Below, one piece after another: positions 1 to 52,504 of a stretch of DNA of 52,504 bases (the first letter of the stretch is position 1; every line of letters starts with the position of its first letter). The position numbers and the translations under genes were made by a program. This DNA comes from Clostridiaceae bacterium (lineage in GTDB: Bacteria; Bacillota; Clostridia; Christensenellales; CAG-138). The stretch spans positions 1-52,504 of the forward strand of contig JBDKTD010000088.1 of the NCBI GenBank assembly GCA_039680365.1. Reading direction: 5' to 3'. The notes under the pieces are model-generated. The model made no database searches. It was not told the DNA's origin and was given only the letters and a program-made list of their open reading frames with translations.

Positions 1-3000
1 TGGAAGCCGTGCCGTGGGCGACGGTGCCAATGTCCGTAACGGTGACGTCCTCAATGTCCGGATTGGTGGTTTCGTCCACGTCGTCGTTGGCCGCGGCATG
101 AATGGTAACGCTGTGATCCTCGTCAACCGTCGCGGTGTCGTCCCCGCCGCTGGGCGTATCGTTGACGGCAGCAATGGTCACCGTCACCGTTGCGGTGTCG
201 GTTTTGCCGTCCTCGTCCGAAACCGTATAGCTGAAGGTGTCGGTGCCGTTGAGATTTGCATTTGGCGTATACAGAATCTTACCTTCGGAAATCACCGCAG
301 TCCCCTTTGTGGGGTGCGTTACCGAGGCAATGGTCAGCGTGTCGTCCGGCAAATCGCTGTCCGTATCGTTGCCGAGCACGTTGATGCTCACGGCCGTGTC
401 CTCGTCGGTCAAGGCGGTGTCATTCACCGCATTCGGCGCGTCGTTTTCCGGCTTGACAATGACCGTGACCATGCCGATGTCGGAATGGTTTTCGTCTTGA
501 GCGTCGTCCACCAGGAATTCGAACGTATCCGTTCCGTACCAGTTGGAGTTCGGCGTGTAGGTATATGCGCCGCCCGTCGCAATCTCCACCGTGCCGTGTA
601 AGGGCGCGGTTTCGAGCGTGTAAGTCAGGGGGTTATTCTCTTTATCCGTCGCCGTCAGCGTGGAGGAAGCGGTGCCATCCTCCTTAATCGTCTGCAGCTG
701 ATCGTCGGCAACCGGCGCGTCGTTGACGCCGTTGATCGTGATGTAATAAGTAGCTTGCGTGGTCAGCTGGCCGTCGCTGAGCAGGAAGTATACGGGAACT
801 TCGCCATATGCATCCGCGTTTGAACGCACGGTGATGGTCTTATAGCCTGCAGAATTCGTCGTGAGCTTGATCTGCGAGGTCAACAGGATTGACGCATCCT
901 TCGACTGAATCGTAATGAGCAGATTGCTTGCCTGCGTTTCCGGATCGCTGACAACAAAGTTGAACGATGCGGTGGAGTCCTCGTCCATCGTCCACTCACC
1001 GGCAGTTGTGGAATGCTTTGCAATTTCCGGCGCGTCGTTGACGGGCTTGATCTTAATCGAGACCGTCGCCGTGTCGGTTCCGCCATGGCCGTCGCTCACG
1101 GTATAGATGAACGAATCCGTGCCGTTGTAGTCCTTTGCCGGCGTGTAAAGAAGGTTCGCGTCATCCGTTACCACAGTGCCGTGCGCGGGATTGCCAAACG
1201 ACAGCACGCTGAGGGTATCGGTCTCCACGTCCGTATCGTTACCGAGCACGTTGATAGAGATTGCATTGTCCTCGTTGATCGTTTTGCTGTCGTCCACGGC
1301 GTTCGGCGGGTCGTTCATTGGCGTAATGGTCAGCGTTGCGCTTGCGCTCGCGCTCGCGCCGTTTTTGTCCATGACCGTATAGTCAAAGGTAATCGTGCCC
1401 GAATAGTCGCCGTTGCAGGAAATCGTTACGGTTCCGTCCCCGTTGTTGATCACCGTGCCATAGGAGACGTTCTCAATCTTGACGATCTTGAGAGTCGCGT
1501 CCTCCACGTCCGTATCGTTGTCGGTTAAGTACATCGTTGCGGTCGTCTTGCGCGGGGTCGTATCGCTTGTTAAGGAAACCGCTTCCTCCACGGTCTTGGC
1601 GTCGTCCGCAGCTTCGGGCGTATCGTTGACCGAAACGACCTTGAGCTGGAACGCGCCTTCCGCGGTCAGCTCGCCGTCGCTGGCAACGATGTTGATAATC
1701 GCTGTGCCGTAAGCGTTGTCGTTCGGCACGACGGTAATCTTCATCTGTTCGCCGCTGACGCGCACGATCGAAATGCTCTTAACGAGCGTTTCGTTGTCCG
1801 AAGTCAGCGTGTAATGGGTCGAACTCGAAAGATCGTTATCCACGTCGTGCACGGTGAACAGCACGTTCGCGGGCTTATCTTCGTTTGTCGATTGATAATA
1901 GCCCAAATCCTTGATCTCGGGCTGGTCGTTGACGGCGACAACATGAATGCTCGCGGTCTGGTTCGAGCTGAGCTTTGCCGTCGTCTGATCCGTCAGCGTA
2001 TAGGTAAACGAATCGTCTCCAAAGTAGTCCGCGTCCGGATGGTACACGATGATGCCGCCGGAGAGGACTTCCACTTCGCCATGCTCCGGCCCTTCGCCTT
2101 CCAGAACGGCAAGCGACACCGTGTCGCCGTCCACCTCGCTGTTGGAACGCAGCACGCTGATCTTGACGGGAACGTCCTCATAGGTCGTGGCGTTGAGCTG
2201 GTTGACGCCGGGCGCGTCGTCCACGGGCGTAATGGTCAGTGCAATCGTCCGTTCCTCCGCTTCCATTCCATCGCTTACGCCAATAATCAGATCGGCGGTT
2301 CCGTTAACGTTGTCCATCGGAATCACCGTTACGGTTGCTCCGGTTTCCGTGCGCGTAACCTGCGTTTGAATCTCAAAAGGCACCGTGGCGCCGGTTTCGG
2401 CGTTGACGATATAGGCGTAGAAGTACAGAGCGGCGCGCGCGCAGTCCACGTCGTGGAACGCAACGTCGAACGAAGCGCCCGTTTCGGAATCTTCCTCGCA
2501 GGCAGCGCTGGTTGGCGCGCTGTCGATGACCGGCGGATCGTTGACGGGGTAAACGCGGATGTAGAGGGTGTTCGTGCTCGTTTCCGAACCGCCGTCCTGT
2601 GTAACCGTATACTGAACGCTTACCGTTCCGTTGGCGTCCGCAGCGGGCGTAAAGTGCACCGTGTCGTGATCCACAATCGTCAGTTCGCCAAGAGCCGTAG
2701 AGCTGCTGCCGAGCGTAAGGCTGTACTCCACTTCGTTCGGATTATGGATCGGCAGGTTGATATCCGCCGGAGCCGAATCTTCCAGGCAGTAGTAATCCTT
2801 GCCGTACGTATAGAGCGAACTGTGGAATACCACGCCGATATGCACGGTTGCATCGTCGCTCCGATAGTCGCCTTCCGCGTTCGCGCGGTCGATGATGCGG
2901 TAGGTAAACGAATCCGCTCCGTTGTCATTCGGTGAAACGGTAGAGCGCGTGTAAGTAATCTTGCTGTTCGTAAAGCTGACCGTGCCGTACTTCGGCTGCG

Positions 3001-5560
3001 TTACGATTTCGAAAACATGAATCGCGTCGCCTTCCGGATCGCCATCGTTGCCAAGGACGCTGATCTCGGCGGATTCCAATCCGGTGGTATTGGCAAGCGT
3101 CTGGTAATCGTCCCAGGCGACCGGCGCGTCGTTGACGGGAGCAATCGTGAGCACCGCGGTCGCCGTTGCGTAAGCGCGGCCGTCCGTAATCTGGTAGCTC
3201 AGCGTTTCCGACCCGTTCCAGTTGTAGTAAGGATAGTAGGTATACGTCGTTCCGCTTCTGAGCAGGTAGCCGTTGACGGGCGTTGAAACATAGTTCACCC
3301 AGAAGGTGTCGCCGTCGGGATCGCTGTCATTTTTCGCCAGTTCCAGCACTTTTGAACTGTCTTCGCTGAGCGTAATCTCGTCGGCAACCGCGATCGGCGC
3401 GTCGTTCTGCGGCAGCACGCGCAGCGTAAACGAAGAACTGGTATGCAGGCTCGCCTTGTCGGTAGCCGTTACGGTAATCGTCACGGTGCCGCTGGCGTTT
3501 GCCACCGGTTTGAGCGCGAGGGAGTACGAGCCGTCGCCGTTGTCGGTCACGACCGCGCTCGTTTCGCTGACTTTCAGGATGGAGTCGTCGCTGGATGCAA
3601 CGGAGATCGTAATCACGTCGCCATAATCTTCGTCCTCAACGAGGAACGGAATGCCGGAGAGCGTTTGATCTTCTTCCACCGCCTGATCCGAAATGGAGGA
3701 GATGGCGGGCGCGTGGGCCACGCTGTTGATGTGCAGCGTAACCGTGCCCGTGGCGGTCAGCGCGCCGTCCGAAACCGTATAGGTAAACGTTCCCGTTCCA
3801 ACTTCGCCGATGGCGGAGTAATAGGTAAACAGCTTTGTCTCTTCGTCGTAGAGGAGCGTGCCGTTGAGCCCGGAGCCGTCATGCCCAGTAATGGTGAGCG
3901 TGTCGCCGTCCACATCGTGGTCGTTCAGCAGCGTGGAGAATACGCGCTTGCCGGAAAGCGGCACATAGATATTGTCGGCGGCCGCAACCGGCGCGTCGGG
4001 CTTGGGCGAAATGGTGAGCGGAACGCTGGCATAGGCGCTGGCCGCTCCGTCACTGACAGTAATGATAATGTTGACCGTACCGTTGGCGTCCGCCGCGGGC
4101 AGAACGCTGATATCCGCCGTGCCGTCGTCGTTGTTGACAATGGTGATGTTGTCCGCCGGAACCAGCGCGCCGTTATCGCTGCTGCCAATGAGGAGCAGCG
4201 AGCCTACCGCGGTTTCCTTATCCCCTATTGTAACGCGGATGCCGGTAATCTCCGTATCCTCATCCACGGTGTAACTGATTTCTTTGAACTCAATTGTCGG
4301 CGCATCGTTAACGGCTTTTGCCGTCAGGGTGCAGGTTCCCGTTGAAGTCGTCGTTCCGTCGCTGACCAGGTACGTAAAACTATCCGTTCCCTCATAGTTC
4401 GCAAGCGGTTTATAGAGCAGCGACGTCACGGGATCGCCAACCGTTTCAAGCGTGCCAACCGTGGTCGTCGTGCCAATGCCAACAAAAGTCAGCGTGTCGT
4501 GGTCCGGGTCGGTATCGTTGCCAATCAGCGAACTCAGCGGGATGGAAACCGACTCCGTATCCTCGTCGTAAGAAATCGAATCGGCTTTCGCCGTCGGCGC
4601 GTCGTTGACCTGCGCAATATGGACGAGTACGGTCTGCGTTACGGTTGTAAAGCCGTCGCCAAGCGTCAGCGTTAGGGTAACGTCGCCCGTCTGATTCGCC
4701 ATGGGCGTCACGAGCACGGAGACCTCGTCGCTTTCGTCGCCAAGGTCGGAAACGGAAATGTTCTCGTTCGGCAGCAAATCCACGGCGGTATCCGGCGAGG
4801 AAGCCTGCAGCATCAAGCTGTTGGCAGGCGTTTCCACATCCGAAATACTGAATGTAATCGGCGCGTTAACGCTGTCCTCATCTACGGTATATTCCGCATT
4901 GAGGTCAACGAACTGGGGATCGTCCGGCACGGCGGAAACCTTTACCGTAACGGTTGCAGCAGCGGTTGCGTGCGCGGAATCCTCCATTGTATATGTAAAG
5001 CTGTCTTCGCCGTAGAAGTTCGCGTTCGGCGTATACAGAATCTTTCCATCCTTGACTTCGGCGGTTCCGTTTGCGCCGTTATCGCAGCTCAACAGCGAAA
5101 TCGATTCAACGGCGGAACCCACGTCGAGATCGGTATCGTTCGAAAGAGCGTCGATATAGACAAAGGAATCTTCGGTGCAGGTCGCTTCGTCCGGCATCGC
5201 GGTGGGCGCGTCGTTGACGTTGGTCACCGTTACGTAGACGAACGCCGTGGCGGTTCCGGTGTGGCCGTCGGAAATCGTATAGCTGAAGCTGTCCTCGCCT
5301 ACGTAGTTTTCATTTGGCGTATACTTGATCTGGCCGAGCACGATCACCGCCGTGCCGTGGCTGGGTGCGGTGACGGAATCGATCGTCAGCGTGTCGCCGT
5401 CCGCAAGGTCGGTGTCGTTTGCCAGAACGTTAATTTTAACATTCGCGTCTTCGTTCAGCGTAAAGCCGGTATCGTCCACAGCGACGGGATCATCGTTGAC
5501 CGCGTCGATCGTGACGGTAAACTGATCGCTCACGGTCAGTTCGCTTGCATCCGTCACCGA
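1..5560 (-). repeat. Intragenic tandem repeat array, period about 265-325 nt (about 95-105 aa), at least 18 units
   Basis: The plus-strand motif GCGTCGTTGAC (reverse complement GTCAACGACGC = VNDA) or close variants recurs near 175, 455, 720, 1035, 1310, 1620, 1925, 2215, 2540, 3125, 3400, 3985, 4305, 4600, 4920, 5210 and 5495. Confidence 0.75.
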
Positions 5561-7165
5561 AACCGTAATCGTAACAGGCCCGCCTGACTGATCGGCAACC
5601 GGAGTAATCTTTAAGCTCGCCACCCCTTCGCTCTTGATCACCTCGACGGATTTAATCAAACTCGAATCGGATGCGCTTGCTTCAATAATCAGATCGTTCA
5701 GGTTCGTCTCCGCGTCCGTAACGGACAGCGGCACGATCAGCGGAACATCTTCCTCCATCGTCGTGTCCGCAATATCCGTCAGCGTTGGTTTTGTGCTGAG
5801 CAGAACTACGCTTGTTGCAACGTTGCCCGCATGATCCGAAACGCAGATGGTGTACTCGCCGCCAACATAGACCGTAAACGTTCCTCCGGTAATATCGGTG
5901 CCGCTGTCAAGAACGGTTGCGGCGTCCAGATTCCCCGCGGCATAGCGAACCAGGTTCAGCCCACTGAGGCCGCCGTCGCTGTAAGTGATGTCGACGGAGC
6001 AGGAGCCTGCGGTGGCTTCTTTTGTTATGTTGTCGATGGTCGGAACAACTTTATCGATCTGCGCATACCGCTCCACGCTTCCGGAGGTATTGCCCGCGGC
6101 GTCTTTTACCGCGAGACGGAGCGTATATCTGCCGCTGTCGGTCAGCTTGAACACTTCGGGAAGCGTCTGCCATGCGCCTGTTCCAATTTGGTAAATAAAG
6201 AACTCCGGCGCGGCGCTGCCCCACGAAAGTGTCGGCAGGCTGAGCGTAACGTCCTGATTGGTCCATGCTTCGGTCGAAAGCGTCGCGCTCGTCGGGGTCG
6301 CGGGCGTGACCTTGTCGATGTTGTTGACGGTCTTATCCACCGTTGCGGAAACTTTGCCCGCGTAGTCTTTGCTGTAGGCTTGATACTGGGTACCACTCGT
6401 GGTAGCGGTCGTCGTGTAAGGCGAAGTCGTGGAAACCTTCGTTCCGTTTACGTAGATGCCTTCCAGTCCGGCGTCGCCATCCGCCGCGGTCACGGTGACC
6501 GTTACGTTGCCGCTGGTCCAGTCGGTGTTGTAGCTGATATCGCAGCTCGGGGCGGCCGCGTCGTTGATCTTAAGCGACGGGCTGGAGAAGACAACCGTGT
6601 TGTCGTCCGTCGTGCTTGTTCCTGATAAAAAGATAAAAATCCCGCGCGTTCCAACGGGGATGGACGCGTGGGAAGAGAGGGTAACGTTGCCGGAAACAGC
6701 CGGGTCGGTTTTTTGCAGCGTGACCGGCGTGCCGATTACAGCGTCCGGATCCGCCTCGCTGCAGAAGCAGATTTCAACGGTAGGAACGTCGTTATCCGCG
6801 CCGGCAGTGCCTTCCTCTATAACCGCGGTCACAACGGAAAAGCTGATTTCGAGCCCGCCAAGATCGACCGAGTTCGATATGTTGTGGCCCACCTCGTCCA
6901 GAGCGATGAACCCCACCGCAGATCCGCTTGCGCTCGTCATGCGGACGGTTGTGCCATCCAGCGTCGCGCCGGTAATCGCGTAAGCGAACGTATTGGTCGA
7001 AATGTTCTCGCTGCTGAACCCGCGGAAGTAGAACGAACTGCTCTCCGATTCCGCTTTTGCGCTGGTTGGGAACCAGACGCTCTGCGCTGCCAGCAGGATA
7101 CATAGGAAGATTTGGAATGCTTTGCGGCCGATTCGTCCGAGTTTCCGTGTCTTGTTTTCCGGCAT
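1..7165 (-). CDS. Giant secreted surface/adhesin-like protein with tandem ~95-aa cadherin/Ig-like (VNDAP-type) repeats; first 2388 codons only, 3' end beyond window
   Basis: Absent from the ORF track because it has no stop in the window. The minus frame starting at ATG 7165-7163 (GGGGG 10 nt upstream) is the only frame with no listed ORF across 7.1 kb. Every listed ORF at 14-7205 is in another frame and is R/G/V-rich antisense shadow. Hand translation gives MPENKTRKLGRIGRKAFQIFLCILLAAQSVWFPTSAKA (signal peptide), then Ig-like modules (WTNQDVTLSL, DKVVPTIDNI). After that come units of the form V(N/D)D(A/P)P..DD..ED..I.VL.NDTD.D.D.L....V....HGT.....YTP..NY.G.DSF.Y...DG. Confidence 0.85.
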   Translation of the reverse strand, partial: MPENKTRKLGRIGRKAFQIFLCILLAAQSVWFPTSAKAESESSSFYFRGFSSENISTNTFAYAITGATLDGTTVRMTSASGSAVGFIALDEVGHNISNSVDLGGLEISFSVVTAVIEEGTAGADNDVPTVEICFCSEADPDAVIGTPVTLQKTDPAVSGNVTLSSHASIPVGTRGIFIFLSGTSTTDDNTVVFSSPSLKINDAAAPSCDISYNTDWTSGNVTVTVTAADGDAGLEGIYVNGTKVSTTSPYTTTATTSGTQYQAYSKDYAGKVSATVDKTVNNIDKVTPATPTSATLSTEAWTNQDVTLSLPTLSWGSAAPEFFIYQIGTGAWQTLPEVFKLTDSGRYTLRLAVKDAAGNTSGSVERYAQIDKVVPTIDNITKEATAGSCSVDITYSDGGLSGLNLVRYAAGNLDAATVLDSGTDITGGTFTVYVGGEYTICVSDHAGNVATSVVLLSTKPTLTDIADTTMEEDVPLIVPLSVTDAETNLNDLIIEASASDSSLIKSVEVIKSEGVASLKITPVADQSGGPVTITVSVTDASELTVSDQFTVTIDAVNDDPVAVDDTGFTLNEDANVKINVLANDTDLADGDTLTIDSVTAPSHGTAVIVLGQIKYTPNENYVGEDSFSYTISDGHTGTATAFVYVTVTNVNDAPTAMPDEATCTEDSFVYIDALSNDTDLDVGSAVESISLLSCDNGANGTAEVKDGKILYTPNANFYGEDSFTYTMEDSAHATAAATVTVKVSAVPDDPQFVDLNAEYTVDEDSVNAPITFSISDVETPANSLMLQASSPDTAVDLLPNENISVSDLGDESDEVSVLVTPMANQTGDVTLTLTLGDGFTTVTQTVLVHIAQVNDAPTAKADSISYDEDTESVSIPLSSLIGNDTDPDHDTLTFVGIGTTTTVGTLETVGDPVTSLLYKPLANYEGTDSFTYLVSDGTTTSTGTCTLTAKAVNDAPTIEFKEISYTVDEDTEITGIRVTIGDKETAVGSLLLIGSSDNGALVPADNITIVNNDDGTADISVLPAADANGTVNIIITVSDGAASAYASVPLTISPKPDAPVAAADNIYVPLSGKRVFSTLLNDHDVDGDTLTITGHDGSGLNGTLLYDEETKLFTYYSAIGEVGTGTFTYTVSDGALTATGTVTLHINSVAHAPAISSISDQAVEEDQTLSGIPFLVEDEDYGDVITISVASSDDSILKVSETSAVVTDNGDGSYSLALKPVANASGTVTITVTATDKASLHTSSSFTLRVLPQNDAPIAVADEITLSEDSSKVLELAKNDSDPDGDTFWVNYVSTPVNGYLLRSGTTYTYYPYYNWNGSETLSYQITDGRAYATATAVLTIAPVNDAPVAWDDYQTLANTTGLESAEISVLGNDGDPEGDAIHVFEIVTQPKYGTVSFTNSKITYTRSTVSPNDNGADSFTYRIIDRANAEGDYRSDDATVHIGVVFHSSLYTYGKDYYCLEDSAPADINLPIHNPNEVEYSLTLGSSSTALGELTIVDHDTVHFTPAADANGTVSVQYTVTQDGGSETSTNTLYIRVYPVNDPPVIDSAPTSAACEEDSETGASFDVAFHDVDCARAALYFYAYIVNAETGATVPFEIQTQVTRTETGATVTVIPMDNVNGTADLIIGVSDGMEAEERTIALTITPVDDAPGVNQLNATTYEDVPVKISVLRSNSEVDGDTVSLAVLEGEGPEHGEVEVLSGGIIVYHPDADYFGDDSFTYTLTDQTTAKLSSNQTASIHVVAVNDQPEIKDLGYYQSTNEDKPANVLFTVHDVDNDLSSSTHYTLTSDNETLVKSISIVRVSGEQMKITVVPNDNAYGTAIINIVASDGELTAEGAFQLKVVSVNDTPEAADDAKTVEEAVSLTSDTTPRKTTATMYLTDNDTDVEDATLKIVKIENVSYGTVINNGDGTVTISCNGDYSGTITFDYTVMDKNGASASASATLTITPMNDPPNAVDDSKTINEDNAISINVLGNDTDVETDTLSVLSFGNPAHGTVVTDDANLLYTPAKDYNGTDSFIYTVSDGHGGTDTATVSIKIKPVNDAPEIAKHSTTAGEWTMDEDSTASFNFVVSDPETQASNLLITIQSKDASILLTSQIKLTTNSAGYKTITVRSNADAYGEVPVYFLLSDGQLTTQATYYITINGVNDAPVADDQLQTIKEDGTASSTLTATDKENNPLTYTLETAPLHGTVEIATGGAYTYTPNSNWYGTDTFEFLVDDAQDENHSDIGMVTVIVKPENDAPNAVNDTALTDEDTAVSINVLGNDTDSDLPDDTLTIASVTHPTKGTAVISEGKILYTPNANLNGTDTFSYTVSDEDGKTDTATVTVTIAAVNDTPSGGDDTATVDEDHSVTIHAAANDDVDETTNPDIEDVTVTDIGTVAHGTAS

Positions 7166-7452
7166 GACTGATTTTCCCCCGTTTGTTACATTCTCTGTTC
7201 AGCACGGCACCCGCTGCCGTTACTGAATTTCGCTGAAAAACTCTGGTCTGCTGCTCGGTTCGCTGACCGACCTTGCCTGAAAAAGCGCTTCTGTTCTCTG
7301 TTTTTTAGAGTCGCAAAAGATTCAAACACGGCTCTCCTTTTGAAAAAAAGGAGCATACACGGCAATGTTTGAATACTCATATCGTTTCGCGCTCAGGGAA
7401 ACGCCTGTATATAAACTGAATTATGCGGCCTTCCGCAACCTACTTTGCTATC

Positions 7453-7481
7453 AGTATAGTCTGTGTAATGTATATATGTAA
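7453..7481 (-). promoter_or_regulatory. Candidate sigma-A promoter for the giant repeat protein gene
   Basis: Minus strand reads TTACAT (7481-7476), 17 nt spacer, TATACT (7458-7453). This would give a roughly 280-nt leader containing several hairpins, e.g. CTCCTTTT/AAAAGGAG at 7334-7353. Confidence 0.35.
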
Positions 7482-7641
7482 AGGGTCATTCATGAATTTT
7501 TTGCGAATATACGAGTAAAAATACATCTGTATTCACTGCGTTTCTCATTTATAGGCACAAATATGCAAGTTTGTTAGAACCGTTTCATTAGCCGTTCATT
7601 TAAAAGCGGAACAACCCGCCTGTCGAACCGCCGTTTGTGCC

Positions 7642-7676
7642 CGAAAATAAAAGCGCTTCCGCCGCTGTGGAAACGC
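7642..7676 (-). terminator. Rho-independent terminator downstream of the GGDEF gene
   Basis: Minus strand: CGTTTCC-8 nt loop-GGAAGCG (one G-U pair) followed by CTTTTATTTTCGGG. It lies about 65 nt after the stop at 7742. Confidence 0.55.
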
Positions 7677-7741
7677 CTGCTGTTTCGTTTGAAATTTGTT
7701 ACATGGTGTCATTTATGCCTGTGGACTTCGTTTGTTTATTT

Positions 7742-8920
7742 TCATTGCAACTCCGGCGGCTGTTTGGTGCATTCGCTGCAGATGATGTCTTTCCCGCTAT
7801 GTTTCCCCTCGTACATCAGAGCGTCCGCCTTGCAGAGAATGGTCTGAAAACTGTCCCCCGCTTCCATTTCCACAATGCCGCAGCTCCAGGTGATTTTAAT
7901 ATTGGCAACGAACGACTGCTCATCGACGGAGGCCTTCATGCGCTCCATCAGCGTGACCGCGCTGGCAAGCGCCGTGTTGGGCAGCAGCAAAACGAACTCA
8001 TCCCCGCCCCAGCGCGCCAGTGTGTCCGAAGAGCGCAACTGCCGCTGAAAGAGCTTTGCAAGGTTGACCAGAATCGTATCCCCCACCGCATGCCCGTAGC
8101 GGTCGTTGACGCCTTTGAGGTTGTCCACGTCCACGAACGCCAGCGAAAGCGGCATACCCTGCCTGCGGCAGAAGTCCATCCAGCGCCCCGCCTCCTCTTC
8201 CAGCCGGAATCGGTTGGCGGTGTCCGTTAAAAAGTCGGTCGAACTCATGTGCTCCAGTCTGCTTTTTGCAATGAACTCACGGAACTGGTGCCGTTCCGTA
8301 CTGGAGGCAAACACCGCGCAGAGTACGATCGCAGCGGGGATATACACCATCGCCGCCCAGAATTTGACCGGATCGATGTTTGGCTGGCGTAAGTGCGAGC
8401 AGATGAAAAATGTCGCGGTGCCAGCCATCGACAGAATGACGGAAAATGCGTTTCGGTTCGGCACTAAAAAGATCGCCAGAATAAAGATCATCAGGCCGAA
8501 TGCCTGAATCAGAAAGTCGAACTGCTCGTACTGCAGCATGACAAAGATATAAATTGCCAGCGCAAGCGCTTCGCAAACGGTAACGGACGCGGAAAACAAA
8601 CGGAATGAATGGATCGATTTTACTTTAATGCCAATCCAGATGACCAGCCCCGAATAGACCGCGCGTATGCACGCCACCAGAATGCGATGATCCAGATTTT
8701 CAATCATCATCCAATCCGGAATGATCAGGGCGAAGTTAAACACGCTCGTTACGATTGCTAAAATCGGAATGAGCTTTTGGGAAAGCTGCAATTTGTAGTC
8801 GTCGTACGCCGAATGCGAAATCTGCGCGCCGCCGGCACTTCCCCGCGATTGCATTCTGTTCAAATGATTCACCTGTTGTGCAGCTAAATATGATATAGAA
8901 AAACAAGATGTGCGTATCAT
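7742..8920 (-). CDS. Membrane-anchored diguanylate cyclase (GGDEF domain, intact RxxD I-site)
   Basis: 392-aa ORF. The N-terminal ~200 aa is multi-pass hydrophobic. The C-terminus carries FVDVDNLKGVNDRYGHAVGD and RSSDTLARWGGDEFVLLL (RxxD five residues before GGDEF). The start is uncertain: ATG 8920 has no RBS and an alternative ATG sits at 8854. Confidence 0.85.
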   Translation of the reverse strand: MIRTSCFSISYLAAQQVNHLNRMQSRGSAGGAQISHSAYDDYKLQLSQKLIPILAIVTSVFNFALIIPDWMMIENLDHRILVACIRAVYSGLVIWIGIKVKSIHSFRLFSASVTVCEALALAIYIFVMLQYEQFDFLIQAFGLMIFILAIFLVPNRNAFSVILSMAGTATFFICSHLRQPNIDPVKFWAAMVYIPAAIVLCAVFASSTERHQFREFIAKSRLEHMSSTDFLTDTANRFRLEEEAGRWMDFCRRQGMPLSLAFVDVDNLKGVNDRYGHAVGDTILVNLAKLFQRQLRSSDTLARWGGDEFVLLLPNTALASAVTLMERMKASVDEQSFVANIKITWSCGIVEMEAGDSFQTILCKADALMYEGKHSGKDIICSECTKQPPELQ

Positions 8921-8957
8921 CAGCCGATCTGCTGTATATACGACCCATCTTTTCTCT

Positions 8958-8985
8958 ATTCTACACCAATGAATTGTTATTTCAA
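8958..8985 (-). promoter_or_regulatory. Candidate promoter for the GGDEF gene
   Basis: Minus strand: TTGAAA (8985-8980), 16 nt spacer, TAGAAT (8963-8958). Confidence 0.3.
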
Positions 8986-9367
8986 TATCTTTTCGGAAAA
9001 TTTTAGCTCATTTTCTTGCTCCTGCCGAAAGTAGGCCTGTTTCACAGTATGCAACACGCGCAGTCTATCTTTTTCGACAACTCGTGCGGAATTTCGCGCA
9101 TTGTGTGGGCAAAATGCCTCACTTTAAAACAGTTCGTCCCCGACTGCCAGCAAGGCGTCTGCATGGACATTTTTCAGGCGCAAAAACTCAAAAAATACCG
9201 TGCGTGGTAATTCTCAGCGGTGAAAAAACAAATAAACGCGCTTTGCATCACACATGAAAAACGTTTTTTTAGCGCATTTTGTTGTGTTGTAATCCATTTC
9301 CTGTGAGCGGTTTCCTTCAGCGAAGTTGTATACATTCCGGCCTACGCTGCGTGGTAATATGCTTTCG

Positions 9368-9401
9368 GGAAAAATAAATAGCGCGCCGTTGAAGGCGCGC
9401 T
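9368..9401 (-). terminator. Rho-independent terminator ending the HD-GYP / small-membrane-protein operon
   Basis: Minus strand: AGCGCGCC-TTCAAC-GGCGCGCT (8-bp GC stem, 9380-9401) followed by ATTTATTTTTCCC. It lies 40 nt after the stop at 9441. Confidence 0.65.
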
Positions 9402-9440
9402 GCGAAATCGCATTCCTTTTTGTTTGCCGGTGTATTCTCA

Positions 9441-10001
9441 CTACTCCGGCTGGCTCTGTGTCTTGGCGGGCGCAAATTTCCGCGTCATCTGGAAGCAGAG
9501 CAGCGCAACTCCCGCGCAGAGCACGATATCCCCCGCGCTCGCAAACCCGAACGGCAGCCCGGCAGGGCCGAAGCGAAGCACGTCGCCAAGAAACGGAAGC
9601 AGCGTCTTTTCCGAAATCGCGGTGTAAGCGTAGATTTTGCCCGCGTGGAGAAGCGCAATTCTGGAAGCGTCCGCCCCCATGAGCGACGCCGCAACCGGCA
9701 TGCAGCCGCCGTTGAGCAGAATTACTACAAAGTTGGAAAAAGCGCCCAGAAACGCCAACAGCGGCCAAAGCCCGTGTTTTGCGTTCAACAACAGGAATGA
9801 AATGACCAGCGCATACTGGAGGATGCAGATCGTTTCCGCCAGCTTTTGCGGTTCGAGCAGAAAGGAAGCGCCCGCCTTGAGCAGAAGCGCCAGTATCGGC
9901 AGCATCGCTCCGTAGAGCGGATATTTCGCGCAGCTTCGGAAGGATCCGCCGCTTGCGAGACCCAGAGCAATACCCAGAGCAGCCGCGACGAGCAGAATCA
10001 T
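9441..10001 (-). CDS. Small polytopic membrane protein (DUF5317-like by recollection), translationally coupled to the HD-GYP gene
   Basis: 186 aa, hydrophobic throughout (MILLVAAALGIALGLASGG..., 5-6 predicted TM segments). Its ATG (10001-9999) overlaps the upstream TGA (10000-9998) as ATGA. The DUF5317 assignment is from memory of the family and is not a search result. Confidence 0.7.
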   Translation of the reverse strand: MILLVAAALGIALGLASGGSFRSCAKYPLYGAMLPILALLLKAGASFLLEPQKLAETICILQYALVISFLLLNAKHGLWPLLAFLGAFSNFVVILLNGGCMPVAASLMGADASRIALLHAGKIYAYTAISEKTLLPFLGDVLRFGPAGLPFGFASAGDIVLCAGVALLCFQMTRKFAPAKTQSQPE

Positions 10002-11320
10002 ACGGCATAGAGCAGCTGCGTTTCCGCCTCTTCCGGCTTGAGCTGCGGTTCAATTGTCAAATAGGCTTTTACGACCTTGGGATCCAACTGCGAACCGGAC
10101 ACTTCTTCAATGATCTTCCGTGCTTCCGCCTTTGTCATTCCTTTGCGGTAAGGGCGGTCGGTAATCATCGCGTCATAGCAGTCCGCAACCGCCAGGATCG
10201 CCGCCGAAAGCGGCAGTTCGCCCGCAGCGGGTCCTTCTTCGGGATAGCCCGTGCCGTCGTATCTTCTGTGGTGGTAAAGCACCGCGTCGTTGACCGTCTG
10301 CGGCAGGTTGATGCTTTCGATGATGCGCCTGCCGATGACTGGATGCTGTTTGACAATATCGTACTCTTCCTTGGTCAGCGGGCCGGGTTTGCGCAGGATC
10401 GCATCGTCCACGCCGATCTTGCCGATATCGTGCAGCAGCGCCGCCATCGTCACTTGATCGGTGAACTTTTTGGGGCACTTAAGTTCTCTGCAAAGCGCGT
10501 TGCTGATATAAGCCACGCGTTGGGAATGCCCGCGCGTATACTGATCCTTCGCCTCAATCGCTTCCACAAGCGAAGAGATCGTACGCAGAAGGATCGTATG
10601 GCTGTCCAGATAGATTTTAAACGAGTACCGCGCCAGCATCAGCGGCGCCATAAACAGCACCAGCCAGAGGTAGGCGTTGGTTTGCGTCAGGATGTAGCCA
10701 ATCAGCAGGCCGAGCGGAATGGTCGCCACGATGTTCGGCAGAATGCCGCCGATGTTATCCCGCAGCAGTACAAAAAAGTTGCCCTGCTCGCTGAGTTTAT
10801 AATATAGGATAAAAAGGACGAGATTGATGAAGATTGCCACGCAAGAAAAAACGACCGCCCCGATCATGACGCGCCAGGCAAACACCTCGCCGCCCGAATT
10901 CGGAACGATCCAGTTATAGAGAACGCCGCCTATCCAGTTGGAAACAAGAACGTTGGAAACGTTAAAAAGCTCTTTGAGCGGTGCGCGCCCCCAAGGGGAA
11001 TAATACTTGCGGGTCTTAACGTCCTGCAGAAGCGCCAGCACGGTGGAAAGCGCAAACAGCACAATCGAAAGCGCAACGCCTTTTGTCACGACGCAGGCGA
11101 TCACCGCAACAAAACTGATCTCCATCGTCTTGTCGGATGTAATGTAGATTGGCAGCATGTGGCACAGAAGCATGATCACGAGCATGACCGCACTGAAAAA
11201 AATCATGCTCAGTGACGTTTTCGGGTCTGCAAAGAGCGCGATGGATTGGTACAAACTGATACCAAACACCCCGATACCGCACAGACTGATCAACGTCGTG
11301 TAAACTTGCTGCTTCTTCAT
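9998..11320 (-). CDS. 7TM-receptor HD-GYP domain c-di-GMP phosphodiesterase
   Basis: 440 aa. The N-terminal ~230 aa is multi-pass membrane. The C-terminus carries GHSQRVAYISNAL, LLHDIGKIGVDD and YHHRRYDGTGYPEEG (HD...HHxxxDGxGYP). RBS GAGGG lies upstream of ATG 11320. Confidence 0.9.
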   Translation of the reverse strand: MKKQQVYTTLISLCGIGVFGISLYQSIALFADPKTSLSMIFFSAVMLVIMLLCHMLPIYITSDKTMEISFVAVIACVVTKGVALSIVLFALSTVLALLQDVKTRKYYSPWGRAPLKELFNVSNVLVSNWIGGVLYNWIVPNSGGEVFAWRVMIGAVVFSCVAIFINLVLFILYYKLSEQGNFFVLLRDNIGGILPNIVATIPLGLLIGYILTQTNAYLWLVLFMAPLMLARYSFKIYLDSHTILLRTISSLVEAIEAKDQYTRGHSQRVAYISNALCRELKCPKKFTDQVTMAALLHDIGKIGVDDAILRKPGPLTKEEYDIVKQHPVIGRRIIESINLPQTVNDAVLYHHRRYDGTGYPEEGPAAGELPLSAAILAVADCYDAMITDRPYRKGMTKAEARKIIEEVSGSQLDPKVVKAYLTIEPQLKPEEAETQLLYAV

Positions 11321-11354
11321 TTCATACCCTCATGCCGTAACCCGCCGGGCGGGT

Positions 11355-11576
11355 AAAACATTAACAGGTCCGGCGAGAGATTCATGATTTTCCTTTAACG
11401 TTCTACCCGTCTTATCTGACGAAGAAGTACGCGCCGCTGGAAAGAACCAGAGCCGCAAGGGAAGCAAGCGCCATGATAATCTTTTTCATTGGATATAGCC
11501 TCCTTCTTTAGGACTCTGTTCGCCGCTCGTTGAACAGGCTATATCCGCTACGCTATTGCCGGACCTGTTAAGTTTT
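11355..11576 (-). promoter_or_regulatory. Three-tier nested inverted-repeat element enclosing the micro-ORF, upstream of the HD-GYP gene
   Basis: Outer arms are a perfect 14 bp: TTAACAGGTCCGGC (11361-11374) and GCCGGACCTGTTAA (11558-11571). They extend to about 19/20 with a 1-nt bulge and are 183 bp apart. Middle arms are a perfect 10 bp: GGATATAGCC (11491-11500) and GGCTATATCC (11537-11546), overlapping the micro-ORF SD. Inner arms are CTGTTC (11516-11521) and GAACAG (11532-11537). Confidence 0.6.
11412..11489 (-). CDS. Micro-ORF encoding a 25-aa hydrophobic peptide (MKKIIMALASLAALVLSSGAYFFVR)
   Basis: Below the ORF-track size cut-off. ATG 11489-11487 is preceded by AAGAAGGAGG with 9-nt spacing; TAA at 11414-11412. 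It sits in the leader of the HD-GYP gene, inside nested inverted repeats. Coding status is unproven. Confidence 0.4.
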   Translation of the reverse strand: MKKIIMALASLAALVLSSGAYFFVR

Positions 11577-11670
11577 CAAGATACTCTCATTAAAATTTCA
11601 AGAATGCTTCAGTCGTTTGGCAATGAATTACTATCTGCAAATCCTCTCTTAAGCGCTGGAGACCGGAAGG

Positions 11671-12309
11671 CTACATTTCCTGTGTATAAATCTCTAACTT
11701 GCGATTGATGGCGTCCAGAACGCTCTGCACCACCGCCGCGTCCGCATCCGCTTCCGCATACACCGCGCCGATGAGCGGGGTGAGATCCGGCACGCAGAAA
11801 ATCTGCGTAATCACGATGGGACGGCCGTTGGAGCGCACCAGTTCCGTGCTTGCCAGCTCAAAAAACGAAGTGCCGCCTGTGCAGGCTTTTACCGCGTCCA
11901 GCGTTGCCTGCGCAATGGAGCGCATCCGCGAAAACTGGAACGATCCTCCGTGCGCCGCACCGGTGAACTCCTCGGTGTCGCGGCGCAGGGTGACGGTGAC
12001 TTCCACGTTCTTTTCCGAGGTGCGAACGCTGATTCCCGCATACGTCAGCCGAAAGCCCATGCCGGACATCACGCTTGGCGCAATCTGCGCCACGCTGATA
12101 ATGCGATAGTCTACTTCAATGCCATAGCGGGCGGAGATGGCGGACTGTACGTCCCGCACGAGCGATTTGCCGTTGCGGCGGCTGCTAGCCAGAACGTGAA
12201 TCTCCTGCGGCTCCTGCGCGTCGGAAAATACAACGTGCGCGGCATAAACGCCGTTCAGTTTCGATATCAGGGATTGCCACTCGGCAGCGGTGCCATACAA
12301 CGTGTCCAT
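11671..12309 (-). CDS. Hypothetical cytoplasmic protein (two-domain, no family recognised)
   Basis: The ORF track starts at GTG 12321. ATG 12309 (MDTLYGTAAEW...) with GGTGGGA 7 nt upstream is the more likely start. Balanced amino-acid composition, no TM segment or signal peptide. A perfect -10 TATAAT (minus strand) lies at 12339-12334. Confidence 0.7.
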   Translation of the reverse strand: MDTLYGTAAEWQSLISKLNGVYAAHVVFSDAQEPQEIHVLASSRRNGKSLVRDVQSAISARYGIEVDYRIISVAQIAPSVMSGMGFRLTYAGISVRTSEKNVEVTVTLRRDTEEFTGAAHGGSFQFSRMRSIAQATLDAVKACTGGTSFFELASTELVRSNGRPIVITQIFCVPDLTPLIGAVYAEADADAAVVQSVLDAINRKLEIYTQEM

Positions 12310-12614
12310 CGTATTTCCCACCCAATCTCAATTATTATACCGGAAGTGATTCATGCAAGTTTATGCCATCTTCATACATTATAGCTCGTTGCATATGCGA
12401 GTGCAAGGAAAAGAAAATACTGGCGAGAATGCTGAAAAAGCGCTTTGGAAATGGGTGTTTTTGCAGGCTAGGCCTTTTTTTCTTTCGCGACGCGTTTGTT
12501 CCGGTCAGCATGGCAGAATGCCGGAATGAGCGTTATTTATGCAGTGCGCGGAGCGCTTCATGCGCTCGTTGGACAAACTATACCGCTAAACGTTTTTATC
12601 TTCCGCGGTGTAGT

Positions 12615-13370
12615 TCAGTCGATTTTCAGCAGTTTTTCACTGAAAACATAGCGCCCGCGGTCTTTTGTGCCGCCTCCGTACTGAATGCAGCGCTGTGGGC
12701 AGCGGTTGATGCATGCCATGCATTGCGTACAGTGCTTTTTGACCCATACCGGCTTGCCGTTCTGCATCGTTATTGTGGAAACCGGGCAAATGTTCCGGCA
12801 TAAATTGCAGCTGGTGCAGTCGTCTCCTGCAGCAAAGGGTTTTGTGCTCCGCGCAGCGGCATTGAACATCGGACTGATTACCGACGTCTTCAGCCACGCC
12901 ATCGGCCCCGCATGCACACTGTATATACGCTCCTTGTTCCGCACGGACGCGGATATCAATTCTATCTGCTGCTCGGCCTTCTGCGCCTTGCTCCTGGCCA
13001 GATATTCGCTGTCCACATCGAACATGGGGATGTAGTTATTCGGCATGGCAACGGAGAAAGCGCTCTGCCATGGAAAGACTTTTTTGAGGCGCTTCATGGC
13101 GTTGCCCGCTTCGTCGCCGCAGGTGCAGACGGCGTAGGCATAAGCGCCTTCGCCGACGCCAATCGATTTGCAAAACCGTTCAACAATCTCCGGCGCGCCC
13201 CAGGCATACACAGGGAACACTACGCCTACGGTGGAACCGCTGGAAATGGCGACGGCGGTCGGGCCGTCCCGCATAAGATCCGCAATCGACGCCGCCTGAT
13301 CGCCCGTGCTCGCGGCCAACCGCTCGGCAACCCATTTTGAGTTTCCTGTACCGGAAAAGTAAAAGATCAT
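12615..13370 (-). CDS. EFR1-type ferredoxin (flavodoxin-like domain fused to a 2x[4Fe-4S] ferredoxin domain)
   Basis: 251 aa. The N-terminus MIFYFSGTGNSKWVAE is a flavodoxin-like P-loop. The C-terminus has two Cys clusters, CTSCNLCRNICP and CTQCMACINRCP. Confidence 0.85.
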   Translation of the reverse strand: MIFYFSGTGNSKWVAERLAASTGDQAASIADLMRDGPTAVAISSGSTVGVVFPVYAWGAPEIVERFCKSIGVGEGAYAYAVCTCGDEAGNAMKRLKKVFPWQSAFSVAMPNNYIPMFDVDSEYLARSKAQKAEQQIELISASVRNKERIYSVHAGPMAWLKTSVISPMFNAAARSTKPFAAGDDCTSCNLCRNICPVSTITMQNGKPVWVKKHCTQCMACINRCPQRCIQYGGGTKDRGRYVFSEKLLKID

Positions 13371-13584
13371 ACGCCGCCCCCGGTTGGATTTGCATTTGCT
13401 CTAGAGTATACCACAAGTTACCGCGTAACGTATCGGGCAGAATTCCTTATTCTGAAAAGTTCTCAATAATTTTGCAAACATCTTTGGCCGCCACGCTTTC
13501 TCCCCGGCTGGCGAAACTTGCCGGGTGCAGACGCGCATCAAGGGCTTATGAAGCAGGTGTTTATGCAGAATTTTTTCGTAAGAA

Positions 13585-13612
13585 TTGACTTCTTTCTCTT
13601 TTGTGATATAAT
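13585..13612 (+). promoter_or_regulatory. Candidate strong promoter for the amidohydrolase gene
   Basis: TTGACT (13585-13590), 16 nt spacer, TATAAT (13607-13612), with an extended -10 TG (TGaTATAAT). Confidence 0.5.
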
Positions 13613-13666
13613 TATTTTATATTTCATAGCTATTGTAAATACATTTTTTATTTGGAAGTGCTTACT

Positions 13667-14677
13667 ATGTACGATTATTTTCAGAAGACTCCCGTCGACG
13701 AAGAATACTACCGCGAACACATCAAAGGCCGTATGCCAAAAACGATTGTGGATGCGCACGCGCACTTTAACCTGCCGGAGCACATTAAGAACGTTACCGC
13801 CAAAGAAGTTGCGGAAGACTGGGCGCTGGAAAGCGGCATGCTCATGCCCTACGAGGATGCGCAGGCGTACGCCGCCGCCCTGCTGCCAGATCAAAACGTC
13901 AGGTTCATCTGCCTGCCGTGGCCGCTGAAAAACGCGGATACGGTCGGCAACAACCAATACATCGATTCGATCGTCACTTCGCACGGCGAGCGCGGTCTGT
14001 TTACCAATCGGCCGGAGTATTCCGTTGCGTACATCGAGCAGGCGTTTCGGGCAGGCCACTTCTCCGGCTTTAAGCCTTACCCCTATATGGCAAGCAGCAT
14101 CAAGGGCGCGGATATCAGCATTTTCGACTTTATGCCGCGCGAGCAGTTCGCGCTGGCCGACCGTCTGAATACTGCCGTTCTGCTGCACCTGCCGCGCGCG
14201 GGCAGACTCCCCGCGGACGGCAACATCCGCGAAATTCGCGAAATAATCAACAACTACCCGAACGTGCGCCTTGTCGTTGCGCATTTCGGGCGGTGCTTCT
14301 GCCATGAGTTCTTTGAAGAAGCGCTCGATCTGTTGGGGGACGATATCCACCGCCTCTACTTTGATACCGCCGCCGTTATCAACCCGAAGGTCTATCGCCT
14401 TGCGTTCGACCATCTGGACTACAAGCGCATCCTCTTTGGGACGGATATGCCCATCATGCTCTGGCACGGCAGGCGGGAATGGATCAACCGCAGCTATATC
14501 AACCTCTGCCGCGAGGAGTTCTCCTGGAACCATCACAAATACCCCGCCGAAGAGGAAGGCTACACGTTTATCATCTACGAGCAGCTCAACAGCCTGCTCA
14601 ACGAGCTGGATGGCGATAAAACCATGGCGCAGGCCATCTTCCATGACAACGCGCTGGAAGTCTACAAGGCAAAATAA
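13667..14677 (+). CDS. Metal-dependent amidohydrolase family protein (amidohydrolase_2-like TIM barrel)
   Basis: The ORF track starts at TTG 13652; ATG 13667 (MYDYFQKTPVDEEYY) is more likely. Motifs in order: VDAHAHF, LLHLPRAG, VVAHFG, FGTDMP. The long antisense ORF 13538-14644 was rejected. Confidence 0.85.
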   Translation: MYDYFQKTPVDEEYYREHIKGRMPKTIVDAHAHFNLPEHIKNVTAKEVAEDWALESGMLMPYEDAQAYAAALLPDQNVRFICLPWPLKNADTVGNNQYIDSIVTSHGERGLFTNRPEYSVAYIEQAFRAGHFSGFKPYPYMASSIKGADISIFDFMPREQFALADRLNTAVLLHLPRAGRLPADGNIREIREIINNYPNVRLVVAHFGRCFCHEFFEEALDLLGDDIHRLYFDTAAVINPKVYRLAFDHLDYKRILFGTDMPIMLWHGRREWINRSYINLCREEFSWNHHKYPAEEEGYTFIIYEQLNSLLNELDGDKTMAQAIFHDNALEVYKAK

Positions 14678-14696
14678 CCTTCCAAACTGCCATTAA

Positions 14697-14755
14697 GAAA
14701 AAAAACACCGCCTCATTCCCGCAATCCGGCGAGAAATGAGACGGTGTTTCTTTGT
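14697..14755. terminator. Bidirectional terminator between the convergent amidohydrolase and RpiR genes
   Basis: AACACCGCCTCATT (14704-14717) pairs with AATGAGACGGTGTT (14735-14748), 13/14 matched. An A-run lies on the left and TTCTTTG...TTTTTT on the right. Confidence 0.55.
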
Positions 14756-14771
14756 ATCTGCGTTTTTTGAA

Positions 14772-15641
14772 TTATTCTTCGGCGCTGTCCTGCCCGGCTT
14801 GCTCCATACTGTCCGTCGTACGGGCGAGGTTTTCGATTGCGTGCTCCTTGATGCGCGCAACCGCCAGCACCATTGCGGAGACAACGGAGACCTGCTCCGG
14901 CACCGAGTTGTTGGTTGCGCGAAAGAAGTCCGGGTTGCTGTAGGTCGTTAACAGAACGCAGTCGGCCTGCTTGACCAGACTCGATTCGGCAAAGCTCGTC
15001 ACGGCAATGGTAGCGCAGCCGTTCTGACGGGCGTTACGGATGGCGTCCACAACACTTTTTGTTTCGCCGGATGTGGAAAAGCCGAACGCCAGATCGCCCG
15101 CGCCGAGCACGGAAGCGCTCATCACCTGATAGTTCGGATCGCGATAAAACGCCGAGTTATAGCCCATCCTGCGCAAATGAAATTCCAAATACTCCGCCGC
15201 GTGCGAGGACGAGCCGATGCCGTAGGCCTCAATGCGGCGCGCGGTCATAATCATCTCAACCGCGCGGTTGAACGAATCCTCGCTGACGAGCGTCAGCGTG
15301 TCCAGCAGGCTCTGGGACTTCTTGCGCATCGTATGAATCAAAATATCGTAGGGGTTGTCCGTTTCGCTCAGTTCCCCCAGCAGCAGCGTACGCGACTGGT
15401 TCATGCCAAGCGCGAGGGCGACTTTAAAATCCGAGTAACCTTTGTATCCCGCCGTTTTAACGCAGTTGACAACGGAAAACTGGCTGACGCCCGCTTTCGC
15501 GGCGAGTTCCGTGATGCTGATTGTGATGACTTCCTCAGCGTGCAGAAAGATATAGTCGGCAACCATCGCCGCTTTTGGGCTGAGCATGTTATAGACCGAC
15601 CGGAGGCGGGCGATGCATTCCGAACTGTTCGTAATTTCCAT
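14772..15641 (-). CDS. MurR/RpiR-family transcriptional regulator (HTH_6 + SIS phosphosugar-binding domain)
   Basis: 289 aa. The N-terminal HTH is ISITELAAKAGVSQFSVVNCVKTAGYKGYSDFK. The C-terminal SIS region is IEAYGIGSSSHAAEYLEF...FGFSTSGETK. Confidence 0.9.
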   Translation of the reverse strand: MEITNSSECIARLRSVYNMLSPKAAMVADYIFLHAEEVITISITELAAKAGVSQFSVVNCVKTAGYKGYSDFKVALALGMNQSRTLLLGELSETDNPYDILIHTMRKKSQSLLDTLTLVSEDSFNRAVEMIMTARRIEAYGIGSSSHAAEYLEFHLRRMGYNSAFYRDPNYQVMSASVLGAGDLAFGFSTSGETKSVVDAIRNARQNGCATIAVTSFAESSLVKQADCVLLTTYSNPDFFRATNNSVPEQVSVVSAMVLAVARIKEHAIENLARTTDSMEQAGQDSAEE

Positions 15642-15767
15642 GGCAGATCTGTTCCTTCCCTTCAGCGCCCAATACGCTGGCTCGCTGCGTCAATCCGCAC
15701 GCGCGCCGGTTCGTTTCCGATTTCCGAACGCGCTCTTTGTCTCATTATATTCTTCCGCATTGCATGG

Positions 15768-15810
15768 CGAAAGAGGGAAAAGTGACGGTTTCGGCGATGA
15801 AATCGTCACT
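15768..15810 (-). terminator. Probable terminator after the CUT2 ABC operon
   Basis: Minus strand: AGTGACG-16 nt loop-CGTCACT followed by TTTTCCCTCTTTCG. It lies 36 nt after the permease stop at 15846. Confidence 0.45.
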
Positions 15811-15845
15811 TTTCCGGTATTTTAGCTCGGCATGAAGGCGGATTT

Positions 15846-16823
15846 TCAAACTTTGCCGAGTTCACGCATCTTCTTGAGGTGCACATATCCGTCAAAGAGC
15901 ACAACGAGGATCAGCGCCGCGCCGACGACAACGCTCTTGAACAGCGAGTTGATTTCGAACAGGTTAAACGCGTTTTCAAGCAGCGCCACGAACGCCGTGC
16001 CAAAGAACGCGCCCTTCATATCCCCCTTGCCGCCCATCAGCGAACCGCCGCCAATGATGCAGGCAATCAGAATATCCATCTGCAACCCCTGGCCAAGATA
16101 CCGGCTCGCGGACTGGAAGCGCGCAATGGAGAGAACACCCGCAAGCGCCGCCAGCGTGCCGCTGATGACAAAGCAAACGATGATCGCGCCCTTGACGTTA
16201 AAGCCGAGCGAACGCGCGCTGGAAGGGTTGCCGCCGATATAGTACAGCTGCCGCCCGAAATAGGTGCGCTTGAGGATAAACTCCGTAATCACCAAGAGCG
16301 CAATCATGATCCAGAGCATCGGGTAGACGCCGAGGAACGTCATGTTGCCAAAGTTGAGAAAGCTCTGCGGAAAGCCGCGCAGCGACATGGCGAGGTTGCT
16401 GGTCATGATCATTTCGCAGAAGCCGCGGAAGATATACATGGTTCCGATGGTCGCAATCAGCGGAATGATGTTACAGACCGCAACGAGAACGCCGTTGATT
16501 AGCCCGATCAGCGCGCCGAGAGCCACGCTGAGCAGAATTGCCAGCGGCACGGCGACGCCCTGACTCAGCAGGAACCCGCAAAGGATGCCGGCCAAGCCCA
16601 TTACCGAGCCGACCGAAAGGTCGAACATGCCGATGATGACCACGAGCATCATGCCAATGGCCATGATGGCGCGCGGCGCAATCAGCGCCTGCATGGAGAG
16701 CAGGTTGTTCGCCTGGAAGAAATACGGGCTGAAGACCGCCAGCACAAGGAAAAATGCCGCCGAAGCGAGAATGCCGAAAAAGCTGTCCTGCTTTTTAAAG
16801 GATAAATATGCGCGTTTCAACAT
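15846..16823 (-). CDS. Sugar ABC transporter permease (CUT2 / RbsC-like)
   Basis: 325 aa, about 9-10 TM segments, typical BPD_transp_2 composition, directly downstream of its paralog. Confidence 0.9.
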   Translation of the reverse strand: MLKRAYLSFKKQDSFFGILASAAFFLVLAVFSPYFFQANNLLSMQALIAPRAIMAIGMMLVVIIGMFDLSVGSVMGLAGILCGFLLSQGVAVPLAILLSVALGALIGLINGVLVAVCNIIPLIATIGTMYIFRGFCEMIMTSNLAMSLRGFPQSFLNFGNMTFLGVYPMLWIMIALLVITEFILKRTYFGRQLYYIGGNPSSARSLGFNVKGAIIVCFVISGTLAALAGVLSIARFQSASRYLGQGLQMDILIACIIGGGSLMGGKGDMKGAFFGTAFVALLENAFNLFEINSLFKSVVVGAALILVVLFDGYVHLKKMRELGKV

Positions 16824-16836
16824 GTTCCCGCCCCCC

Positions 16837-17802
16837 TTACGCCTTCTTGCTGTTCATGCGCACGTCCAGAAAGACGGCCACGATCAGCACGATTCCCTGC
16901 ATGACCTGCTGGATAAACGGGTCGATGCGGTAGATGGTCATTCCGTTGGCCAGCATGGCGATAAAGATCATGCCAAGCGCCGCCTTGAGGATGCCGCCCC
17001 TGCCGCCCGCGAGCGAAGCGCCCGCAACTACCAGCCCCGTAATCAGCGTAAACTCCAGCCCGCTGCCGGTTAATACGTCCGAATGCGTAATGCGCGAGGT
17101 CGCGATGATGCCGCCGATGGCAGCCGTCAGCGCGCTTACGGTAAAGGCGACGCGTTTATAGCGATCCGACTTGACGCCGTAGAGCCGCGCGGTTTCCTGG
17201 CCGTTGCCGATGTAGTAAAACTTTTTGAACGCGGGCGTTTTTTTGAGCAGGAACTCCAGCACGATAACCAGCACGACCATCGCAAGGATCGACCAGTGCA
17301 CGTCGGCCAGTTTGAACTTTGCCAGCGCGCGGTACTCAGCGTTGTAGGTCACGGCGGTGAAGCTGTTGAACACCACCGCGTTCACGCCGGAGACGAACGA
17401 GAGCGAGCCGAGAGTAACCATCATGGAGTTGAGCTTAAAGCGCGTTACCAGCGCGCCGATGCACCAGCCGAACGCCGCGCAGACGAGCAGCACGAGAATC
17501 GACGAGGGCAAAAGCTTCCATTTCCAAACCGTCATGCAGAAGCCGACCAGCGTGCCGGAAAGGCCGTACATGGAGCCGACCGCAAGGTCGATTTCTCCCA
17601 TGATGATCAAAAGCGTAAAGCCGATCACCGCGAAAAACTGAATGGAAACGCCGTAGAGCAGAGAGTACAGGTTGTTATAGGTGCAGAACGTGTCCGAAGT
17701 CAGCGTCAAAAGCAGAAACAGCGCCGCGATCAAAAAGAGGATCGTGTATTCGCCCAAACGGAATTTCCTGTGTGTTAAACGATTTGTATTCATCGCTTCC
17801 AT
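16837..17802 (-). CDS. Sugar ABC transporter permease (CUT2 / RbsC-like)
   Basis: 321 aa multi-pass membrane protein, paralogous to 15846-16823. AAGGAG lies upstream of the ATG. Confidence 0.9.
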   Translation of the reverse strand: MEAMNTNRLTHRKFRLGEYTILFLIAALFLLLTLTSDTFCTYNNLYSLLYGVSIQFFAVIGFTLLIIMGEIDLAVGSMYGLSGTLVGFCMTVWKWKLLPSSILVLLVCAAFGWCIGALVTRFKLNSMMVTLGSLSFVSGVNAVVFNSFTAVTYNAEYRALAKFKLADVHWSILAMVVLVIVLEFLLKKTPAFKKFYYIGNGQETARLYGVKSDRYKRVAFTVSALTAAIGGIIATSRITHSDVLTGSGLEFTLITGLVVAGASLAGGRGGILKAALGMIFIAMLANGMTIYRIDPFIQQVMQGIVLIVAVFLDVRMNSKKA

Positions 17803-17808
17803 TGCCGG

Positions 17809-19329
17809 TTACGCTCCTTTTTCCACAACGTCCACGGCGGCCAGCTGCATGACGCTGTTTTCGCTGATGTCGTCGCAGTCGATTACGCCCGCGATCCGCC
17901 CGCCGTTCATTACGGCAATCCGGTCGGAGAGCGTAATGAGCTCCGGCAGGTCCGAGCTGAAGCAAAGAACGGAAACGCCGCTGTTGACGATTTCGTTGAG
18001 CAGGCGGAGAATTTCCAGCTTCGCGCCGACGTCGATGCCGCGCGTGGGCTCGTTGACGATTAAAAATTTGGGTTTCGTGCCAAGGCAGACAGAGAGCATG
18101 ACCTTTTGCTGGTTTCCGCCGGAGAGGCTGCTTGGCTTGTCGTAAATCGAGTTCAGCACAATGGAAAACTGGCGCACGTAGGAAAGCGTGTAGTCCTCCA
18201 TCGCCTTGCGGGAGAGCAGCGCGCCCTTTGTCAGCCGGTCAATCACGGGAATCGCCATATTATCCGCAATGGACATGTTAAATAAGAGCCCCGCGTCCTT
18301 GCGGTTGTTGTTTAAGAAAATGATGCCTTTTGCAATCATCGCCGTGGGCGTAATGGGCTTGATCTCCTTGCCTTCAAACAGGAGCTTGCCGCTGTCCTTG
18401 CCGTGCAGGCCGAACATCATGCGCGAGAACTCGTAGGTGCCGGAGCCTTCCAGCCCGAACACGCCCATAATCTCTCCGTGCCGCACGCCGAGGGAGGCAT
18501 TTATGACCGTTTTGCCCTTGGTAAAATTCTGCGCGTCGAACACGATTTCCGCGTCCGCGGGTACGGTGGAACGCTTTTTGGAATAGATGCTCTTTTCAAA
18601 ATCGCGCCCGACCATGCTGCTGATGAGCATGTTTTCGGTGAGATGCGCGTCGTTGATAAAGGTGTTGATAAACATGCCGTCTCGCAGAACCGTCACGCGG
18701 TCGGAAATCTCCATGATCTCCGAAATGCGGTGGGAGATGTAGATAATCGTCATCCCGCCGTCGCGCAGTTTTTTAAGCGTGCGCATGAGGTTTTCCGCTT
18801 CCTGCGTGTTCAGGCCGGACGTCGGTTCGTCCAGCAGCACGATCTTGGCGTTTTCGGAGAGCGCGCGCAGAATCTCCACCATCTGCTGGACGGAGAGACG
18901 CAAGTCCCCCATCTTCGCTTCCGGGTCAATCGCCATGTCGAATCGCGCGGCCGCCTGCTTGACCTTTTCGATCAGCTGCTTTTTCGGGATCAATCTATGC
19001 TTGCCTTCCCGGTAGGGAAAGATGTTTTCATATACGGTAAGGTTTTCAAAGATCGAAAGCTCCTGATGGACAACCGTAATCCCCGCCGCCTGAGACGCCA
19101 GAGGATGGAACGACTTGACCGGTTCGCCGTCGATTAAAATCGAGCCGCTGTCCGGCGCGTGTTCGCCGGAGAGCACCTTGATAAGCGTGGACTTGCCCGC
19201 GCCGTTTTCGCCGAGCAGAGTATGAATTTCGCCGCGGCGGATATTGAAGCTGACGTCCTTGAGCGCGTGCACCGCGCCAAAGCTCTTGGAAATGCCGCAC
19301 ACTTCCAATATGTTCTCGTTCTGCTGCAT
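17809..19329 (-). CDS. Sugar ABC transporter ATP-binding protein, duplicated ATPase (RbsA/MglA-like)
   Basis: 506 aa. Walker A GENGAGKST, Walker B IVLLDEPTSGL, second-half signature LSGGNQQKV and FLIVNEPTRGID. Confidence 0.95.
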   Translation of the reverse strand: MQQNENILEVCGISKSFGAVHALKDVSFNIRRGEIHTLLGENGAGKSTLIKVLSGEHAPDSGSILIDGEPVKSFHPLASQAAGITVVHQELSIFENLTVYENIFPYREGKHRLIPKKQLIEKVKQAAARFDMAIDPEAKMGDLRLSVQQMVEILRALSENAKIVLLDEPTSGLNTQEAENLMRTLKKLRDGGMTIIYISHRISEIMEISDRVTVLRDGMFINTFINDAHLTENMLISSMVGRDFEKSIYSKKRSTVPADAEIVFDAQNFTKGKTVINASLGVRHGEIMGVFGLEGSGTYEFSRMMFGLHGKDSGKLLFEGKEIKPITPTAMIAKGIIFLNNNRKDAGLLFNMSIADNMAIPVIDRLTKGALLSRKAMEDYTLSYVRQFSIVLNSIYDKPSSLSGGNQQKVMLSVCLGTKPKFLIVNEPTRGIDVGAKLEILRLLNEIVNSGVSVLCFSSDLPELITLSDRIAVMNGGRIAGVIDCDDISENSVMQLAAVDVVEKGA

Positions 19330-19403
19330 GGAACTAACTCCTTACATAAGAATATGGCTGCCCCCGAAGCTACACTCCGAGGGCAGCCATTCTGGCGAAT
19401 GAC

Positions 19404-20465
19404 TTATTGATAGAACTCGTAGTCCAGCTGCGGCATGTTCTCGCTCATGAAGTTGTCAACGTTGTCCTTCGTGATAAAGACAGTACCATTGTAGCAGACT
19501 TCCGGCACGGCGTTAACACCGGCTGCGGCGTTGTCGCCCGAAAGGGGCAGGTTCTGCATGCCATCCTTAACGATTCCGTTGAGCATGAGCAGAGCAAGGA
19601 ACGGCATAGACGCGGTCTTGTTGATCAGCGTGCAGTTGAGGTAACCGGACTTGATGTACTCAAGGGTGAGCACTTCGCGGTCATGCACGATCGCGGTGAT
19701 GGAGCCGGGCGCCCGGCCGAGCTCTTCCATGGCGGAGCCGATGCCCGCGCCGGAGCTGGAGTCGAGGCCGACGATGGCGGTCATGTCCGCATAGTTTTTG
19801 AACGCGGTCTTGGCCTGTTCGATGGCGGTTTCGGTGACGGCCTTGTCGTCGAGCTTGGCGATGACTTCCCAGGTGGTGTTGGCGGCCAGATAGTCTTCAA
19901 AGCCCTTGAGCTTTGCGTCCGTGTTGGCGGCGCCCCAGTTGCCCATTACGACGACCTTGCCGGTGTCGCCCGCGTATTCCACGAGCTTCTTGGCGGTCTT
20001 CATGCCGGAGTCGTAGTTGTCCAGACCGATGTAGGAAACGACGTTCGCGCCTTCCATGGTGGACTCAATTGCCACAACCGGAATGCCCGCCGCCGCTGCC
20101 GCGTCGAGGCCCGGCAGAAGAGAAGCGTCGAATACCGGCGTGATGATGCCGTCCGGCTTCTTGGTGATGACCTGCTCCAGAGCGGCGGCCTGTCCCTGCG
20201 GATCCCAATCGTCCGGGCCGGTGCGGATCACGGTGACGCCGAGCTGCTTTGCGGCATACTCGAAGCCCTGATGGACGTCGTACCAGTAGGGGTGATTGTT
20301 GTTGACGCCGACATAGTAGTATACGATTTCCTTGTCGGTTGCGGTGCTTCCGGCCGCTGCGGGCTCGGCGGCCGCGGCTGTATCCGTTGCGGGAACTGCG
20401 CAGCCAAACAGCGTGAGCAGCATCGCCACGGCACATGCCAATGCGATAGCTTTCGACGGTTTCAT
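19404..20465 (-). CDS. Sugar ABC substrate-binding lipoprotein (Peripla_BP_4 / RbsB-like)
   Basis: 353 aa. Lipobox LTLFGC, an Ala-rich linker, then a periplasmic-binding fold. Strong RBS AGGAGGAG. Confidence 0.9.
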   Translation of the reverse strand: MKPSKAIALACAVAMLLTLFGCAVPATDTAAAAEPAAAGSTATDKEIVYYYVGVNNNHPYWYDVHQGFEYAAKQLGVTVIRTGPDDWDPQGQAAALEQVITKKPDGIITPVFDASLLPGLDAAAAAGIPVVAIESTMEGANVVSYIGLDNYDSGMKTAKKLVEYAGDTGKVVVMGNWGAANTDAKLKGFEDYLAANTTWEVIAKLDDKAVTETAIEQAKTAFKNYADMTAIVGLDSSSGAGIGSAMEELGRAPGSITAIVHDREVLTLEYIKSGYLNCTLINKTASMPFLALLMLNGIVKDGMQNLPLSGDNAAAGVNAVPEVCYNGTVFITKDNVDNFMSENMPQLDYEFYQ

Positions 20466-20587
20466 GATAACTCCTCCTATAAAATAGTTTAGGTGGGAAC
20501 GCTGCTGATTCAGCAGACAATTGAAGTTCGTTTTGCGGTTGCTTGCTTTCTCTGAAAAATGGATTCTGATCTCGATCGGATGCGCTT

Positions 20588-20616
20588 ATTATATAAAACA
20601 TTTATTTATGTGTCAA
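20588..20616 (-). promoter_or_regulatory. Consensus sigma-A promoter for the CUT2 ABC operon
   Basis: Minus strand reads TTGACA-cataaataaatgtttta(17)-TATAAT, a perfect -35/-10 with optimal spacing. The leader to ATG 20465 is about 115 nt. Confidence 0.6.
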
Positions 20617-20875
20617 TATATAAATAAATTGTGTTTTTTCTGTGCTGTGTTCACTCTTTTCAGCTCGCCAGCTTTTTCTTTGCCTTTCATTATTCTAAAT
20701 ATACCGCACCAAACGGAATTCCCCAATCCTGCTCGCTCGATCTTTTTTCCCTTTGTTTTCATATATATATTGTGCCAAACGAAATTTTCACCAGAAAAAC
20801 TATCTGATACGAAAGTTATCTCCCGTTGCTTGCACCATCTCCGTTTCGCAGCAATCTCTCCTCCCCACCACCCTC

Positions 20876-20904
20876 TTGACACGCCGTAAAAAAAGTTTTA
20901 CGAT
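20876..20904 (+). promoter_or_regulatory. Candidate promoter of the TrmB-headed alpha-glucan locus
   Basis: TTGACA (20876-20881), 17 nt spacer, TACGAT (20899-20904). Confidence 0.4.
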
Positions 20905-20916
20905 GGTATTGTTCTT

Positions 20917-20940
20917 TAGTAGTAATGGTCATTACCACTA
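20917..20940. promoter_or_regulatory. 24-bp near-perfect palindrome, candidate operator
   Basis: TAGTAGTAATGG/TCATTACCACTA: the 11-nt arms match 10/11. It lies between the candidate -10 and the TrmB start codon at 20960. Confidence 0.4.
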
Positions 20941-20959
20941 TTCATTTTCGGGAGAAAAC

Positions 20960-21808
20960 ATGGATATTTACGAGCTTTTTAAAGAAATCGGCTTTTCGAT
21001 CAACGAAGCCAAGGTCTACACCGCGCTGATCGGCAAAAACCCGATCAACGGCTACGAAGTCGCCAAGCGTTCCAACGTAACGCGAACGATGGTTTACGAC
21101 ATCCTCAACCGTATGGTCGGCAAGGGCGTTGTGGAAACCATTATGCAGGGCGGCACGACGCTCTACGCCCCCGTGCCATACAAGGAGCTGTTTCAGCGTC
21201 TCCGGCAGGACTACAACAGCCGCCTTGAGGAGATGGAACTCACCCTCGACAGCATGGAATCCGAGCAACAGGACGGCAGCCTGATTAAAAACATTCCCGA
21301 CTACGAAGCGATGGTCGCCGAAATCCGCGCCCTCATCCGCAGCGCCAAGCACGAAATCTACCTCTCGATCTGGGAAGAGGAAGCGCTCCTGTTTGCCGAC
21401 GATCTAAAGGAGATGTCCGCGCTCGGCGTCAACATCATCACCTTTTCGTTCTGCAGTACGCCGTTCCACTTTGGCGTCAACTATACCTACGATATCCCCT
21501 CCAAGGAGCTCTACAAAATCTGGAGCCGCCGCAGGATTACGGTTGTCGTGGATCGCGAGCGGATTTTGATTGGCGAAGGCAACGACGCCATCGACGAAAT
21601 CAGCATCATCACCAGCAACACCATGCTGGTAGAGATGTCCATCGACCAGATTCTTTTGGATATCATCCATCTGCACTCGCTCAAGCAAAGCGGTTTTCTG
21701 CCGGAACACATCACGTCTATCGAGCAGTACAACGCGGCGACCGCGCGCTTTCAGCAGCAGCTGCATCTGGATCTTTCGCGTCTGCCAAAGAGGGCGGATC
21801 AGGACTAG
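20960..21808 (+). CDS. TrmB-family sugar-responsive transcriptional regulator
   Basis: The ORF track begins at 20753. The in-frame ATG 20960 (GGAGAAAAC upstream) gives MDIYELFKEIGFSINEAKVYTALIGKNPINGYEVAKRSNVTRTMVYDILNRMVGKGVV, a TrmB winged helix. The upstream 69 codons are low-complexity AT-rich promoter sequence. Confidence 0.85.
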   Translation: MDIYELFKEIGFSINEAKVYTALIGKNPINGYEVAKRSNVTRTMVYDILNRMVGKGVVETIMQGGTTLYAPVPYKELFQRLRQDYNSRLEEMELTLDSMESEQQDGSLIKNIPDYEAMVAEIRALIRSAKHEIYLSIWEEEALLFADDLKEMSALGVNIITFSFCSTPFHFGVNYTYDIPSKELYKIWSRRRITVVVDRERILIGEGNDAIDEISIITSNTMLVEMSIDQILLDIIHLHSLKQSGFLPEHITSIEQYNAATARFQQQLHLDLSRLPKRADQD

Positions 21809-21826
21809 CCGAAAAGAGGAACCAGT

Positions 21827-22918
21827 ATGTTTTTAACGTTTGACCAGTACCGTCCGGGCGCGGACGAGCTCATGGGGCGTGTAGACGCCTGCTTTACGGA
21901 CGCGGTTGCAAAGAAACCCGGCCATCTTTTGCTGCGAACCCTGATGCCAACCGATATCTCGCTATACGAAAACCTCAAGCTCAACACGTTCGATTTTGAA
22001 TCCGAAGCGGGAATCGACCGCTATATGGACGAACTCTGCGCGCAGTATCACAAGAGTTTTGCCGCGCGGGAAGGCATTTTGGACGACGCGGTGCCCGTGG
22101 TCTCCCCTGTGCTCGGCATTGGCGACTACAGCGCGTTTGTCGCGGGCGATATCGCGTTTGCGGTGGATACAAGCTGGAGCAAGCCCTTGCTAGCGGAAGT
22201 TGGCGACTATAAAAAGCTCCCGCCAATCGGCACTTCCATTTGGTACAAACGGTTCTTGCTGATCTGCGACAAGCTCATGAGCGCAATGGGAACCTGCGGC
22301 CTGCCCTTTACGCGCGGGTTCTTTTCGCCAATGGACCTCGCTGGCGCGCTGCGCGGCGAAGGACTCTACTTCGACTTTTACGACGATCCGGACGAACTAA
22401 AGGGTCTTCTCGACTACTGCGCGGACGTGACCATCCGCTTTGCCGAGGATCTCTACGCGCTGGCGGAACGGCACCTTGGTCAAACAAAATACGGAACGTT
22501 CTACCTGCGCGACAAGATCAACATGAGCGAGGATATCTCCTGTATGATCTCCGGCGAGCTCTACCGGACGTTTGCCGCGCCCGCTACCCAAAAGGTCATC
22601 GATCACTTTGGAGTTGGGCACATGCACACGCATTCGCGCGCCATGTATCTGGTCAAGGAGATCTGCGCGCTCAAAAACGTTGCCAACCTGTGGCTCGCCA
22701 CCGACCCGAACCAGCCGCGCCCCATAGAGCACATCAAAGAACTCTGCGCGGACTCCAACGGCGTCTGCATCGCCATCGACTGCGCAAACACGGACGAAAT
22801 CGAGCGCAATCTTGACGAACTCAAGCACGGCAACTTCTCCATCTGCATGCCTGTTGCTTCCTATGAAGAAGCGCAAACAGCCGCCGCGCAATTCGATCGT
22901 TATCGCGTGAGGGGTTAA
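21827..22918 (+). CDS. Hypothetical protein, suspected distant URO-D/MtaA-like TIM-barrel fold
   Basis: 363 aa with RBS AGAGGA. The motif order GLPFTRGFFSPMDLAGALRGEGLYFDFYDDPDELKGLLDY...MSEDISCMISGELYRTFAAP...GHMHTHS resembles the uroporphyrinogen-decarboxylase superfamily. The gene is well supported; the family call is weak. Confidence 0.55.
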   Translation: MFLTFDQYRPGADELMGRVDACFTDAVAKKPGHLLLRTLMPTDISLYENLKLNTFDFESEAGIDRYMDELCAQYHKSFAAREGILDDAVPVVSPVLGIGDYSAFVAGDIAFAVDTSWSKPLLAEVGDYKKLPPIGTSIWYKRFLLICDKLMSAMGTCGLPFTRGFFSPMDLAGALRGEGLYFDFYDDPDELKGLLDYCADVTIRFAEDLYALAERHLGQTKYGTFYLRDKINMSEDISCMISGELYRTFAAPATQKVIDHFGVGHMHTHSRAMYLVKEICALKNVANLWLATDPNQPRPIEHIKELCADSNGVCIAIDCANTDEIERNLDELKHGNFSICMPVASYEEAQTAAAQFDRYRVRG

Positions 22919-22921
22919 ATC

Positions 22922-25285
22922 ATGAAACGTTTTCCCGTGCTCTGCCTGCTGACCGCCGCAATAGCCGCGGTTTCGTTTGCGCAGCCTTCTTCCGTGGCAC
23001 GCGCGGAGGGCGGCGGTGAGCAGAGTGATTCCGAAAGCGCTTCCGCCGGAACCGTCAAGGTCTGGTTTGGCGCAAACGAGGAGGAAAACGCGGTTCTGCG
23101 GCAGATTGCCGAGCGTTTCGAGCAGGAGACGGGCATTGCCGTCGAGGTTGTGGCACGGCGCGCCATCTTCGACGCGCCAACCGATCTTGTCAACTACGCC
23201 CAGCTAGAGGAAGCGCCGGACATCGTCTATATGCAGGCGCCGGATATCGGCACGCTTGTGCGCTCCGGTTTTCTTGAGCCGCTCGATTTTTCCGCGGAAA
23301 CAAAGAGCCGTTTTACGGATGTTGCGTTCAGTGCGTTTTCGCTGAACGGATCATGCTACGGCGTGGGCTACAACAACAGCACATCGGGACTTTTATATAA
23401 CAAAACGCTCATTTCCGAAGACGAGCTGCCTAAAACCTGGGACGGATTCTTTGCCACCGCAGAACGCCTGACCCTGCCGGACGTAAAAGGCTGGTATTCG
23501 CAGTTCGGGAAGCTTCTCAACGTACGCAACATGTGGTTTGTGTATCCTATTATCAAGGAATGCGGCGGCTACTACTACGGCCGGCTTGCGGACGGAACCT
23601 ATAACCCCTACGACGTGGGACTCGACAGCGCGGGTATGCTGCAGTACGTGGAGAAGATGAAGGAACTGCAGCAAAAGGGACTCATTCTCGGCACGCGCGT
23701 GGCGAGCGAAAGCAACATTGTCAGCGCTTTTGGCGAAGGCAAAGTCGCCATGATGCTCTACGGGCTCTGGTCGGCGGACTACCTCAAAGGGCTTAACCTG
23801 GACTACGGCATCGCTCCCTTGCCCGCCGGGAGCAACGGCGAAGCATCCCGTCCGCTTACCACAGTGGAAGGCTTTGTCGTCAACCACTATTCGCGCCATC
23901 CGAGCGCAGCAAAGCAGTTTTTGAACTATATGCTGGAGGACGAAAACCAGCAGTCGCTGATCGAGGCGGGTAATGGGTATGCGCAGAAGACCGGCGCGCG
24001 GAATCCCACGAATATGTCCGTAATCGCCAGCGACTATATTCAGAGCGACGATATCCTGAAAAACCTCAGCGCCATTGGGGAAAACAGCGAACCGTTCCCG
24101 AACATCCCCGAAGGCACGATTTGGTATAACTACACGACGACGGCGTTCGGCACGATCTTTTACGGCGACAGCAGCGGAAAAGCCGTGGACGCGGAAGTCA
24201 AGCTGCACGAACTGGCCGATGCGGTGCGCGCGGATGTTGCGCGCATGAACGAAACCACCGAGCGGGTGGATATTCCCTGGTGGGCGTTCGCCGTCTGCGG
24301 GGTTCTGTTTGTGCTGGGCGTTTCGCTTGCGTTCTTCCGCCGCCAGAAGCGGCGTGCGCAGAACCCTCTGGAACTCCCCGCGCGCTACCCCAAACATTCC
24401 GCGCTGATCGGCTGGGGGCTGATGACGCCGCTGATCTGCCTGCTTGCGCTGTTTTATATTTACCCGATTCTCCATAACATCGCGCTTTCGCTGACGAACT
24501 ACAGCAGCATCCATCTGAGTGACTACGAATACGTGGGTGCAGCGAACTACAAGAACATCCTGACCGAGGGCGTGCAGGGGCTGCTCTCGATGCTGCTCTG
24601 GACTGTGCTGTTCGCAGTCTCGGTTGTGACGCTCGCGTTCATCCTCGGAACGTTCATCGCAACGCTTTTAGAGCGCGTCGGGGTCCGTGTCGGCCGCGCG
24701 TACCGGGTGGTGTTCATCCTGCCTTGGGTCATCCCGACCGTGATTACGCTTTTAATGTGGCAGGGATTGCTGGAAACCGACGGCGGGCTGGTCAACCAGT
24801 TGCTGGGGCTTGTCGGCGTTCCCGCCATCCCCTGGCTCAGCGACCCCGTTTGGGCGCGGGTGAGTTCCATCCTCGTGATGGTGTGGTTTGCGTTTCCATA
24901 CTTCATGGTGGTGGCGTTCGGCATCCTCAAGTCCATCCCGCGGGATTACTTCGAGGCCGCGCGCATCGACGGCGCAAGCAACGCCCATATCTTCCGCTCC
25001 ATTACGCTGCCCATCGTGTTCAAAGCCATGAAGCCTACGCTGATTATGTCGCTTATTATGCAGTTCAACCAGTTCGGCATCTACCTGCTCACGCAGGGCG
25101 GCCCCGCTTCGGACAAGCTCGGCGCGCCGGGCGCCACCGACCTGTTGATTACCTACATCTTCAACACCGCGTTCAACACCGGCAGTTACGCCAAAGCCGC
25201 GGCCTACTCGGTGATCCTGTTCCTCTTTATCGGCACCTTCTCGCTCGTTGCCATGAACCGCGGCAGCCGAAAGGAGGCGGAGTGA
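22922..25285 (+). CDS. Fused extracellular solute-binding protein + CUT1 ABC permease (MalE-like domain joined to a MalF-like domain)
   Basis: 787 aa. Signal peptide MKRFPVLCLLTAAIAAVSFA. A ~430-aa binding domain follows (TVKVWFG...MMLYGLWSADYL). A TM segment WWAFAVCGVLFVLGVSLAFF lies near nt 24270. The six-TM permease carries the EAA loop EAARIDGASNAHIFRSITLP. Confidence 0.9.
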   Translation: MKRFPVLCLLTAAIAAVSFAQPSSVARAEGGGEQSDSESASAGTVKVWFGANEEENAVLRQIAERFEQETGIAVEVVARRAIFDAPTDLVNYAQLEEAPDIVYMQAPDIGTLVRSGFLEPLDFSAETKSRFTDVAFSAFSLNGSCYGVGYNNSTSGLLYNKTLISEDELPKTWDGFFATAERLTLPDVKGWYSQFGKLLNVRNMWFVYPIIKECGGYYYGRLADGTYNPYDVGLDSAGMLQYVEKMKELQQKGLILGTRVASESNIVSAFGEGKVAMMLYGLWSADYLKGLNLDYGIAPLPAGSNGEASRPLTTVEGFVVNHYSRHPSAAKQFLNYMLEDENQQSLIEAGNGYAQKTGARNPTNMSVIASDYIQSDDILKNLSAIGENSEPFPNIPEGTIWYNYTTTAFGTIFYGDSSGKAVDAEVKLHELADAVRADVARMNETTERVDIPWWAFAVCGVLFVLGVSLAFFRRQKRRAQNPLELPARYPKHSALIGWGLMTPLICLLALFYIYPILHNIALSLTNYSSIHLSDYEYVGAANYKNILTEGVQGLLSMLLWTVLFAVSVVTLAFILGTFIATLLERVGVRVGRAYRVVFILPWVIPTVITLLMWQGLLETDGGLVNQLLGLVGVPAIPWLSDPVWARVSSILVMVWFAFPYFMVVAFGILKSIPRDYFEAARIDGASNAHIFRSITLPIVFKAMKPTLIMSLIMQFNQFGIYLLTQGGPASDKLGAPGATDLLITYIFNTAFNTGSYAKAAAYSVILFLFIGTFSLVAMNRGSRKEAE

Positions 25286-25286
25286 C

Positions 25287-26111
25287 ATGAAGCGCAGGCT
25301 CTCCCGTTTTCTAATTCAGGCATTCCTGCTCGTGCTCGCCATCTGCGTGCTTGTTCCGTTCGTCTACATCGTGCTTATCTCGTTCGGCAAGCACGTTTCG
25401 GGCACAAGCACCGTGGTACCGAAGGAATTCACGCTGGAAAACTACATAAAGCTCTTTACCCAGACCGGTTTTCTGCGCTGGATGGGCAACTCGCTGTTTG
25501 TGGCGCTCGGCACAACGCTGATCGCGGTTGCACTCGTTTCCGTTTCCGTTTACGTGTTCTCGCGGATGCGGTTTCGCGGGCGGATGCAGCTCTTTAACGC
25601 CGTGCTGCTGATACAGATCTTCCCGCTGACGCTTTCGATGGTCTCGCTGTTTCATATTTTTGTGCAGTTCGACCTCGTCAACAAGCTCCTAGGTCTGATC
25701 CTCGTGGACTCCGCCATCTCGTCTGCGGGGCTTGTGCTGCTGGCGAAAGGGTATTTCGACACGATTCCCTACGAGCTGGACGAGGCCGCCATGATCGACG
25801 GCGCGAACAAATGGCAGATCATCACGCATATTACGCTGCCGCTGGCAAAGCCCATGCTCGCGGTAATCGCTATCCAGAGCTTCGTGATTTCCTACAACGA
25901 GTACGTCATCGCGAGCACCATCATGTCCGAAGGGCTCGACCGCTTTCCGCTCGCGGTCGCGCTGCAAAGCATGATCACCGGCCAGTACGGCCAGAACTGG
26001 AGCCTCTACTGCGCGGCGGCGGTGCTTGGCAGCATCCCGATGCTGGTGCTGTTTTACTCGCTCCAGAACTACTTCATCGGCGGGCTGACCGAGGGCGGAA
26101 CAAAGGGTTAA
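25287..26111 (+). CDS. CUT1 sugar ABC permease (MalG-like)
   Basis: 274 aa, six TM segments, EAA loop DEAAMIDGANKWQIITHITLP. Confidence 0.9.
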   Translation: MKRRLSRFLIQAFLLVLAICVLVPFVYIVLISFGKHVSGTSTVVPKEFTLENYIKLFTQTGFLRWMGNSLFVALGTTLIAVALVSVSVYVFSRMRFRGRMQLFNAVLLIQIFPLTLSMVSLFHIFVQFDLVNKLLGLILVDSAISSAGLVLLAKGYFDTIPYELDEAAMIDGANKWQIITHITLPLAKPMLAVIAIQSFVISYNEYVIASTIMSEGLDRFPLAVALQSMITGQYGQNWSLYCAAAVLGSIPMLVLFYSLQNYFIGGLTEGGTKG

Positions 26112-26179
26112 CGACAAAAAAAGCTTCTCCCGCGCGGGTTTTTCACCCAAACGGAGTATACGCAAAACACAGGAGAATT

Positions 26180-27865
26180 ATGGAACGATCTGCAATTTAC
26201 CATGCAAGCGAACAGCCGTATGTCTACGCGGTTGGAAAGGACGCGCTCCGTGTGCGCCTCCGTACCCGCGCGGGCGACTGCGAGCGCGTGCTGGCGCACT
26301 ATAAAAACCTTTACGACCACTCCTCGCCGTTTCAAACCGTGGAGATGAAACCCATTCTGACCGACGGCGTTGTTACGCTCTACGAAGGCGAACTACGGGT
26401 GCCCGAACGGCACTTTAAATATTGGTTTGAACTCGTTTTCCAAGATGAAACGCTCCATTATACGAGCGACGGCTTTTTAGAGAACGTGCAGGAACGCAAC
26501 TGTTTTTACTGTCCCGTCATCAACAGCGACGATATCATTTCTCCGCCCGAATGGGCAAAGGGCGGAATCGTCTACCAGATTTTTGTTGACCGCTTCTATA
26601 ACGGCGAACCGTCCAACGACCCCGCCGGAACCGTTTCGCCCGACGTTCTGCCCCGGCACGGCACGTTTTACGGCGGCGACCTTCAGGGAGCGGCGGAACG
26701 GCTGGAGTACGTAAAAGCCCTCGGCGCGGAGATGGTCTATCTCAGCCCGGTGCTCAAGTCGCCCACCTACCATAAATACGACGTTGCGGACTATTATGCC
26801 GTGGACGACGCTTTGGGTGGAAACCAGGCGCTGACTGCGTTAGTCAAACAAGCGCACCGGCTTGGGCTCAAGGTGATTCTCGACGCGGTGTTCAACCACT
26901 GCAGCGATCAAAACCCGCTGTTTGAGGACGTTCTGGTCAACGGCGCGCGTTCGCCTTACGCCAAGTGGTTCTATCTCGACAGTTTTCCAGTCTCCGCCAA
27001 TCCCTGCAACTACGATACGTTTGCGGGCGCGGTGCCTTCCATGCCGCGGTTCGATACGTCCAATCCGGACGTCATTGAGTACCTGACCAACGCAGCGCTC
27101 CACTGGACAAACCTGCTGGGTCTGGACGGCTGGCGACTGGACGTTGCGGACGAAGTTTCCCATTCCCTCTGGCGCGAACTGCGGCGCAAGCTGAAACAGG
27201 CCAACCCGGACATCCTGATCATCGGCGAAGTCTGGAACCATGCAAGCGCATGGCTCCGGGGCGACGAGTTCGACACGGTAACAGACTACAAGCTCCGAAG
27301 CGCGTTGATTGCGTTTGCCAAGGGGCAAATCGATTCCGGCGCGTTCTGGCGGGCTGCCAGCGCAAACAGAATGCTCTATATGACGCCGCAGTACCCGTTT
27401 TTACTCAGCTTTGCGGGCACGCACGATACGCCCCGCATCCGAACCGAGCTGGGCAGCGACCAGCTGCAAGTCCTAATACTCGCGGCGATTTTAACGATGG
27501 AAGGTATCCCCCTGCTCTACTATGGCGACGAGCTGTGTATGGAAGGCGGCGAGGACCCGGATAACCGCAGAGCCATGCGCTGGGATTTGACCGATTCTCC
27601 GCTCGCCTGCGAAATCCGCGCGCTGGCGAACTTCCGCGCCCAAAGCCCCGCTCTTCGCCACGGTTCCATGGAACCTGTTTTCGCAGGAGAACGCGTACTT
27701 TCGTTTAAGCGTTCCTTTGGGGAAGAATCGTGCGCTGTCGTAATCAACTTTGGCGCGGAGGAAACGAGTTTGAACGGGAAGTACCGCGAGGTTCTTCTTG
27801 GCGAAGCAAAACTAGAAGAAAACGGCGTCCGCGTGCCGGCCATGCGCTACGCCGTCGTGAGATAG
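26180..27865 (+). CDS. GH13 alpha-amylase-family enzyme (neopullulanase / cyclomaltodextrinase-like), cytoplasmic
   Basis: The ORF track starts at 25811, overlapping the permease. The in-frame ATG 26180 with AGGAG at 26171 gives MERSAIYHASEQPYVYAV, the N-domain typical of this subgroup. GH13 regions are DAVFNH, GWRLDVADEV, IIGEVWN and FAGTHDTPR. No signal peptide. Confidence 0.9.
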   Translation: MERSAIYHASEQPYVYAVGKDALRVRLRTRAGDCERVLAHYKNLYDHSSPFQTVEMKPILTDGVVTLYEGELRVPERHFKYWFELVFQDETLHYTSDGFLENVQERNCFYCPVINSDDIISPPEWAKGGIVYQIFVDRFYNGEPSNDPAGTVSPDVLPRHGTFYGGDLQGAAERLEYVKALGAEMVYLSPVLKSPTYHKYDVADYYAVDDALGGNQALTALVKQAHRLGLKVILDAVFNHCSDQNPLFEDVLVNGARSPYAKWFYLDSFPVSANPCNYDTFAGAVPSMPRFDTSNPDVIEYLTNAALHWTNLLGLDGWRLDVADEVSHSLWRELRRKLKQANPDILIIGEVWNHASAWLRGDEFDTVTDYKLRSALIAFAKGQIDSGAFWRAASANRMLYMTPQYPFLLSFAGTHDTPRIRTELGSDQLQVLILAAILTMEGIPLLYYGDELCMEGGEDPDNRRAMRWDLTDSPLACEIRALANFRAQSPALRHGSMEPVFAGERVLSFKRSFGEESCAVVINFGAEETSLNGKYREVLLGEAKLEENGVRVPAMRYAVVR

Positions 27866-27871
27866 CGCTGT

Positions 27872-29134
27872 ATGCGGAATCTGGTAACGATTACAACCTC
27901 CTTTTGCGGGCAAACAGTGCTCCAGCAGCGCGGCGGCTTTGCTCTCCTGGCGTTGGAAGGCGCTGTAGAGCTGGAAGACGAGCGGAACTACCCCGTCATC
28001 CGCGTAATCAACGAGTGCACCGAGGAAACGGAGTTCTACGAACCGCTCGCGTTCGAAAACGGGCGCTGGGCGCACACGCTGCGGCTGCCAACCGGCATGC
28101 ACCGCGTCGAAACGGGCGTGGAGCTGGCACAGGCGGGCTATCACCCCTACTATCTGGGGCACGGGGACATGCTCCGGAGTGTTTTCGTAGGTGAAGTGTT
28201 CGCCATCGCGGGGCAAAGCAACGCCGCTGGCTATGGCAAGGGCGAAGTCTGCGACACCCCGCAGTACGGCGTTTCGGTGTTCGACGCAGGCTGGCGCACC
28301 GCCGCGCACCCGATTGGGCAGACAGTCGCCAGCGCGGCCGACACGGACGCGCTCAACTGCGGCCACAGTGCATGGCTCAGCTTTGGCAAGCAAATTCTGG
28401 AGCAGACCGGCATACCTGTGGGGCTCGTCCCCGCCGCGCTGAACGGCTCCGGTATCCGCAGCTGGCAGCCGGGCGAGCCGCTGTTTGAGAATCTGGTCGC
28501 GCTGGCCAAGCAAACCGGCGCGGCAAACTTGATCTGGTATCAGGGCTGCACGGACACCGACGAGCCGGACGAATATGAAGAGCTTCTCGAGCGTATGCTG
28601 CGCGAGCTGAAAAATCGTTTGAGCGGCGTATCGATTCTCATCGTTCAGCTCAGCGGCACGACGAACGAAAAACGCGACGGACGCGGCTGGCGGCTGGTGC
28701 GGGAAGCGCAGCGGAGAGCCGCCGAGCGCTTTGGCGCACTGCTGATTCCGGCGTACGATCTGACGCGGTACAGCGACGATATCCACCTTGGACCTGCGGA
28801 CAACCTCCTGCTCGGCGCAAGAGCAGCAGCACAATTCCTCCGCCAGACGCCCGCAGGGCAAATGATCGCGCGGCAGGTGGACGGAGCGGTCGAAGTGGTA
28901 TTCGAAGGCGTTCGTCTGCACCCCGGCAAAACGGAAGGCGTTCTGCTTATCGACGAGCAGGGACAAACGGTTCCCTGCAATGTTACAGCGGATGGAAACA
29001 AAATCCTGCTGAGCGGCGAAGGCGTTGACCGAGCGCGGCGCGTCACTCTTGCGTTCGACCGCATCTATACCGGCGTCGCCCCGCGCGACGAAGCGGGGAA
29101 CGTCCTGCCGTACTTTGACATTCCGATTGTATAG
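27872..29134 (+). CDS. SASA/DUF303-type carbohydrate O-acetylesterase-like protein (SGNH fold)
   Basis: 420 aa. The GQSN block FAIAGQSNAAGYG is followed by GHSAWLSFG and a late DDIHL. No signal peptide. The antisense ORF 27812-29170 was rejected. Confidence 0.7.
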   Translation: MRNLVTITTSFCGQTVLQQRGGFALLALEGAVELEDERNYPVIRVINECTEETEFYEPLAFENGRWAHTLRLPTGMHRVETGVELAQAGYHPYYLGHGDMLRSVFVGEVFAIAGQSNAAGYGKGEVCDTPQYGVSVFDAGWRTAAHPIGQTVASAADTDALNCGHSAWLSFGKQILEQTGIPVGLVPAALNGSGIRSWQPGEPLFENLVALAKQTGAANLIWYQGCTDTDEPDEYEELLERMLRELKNRLSGVSILIVQLSGTTNEKRDGRGWRLVREAQRRAAERFGALLIPAYDLTRYSDDIHLGPADNLLLGARAAAQFLRQTPAGQMIARQVDGAVEVVFEGVRLHPGKTEGVLLIDEQGQTVPCNVTADGNKILLSGEGVDRARRVTLAFDRIYTGVAPRDEAGNVLPYFDIPIV

Positions 29135-29160
29135 AACTTGCAAAACTAGGATTTTCATCT

Positions 29161-29372
29161 GTTTCGGCATCTAAATGCGCAACGCGCATTTCAGATAAAA
29201 ATAAAAGACTCATAAAAGACTTTTAAGAATCAAGACTTCCCCAGTTTCGGCATCTAAATGCGCAACGCGCATTTCAGATAAAAATAGAAGACCTATAAAA
29301 GACATTTACGAATCAAAAACTTCCCCAGCTTCGGCGTCTAAATGCGCAACGCGCATTTCAGATAAAAATAAA
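29161..29372 (+). repeat. Three tandem direct repeats (83, 84 and a partial 45 bp), each carrying a 19-bp palindrome
   Basis: Units start at 29161, 29244 and 29328. The first ~42 nt of each is near-identical (GTTTCGGCATCTAAATGCGCAACGCGCATTTCAGATAAAAATA). Palindromes AAATGCGC-AAC-GCGCATTT lie at 29173-29191, 29256-29274 and 29340-29358. The third unit runs into the RBS AAAGGAGG and ATG 29386. Confidence 0.9.
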
Positions 29373-29385
29373 AGGAGGAAACGAT

Positions 29386-30774
29386 ATGAACAAACAGGTT
29401 ATCAAGGCGCTGGCGCTCGTGCTGGCGGCGCTGATGGCACTCTCGATGTTCGCGGGATGCTCCACCACCCCCGCGGCGGCAACTCCCACGGCGGAACCTA
29501 CCTCTTTTAAGGTTGCGTTCGATCTGAACTACGAGGGCGCGGAGAACGCCATCGATGCGCTCACGGTTGACGCGGGCGGCACGGCTGCGGCTCCCGCCGA
29601 CCCCATCCGCACCGGTTTTGCGTTCACCGGCTGGTATACCGACGCTGCCATGACCATGGCGTTCGACTTTACCGCCCCCGTCGGCGCGGATACCACGCTC
29701 TACGCGGGTTGGTCGGAAGCCAAGTATTACCTCGCGGGTAACTTCACGGGCTACGAAGCCGCCATGGACGGCTACGCCATGAAGCCGGTCGCTGGCAAGG
29801 ACGGCTGGTACACCCTGACCGTCGCTCTCACGCCGGAAGTGCGCGATGCGACCTATGACGGGCACTACTACAAAGTCACCAACGGCACCTGGGACGCAAC
29901 CGGATGCTGGGGCGCGGACAACTACGCGCTGCAGCCCGCGCCCGTCTCCCCCACGGGCGGCGGTCTCGGCTCGATCTGGGTCTATAACGACGGCACGCTG
30001 ACGGTGCTCTTTGACTCCGTCAACAAGGTTGTCTATGACGATTCCATGACGCAGGCGTTTGCGACCCCGCGCATCTACGGCGACTTCAACACCGCCATGG
30101 CGCGCGGCACCGACTGGAGCCTTGCCGACGGCGAAGCGCTCGAACTGACCGACGCCAATGCCGACGGCGTGTTCGAAGGCCTCTACAAACTGCCCGCTTA
30201 CACCGGCACGGGCGAAGGCTACTCCATGGTTCTCGCGGTTTCGCAGAAGTACTATATCTACGCGGGCAACGGCGCATGGGGCGCGGCGGAGCAGTACCTT
30301 TTCGACGGCACGGCCGCCGGAATGGGCACGGTAAGCTACCTCAAACCCGACGCGGACACCATCTACGAGTTCAAGTATGACAGCGCAACCCACCTCACCA
30401 CCGCAACGGCCGTAACCAAGGACGAAGTGCAGGCGCTTGCCGGCCCGACTGCATACGGCGATTTCTCGCTCTGGCTCTACGAGGGCGGCTCCTCCGTCCT
30501 GCTCAAGGATGAAGACGGCGACGGCGTGTTTACCGGCACGCTGACCCTGCCCGCCTACACCGGCACGGATCAGGGCTATATGATCGCCATCGCACTCTCC
30601 AAGAAACTCTACGACGACGAATACGGCATCCGCTGGGGCACGGAAGAACAGTATAAGTTCGACGGCACGGCGGCGGGCATGGGCGGCGTCAGCTACCTCA
30701 AACCGGCGGCGGATACGGCCTATACCCTGAGCTACGACAGCGCAACCCATATTACCACCGTCACGGAAGGCTAA
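29386..30774 (+). CDS. Surface lipoprotein with a Listeria-Bacteroides (Flg_new) repeat and duplicated putative glycan-binding modules
   Basis: 462 aa with lipobox MFAGC. Residues 40-110 contain GFAFTGWYTD...TTLYAGW. Residues 228-342 and 354-460 are clear duplicates (YGDF...DGVF.G...LPAYTGT..GY....EQY.FDGTAAGMG.VSYLKP.ADT.Y...YDSATH.TT). Residues 113-215 form a related module (YYLAGNFTGY...YYKVTNGTWD). Confidence 0.8.
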   Translation: MNKQVIKALALVLAALMALSMFAGCSTTPAAATPTAEPTSFKVAFDLNYEGAENAIDALTVDAGGTAAAPADPIRTGFAFTGWYTDAAMTMAFDFTAPVGADTTLYAGWSEAKYYLAGNFTGYEAAMDGYAMKPVAGKDGWYTLTVALTPEVRDATYDGHYYKVTNGTWDATGCWGADNYALQPAPVSPTGGGLGSIWVYNDGTLTVLFDSVNKVVYDDSMTQAFATPRIYGDFNTAMARGTDWSLADGEALELTDANADGVFEGLYKLPAYTGTGEGYSMVLAVSQKYYIYAGNGAWGAAEQYLFDGTAAGMGTVSYLKPDADTIYEFKYDSATHLTTATAVTKDEVQALAGPTAYGDFSLWLYEGGSSVLLKDEDGDGVFTGTLTLPAYTGTDQGYMIAIALSKKLYDDEYGIRWGTEEQYKFDGTAAGMGGVSYLKPAADTAYTLSYDSATHITTVTEG

Positions 30775-30798
30775 AAACCTTCTCAAACCAAATCTGCA

Positions 30799-30826
30799 TG
30801 CCCCCGCTCGTCTGTCGGGCGGGGGC
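30799..30826 (+). terminator. GC-rich stem-loop (weak terminator/attenuator) after the lipoprotein gene
   Basis: GCCCCCGC-11 nt loop-GCGGGGGC followed by AGCGTTT. The U-tract is poor. Confidence 0.3.
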
Positions 30827-30843
30827 AGCGTTTAGGAGCAGAT

Positions 30844-31872
30844 ATGTTCAGAAAACAAGATCGCCAGCCGGATTTTGAGAATCTCCGCCTGGTTCTGGAG
30901 CGAAAGGCTCCGCCGCGCCCCGTACTGTTTGATTTTATCATCGGGGCGGATAAGGAAAAACTGCTCACCGGAGAGCACTACCGCACGGACACGGAGTTCG
31001 AGCGGGTGATCACCACAATCCGCGCGTTCGACAGCGCGGGGTACGACCACGCGCCGATCATCGTGCGCGGTCTGGACTTTAAAAAGAACGCGGCGCATCA
31101 GGAAAAAACAAAGTCGCTCAACGACGGGGCGGCGGTCGCCTCGCGCGAAGATTTTGATCGCTTCGTCTGGCCGGAGATTGCCGACTGCGACTTTTCGATC
31201 ATCGCGCAGGCGGGTGCGTTTGTCCCGAAGGGCATGAAGCTGATTCCGTTTTCCTACGACGGCATTCTGGAAAACACGATCAGCATCCTCGGCTACGAGT
31301 CGCTCTGTTTGATGCTCTACGACGATCCCCGGCTTGTGGAAGATGTGTTTTTTGAAGTCGGCAAGCGCATGCGGCAGTATTACGAGCATTGCCTTGCGTT
31401 CGACGAAGTCGGCGCCATCCTCTGCAACGACGACTGGGGCTTTGGCGCGCAGACCATGGTCTCGCCGGATACGCTGCGCAAGTGCGTCTTTCCCTGGTAC
31501 CGTGAGATCGTCAAAGCGGCGCACGAGCGCGGAAAGCCCGCGCTTCTGCATTCCTGCGGCGCGTACGGCGCGATTTTATGCGACATTACGGATGATATGC
31601 GTTTCGACGGGCGGCATTCCTACGAAGATAAGATCGTCCCCGTGGAGACGGCGTATCCGCTTTTGCATGACCGCATCGCCGTGCTGGGCGGCGTGGACGT
31701 AGATTTTCTTGCGCGTAAAAACCCGGAGGAAGTCTACGCGCGCTGCCGGAATCTACTTGCGCTCTCCAAACAAGAAGGCGGCTACGCGCTCGGCAGCGGC
31801 AACAGTGTGCCGGACTATGTTCCCAACGAGAATTTCATCGCCATGCTGCGCGCGGCAAACGAAGGGTATTAA
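30844..31872 (+). CDS. Uroporphyrinogen decarboxylase (URO-D) family protein of unknown function
   Basis: 342 aa with RBS AGGAG. Typical URO-D-family C-terminal half: ILCNDDWGFGAQTMVSPDTLRKCVFPWYREIVKAAHERGKPALLHSCG...FDGRHSYED...LGGVDVDFL. Confidence 0.75.
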   Translation: MFRKQDRQPDFENLRLVLERKAPPRPVLFDFIIGADKEKLLTGEHYRTDTEFERVITTIRAFDSAGYDHAPIIVRGLDFKKNAAHQEKTKSLNDGAAVASREDFDRFVWPEIADCDFSIIAQAGAFVPKGMKLIPFSYDGILENTISILGYESLCLMLYDDPRLVEDVFFEVGKRMRQYYEHCLAFDEVGAILCNDDWGFGAQTMVSPDTLRKCVFPWYREIVKAAHERGKPALLHSCGAYGAILCDITDDMRFDGRHSYEDKIVPVETAYPLLHDRIAVLGGVDVDFLARKNPEEVYARCRNLLALSKQEGGYALGSGNSVPDYVPNENFIAMLRAANEGY

Positions 31873-32003
31873 TTTAGATACGCACGCTTGCGCTCCTGCC
31901 GCAAAAAGCGCATAAGCGCAGCGCGTCGCGCTCTTCTCTAACGCTCCAGAAGCTCCGCCGCGCGAGCACAGCGCTGGTTAAGAATAACAAACCATAAGTA
32001 TGA

Positions 32004-32055
32004 AAAAGAAAGCATAATTCCCCGTTTCAAACGTTGGAATTGCTTTCTTTTATCT
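32004..32055. terminator. Long AT-rich hairpin terminator downstream of the alpha-glucan locus
   Basis: AAAGAAAGCA(ta)ATTCC-loop-GGAATTGCTTTCTTT followed by TATCTGG. An A-run precedes it, so it may act in both directions. Confidence 0.45.
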
Positions 32056-32316
32056 GGATTTCTGGTATACTAAATTCGTCCGTATGTGCTGTGTACGGAC
32101 GGCGCGATGATGCGGTTTTGGCCGCTCTCGCCAAATTGGCTGCCAAGCAGGCGCCATGACAAAGGGAATGCATCCACGCGGTATACAGAAAGTCTTAAGG
32201 CAGCCACAGCGACGAAAGTTCTTCGTCACCTCGAGCGCTTGCTGCATGCCATCCCATCCATGGATGCATTCTCTTATCGTTTCGCCCTCCCCCGGCTTTG
32301 ACCGTTTTACCCCGTT

Positions 32317-32340
32317 CTGCCGATAACCGGCAGTTTTGTT
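32317..32340 (+). terminator. Plus-strand terminator-like hairpin abutting the GH94 stop codon
   Basis: CTGCCG-ATAAC-CGGCAG followed by TTTTGTT on the plus strand. On the minus strand (GH94) no U-tract follows the hairpin. Confidence 0.35.
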
Positions 32341-32342
32341 CT

Positions 32343-34766
32343 TTACAGCACGACTTCCACGCGGCAGGCGTTCCGTTCCGAACAAAGCGGAATCAAAGAG
32401 CCGTTCATTCTAACGCCGTCGACTAGCATGCCCTTTTCTTCTCCCTCGCTTCCGCGCCGAACGGAGATTTCATACACCGTCTTTCGGAATTCGCGCCGCA
32501 CCGTGTACCCGCCGATGTGATCCGGCAGGCAGGGTTCCACGCGGAGTCCGTCGAACTCCGGCACGATCCCCAATATCCCCTGCGACACGGCGACGAACGC
32601 CCAGGCCGCCGTTCCGGTCAGCCCGCTGTTCTTTGCCGTTCCATACCGCGCGGACTCGCGCCCCGCGATGGTCTGGCAGTAGACGTAAGGCTCCGTACGG
32701 TGCACAAAACTGGATTCTTCCTGATACGCCGGGCACGTCCTGCGGTAGATATCGAACGCCGCGGATCCCATCCTCAGCGCGGTATACGCCAGCGTAACCC
32801 AGTTGTTGTTATGGCAGAAGACAGAACCGTTTTCCTTGTAGCCCGGCGGGTAGCTGCTAATTTCACCCAACTCCGGGCGATACGACGTGTAGCACGGGTG
32901 CAGCAACTCTACGCCGTAGTTTCCCACGAGGTGCTTTTCCACCGACGCGAGCGCTTTTTTGCCGTACGCATCCCCGCCGATGCCCGCCATCGTGCAGAAC
33001 CCCTGCGGCTCGACGAAAATCTGGCCTTCCGCGTTCTCATGGCTCCCGATCTTTTGGGAAAACGCGTCGTATGCGCGTAAAAACCAGTCGCCGTCCCAGC
33101 CGTGCTGCAGCACCGCCCGCTCTATTTGGCCGACGGCGGAAAGGACTTCCGCTTCCTCGTGCGCTTCGCCCTGCCTGCGGCAAAGTTCGGCGTATTCCCG
33201 TCCGTAGCGGACGAACATTGCGGCAATAAAGACGCTCTCCGCCGTGCCGCTTTCGTAGTTCGAGCAGGTTTGAAAGCTCTCGCCCGGAATCGTAGAAAAG
33301 CAGTTCAGGTTCAGGCAGTCGTTCCAGTCCGCGCGTCCAATCAGCGGCAGGCCGTGGGGGCCAAGATGCTCCATCGTATAGCGGACGCTGCGCCGGAGAT
33401 GCTCCATAAGCGGCTTTTCGGTGCCTTCCGCGTTGTCAAACGGCACCGCTTCCAACAGAATGCCGTCGTCTCCCGTTTCGCGGATATAGGCCGCCGCGCA
33501 CGCAACCAGCCAGAGCGGGTCGTCGTTAAATCCGGTGCCGACGTCCGCGTTGCCGCGCTTGGTCAGCGGCTGGTATTGGTGATACGTGCTGCCGTCTTCA
33601 AGCTGCACCGCCGCAAGGTCGAGAATCCGCTCCCGCGCGCGGTCGGGAATCATATGCACAAAGCCTAGTATGTCCTGACAGCTGTCCCGAAAGCCCATTC
33701 CGCGCCCGGTTCCGCTCTCAAAATAGCTCGCGCTGCGGCTGATGTTGAATGTAATCATGCACTGGTACTGGTTCCAAATATTGACCATACGGTCGAGCTT
33801 TTCGTCCCCGCTTGTAAGCGAGAAGCGCGCAAGCAGCTCGTCCCAGTACCCCGCCAGCGCCTTGAGCGCGGCGTCGGCCTGCGCTTCCGTTTGGAACCGC
33901 GCCATCAGCGCGTGCGCTTTTCCCTTATTGAGCACGCCCGGCTCTGCAAATTTTTTCTGCGGTTCGTTTTCGGCATATCCCAGCTGAAAAATCAACGTCG
34001 CACGTTCGCCCGGCGCGAGTTCAACGGCAATTTCGTGCGCGGCAATCGGCGCCCAGCCGCTGGCAATACTCCCGGTGCAAGCGCCGTTTTCAACGGCGAT
34101 CGGCGCGTCCCAGCCCCGGAACTGACCCAGAAAGCTGTCCCGGTCGGTGTCATAACCCGCCGTTTTTGCGTTGACCGCGTAAAACGCGTAATGGCTCCGC
34201 CGTTCGCGGTATTCGGTCTTGTGGTAGACCACGCGGTCTTCCACCTCGACTTCGCCGATGTTGAGGTTGCGCTGAAAGTTCGCCGCGTCGTCCACTGCGT
34301 TCCAGAGGCACCATTCCACCACGCCGAACACGCGGAAACTCCGCCTGCGGGCGGATTGATTCTCCAGCGTCAGCTTATGGATTTCGCAGTCCGCATTCAG
34401 CGGCACAAAACAGGTCAGCTCCGCCGATAAACCGCCCTTTTCGCCCAGAAACCGGCTGTAGCCCAGCCCGTGCCTGCACTCGTAGCGGTCGAGCTCCGCC
34501 TTGGCGGGCAGAAACGAGGGGCTCCAGTACGCGCCATCCTCATAGATATAGTAGCACCTGCCGCCCATGTCGGCGGGCGCGTTCTGGTAGCGGTAGCGCG
34601 TAATGCGCTGCAGCTTTGCGTCCATGTAAAAGCAGTACCCGCCGCAGGTGTTGGAAATCAGCCCGTAAAACCCTTCGCTGCCGAGATAGTTAATCCAGGG
34701 CAGCGGGGTTGCCGGTGTGGTGATCACATACTCTTTGTTTGCGTCGTCGAAATACCCATATTTCAT
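32343..34766 (-). CDS. GH94 cellobiose/cellodextrin phosphorylase
   Basis: 807 aa. The N-terminus MKYGYFDDANKEYVITTPATPLPWINYLG and the internal GRADWNDCLN and NGSVFCHNN motifs are characteristic of cellobiose phosphorylases; the size also fits. Substrate (cellobiose, cellodextrin or chitobiose) is not resolved. Confidence 0.93.
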   Translation of the reverse strand: MKYGYFDDANKEYVITTPATPLPWINYLGSEGFYGLISNTCGGYCFYMDAKLQRITRYRYQNAPADMGGRCYYIYEDGAYWSPSFLPAKAELDRYECRHGLGYSRFLGEKGGLSAELTCFVPLNADCEIHKLTLENQSARRRSFRVFGVVEWCLWNAVDDAANFQRNLNIGEVEVEDRVVYHKTEYRERRSHYAFYAVNAKTAGYDTDRDSFLGQFRGWDAPIAVENGACTGSIASGWAPIAAHEIAVELAPGERATLIFQLGYAENEPQKKFAEPGVLNKGKAHALMARFQTEAQADAALKALAGYWDELLARFSLTSGDEKLDRMVNIWNQYQCMITFNISRSASYFESGTGRGMGFRDSCQDILGFVHMIPDRARERILDLAAVQLEDGSTYHQYQPLTKRGNADVGTGFNDDPLWLVACAAAYIRETGDDGILLEAVPFDNAEGTEKPLMEHLRRSVRYTMEHLGPHGLPLIGRADWNDCLNLNCFSTIPGESFQTCSNYESGTAESVFIAAMFVRYGREYAELCRRQGEAHEEAEVLSAVGQIERAVLQHGWDGDWFLRAYDAFSQKIGSHENAEGQIFVEPQGFCTMAGIGGDAYGKKALASVEKHLVGNYGVELLHPCYTSYRPELGEISSYPPGYKENGSVFCHNNNWVTLAYTALRMGSAAFDIYRRTCPAYQEESSFVHRTEPYVYCQTIAGRESARYGTAKNSGLTGTAAWAFVAVSQGILGIVPEFDGLRVEPCLPDHIGGYTVRREFRKTVYEISVRRGSEGEEKGMLVDGVRMNGSLIPLCSERNACRVEVVL

Positions 34767-34811
34767 GACAGGAACCTCGGAAATTGATTTATTCGATGAG
34801 AAGCATATACG

Positions 34812-34821
34812 TAATCGTTTA
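34812..34821. promoter_or_regulatory. Candidate LacI-family operator half-palindrome TAATCGTTTA downstream of the GH94 promoter
   Basis: A 10-mer with central CG and 4/5 symmetric pairs. It is the exact reverse complement of the site at 35008-35017. Related AACGATT cores lie at 34845-34851 and 35067-35073. Confidence 0.4.
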
Positions 34822-34835
34822 AGCTTGCGCTCAAT

Positions 34836-34864
34836 ATGATATACGAACGATTCCGGAAATGCAA
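34836..34864 (-). promoter_or_regulatory. Candidate promoter for the GH94 gene
   Basis: Minus strand: TTGCAT (34864-34859), 17 nt spacer, TATCAT (34841-34836). Confidence 0.4.
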
Positions 34865-34968
34865 AGGATTTTTTTACAAATTGTATTAAAAGTGTCTTTT
34901 TACGGTTCCGGCACCACGATTTTCAGCAATAATGCGCCTGTTTTCGACAAGTGCGAATAATTTTGTGC

Positions 34969-34997
34969 TTGACATCGCCTGAACGGCTCAATATAAT
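34969..34997 (+). promoter_or_regulatory. Consensus sigma-A promoter for the LacI regulator / cellodextrin operon
   Basis: TTGACA-tcgcctgaacggctcaa(17)-TATAAT, a perfect match. Confidence 0.6.
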
Positions 34998-35007
34998 GAT
35001 TTTGTCG

Positions 35008-35017
35008 TAAACGATTA
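35008..35017. promoter_or_regulatory. Candidate LacI-family operator TAAACGATTA just downstream of the predicted transcription start
   Basis: It lies 11 nt after the -10, in roadblock position. It is the reverse complement of 34812-34821. Confidence 0.4.
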
Positions 35018-35167
35018 AGTTCATTTTGAATCATTTAAATTCATTTTCCATTGATTCCTTCTCGAAAACGATTGAGTATTCGAACAAACGCAAAGCCGCC
35101 CCGACCGGGCGTGCGTTTGTCCCTCCGGCTGGTAATCTTCCAAAATTCAAAAAAAGCACGGTAGAAT

Positions 35168-36181
35168 ATGGTAACGCTGAAAGACATTTCAAAGGAATGC
35201 GGAGTTTCTCAGGCGACCGTCAGCAAAGCGCTGAACGGTTTGCCGGATATCGGCGAGGAGACGGCCAACTATATCCGTTCCGTTGCGAATCGGATGGGCT
35301 ATCTGCCAAACGCCACGGCACGCGCGCTGAAACTCGGCATTTCGCATAATATCGGCATTCTGTTCGTCGATAAAACCAGCTGCGGCTTAAAGCACGAATA
35401 CTTTTCGGAAATTCTCAACAGCCTCAAAGTGGAAGCCGAACGCCTTGGCTACGACATCACCTTTATCAGCAAAGATATCGGCAAGTTCTCGATGGACTAT
35501 TATAAGCACGCCAAATACAGAAACTGCGACGGCGTTGTCATCGCGTCGGTCGATTTTAAGGATCCGGACGTTATCCGCCTTGTGGAAAGCGAAATCCCGA
35601 CGGTCACGCTCGACTACACGTTCGACAGCCGGTCCTCGGTGCTTTCGGACAACGTCGGCGGCATGCAGGAGATCGTGCGGTATGTCTACAGCAACGGCCA
35701 CCGCCGCATCGCCTTTATCCACGGCGAGGACACATCCGTTACCCAAAAGCGTATCGCAAGCTTCTTTAAGGCCTGTGAAGAGTTCGACCTGCGCGTACCG
35801 GAAGCTTATGTACGCGCGGCCATCTACCACGACCCGCGTTCGAGCGGGCTCGCCACGCGGGATCTGCTCGCGCTGCCGGAGCGGCCGACCTGCATCCTCT
35901 TTCCCGACGATTTCTCCTTTATCGGCGGCAAGAACGAGCTGGAGCGTCAGGGGCTATCCATTCCGGACGACATGAGCGTGGTCGGCTACGACGGCATCCT
36001 GCTGTCTCAGGTACTCCGGCCAAAGCTCACAACCTTCCGTCAGGACGCGGAAACCATGGGCCGGAAGGCCGCTGTGCTGCTTGTTGAGCAGATCGAGAAC
36101 CCGAAGAGCTGGCTTCCGCAGCTGGTGACCGTTGCGGGAACCCTTCTGGAAGGGCATTCGGTAAAAACGTTACAAGTTTGA
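35168..36181 (+). CDS. LacI-family transcriptional regulator
   Basis: 337 aa. HTH MVTLKDISKECGVSQATVSKALNG...ARALK, followed by a periplasmic-binding-like sugar domain. Confidence 0.9.
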   Translation: MVTLKDISKECGVSQATVSKALNGLPDIGEETANYIRSVANRMGYLPNATARALKLGISHNIGILFVDKTSCGLKHEYFSEILNSLKVEAERLGYDITFISKDIGKFSMDYYKHAKYRNCDGVVIASVDFKDPDVIRLVESEIPTVTLDYTFDSRSSVLSDNVGGMQEIVRYVYSNGHRRIAFIHGEDTSVTQKRIASFFKACEEFDLRVPEAYVRAAIYHDPRSSGLATRDLLALPERPTCILFPDDFSFIGGKNELERQGLSIPDDMSVVGYDGILLSQVLRPKLTTFRQDAETMGRKAAVLLVEQIENPKSWLPQLVTVAGTLLEGHSVKTLQV

Positions 36182-36204
36182 GGCGCTTAGCAAGCTTCAA
36201 GCTT

Positions 36205-36359
36205 AATGTAAGCCAATTTATGAAACCGATTCAGATTTGAGTGCTTATCCGTGCTCAATGAAAGCCATTCTGTGAAACCGATTTAGATTTGAGCGCTTAC
36301 TCGTGCTCAATGAAGGCCGTTCAGGAAACCGATTCAGATTTGAGCGCTTATCCGTGCTC
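36205..36359 (+). repeat. Three tandem 52/52/51-bp direct repeats, each with inverted arms TTGAGC-N10-GCTCAA and a GAAACCGATT core
   Basis: Units are 36205-36256, 36257-36308 and 36309-36359, roughly 85-90 percent identical by eye. A degenerate partial copy overlaps the LacI stop (36178-36204). A hairpin GAACGGACGC/GCGTCTGTTC at 36367-36393, then the RBS and ATG 36417, follow. Confidence 0.9.
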
Positions 36360-36416
36360 AATATAGAACGGACGCTGATGGGGCGTCTGTTCAAAAAATA
36401 AACAGGAGGAGTATCA

Positions 36417-37811
36417 ATGAAAAAACTACTCGCGATTCTATTGACTGTGGCTGTACTGTTGTCCGTGTGCGCCTGCTCGAAACCCGCAGAAACGGCCGCA
36501 GCACCCACGACCGAAGAAGCGGCGGCAGCACCCGCCGAAGAAGCCGCCGCCCCCGCTGCTCCGGCAGAACAGGGAAAAGTTTACAACATCTACTGCTGGA
36601 ATGTAGAATTCCAGGCTCGTTTCCAGAAGTACTTTATCGACGCGGGCCTCGTGCCGGACGGCGTAACGATCAACTGGGTTATCACGCCGAACGCCGATAA
36701 CGCCTACCAGGCCAAGTTGGACGAAGCGCTGCTTGCGCAGGAAACCGCCGCGGCCGACGATAAGATCGACCTGTTCCTGATTGAAGCGGATTACGCGCTC
36801 AAGTATGTCAACACCGATTACACGCTGGATGTTTACAAGGATCTCGGACTGACGGAAGACGATACCTCCGCCATGTACGGCTACACCAAGGACGTCTGCA
36901 CGGACGCCAACGGCGCGCTCAAGGGTCTCTCCTGGCAGGCCTGCCCCGCCGGCTTGATCTACCGCCGCTCGATTGCCAAGGCGGTTCTTGGCACGGATGA
37001 TCCGGCAGAAGTACAGGCAAAGCTCGACAGCTGGGATAAGTTCAACGCTGTCGCCGCGGACGCCAAAGCGCTGGATTACCTCATGGTTGCCGGCTATGAC
37101 GACGATTACCGCGTGTTCAGCAACAACGCCACCACGACCTGGGTTGACGCGAACAACAAGATTCAGTTCGACCCGAATATCCTGGCCTGGATCGATCAGA
37201 CCAAGACCTTTACCGACAACGGTTACAACAACAAGGCGATCCTCTGGTCCCCCGAACAGTGGGTTGGCGCGAAGGCCGACGGCAAAGTGATGTGCTACTT
37301 CGGGCCGGGCTGGTTCTTCGATTTCTGCCTTGCTCCCGCAACGCTGGCTGATTCGGAAGCGGAAGCCGCTGTTGGCAACGGCAGTTATGGCGATTGGGCG
37401 ATTGTCAAAGGACCGCAGAGTTATTACTGGGGCGGCACCTGGCTGTGCGCGGCCAAAGGCTCCGATAACCTCGAACTCACGAATCTGATCATGAAGACCA
37501 TGACCTGCGACAAGGACACGCTGATTGGCATCGTTCACGATTTCAATGACTTCACCAACAACGAAGAGGCCATGACGGAAATTGCCAACAGCGACTTTTC
37601 CAGCGCGTTCCTCGGCGGCCAGAACTATATCTCCTTGCTGCTCGACAGCGCAAAGAGCATTAAGTTCCTTGCGAGCCCCTATGATCAGGGCTGCAACGAG
37701 AAGCTCCAGGAAGCGATGCGCGGCTATTTCAACGGCACCGCGACCTATGAAGAAGCGATGGATAACTTCTATACGCTCGTTCTCGAGAAGTACCCCGAAC
37801 TGAGCAGATAA
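36417..37811 (+). CDS. CUT1 carbohydrate ABC substrate-binding lipoprotein
   Basis: 464 aa. Signal peptide with Cys (LLSVCAC), an Ala/Pro/Glu linker, then a binding fold. RBS AGGAGGAG. Confidence 0.9.
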   Translation: MKKLLAILLTVAVLLSVCACSKPAETAAAPTTEEAAAAPAEEAAAPAAPAEQGKVYNIYCWNVEFQARFQKYFIDAGLVPDGVTINWVITPNADNAYQAKLDEALLAQETAAADDKIDLFLIEADYALKYVNTDYTLDVYKDLGLTEDDTSAMYGYTKDVCTDANGALKGLSWQACPAGLIYRRSIAKAVLGTDDPAEVQAKLDSWDKFNAVAADAKALDYLMVAGYDDDYRVFSNNATTTWVDANNKIQFDPNILAWIDQTKTFTDNGYNNKAILWSPEQWVGAKADGKVMCYFGPGWFFDFCLAPATLADSEAEAAVGNGSYGDWAIVKGPQSYYWGGTWLCAAKGSDNLELTNLIMKTMTCDKDTLIGIVHDFNDFTNNEEAMTEIANSDFSSAFLGGQNYISLLLDSAKSIKFLASPYDQGCNEKLQEAMRGYFNGTATYEEAMDNFYTLVLEKYPELSR

Positions 37812-37841
37812 CCTGCCAAACGACAACACACGATGCTTTGC

Positions 37842-37867
37842 GGCGGGACGGGCTTGCCCGTTCCGCC
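37842..37867 (+). terminator. Intercistronic stem-loop (partial terminator or mRNA stabiliser) after the binding-protein gene
   Basis: GGCGGGACGGG-CTTG-CCCGTTCCGCC: an 11-bp stem with one G-U pair and a weak U-tract. Confidence 0.4.
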
Positions 37868-37941
37868 GTCTCGTTCCAGAAATGCAAAACCGCAGTGATG
37901 CGGCAAAGCCAAATGAAACTGGAAGGGAAAGGGATGCCGAT

Positions 37942-38910
37942 ATGGGTAAAACGCCGGTCAAGCGAATTAAATCCGTCAGCTATGCAAAGTGGGGTTACTT
38001 CTTCATCGCTCCATTCTTTCTTGTATATCTGATCTTTCATCTGATTCCGCTTGGTTCAACAATTTACAACAGCTTTTTTGAAAACTACCGTTCGGGACTT
38101 TCCCAGATCGGACCCAAGTTCGTTGGCTTTCAAAACTATATCACCCTGTTTCAAGGCGGCGAACTGCCAAAGTTTGCATGGAATACGCTGGTGATGTGGC
38201 TCATGGGCTTTGTGCCGCAGATTCTCGTTGCAATGCTGCTCGCGGTCTGGTTTACGAGTTACCGCCTCAAGCTGAAAGCGCAGCCGTTCTTTAAAACGGT
38301 AATCTATATGCCGAACTTAATCATGGCGTCCGCGTTTGCCATGTTGTTTTTTCTCCTCTTCTCCGCCGTCGGCCCGGTCAATCAAGCGTTGCAGCAGCTC
38401 GGCCTGCTCGTTGATCCGCTGCGAATGGAAGAGAGCACAACGCTCACACGGAGCCTGGTTGCGCTCATGAACTTTTTAATGTGGTTTGGCAACACCACCA
38501 TCGTGCTGATGGCGGGCATAATGGGCATTGACCAGTCGCTCTTCGACGCGGCGCAGGTGGACGGCGCAAAACCGCGCCAGGTGTTTTACCGGGTCACGCT
38601 GCCCATGCTCAAGCCAATCGTACTATATGTGATCATCACCTGCATGATCGGCGGCATTCAGATGTTCGACGTGCCGCAGGTGCTCACAAACTTTACCGGA
38701 GAACCGAACCGCTCCGCGATGACGCTCGTGATGTACCTGAACAAGCACCTGCAGAGCAAGAATCTCGGCATGGGCGGCGCGGTCTCCGTGTTGATCTTTT
38801 TAATCACCGCCGTGTTGAGCGTAATCGTGTATCTATCGATGACCAAGGACATCCGCGAAGCGAACAAGCTCAAAAAAGAACGTGTAGAATCCGTCAAGGG
38901 GGTGGAATAA
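37942..38910 (+). CDS. CUT1 sugar ABC permease (MalF/LacF-like)
   Basis: The ORF track starts at 37882. ATG 37942 (MGKTPVKRIKSVSYAKWGYFFIAPFF) with a G-rich RBS is more likely. EAA loop DAAQVDGAKPRQVFYRVTLP. Confidence 0.9.
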   Translation: MGKTPVKRIKSVSYAKWGYFFIAPFFLVYLIFHLIPLGSTIYNSFFENYRSGLSQIGPKFVGFQNYITLFQGGELPKFAWNTLVMWLMGFVPQILVAMLLAVWFTSYRLKLKAQPFFKTVIYMPNLIMASAFAMLFFLLFSAVGPVNQALQQLGLLVDPLRMEESTTLTRSLVALMNFLMWFGNTTIVLMAGIMGIDQSLFDAAQVDGAKPRQVFYRVTLPMLKPIVLYVIITCMIGGIQMFDVPQVLTNFTGEPNRSAMTLVMYLNKHLQSKNLGMGGAVSVLIFLITAVLSVIVYLSMTKDIREANKLKKERVESVKGVE

Positions 38911-38911
38911 C

Positions 38912-39790
38912 ATGGAGACCGCAAAAAAGAAAACGTTTTCGATTCGTCTCGGTTCCGCCCGGCTCGCTATTTCGCGCACGTTCTGCTATATCGTTCTGGC
39001 GTTCCTTGCAATCCTCTGCCTGTTTTCGTTTTATATGCTGATCGTCAACGCAACCCGCCAGCACGGCGCAATCATGTCCGGCTTTTCCTGGCTGCCGGGC
39101 GGTTCGTTCCTCTATAATGCGAAAAACCTGTTTGACGACAAGAATATCCCGACCATCCGCGCGCTGGGCAACAGTCTGCTCGTTGCGGGTTCCTGCGCCA
39201 TACTGACCACGTATTTCTCCGCCATGACGGCGTACGGCCTGCATGCCTACCAGTTCCGTTTCAAGCAGGCGGCGTTCCTGTTTATCCTGTTTGTGATGAT
39301 GGTGCCGTATCAGGTTTCCACGCTCGGCTTTCTCCAGCTCGTGACCAAGATGGACATGATGGATACCTACTGGCCGCTGATACTGCCAAAGATCGCGGCT
39401 CCGGTCGTCTTCTTCTTTATGAAGCAGTATATGGAGAGCGTCCTCCCGCTAGAAATTGTGGAAGCGGCGCGCGTGGACGGCAGTAACGAATTCCACACGT
39501 TCAACCGCATCGTGCTGCCAATGATCAAACCCGCCATCGCGGTGCAGGCCATCTTTGCGTTTGTTGAAAACTGGAACAACTACTTCATCCCGGCGCTCGT
39601 CATCAACGCCAACGACAAAAAGACGATCCCGATTCTGATTGCGCAGCTCCGGAGCGCGGACTACCTCAAGTTTGACCTCGGCAAGGTCTATATGCTGGTG
39701 TTCGTGGCGATTATCCCCGTCATGCTTGTGTATATCTTCCTCTCTAAGTTCATCATCAAGGGCGTCACTATGGGGAGCTTAAAAGGATGA
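38912..39790 (+). CDS. CUT1 sugar ABC permease (MalG/LacG-like)
   Basis: 292 aa, six TM segments, EAA loop EAARVDGSNEFHTFNRIVLP. Confidence 0.9.
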   Translation: METAKKKTFSIRLGSARLAISRTFCYIVLAFLAILCLFSFYMLIVNATRQHGAIMSGFSWLPGGSFLYNAKNLFDDKNIPTIRALGNSLLVAGSCAILTTYFSAMTAYGLHAYQFRFKQAAFLFILFVMMVPYQVSTLGFLQLVTKMDMMDTYWPLILPKIAAPVVFFFMKQYMESVLPLEIVEAARVDGSNEFHTFNRIVLPMIKPAIAVQAIFAFVENWNNYFIPALVINANDKKTIPILIAQLRSADYLKFDLGKVYMLVFVAIIPVMLVYIFLSKFIIKGVTMGSLKG

Positions 39791-41142
39791 CCTTCCCCGT
39801 TCCGTTCGATTCTCTGCTTGAGGAAGTCGTTCGTATGTTCTATCTGCAGCGCTGCGGCACGGCGCTGCAGCCGGAATTTGCGGGCGACTTTTCGCATCCC
39901 GCCTGCCACGCAGCGCCTTCCCGCGTCTATGGTACGGAGGAGTTCCTCTCCGTTTCGGGCGGATGGCACGACGCGGGCGATTACGGCCGCTACTCCGCGC
40001 CCGGCGCGAAAGCGGCCGCCGACCTGCTACTGGCGTATCAAGCCGCGCCCGCGCTTTTTGGCGACGACACTGGCATTCCGGAAAGCGGCAACGACTTGCC
40101 GGATCTTCTTAACGAAGCGCGCTGGGAGCTGGAGTGGATGCTCAAGATGATCCGTCCCGACGGCGCGGTTTACCATAAGGTAACCTGCGCCAGCTTCTGC
40201 GGTATGATTCCGCCGCATCTTGAGCGCGAGGAAACGGTCGTCTCTCCGGTCTCTGCGACCGCGACGGGCGACTTTGCGGGGACGTTTGCGCTCGCAAGCC
40301 GCGTCTACGCCGCGTTATCCCCCGCTTTTGCGAAGGATTGTCTGGACGCCGCGTGGCGGACGTACGCGTTTTTGCGGTCATCCCCGCCGCTGCCGTTCCA
40401 TAACCCGCAAGGCGTAACGACTGGAGAATACGACGACAACTGCGATGCGGACGAACGCTTCTTTGCCGCGGCCTCCCTGTTTGCCGCAACCGGCGAGCGG
40501 GCGTATCTCGAAGATGCGGCAGCGCTCTGGAGCGCGGAACTGCCGGTTTCGCTGGGTTGGGAAGATATGGCGGGATATGGGTATCTCTGCCTGCTGTTCA
40601 GCCCGTTTGCGGCAAACGATGAACCGTTTTTACAAACGCTGCGGGAGCGCTTCTTTACGCACGCGGACGCGTTGGCTTACGCAAGCGAAACCAGTCCGTA
40701 CGGCGTTTCGCTCGCTGCTCCGCTCCCCTGGGGCAGCAACATGTACCTGCTCAATAACGCCGCGCTGCTTGGCGAGGCGAACCGCCTGCGCCCGTCGAAA
40801 CGGTATGCCGCCGCCGTTGAACATCATTTGGATTACATCTTTGGCAAGAACCCGCTTTCCATGTGCTATGTGACTGGTTTTGGCGAACGCTCTCCCCGGC
40901 ACCCGCATCATCGCCCCTCCGCCGCCCTTGGCAAGCCGATGCCGGGTATGCTCGTTGGCGGGCCGGATTCCGGCCTGCACGACCCCTTGGCCAAGGAGCG
41001 CCTCTTGGGTAAACCGCCGTTTGAATGCTATCTGGACGAGCTGGAAAGCTACTCCACCAACGAGGTCGCCGTCTACTGGAACTCCGCACTGGTCTATGCG
41101 CTGGCGCTCTACGGAGCAATGGCGGAAAGTCCGAACCCTTAA
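39787..41142 (+). CDS. GH9 glycoside hydrolase, cytoplasmic (cellodextrinase-like), no signal peptide or CBM
   Basis: 451 aa. GH9 signatures GGWHDAGDYGRY, RHPHHRPS and YSTNEVAVYWNSAL. ATGA overlap with the upstream permease. Confidence 0.9.
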   Translation: MTFPVPFDSLLEEVVRMFYLQRCGTALQPEFAGDFSHPACHAAPSRVYGTEEFLSVSGGWHDAGDYGRYSAPGAKAAADLLLAYQAAPALFGDDTGIPESGNDLPDLLNEARWELEWMLKMIRPDGAVYHKVTCASFCGMIPPHLEREETVVSPVSATATGDFAGTFALASRVYAALSPAFAKDCLDAAWRTYAFLRSSPPLPFHNPQGVTTGEYDDNCDADERFFAAASLFAATGERAYLEDAAALWSAELPVSLGWEDMAGYGYLCLLFSPFAANDEPFLQTLRERFFTHADALAYASETSPYGVSLAAPLPWGSNMYLLNNAALLGEANRLRPSKRYAAAVEHHLDYIFGKNPLSMCYVTGFGERSPRHPHHRPSAALGKPMPGMLVGGPDSGLHDPLAKERLLGKPPFECYLDELESYSTNEVAVYWNSALVYALALYGAMAESPNP

Positions 41143-41165
41143 GACGGCGCGCGCATATCTAGCGC

Positions 41166-41202
41166 ATAAAAAACCTACGGTTTATTATGCCGTAGGTTTT
41201 TA
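41166..41202. terminator. Bidirectional rho-independent terminator between GH9 and the hybrid kinase
   Basis: AAAAACCTACGG-TTTATTATG-CCGTAGGTTTTT: a perfect stem flanked by an A-run and a T-run. Confidence 0.8.
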
Positions 41203-41261
41203 CTTGTCCGTTTTCAGTGAAACTCGACAGACGGGCGGTTTTTTGCTGGTAATTCGCTGTA

Positions 41262-44180
41262 TCAATAGTTTTCGAGCGCGTCTCTCGTCTGTTCGAGCGC
41301 AAGCAGGAACGGTTCCAGCAGCCGCGTAATCGCGCTTTCTCCGCCTTCCTTGAACGCCTGCTGCAGCGCCGCCGCCGCGTCTTGCAGCGATTTTGCGCCA
41401 ATGCTGCCCGCGCTGCTCTTGAGCTTATGGACGATCTGTTCGCCCTGAACATAGTCTTTTGCCAGCACCGCCGCGTTCAGATCAGGCTCAATCGAGCCGG
41501 TCTCCTCCAGAAACGACTGGAGCACCAGCCGGTAAATCGCGTCGTCCCCGCCGATGCGCTTGCGCCCGTCGGCAAAGTCCACAATCGCCGGGTGCTCTTC
41601 GGCGGCCTCCGTCGGAGCCTTTTCCCGCCGCGGCCGCCTGCCTTCCAACAGGGAAACCAGCGTCTCAATCAGCTGCTCCGGCTCAAAGGGCTTACTCACA
41701 TAGCTGTGGATTCCGTGCGCTCTGCACTGCTCCTCAACGCCCGCAATCGCGTCCGCCGTCATGGCGACAATGGGGATATCCGCGTCGATTTTCCGTATCA
41801 GGCCGGAAGCCGTGTAGCCGTCCATCACCGGCATGTGCAAATCCATCAGGATCAGATCGATCTCCTCCGGATGCGCCGCAAAGAAGCGCCAGCCTTCCTC
41901 GCCGTCGGAGGCGACATCCAGCGCAAAGCCCGCCTGTTCAAGGATACTCTTGGCGATGAACTGGTTGGTTTTGTTGTCCTCCACCAGCAGCAGCCGGTAA
42001 GGATGGGGCAGCGAATGATGATCCGCCGGTTTTGCGGCCTGCCGTTCTTCCGGCGGCTTGATCTTGAGAATTTCAATGATGCCGTTGTACAAAACGGACG
42101 GGATGACAGGCTTTGTCATGCCAAAGTCGAGACCCGCCGCTTCCAGCTCTTCCAAAAGATCCTCGCGCATCATCGGCATGAGCAGAATCGTCTTGGTTTC
42201 ATCCGGCAGTTTCCGCCTGCGCTTCAGCGTTTTGAACCATTCAATGCCGTTCTCGCGGGGCGTGACGTGGTCGATCAGCAGGATGCTGTACGGTTTTCCT
42301 TCCTTAACTCCCTGCGCAATCAGCTGCTGCGCCTGCTCCGGCGTCTCCGCCATGTCCGCAGCGATGCCGAACGAGCGGAAGCACTCCGCCAACTGTGCGC
42401 GCGCGCTTTCGCTTTGATCCAGCGCCAGCGCCCGCATGCTGCGGAAGCATTCAACGGACATCCGCGCGCTTCTTGCGCGTTCCTGCACGGCGTCGGGCTC
42501 CAGCGGCAGTTTCACGGCAAAGACCGAGCCGACATTCGGTTCGCTTGTGACAGAGATTTCTCCGTTCATCAGATCCACAAGACTCTTGACGATGGAGAGC
42601 CCCAGCCCGCTGCCGCCGAACCGCCTGCTGATGCTGGAATCGCCCTGATCGAACGGCACAAACAAGTGCTCCAGCTGCTCCCCACTCATGCCGATGCCGG
42701 TATCGGAAACGATGAACTCGAGTTTCGATACCTCCGTTTGCCCCTCCGCCGGGCGGACGACGAGCTTAACCTGCCCGTGCTCCGTAAACTTGACGGCGTT
42801 GTTGACGAGGTTGAGCAGAATCTGCTCAATGCGCAGCGGATCGCCAAAGAAATAGGAAGGCAGAGCGGGGTCTTTCTCCAGCAGCAGCTCAATGCCCTGC
42901 TCTTCCACCTTGACGGACTCAATGTTGACAATCTTTTGCAAAAGCTTGTCCAGATCAAACGAAATCCGCTCAATCGCTATCTTTCCCGCTTCGATCTTGG
43001 AAAAATCGAGGATGTCGTTGATCGTGCCCAGCATCGTGCGCGCGGCTTGCGACAGCTTGTCGAGGTAGCTGTTCTGCGTGGCCGTCAGATCGGTTTTCTT
43101 CATGAGATACGCCATGCCCATTATCGCGTTAAGCGGCGTGCGGATTTCATGCGACATGCGCGCGAGAAACAGCGACTTAACCTGGTTTGCCTGCTCCGCT
43201 TCCTCTTTTGCGAGAACCAGCTCTTCCTGCGCTTTTTTACGTTTGGCAACCTCTTTTCGCAGCCGGATGATCCAGAGGTACGAAACGGCTACTACGAGCG
43301 CCAGAATCCCGACGCCGACGCCGACGCCGCGCAGCATATCCTGATAGTCCAGCGTAGCTTCAACGTCGACCCATTTGTTGTTGATTTCGTTTCGTTCTTC
43401 CTTTGTAATGCTGACGATGGCTTTGTTGAGAATGCTCACCAGTTCCGGCCAGTCCTTGCGCACTGCAAAATGCAGCGACTGCGAGGTGTCCCCCGGCGCC
43501 GGGTCGATGGTGAAGTACTTGAGGTTTGTAATGCCGTTTTCCCGCGCGAGATAGCTGGAAGTCGCCATATTGCCGATAAACGCAAGCTCCGTCCCCTGGG
43601 AAACGGCGCGGAGCCCCGCCTCCACCGTGGGGTACAGGCTCAGCTTGATCTCCGGAAACTGCGTTAAGTAGCTGTGATGCGAGCTGTTCATCTGCACGGC
43701 GACGGTCTTGCCTTTCAGGTCCGCAAACTCGTTGAGATTTTTTGTTTCCTGATTGATAAACACCGCGCGCTGAAAGGTAAAATAGGTATCCGAGAATAAA
43801 AAATACCGCTCGCGTTCGGCGGTTTGCGCAACGCACGGTAAAACGTCCAGTTCGCCCCGCACGGCTTTTTCATACGCTTCGGTCCAGGTCAGCCCCTCCT
43901 GCACCTGCATATCCAGCCCCGTTCGCTCGCAGATCAGCGCGATATAGTCCGCCGCAATGCCTTTATACACACCGTCGGTATCGAAGAACTCGTATGGCAC
44001 AAAGTTCGGATCGACGCCGAGGCGAATCACCGGATGTTCATACAGAAACGCTTCCTCCTCCGGGGTCAGCTCGATGGTCGGCTGCGGGGTGTCGTCCTGC
44101 GCGCTCGAAGCCGGCACGGGACAGCTAAATACCAGCAGGAACACGGCAAGCAGCGCCGCAATCCATTTTGTCCGTTTCAT
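41262..44180 (-). CDS. BvgS/EvgS-like hybrid sensor histidine kinase (periplasmic SBP_bac_3 domain, TM, HisKA-HATPase, degenerate REC, REC, HPt)
   Basis: The ORF track starts at 44282. ATG 44180 (GGGAGG 8 nt upstream) gives the signal/TM sequence MKRTKWIAALLAVFLLVF. A venus-flytrap domain follows (IRLGVDPNFVPYEFFD). H-box ARMSHEIRTPLNAI; G-boxes DTGIGM and GGSGLGLSI. REC LILMDLHMPVMDG...SKP. HPt HKLKSSAGSIGA. Confidence 0.9.
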   Translation of the reverse strand: MKRTKWIAALLAVFLLVFSCPVPASSAQDDTPQPTIELTPEEEAFLYEHPVIRLGVDPNFVPYEFFDTDGVYKGIAADYIALICERTGLDMQVQEGLTWTEAYEKAVRGELDVLPCVAQTAERERYFLFSDTYFTFQRAVFINQETKNLNEFADLKGKTVAVQMNSSHHSYLTQFPEIKLSLYPTVEAGLRAVSQGTELAFIGNMATSSYLARENGITNLKYFTIDPAPGDTSQSLHFAVRKDWPELVSILNKAIVSITKEERNEINNKWVDVEATLDYQDMLRGVGVGVGILALVVAVSYLWIIRLRKEVAKRKKAQEELVLAKEEAEQANQVKSLFLARMSHEIRTPLNAIMGMAYLMKKTDLTATQNSYLDKLSQAARTMLGTINDILDFSKIEAGKIAIERISFDLDKLLQKIVNIESVKVEEQGIELLLEKDPALPSYFFGDPLRIEQILLNLVNNAVKFTEHGQVKLVVRPAEGQTEVSKLEFIVSDTGIGMSGEQLEHLFVPFDQGDSSISRRFGGSGLGLSIVKSLVDLMNGEISVTSEPNVGSVFAVKLPLEPDAVQERARSARMSVECFRSMRALALDQSESARAQLAECFRSFGIAADMAETPEQAQQLIAQGVKEGKPYSILLIDHVTPRENGIEWFKTLKRRRKLPDETKTILLMPMMREDLLEELEAAGLDFGMTKPVIPSVLYNGIIEILKIKPPEERQAAKPADHHSLPHPYRLLLVEDNKTNQFIAKSILEQAGFALDVASDGEEGWRFFAAHPEEIDLILMDLHMPVMDGYTASGLIRKIDADIPIVAMTADAIAGVEEQCRAHGIHSYVSKPFEPEQLIETLVSLLEGRRPRREKAPTEAAEEHPAIVDFADGRKRIGGDDAIYRLVLQSFLEETGSIEPDLNAAVLAKDYVQGEQIVHKLKSSAGSIGAKSLQDAAAALQQAFKEGGESAITRLLEPFLLALEQTRDALENY

Positions 44181-44196
44181 TTGCTCGCCTCCCGCT

Positions 44197-45270
44197 TCAG
44201 GCCGGCTGCTGGCCAAAGCTGTCCGCAATCGCCATGACTTCCGCTTCAATTTCGAAGAACGCGTCCAGTAGTTCCGGGTCAAAATGCCTGCCGCGCTGTG
44301 CCGTCATCGTCTCTTTCGCCTCTTCGTACGAAAACGCGGGCTTGTAGACGCGCTTGTTGACCAGCGCGTCGTACACGTCGATAATCGCCATCAGGCGACC
44401 GGAAAGCGGAATTTCTTTCCCTTTCAGCCCGACAGGATAGCCGGAACCGTTAAACTTTTCGTGGTGCGTGCCCGCAATCTCCGCGGCGGTTCGAATAAAC
44501 GGCAGACTGTCGCTCTCCGGCCCCATGCAGCGGAGCGCTTCCGCGCCGTAGGTCGTGTGCTTTTTCATGATTTCAAACTCTTCCGGCGTCAGTTTGCCGG
44601 GCTTGAGCAGAATATGGTCCGGAATACCCACCTTGCCGATATCGTGCAGGGGCGTCGTATCAAATAGCTCCGTGCTGTAGCTGTCTGTGAGCAAAACGTC
44701 GTACGGCGGCTTGGCGCGCAGGTGGCCGCAGAGCGCGCGCATCATCAGCTGGGTGCGTTTGGTATGGTTGCTGGACTCGATGTTTCTTACTTCCAGCAGG
44801 CTGACCAGCGCGTGGATGGTAACGTCCCGCGTTAAAACGCTCTCCCGTGTCCGCTCGGCGACGCGCTGCTCCAAAATCACGTTCTGCTGCGCCAGCTCGT
44901 CCCGCGCGTTCTTGAGCTTGATCTGCAGTTCGACCCTTTTTCGCAGGGAGCGGATGTTGAGGGGCTTGCGGATGTAATCCACCGCCCCCAAATCGAGGCC
45001 GCGCATTTCGTTGTCTATCTCGTCGAAGTTCGTGAGCACCAGCACGGCAATGTTCTTGTGCTCCGGATGGTTTTTAAGATACTCCAGCACTTCAAAGCCG
45101 TTCATGCGCGGCATGTTGATATCGAGAATCAGGATGTCGATGTTCGGATTCTGCTCAATCCGCTCCAGTGCTTCCACGCCGTCGTTTGCGAGCAGCAGTT
45201 CAAAATCGGAAAGGATGCTGCTGATAATGGCGGCATCTGTTTTGGAATCGTCGGCAATCAGAATCTTCAT
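44197..45270 (-). CDS. Response regulator with HD-GYP output domain (RpfG-like c-di-GMP phosphodiesterase)
   Basis: 357 aa. REC MKILIADDS...ILILDINMPRMNG...IRKP. HD-GYP motifs PLHDIGKVGIPD and THHEKFNGSGYPVGL. It lies 16 nt upstream of the kinase gene. Confidence 0.9.
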   Translation of the reverse strand: MKILIADDSKTDAAIISSILSDFELLLANDGVEALERIEQNPNIDILILDINMPRMNGFEVLEYLKNHPEHKNIAVLVLTNFDEIDNEMRGLDLGAVDYIRKPLNIRSLRKRVELQIKLKNARDELAQQNVILEQRVAERTRESVLTRDVTIHALVSLLEVRNIESSNHTKRTQLMMRALCGHLRAKPPYDVLLTDSYSTELFDTTPLHDIGKVGIPDHILLKPGKLTPEEFEIMKKHTTYGAEALRCMGPESDSLPFIRTAAEIAGTHHEKFNGSGYPVGLKGKEIPLSGRLMAIIDVYDALVNKRVYKPAFSYEEAKETMTAQRGRHFDPELLDAFFEIEAEVMAIADSFGQQPA

Positions 45271-45347
45271 AGGAAGGCTCCTTTATCCTTGAATCTGTTT
45301 TACAATTTCACCGTTCAGTGATCCGCGTCGTTTCCGCCGTCCGGTCG

Positions 45348-46664
45348 TCAGGGTTCGGAGAGGATGCGGTTCCCTTCCGTTTCGATCCAGTTTAAAAACG
45401 CTTCAATCGTGGTTTCGCCGGTCATCACGCGGTGCAGACCCGCTTCGTAGAAATCATCCTTCACCTTCTGCCACTTGGGAACGGGCACGTCCACGCTGGG
45501 ATGCTCGAATCCCTCGATAAAGAGCTGGTAGTCGGGGTTCAGGCGCATGACCGACGTATCGGCCATGTCGAGGCGAATCGGCGTGCGAAACGGATAGTAC
45601 TGGTCGTGTTCCGGGCTGTATTCGCCGTTCAAAATCGCCTGCTGCGCGTCCAGCGAGATCATGTAGCGAATAAACGAAATCGCCTGCTCTTGTCCCTCCC
45701 CGCTGACGCCCGCGGAGAGCGAAAGCATCATTGGCCCCACCTCCGCGTTCAAGCCGATGCGGTCGAGCGGAATAACGCCAACCTCGAACGGTTCGCCGTT
45801 TTTTTGCACATCCGTGACTCCCCAGATTCCCTGTATCTCAAAGGCAATCTCCTGATTGAGGAAGCACTTCATAACCTCTACGCCCGTATCCTCCGTCCAG
45901 GACGGCTGCGCGTGCGCGCCGAGAATATCCTTATAAAACGCCAGCGCGGCTGCGGACGCCGGGCTGTTGAGTAAAACGGCTGTTCCGTTTTCGTCGACCA
46001 GGCTCCCGCCAAAGCCATAGATAAACTGGTTGACCATCCAGGAAACGTCGTTGCTCTCCGCGCCAACAAGCCCGATTCCCTGCGCATCCGTGTGCTGTTC
46101 CACCTGTTCCATCGCCTGTACCAGCGCGTCCAGACTCGTAATCGATCCCGCGTCAACACCGCTTGCTTCCAGCAACGTCTTGTTGTAGAGCAGGCACATG
46201 GAGTGCCCCAGCCAGGGGATGCCGTAAACCTTGCCGTCCGCCGTTCCTAATTTCCAGAGTTTTTCATAAAACAGGCTCTTTTCTTCCGTAAAAGAGTCGG
46301 TCAGATCCATGAGTTCGCCGCGATCGCCAAAGTACTGGACGTAGCGATACGGCAAAACGAAGACCGTTTCCGGACTGGACGTCAGCATTTTCTGAATGGC
46401 CAGCTCGTCTTCGTCCCCGCCAAGCATTCGAATGAAGGCGTCGCCGGACAACGCGGCGTTGTAGCCGTCAACGATTTTCTGAATTGCCTGTCCCCGGCCG
46501 GAGTAGTCCGTCCAGGTGATCCGAAACGAAAGTTGACTGTTTTCTTTCTGCGTAACGGCAGAAACGCTTTCTTCCACGGCGGGTTTTTTGCATGCCAACA
46601 GAACGACGGCGGAGAACGTCAATACCAATACGAACAATAAGCGCTTTATAGCAACCTGTCGCAT
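45348..46664 (-). CDS. Orphan CUT1-type extracellular sugar-binding lipoprotein (no cognate permeases), first gene of the sensor operon
   Basis: The ORF track starts at 46763. ATG 46664 gives MRQVAIKRLLFVLVLTFSAVVLLAC (lipobox LLAC). The RBS is weak. A 77-nt gap with no terminator separates it from the response-regulator gene. Confidence 0.8.
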   Translation of the reverse strand: MRQVAIKRLLFVLVLTFSAVVLLACKKPAVEESVSAVTQKENSQLSFRITWTDYSGRGQAIQKIVDGYNAALSGDAFIRMLGGDEDELAIQKMLTSSPETVFVLPYRYVQYFGDRGELMDLTDSFTEEKSLFYEKLWKLGTADGKVYGIPWLGHSMCLLYNKTLLEASGVDAGSITSLDALVQAMEQVEQHTDAQGIGLVGAESNDVSWMVNQFIYGFGGSLVDENGTAVLLNSPASAAALAFYKDILGAHAQPSWTEDTGVEVMKCFLNQEIAFEIQGIWGVTDVQKNGEPFEVGVIPLDRIGLNAEVGPMMLSLSAGVSGEGQEQAISFIRYMISLDAQQAILNGEYSPEHDQYYPFRTPIRLDMADTSVMRLNPDYQLFIEGFEHPSVDVPVPKWQKVKDDFYEAGLHRVMTGETTIEAFLNWIETEGNRILSEP

Positions 46665-46777
46665 ATTCAAATCTCTATTGGTCTTGTTGGTTCGGCTTTG
46701 TCTGCAAACAGCAAAGAATAGTAAAAATGTCGATTCGATTAGTTGAACTTGATACAACATCATAGTACATCAAACAT

Positions 46778-46848
46778 CCGCTTGAATCAACAGTTTCTCA
46801 ACAGCCAAAGCGCAGTTGTTAAATACGAACAGAACCGGATTCAAGCGG
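46778..46848. promoter_or_regulatory. Perfect 11-bp inverted repeat pair flanking 49 bp in the divergent promoter region
   Basis: CCGCTTGAATC (46778-46788) and GATTCAAGCGG (46838-46848). The right arm ends 3 nt before the candidate -35 of the GH16 gene. Confidence 0.35.
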
Positions 46849-46851
46849 CAA

Positions 46852-46881
46852 TTGACGCGCAGGCAAAAAAGAGCATACAAT
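46852..46881 (+). promoter_or_regulatory. Candidate promoter for the GH16 gene
   Basis: TTGACG (46852-46857), 18 nt spacer, TACAAT (46876-46881). Confidence 0.45.
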
Positions 46882-46968
46882 CAAGTATACCAACCGTACA
46901 GAAATCCCTTTGCGGCACGCGCCGTAAAAGTCCAGACCCGATCAACCGACGAAACGGAGCGATGAACC

Positions 46969-47904
46969 ATGCGCCTGCGCCGCCTAGCCTGTGCCGTTCT
47001 CTCGCTCTGCCTGCTCGCCGCAGGGTGCGCAAAAACGCACGAACTGCCCGAGGACGCAAACGGAGCGCAGCCGAATGCTTCGGCTGCCGCGCTCTCGCCG
47101 TCGCCTTCCCCAACGGCTTCCCCCGCGCCAACGCCTTCTCCTTCCCCCACGCCGTATATCGGCCCGCCGGAAGGGTACACCCTGCAGTTTTCGGACGAAT
47201 TTGAGGCGGAACAGATCGACGAAACGGTTTGGAGCTTCGAAACCGGCCCCTGGCCGTATAACAAGGAACTCGAGTGCTACGCGCGCGAAAACGCCTGGCT
47301 GGAAAATGGCGCGCTCGTCATCGAAGCGCGCGCGGAATCGCTGCAGAATCGCAGCTATACCTCCGCGCGGCTCAAGACGCAGGACAAAGCAGACTTTACC
47401 TATGGATATCTGGAAGTCCGCGCGGCTCTGCCGACGGCACGGGGCACCTGGTCGGCCATCTGGCTGCTGCCCAGCGACGTTCGTTACGGCGGCTATCTGC
47501 ATTCGGGCGAAATCGACATTGCAGAGCGCGTTGGCTACGACGCAAAACTTGTGCATTCCACCTTCCATACCTTTGCCAACAACTCCGTCAAGGACAACGC
47601 CATCACCGCCTCCACCCGCATCACCCGCAAGGACGACGGGTACCATGTTTATTCCCTGCTCTGGCTGCCCGACCGCATCATCGTCCGTTTTGACGGCGTA
47701 CCCGCGCTGGAATACAGGCGGCCGGCAAACGCAACGTATGAAACCTGGCCGTTCGACGTTCCGTTTCATCTGATTCTCAACCTTGCAGTCGGCGGCACGT
47801 GGGGCGGAATTAAGGGCGTGGATCAAGAAGCGTTCCCGCAGCGCATGCTGGTCGATTACGTCCGCTACTACGCGCCCGTTTCGGTACACCCCGGCAAAGA
47901 ATAA
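46969..47904 (+). CDS. GH16 beta-glucanase (laminarinase/lichenase-like) lipoprotein
   Basis: 311 aa. Lipobox LLAAGC, a Pro/Ser/Thr linker, and the catalytic motif SGEIDIAE (E-x-D-x-x-E). Also WSAIWLLP and LNLAVGG. Confidence 0.9.
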   Translation: MRLRRLACAVLSLCLLAAGCAKTHELPEDANGAQPNASAAALSPSPSPTASPAPTPSPSPTPYIGPPEGYTLQFSDEFEAEQIDETVWSFETGPWPYNKELECYARENAWLENGALVIEARAESLQNRSYTSARLKTQDKADFTYGYLEVRAALPTARGTWSAIWLLPSDVRYGGYLHSGEIDIAERVGYDAKLVHSTFHTFANNSVKDNAITASTRITRKDDGYHVYSLLWLPDRIIVRFDGVPALEYRRPANATYETWPFDVPFHLILNLAVGGTWGGIKGVDQEAFPQRMLVDYVRYYAPVSVHPGKE

Positions 47905-47977
47905 TCCAATTCAGCCGTTCGTTCTCCCGTTAAGATGGCTCTGCACCCTGCGCCGCGCGGCGGCGGAAAAGCCTCGA

Positions 47978-48006
47978 TTGACCGCGATTGCGCGCTGATT
48001 TATACT
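47978..48006 (+). promoter_or_regulatory. Candidate promoter for the glycosidase-like / HEAT / GT2 operon
   Basis: TTGACC (47978-47983), 17 nt spacer, TATACT (48001-48006). Confidence 0.5.
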
Positions 48007-48082
48007 GGTTCTGATCTGGTAACTTTCTCTCACTGAACAATGGAATACCACCCCGTTTTACTCCATAAAAAAGGCGGTATGT

Positions 48083-50272
48083 ATGGACGCAAACACCCGC
48101 AACAGAGTTCTGCGACGGCTGTCCTTTCTCGTCCTGTTGGGCGGGCTTGTCTTCTTCTGCGCCTGCGCGCCGCGCACCAAACCGGCTGAAAGCACCGCCG
48201 TCGTTACTGAAGCGCCCGCTCCAACGCCAACGTCGGAACCAACGCCCTTGCCCGCCCCCGCGTATCAGGGTCCGGTCTCCCGCGTGGAAGGCAAGCAGTT
48301 CCTCGTTCGAAACGAGAGCGGCAGTTTCGAGCCGTTCTTTGTCAAGGGCGTGGATATCGGCGCGGCAAAGCCGGGGTTCTGGCCGGGCGAGTTCGGAATC
48401 ACGCAGGAGGAGTATTCCCGCTGGTTCCAGCTCATCGGCGAACTGAGCGCCAACACCATCCGCGTCTACGTGCCGCAGATGCCCGCGTTTTACGACGCGC
48501 TGCTTGCCTATAACCTCACTTCCGAGCATCCGCTGTACCTGCTGCAAGGCGTCTATATGAACGAGGAATTGATCGGCAAGTATCTGGACGCCTACTGCAA
48601 CAACGGCGAACTGATCGACAGCTTTACCCGCGATTTAAAGAACACCATCGACATCGTGCACGGCAACGCCGTGGTGGAAAAGCTGCCCGGCAACGCGGGC
48701 GGAACCTACACGAGCGACGTTTCGAGCTATGTGATCGGCTACCTGCCCGGCATAGAGTTCAGCGCGGACTTCGTGCTTGGCACAAACGAAAAGAACCCCG
48801 AAAAGACGATCTTTTCCGTCGCCTAAGTCTATACGGAAAACGCTTCCCCCTTCGAGGTGTTTCTCGCCGAATCGCAGGAAACCATGATCGCCTACGAAAT
48901 GGAGCGCTATTCCGTTCAGCGGCCGGTTGCCTTTACCAACTGGATTACGACCGACCCGTTGGCGCACCCCGGCGAACCGAATCCCGGCATGGAGGACGCG
49001 GTCGGCATAGACGCCGAGCACATCAAAGCGACCAGCGCGTATACGGCGGGGTTCTTTGCTTCCTACCATGTCTATTCCTACTACCCCGATTTGATGAGCT
49101 ATGACCCGGCGTATGTTTCCGGCGAGAACCCGAATCCCTATCGCGCGTACTTAACGGAACTGAACGCCTACCACACCATGCCGGTGCTGGTGGCGGAGTT
49201 CGGCATTCCCACCTCGCGCGGAAAGACGCATGTTAACGCCGTGACCGGTTTTGACCAGGGCAATGTGGAAGAGACGGCGCAGGGCGAAATGCTGGTTTCC
49301 ATGATGGCGGATATCCACGACGTCGGCTGCATGGGCGGGCTGATTTTCTCCTGGCAGGACGAATGGTTCAAACGCACCTGGAATACCACCGATCAGGAGG
49401 AAGCCGAGCGCAGGCCGTACTGGTTCAGCGTGGAAAGCCCCGAAAAGACCTTCGGGCTGCTCGCCTTCGACCCCGGCGAAACAACCGCCGTGCTGATCGA
49501 CGGCAAGGCGGACGAGTGGACAAGCGAAAACGTCGTTTCTGAATCAAACGGGCTGAAACTCAGCGTCAAGAGCGACGAAGCGTATCTGTATTTCCTCGTA
49601 GAACTCGGCGGTCACACATTCGGGCAGGAACCCATCTATATTGCCGCGGATACGATTGCAGACCAGGGCAACGATCATAATAGCGGGCTGTCGTTTGCTT
49701 CCGGCGCGGATTTTTTAATCGTACTAAACGGAACGGATCAAAGCGTGATGCTTACCGACGTTTATTACGACGTATTTCAGTATCAATACTCCGTTCAGAA
49801 CAAAATGGTTGATGTTATAGAGCATCAAACAGAGAAGAATTCAGGCGTTATTACCGAGATATTCGCCGCAATGAGCCGAGGCATTGTGCTTCCGGAAACA
49901 GGCGAGTCCATCCCATTTTCCAAATTCGACGCGGGCAAGCTCACCTACGGCATAGCCGACCCGAACAGTGAAGCGTACAACTCCCTTGCGGACTTCTATG
50001 CGGGAAACGGCGTCGTCGAGCTGCACATTCCATGGCTCCTGTTCAACGTGCGCGATCCGGGCACCAAGAACATCATTGCGGACTGGAACGTCACGGGCGC
50101 GGTCACCGGTGAGACAATCGAATCGTTCGCATTTGCCGTTTGCTCGGCTGAAAGCGCCGAAACAGTGCCGTTCGGCGGCTATTCCTGGGAAAGCTGGGAT
50201 TTGCCGACCTATCACGAGCGGTTGAAAAAGAGTTATACTATAGTACAGGAATACTTTTCAGCTCTGCCGTAA
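48083..50272 (+). pseudogene. Clan GH-A-like (beta/alpha)8 glycosidase/transglycosylase-like lipoprotein interrupted by a single in-frame TAA (48824-48826)
   Basis: ORFs 48083-48826 and 48857-50272 are in the same frame, separated only by one TAA (...KTIFSVA*VYTENASPFEVFLAESQ...). The second ORF would need a GTG start with no spaced RBS and has no signal peptide. Motif order across the break: FFVKGVDIG, NTIRVY, GYLPGIEF, PVLVAEFG, GGLIFSWQDEW. It may instead be a sequencing error or a read-through site. Confidence 0.65.
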
Positions 50273-50342
50273 CGCCCCCACCCCGCATGGTTCAAACCCC
50301 GATGCCGATACCGGCCCACAATAGGAAAGGAGCACACGAAGC

Positions 50343-51455
50343 ATGATTCTTGTACAGGCGGTCGTAAACTGGCTCATCATTATCATGGCGACGGTGCTCG
50401 CGTTATTTACGCTGCTGCTGTTAACGCTGCACCTCACCAACTCCATCAAGAGCAAGCGGATTCAAGCCATGCGTGAGCAGCTCATCTGTCTTCTTTCGGG
50501 TGAAGCCGCGGCCAATCGGCTTAAAACCAAGCTGTACGAAGTGATCCGTCAGGAGGAAGGTTGCATCGTTCAGTCGATTTCGCAGATTCGCGGCATCCGC
50601 TCCCTGCGCGGGCTGCTCGTCGTCTCCGAAATTGCAGACGAACTGAGCGGCGCCGATCTGGCGGTGCTCTGCCGCGAAATCGGTGGGGAATGGTACTCCA
50701 AGTATCTCAAGCAGCAGTTCGAGGACGGCAGCGTGGATTCGGTCATCCTCGTGGTCAAGCTCGTAGGCACCTTGGGGCTCAAGCAGTATATTCCCGATGT
50801 GGTGCAGCAAATCTATTGCCACCGCGTCAACCCGCATATGCAGCATATCGGCCTGCTGTCGCTCTGCCTGCTCGGTTCGGAAGCATCTCTCGTCTCCATC
50901 TGCCGCGACCCGACCATTGCGTCTCTGCTGTCGTTTCGAACGCTGGAAGAGCTCTTTACCGTCTACAAAGGCGACCGCGAAACGCTCTGTAAGCGCCTTA
51001 TCGCCACCGCGGCGGACCAGTATATCCGCCGAACCTGCGTAAAGGCCATCGGCGAGTACCAATACACCTCGCTTGCCGATCAGGTGCTGCCGCTTCTGGA
51101 CAGCCCGCAGCTCAACATGCAAATCGACGCGGTAAGGTCTCTCGGACAGCTTGCCTGCGCCCCCGCTTATTCGAAGATTGCCGCCATGGCAAAGAACGAG
51201 CGTTGGGAACTGCGCGCGGTCGTTGCCAGCGCGCTCGTCAGCTTCGGCGTGGACGAAAATCAGAAAACGCTGATCGACTTGCTCTGCGATCGCGAGTGGT
51301 GGGTTCGCTTTCGCGCGGCGGAATCGCTGATTCAAAGCAAGCATATCAAGGCGATTCAAAATGAAGTCAAACAGCGCGGCGACCGCTACGCGGAGGAAAT
51401 GCTCCAGTTCGCGCTGGATAAACAAGCGCTTCGCAGCCGGAAGGGGGTGGCTTGA
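50343..51455 (+). CDS. Membrane-anchored HEAT-repeat protein
   Basis: 370 aa with RBS AAGGAG. One N-terminal TM segment (LIIIMATVLALFTLLLLTL). Helical repeats follow, with HEAT-like elements (IRRTCVKAIGEY, MQIDAVRSLGQL, RWELRAVVASAL, EWWVRFRAAESL). The stop overlaps the next start as TGATG. Confidence 0.8.
   Translation: MILVQAVVNWLIIIMATVLALFTLLLLTLHLTNSIKSKRIQAMREQLICLLSGEAAANRLKTKLYEVIRQEEGCIVQSISQIRGIRSLRGLLVVSEIADELSGADLAVLCREIGGEWYSKYLKQQFEDGSVDSVILVVKLVGTLGLKQYIPDVVQQIYCHRVNPHMQHIGLLSLCLLGSEASLVSICRDPTIASLLSFRTLEELFTVYKGDRETLCKRLIATAADQYIRRTCVKAIGEYQYTSLADQVLPLLDSPQLNMQIDAVRSLGQLACAPAYSKIAAMAKNERWELRAVVASALVSFGVDENQKTLIDLLCDREWWVRFRAAESLIQSKHIKAIQNEVKQRGDRYAEEMLQFALDKQALRSRKGVA

Positions 51456-52504: not shown

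Follow-up and report, generated by a model that had tools for sequence, protein, structure and literature searches.

Three adjacent genes in the 52,504-nt stretch of DNA analysed here (the window) likely form a three-component signalling cassette, in which a binding protein (SBP) acts through a kinase relay on the breakdown of c-di-GMP. Some 50 uncultured species of Bacillota conserve the cassette, which is as yet uncharacterised. In the mechanism we propose, the lipid-anchored, transporter-less SBP would capture a ligand (most likely an oligosaccharide) outside the cell and modulate a membrane hybrid histidine kinase (HK) through a presumed SBP-kinase contact, and the extracytoplasmic VFT domain of the HK probably binds a second small ligand. 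A phosphoryl group would then be relayed from H344 to D780 and H918 (HPt) of the HK, and on to D50 of a response regulator (RR), whose HD-GYP domain would hydrolyse c-di-GMP so that the cellular pool falls. Phosphorylation might either raise or lower the activity of this phosphodiesterase; in AsrK-AsrR it inhibits the HD-GYP regulator (PMC11796354).

Gene organization and genomic context

The three co-oriented genes form a minus-strand operon in the order SBP, REC-HD-GYP regulator and hybrid kinase (Table 1), and the gaps of 77 nt (45347-45271) and 16 nt (44196-44181) between them agree with the original prediction. As it also stated, no terminator lies between the genes: a scan of both gaps found no terminator-like hairpin, and the 77-nt gap folds no better than shuffled sequence (z = -0.13). 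The SBP reading frame is open from 46763, and the ATG at 46664 was taken as the start because it fits the lengths of the homologues (433-447 aa). The operon promoter is presumably located in the intergenic region facing GH16, where the sole site of a sigma-70 scan (46852-46881, plus strand) points towards the GH16 gene and an Rfam search gave no match, c-di-GMP riboswitches included. Beyond the HK stop, RNA folding identified a terminator-like hairpin common to the convergent HK and GH9 genes, which could work in both directions because its stem has an A-tract on one side and a U-tract on the other. This hairpin is absent from the output of a simple consensus terminator scan, and the stretch 41143-41275 (133 nt, minus strand, RNA fold) has a z of -2.0 as a whole.

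Table 1. Coordinates of the cassette, its domains and its neighbours in the window.
Feature	Position	Strand	Basis or remark
SBP gene	45348-46664	-	438 aa, ATG at 46664
RR gene	44197-45270	-	357 aa
HK gene	41262-44180	-	972 aa, ATG at 44180, GGGAGG just ahead
HK signal/TM1 and extracytoplasmic VFT (SBP_bac_3)	43368-44180	-	residues 1-271; Pfam SBP_bac_3 at 52-271
HK TM2, coiled linker, HisKA (H344), HATPase_c (N461, D493)	42498-43367	-	Pfam
HK first receiver-like domain (pseudo-receiver)	42081-42434	-	residue conservation
HK canonical receiver (E734, D735, D780, T808, K830)	41658-41990	-	Pfam Response_reg, residues 731-841
HK HPt (H918) and stop codon	41262-41525	-	Pfam Hpt, residues 886-967
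Terminator-like hairpin	41169-41201	both-way candidate	3' of HK stop; 12-bp stem between A-tract and U-tract
Intergenic region, SBP/GH16 divergent	46665-46968		putative operon promoter region
Divergent neighbour cluster, outside the triad	46969-52504	+	Pfam and NCBIfam
GH16	46969-47904	+	Pfam/NCBIfam
GH-A-like lipoprotein (X)	48083-50272	+	Pfam/NCBIfam and fold; interrupted by TAA at 48824-48826
HEAT protein	50343-51455	+	Pfam/NCBIfam
PgaC/IcaA-like processive GT2	51452 to past window end	+	Pfam/NCBIfam

On one side the operon is flanked by genes for GH94, LacI, a lipoprotein, two permeases and GH9, and on the other by those for GH16, the 730-aa lipoprotein X, a HEAT protein and GT2; the gene calls thus match the cellodextrin and glucanase/polysaccharide-synthase loci originally described. 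What was read from this context is not borne out in most species. Of the two sides, only that of the polysaccharide synthase recurs, with X-HEAT-GT2 adjoining the triad in the loci of 9 of the 57 species (and in locus L001), and the cellodextrin locus is found beside it in L001 and L004 alone, the two nearest relatives. Flanks in the other loci include cobalamin genes, c-di-GMP genes and others. The GH-like lipoprotein/HEAT/PgaC-like GT2 exopolysaccharide cluster is a candidate downstream target, although neither a PilZ motif nor a c-di-GMP riboswitch was found near it. The window also contains a GGDEF gene and one more HD-GYP gene, which indicates that the host has c-di-GMP signalling.

Domains and residues of the three proteins

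The SBP matches Pfam SBP_bac_8 (4e-24) and SBP_bac_1 (7e-20), and 554 of the 8000 candidates scored are homologues at E<=1e-5. It is a lipoprotein with a signal peptide and a lipobox (LLAC) whose Cys25 is at least 90% conserved. Its AF2 model (pLDDT 84) comes closest in fold to oligosaccharide SBPs of the malto-, cello- and trehalose type, with which it shares 17-20% identity. While an oligosaccharide is the most likely ligand, "sugar" is a class-level guess from fold and family. The carbohydrate sensing of the original prediction goes beyond what this class can establish, as identity to any solved or characterised binder is about 19% (20% at most) and binders of glycerophosphodiesters, dinucleotides and sulfoquinovosyl compounds also have this fold.

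The HK has the BvgS-like domain order VFT(SBP_bac_3)-TM-HisKA-HATPase-pseudoREC-REC-HPt, with Pfam matches to SBP_bac_3 (2e-24), HisKA (6e-19), HATPase_c (8e-29), Hpt (2e-11) and, in two stretches, Response_reg (1e-29). It scores below every NCBIfam equivalog cut-off (e.g., BarA, 431 vs. 890; EvgS, 233 vs. 1995), and the best PDB matches of its VFT are 7EJG_C (2e-37), BvgS VFTs (1e-34) and EvgS (3e-27). Across 46 orthologues, H344, N461 and D493 are invariant, as are H918 and the receiver residues D735, D780, T808 and K830 (46/46), and residue 734 is E in 45, with D in the remaining one. The pseudo-receiver keeps D637 in 44 and K690 in 41 of the 46; its second acidic position is Q589 (K, Q, A or R among orthologues), and an invariant Pro669 occupies the position of the conserved Thr. 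Pfam and these residues confirm the kinase layout of the original prediction, including its degenerate first receiver, and the H344-D780-H918 relay needed for the proposed multi-step phosphorelay is complete.

The RR matches Response_reg (3e-23) and HD_5 (4e-32). Its phospho-acceptor D50, its metal ligands (E165, H169, H209, D210, H238, H269, H270 and D298) and its GYP motif (277-279) are the same in 43-44 of the 44 orthologues; the HD-GYP domain, for which a catalytically dead state had been considered, therefore has every ligand and the motif intact.

Conservation of the cassette and alternative readings

We surveyed the flanks of 57 loci on one-genome-per-species contigs. Variant A (SBP, REC-HD-GYP, kinase) is complete in 41 loci, carries one inserted gene in one, and is compatible with three that are cut by a contig end; variant B (SBP, kinase, REC-PAS-PAS-(dead GGDEF)-EAL) occurs in nine, two loci are broken, and one is an outgroup at 35% identity. 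All-vs-all clustering of flank ORFs gave the three triad genes alone as near-universal neighbours. The order SBP, REC-HD_5, VFT hybrid HK is kept in L001, L002 and L003, of which L001 is syntenic with the window, L002 lies beside cobalamin genes and L003 beside GGDEF/EAL genes. The co-occurrence survey suggested with the original prediction thus shows that the arrangement is not by chance, as 50 of the 57 species-level loci carry this cassette amid unrelated flanks. Throughout, the signalling genes come after the SBP gene, and permeases adjoin it in 0 of the 57 loci, the nearest being 3.5 kb off (in L053), which bears out the prediction of a CUT1-type SBP without permease partners as far as adjacent genes are concerned.

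The variant B clade is monophyletic and nested inside variant A. Its regulators lack the GGDEF motif and have intact EAL, DDFGTG, KxD, EGVE and QG motifs, and their receiver is 41% identical to that of the window RR (155-residue BLASTP alignment, 127 bits, vs. mostly 26-40 bits for other flank receivers), with LTNyxElDNEirGLxxGAVDyIRKP in common. EAL domains are c-di-GMP-specific. This exchange of HD-GYP for an unrelated phosphodiesterase on an orthologous receiver is our main argument for c-di-GMP hydrolysis as the output, and independently supports the degradation originally predicted; judging from its sequence, the RR should degrade c-di-GMP. HD-GYP enzymes may also use 3'3'-cGAMP, and V-cGAP3 is the third-best PDB match of the RR (5e-28), after the c-di-GMP phosphodiesterases PmGH (4MCW, 2e-39) and PA4781 (4R8Z, 5e-37), the latter of which reportedly favours pGpG. 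That the RR acts mainly on one of these other nucleotides, or through protein-protein contact, is nevertheless very improbable given the intact EAL of variant B and the presence in the RR of all eight PmGH-type trinuclear-site ligands.

MsmK-type ATPases are commonly shared by several CUT1 systems, and the SBP, a member of the CUT1-type SBP_bac_1/8 class with a CUT1 permease pair ~5.5 kb away in the window, might be an ordinary or dual-use transport protein for a permease encoded elsewhere, with signalling secondary as in MalE-Tar and GltB-GtrS. Such dual-use SBPs exist (PMC8050422, Table 1). We find this quite unlikely, as the SBP is directly upstream of signalling genes in at least 50 species and next to permeases nowhere, the permease operon in the window has a lipoprotein of its own at the place of an SBP, and SBP genes tied to transport are found with transporter genes (PMC8050422), whereas those serving kinases adjoin signalling genes (PMC8050422, Table 1; CuaDSR, PMC10384115). 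A different question is whether the HK needs the SBP. Its VFT is also found on stand-alone VFT-TM-GGDEF diguanylate cyclases (46-53% identity) without an SBP neighbour, and conservation reaches at least 95% at 56 positions, T120, R123, S166, S167, H168, G203 and N204 among them, when 46 HKs and 19 VFT-GGDEF proteins are compared. Because it recurs on SBP-less cyclases, the VFT probably senses a ligand of its own, in support of the earlier two-ligand idea. These proteins, and BvgS, EvgS and RocS1-type kinases that work without a free SBP (PMC12051241), would also fit an HK sensing via its VFT alone, with the co-transcribed SBP acting elsewhere, for instance as a sink or scavenger for the ligand or by handing it to the VFT with no stable complex formed. 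This is unlikely: the SBP and HK genes stay linked whichever of the two gene orders and output types a locus has, as would hardly be expected if they did not depend on each other functionally, and the loci examined yielded no copy of this hybrid-kinase clade that lacks an SBP.

Comparison with known systems

In CuaD-CuaS-CuaR of Ruminiclostridium cellulolyticum and XylFII-LytS-YesN of Clostridium beijerinckii, both Gram-positive anaerobes, a transporter-less SBP gene likewise adjoins kinase and regulator genes, and the SBP binds the extracellular part of the kinase and reports sugar (PMC10384115; PMC8050422, Table 1). Their kinases, however, are non-hybrid and lack a VFT, and their DNA-binding regulators induce a transporter, whereas the window cassette has a VFT hybrid kinase with a phosphorelay and a predicted c-di-GMP phosphodiesterase as output. 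A kinase also governs a REC-HD-GYP c-di-GMP phosphodiesterase in RpfC-RpfG of Xanthomonas and AsrK-AsrR of Vibrio furnissii (PMC5391125, PMC11796354), and RpfC is a hybrid kinase with REC and HPt like the HK. These proteobacterial systems have neither SBP nor VFT and take their input through a DSF-binding membrane region (RpfC) or a dCache domain (AsrK).

The HK layout, a periplasmic SBP_bac_3 VFT followed by HisKA-HATPase-REC-HPt, is shared with the BvgS family, including RocS1-RocR of Pseudomonas aeruginosa and VieS-VieA of Vibrio cholerae, in which the kinase feeds a receiver-phosphodiesterase regulator that reduces c-di-GMP (PMC12051241). Variant B follows this same logic. RocS1 and VieS differ in having two VFTs and PAS, only EAL regulators, and no pseudo-receiver or free SBP, while the HK has one VFT and no PAS. 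A free SBP beside signalling genes also controls c-di-GMP turnover in NspS-MbaA of V. cholerae and ScrB-ScrC of V. parahaemolyticus (PMC8050422, Table 1); there, its direct target is a membrane GGDEF-EAL enzyme whose sensor is dCache-like, the ligands are polyamines or an autoinducer, and neither a kinase nor a phosphorelay takes part. The cassette described here would thus represent SBP-dependent two-component signalling with a c-di-GMP phosphodiesterase as its output.

Operon organization and distribution of the cassette

The cassette consists of a binding-protein (SBP) lipoprotein gene, a REC-HD-GYP response regulator gene, and the gene of a hybrid kinase with an extracytoplasmic Venus-flytrap (VFT; SBP_bac_3) domain. 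The original prediction had described these component parts correctly, and had also reported three consecutive co-oriented genes with gaps of 77 and 16 nt and no terminator between them. The ORF coordinates agree with these gaps, neither gap contains a terminator-like hairpin, and the RNA fold of the 77-nt gap is no better than that of shuffled sequence. The SBP reading frame is open as far as 46763, but homologues of 433-447 aa fit the ATG at 46664. Just past the kinase stop codon lies a hairpin that was overlooked by a consensus terminator scan and recovered by RNA folding. As hairpins are absent from both gaps and one follows the kinase gene, the unit looks, from its nucleotide sequence, like a single operon with a defined end.

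Coordinates of the cassette, its neighbours in the window, and selected genes at related loci (L numbers)
Locus	Feature	Position	Strand	Evidence or remark
Window	SBP gene, 438 aa	start ATG 46664	minus	ORF call; Pfam SBP_bac_8 and SBP_bac_1
Window	Regulator gene, 357 aa	45270-44197	minus	AAGGAG ribosome-binding site; Pfam Response_reg and HD_5/HD
Window	Kinase gene, 972 aa	44180-41262	minus	GGGAGG upstream; Pfam SBP_bac_3, HisKA, HATPase_c, Response_reg (two stretches), Hpt
Window	12-bp hairpin with A- and U-tract flanks	41169-41201		RNA folding; lies where the kinase and GH9 genes converge
Window	X-HEAT-GT2 cluster	48083-52504	plus	Also in L001, L004, L005, L006, L010, L011, L013, L018, L030, L043
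Window	In-frame TAA in X gene	48824-48826		
Window	464-aa lipoprotein gene	36417-37811	plus	Ala/Pro/Glu-rich linker
Window	787-aa SBP-permease ORF	22922-25285	plus	SBP_bac_1/8 joined to BPD_transp_1
Window	GGDEF protein gene	7742-8920		c-di-GMP context
Window	Second HD-GYP protein gene	9998-11320		c-di-GMP context
Window	Six consecutive ORFs, 171-373 aa	14-6625	plus	No Pfam match at E<=1e-5
L003	REC-PAS-EAL protein gene	4778-7087		Beside complete triad
L049	Second REC-HD-GYP gene	6613-7872		Beside complete triad
L017	Stand-alone HD-GYP gene	6847-7824		Beside complete triad
L054	Additional REC-HisKA-HATPase gene	9101-10351		Inserted in triad
L061	VFT-TM-GGDEF gene	7001-8554		
L062	VFT-TM-GGDEF gene	2718-4271		
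L064	VFT-TM-GGDEF gene	7001-8515		

A survey of how often the three genes co-occur had been proposed as a check. We scanned one genome per species with the SBP alignment, which gave 57 loci, and used the individual domains of the window proteins to search all ORFs at these loci; the cassette was found in 50 of the 57 species loci. The order SBP, REC-HD-GYP regulator, kinase (referred to as variant A) is complete in 41 loci, and in one locus (L054) it carries an inserted gene; in three others the contig ends after the regulator gene. Nine loci (L023, L025, L032, L036, L037, L039, L040, L048, and L057) contain variant B, in which the SBP gene is followed by the kinase gene and then by a different c-di-GMP regulator gene. 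The remainder are two broken triads (L035 and L059) and an outgroup locus (L058; SBP at 35% identity) whose contig stops 385 nt past the SBP gene. Apart from the three triad genes, no gene was a near-universal neighbour when the flank ORFs of the 57 loci were clustered all against all. Context look-ups of three SBP homologues (80, 61, and 60% identity) each gave the order SBP, REC-HD_5, SBP_bac_3 hybrid kinase, flanked by the synteny of the window, by cobalamin genes, and by GGDEF and EAL genes respectively.

The carriers found in the scan are nearly all Bacillota MAGs (Christensenellaceae, Limiplasma, Oscillospiraceae, Dehalobacter, Negativicutes, Syntrophomonas, and Pelotomaculum), and the closest locus is in the Christensenellaceae MAG OY771363.1 (SBP at 90% amino-acid identity). 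Two MAG contigs labelled Desulfobacteraceae (L029) and Deltaproteobacteria (L041) contain triads of the kind usual in Bacillota. L029 and the Bacillota MAG locus L028 form a pair in the SBP tree, with nearly identical domain bit scores, and L029 and L041 seem more likely to be mis-binned than to be true proteobacterial carriers. At some loci extra signaling genes adjoin a complete triad (L003, L049, and L017), the receiver of the REC-PAS-EAL protein scoring like that of the triad regulator; together with the inserted gene in L054, these extra partners hint at branched relays.

Proposed phosphorelay and c-di-GMP output

The kinase has the BvgS/EvgS/RocS1-type arrangement of an extracytoplasmic SBP_bac_3 domain, a transmembrane helix, and HisKA-HATPase-REC-HPt, with one VFT instead of two. 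Residues H344, N461, D493, D735, D780, T808, K830, and H918 show no variation among 46 kinase orthologues, and position 734 is Glu in 45 of them and Asp in one. These invariant residues fit a phosphorelay that would run from H344 to D780 and H918, and from there to D50 of the regulator. The first receiver-like domain retains D637 and K690, has Gln, Lys, Ala, or Arg at the second acidic position, and carries an invariant Pro in place of the conserved Thr, in keeping with the degenerate REC that had been predicted there. Only about 20 residues, forming a coiled linker, separate the second transmembrane helix from HisKA, and no PAS domain was detected by Pfam at E<=0.01; in this the kinase differs from the BvgS/EvgS/RocS1 type, which has a PAS domain between membrane and HisKA. 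It falls outside the named NCBIfam equivalog families BarA (431 vs. a cut-off of 890), TorS (370 vs. 677), EvgS (233 vs. 1995), and LuxQ.

In the regulator, 43-44 of 44 orthologues share the receiver residues D8, D50, and K102, and D7 and T80 are each kept in 42. The best solved relatives of its output domain are PmGH (4MCW, 2e-39) and PA4781 (4R8Z, 5e-37), both active c-di-GMP phosphodiesterases. Residues H209, D210, H238, H269, H270, and D298, together with G277-Y278-P279, align to 4MCW, and we take E165 and H169 to be further metal ligands from their motif (ESSNH here vs. ETQNH in PmGH). The corresponding PmGH ligands are E185, H189, H221, D222, H250, H276, H277, and D305, a numbering that fits the 4MCW chain offset. 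None of these regulator positions varies in 43-44 of the 44 orthologues, and both the HD and GYP motifs and the complete ligand set of a PmGH-type trinuclear site are present. The score for the NosR-type regulator equivalog (NCBIfam) was far under its cut-off.

HD-GYP domains might serve another activity than c-di-GMP hydrolysis, and on this point variant B is informative. Its regulator (about 830 aa, REC-PAS-PAS-GGDEF-EAL) has no recognisable GGDEF motif, while the EAL, DDFGTG, KxD, EGVE, and QG motifs of its EAL domain are all intact. The variant B receivers share 41% identity with the window regulator over a 155-residue BLASTP alignment that includes its characteristic motifs, and score 112-130 bits, whereas unrelated flank receivers mostly reach 26-40 bits. 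Variant B forms a single clade nested within variant A in a neighbour-joining tree of SBP sequences, which indicates that one lineage swapped the HD-GYP domain for an unrelated fold of the same activity and kept the sensor and receiver. This swap is the strongest available evidence, and it argues that c-di-GMP hydrolysis, rather than another HD-GYP activity, is the selected output; it also offers a ready-made natural control for that output. The GGDEF gene and the second HD-GYP gene in the window indicate that the organism uses c-di-GMP.

Sensory input and neighbouring genes

The N-terminus of the SBP is a signal peptide with the lipobox LLAC, whose Cys25 is conserved in at least 90% of the homologue alignment, and the protein is thus predicted to be exported and lipid-anchored at the cell exterior. 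By sequence, the solved proteins nearest to it are maltose-type binders (E about 1e-17 to 1e-18), with identity to any solved SBP at or below 20%. An AlphaFold model (pLDDT 84) gave, among the top 50 Foldseek matches (probability 1.0, TM 0.63-0.86), mostly malto-, cello-, and trehalose-type binders, besides cyclo-oligosaccharide binders, UgpB, dinucleotide binders, and sulfoquinovosyl binders; identity to the oligosaccharide-binder folds is 17-20%. The homologue alignment also contains many invariant aromatic residues, which are typical of sugar binders. An oligosaccharide is a likely ligand, with no specific glycan nameable from homology and the predicted fold, and the score for the MalE equivalog (NCBIfam) is far under the cut-off.

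The SBP had been called CUT1-type without permease partners, and both halves of this description stand. It has the SBP_bac_1/8 family membership and two-lobe oligosaccharide-binder fold of CUT1/cluster-D proteins, and no BPD_transp_1 permease pair is adjacent to its gene in the window or at any related locus. In the window and in 50 of the 57 species loci the SBP gene adjoins the kinase and regulator genes, not permease or ATPase genes; no permease lies beside it at any locus, and the closest among the 57 loci is 3.5 kb off. The permease queries picked up such distant flank permeases, so the search was sensitive enough for this absence to be trusted.

The original prediction placed the operon between a cellodextrin-utilization locus and a beta-glucanase/polysaccharide-synthase locus. 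Both neighbourhoods are present in the window. The cellodextrin side, next to the kinase gene, comprises GH94, a LacI regulator, the 464-aa lipoprotein, a pair of BPD_transp_1 permeases, and GH9. Of these, GH9, the permeases, and the lipoprotein recur with the triad in L001 and L004 alone, and we rejected this context as a clue to the ligand. The 464-aa lipoprotein occupies the SBP slot of the LacI/permease/permease/GH9 operon; its sole match is sub-threshold (NCBIfam Asr, E 0.007, 17 bits vs. a cut-off of 50), and it probably represents a binding protein that has diverged strongly. Elsewhere in the window, a 787-aa ORF, either a true fusion or the product of a missed stop codon, precedes a second permease gene and a GH13 alpha-amylase gene.

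On the SBP side, divergent genes encode GH16, a lipoprotein of about 730 aa (referred to as X), a membrane-anchored HEAT-repeat protein, and a processive GT2 that carries the QxxRW signature and in NCBIfam matches PgaC/IcaA best (160 bits, under the 422 cut-off). The X-HEAT-GT2 cluster adjoins the triad divergently in nine of the 57 species loci and in the context look-up L001. The X family has 3851 matches and no Pfam model, and some of its records are annotated as family 2 glycosyl transferase; sequence searches of PDB, Pfam, and NCBIfam gave no credible match for X or for the 464-aa lipoprotein. The structural model of X (pLDDT 82) is a clan GH-A barrel with a beta-sandwich, nearest, at low TM, to GH157 laminarinase, GH2, GH5, and the GH72 beta-1,3-glucanosyltransferase, and its predicted fold suggests a clan GH-A glycosidase or transglycosylase. 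The X gene in the window is split by one in-frame TAA, where homologues read Tyr (TAC in L004, the only homologue checked as DNA); the stop reflects either a nonsense mutation or an error in the sequencing. The homologues examined are single ORFs of about 725-756 aa, or of 1082 aa when fused to HEAT, as in two loci. X-HEAT-GT2 looks like an uncharacterised exopolysaccharide system. PilZ-type motifs (RxxxR and [DN]xSxxG) are absent from the GT2, HEAT, and X proteins, and Rfam gave no c-di-GMP riboswitch or other RNA in the whole window (gathering threshold) or at 46500-48200 (E<=1); the c-di-GMP link to this cluster is therefore positional, and by adjacency the cluster is a candidate downstream link of the triad.

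The PDB matches of the kinase VFT are 7EJG_C, the best solved relative (a literature search on it gave method papers only), BvgS (1e-34), and EvgS (3e-27). Searching with the N-terminal 332 residues yielded mostly fragments and short proteins instead of full-length kinases, and is no census of the kinase clade; one match was again a triad. The search also retrieved VFT-TM-GGDEF proteins of about 500 aa, 46-53% identical to the kinase sensor domain, and in three contexts for two of these proteins no SBP gene is a neighbour. A comparison of 46 kinases with 19 VFT-GGDEF proteins shows at least 95% conservation at 56 VFT positions, including a T-x-E-R motif (T120, R123), S166-S167-H168, and G203-N204, where BvgS and 7EJG carry Gly-Asp. 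Positions common to the kinases and to VFT-GGDEF proteins without an SBP suggest that the VFT has a small ligand of its own, the kinase thus integrating two signals; docking of the SBP onto the VFT would be compatible with this. One ligand may then control both c-di-GMP synthesis (VFT-GGDEF) and degradation (triad) via different proteins. It is rather unlikely that the free SBP docks onto the tethered VFT (“binding protein on binding protein”) and that the cassette reports oligosaccharides from a self-made exopolysaccharide, a polymer that the adjacent GH16/GH-A-like lipoprotein/HEAT/PgaC-like GT2 cluster would make and trim; if true, matrix status and c-di-GMP would be linked in a closed feedback loop in Gram-positive anaerobes.

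Relation to known signaling systems

The original prediction linked extracellular carbohydrate sensing to c-di-GMP degradation. The feature is genuine and is best classed as a variant of SBP-dependent two-component signaling with c-di-GMP hydrolysis as its predicted output; around this core we infer the carbohydrate ligand, the contact between SBP and kinase, and the target process. A 2021 census of SBP-stimulated receptors contains kinases whose sensors are of dCache, TarH-like, HBM-like, and similar types, together with the two GGDEF-EAL enzymes MbaA and ScrC (PMC8050422), while a VFT sensor or HD-GYP routing is absent from it (PMC8050422, Table 1). Clostridial three-component systems act through DNA-binding regulators (PMC10384115), whereas the triad encodes a putative c-di-GMP phosphodiesterase regulator, REC-HD-GYP or, in variant B, REC-PAS-PAS-EAL with a degenerate GGDEF. 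[quoted passage not shown]

Known kinase-to-phosphodiesterase pairs are RpfC-RpfG, AsrK-AsrR, RocS1-RocR, and VieS-VieA (PMC5391125, PMC11796354, PMC12051241); unlike the triad, none of them includes a free SBP. The triad resembles RpfC/RpfG in pairing a hybrid kinase containing REC and HPt with a REC-HD-GYP protein, but instead of the DSF-sensing multi-pass input of RpfC its kinase has a single VFT between two transmembrane helices, and no rpfF-like gene is among the recurrent neighbours at the 57 loci. Since the phosphodiesterase AsrR is inhibited by phosphorylation (PMC11796354), the sign of control over the triad regulator is not to be assumed.

Environmental inputs to c-di-GMP signaling are largely obscure, above all in Gram-positive anaerobes. 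The cassette would supply a defined route by which an extracellular binding protein leads to c-di-GMP degradation. It is widely conserved, its roughly 50 carrier species including Christensenellaceae, Limiplasma, Oscillospiraceae, and Dehalobacter, and it joins three modules so far studied apart, namely an orphan SBP, a BvgS-type VFT kinase, and an HD-GYP/EAL regulator. The identities of the two ligands would reveal what these uncultured fermenters monitor when switching between matrix-bound and free states.
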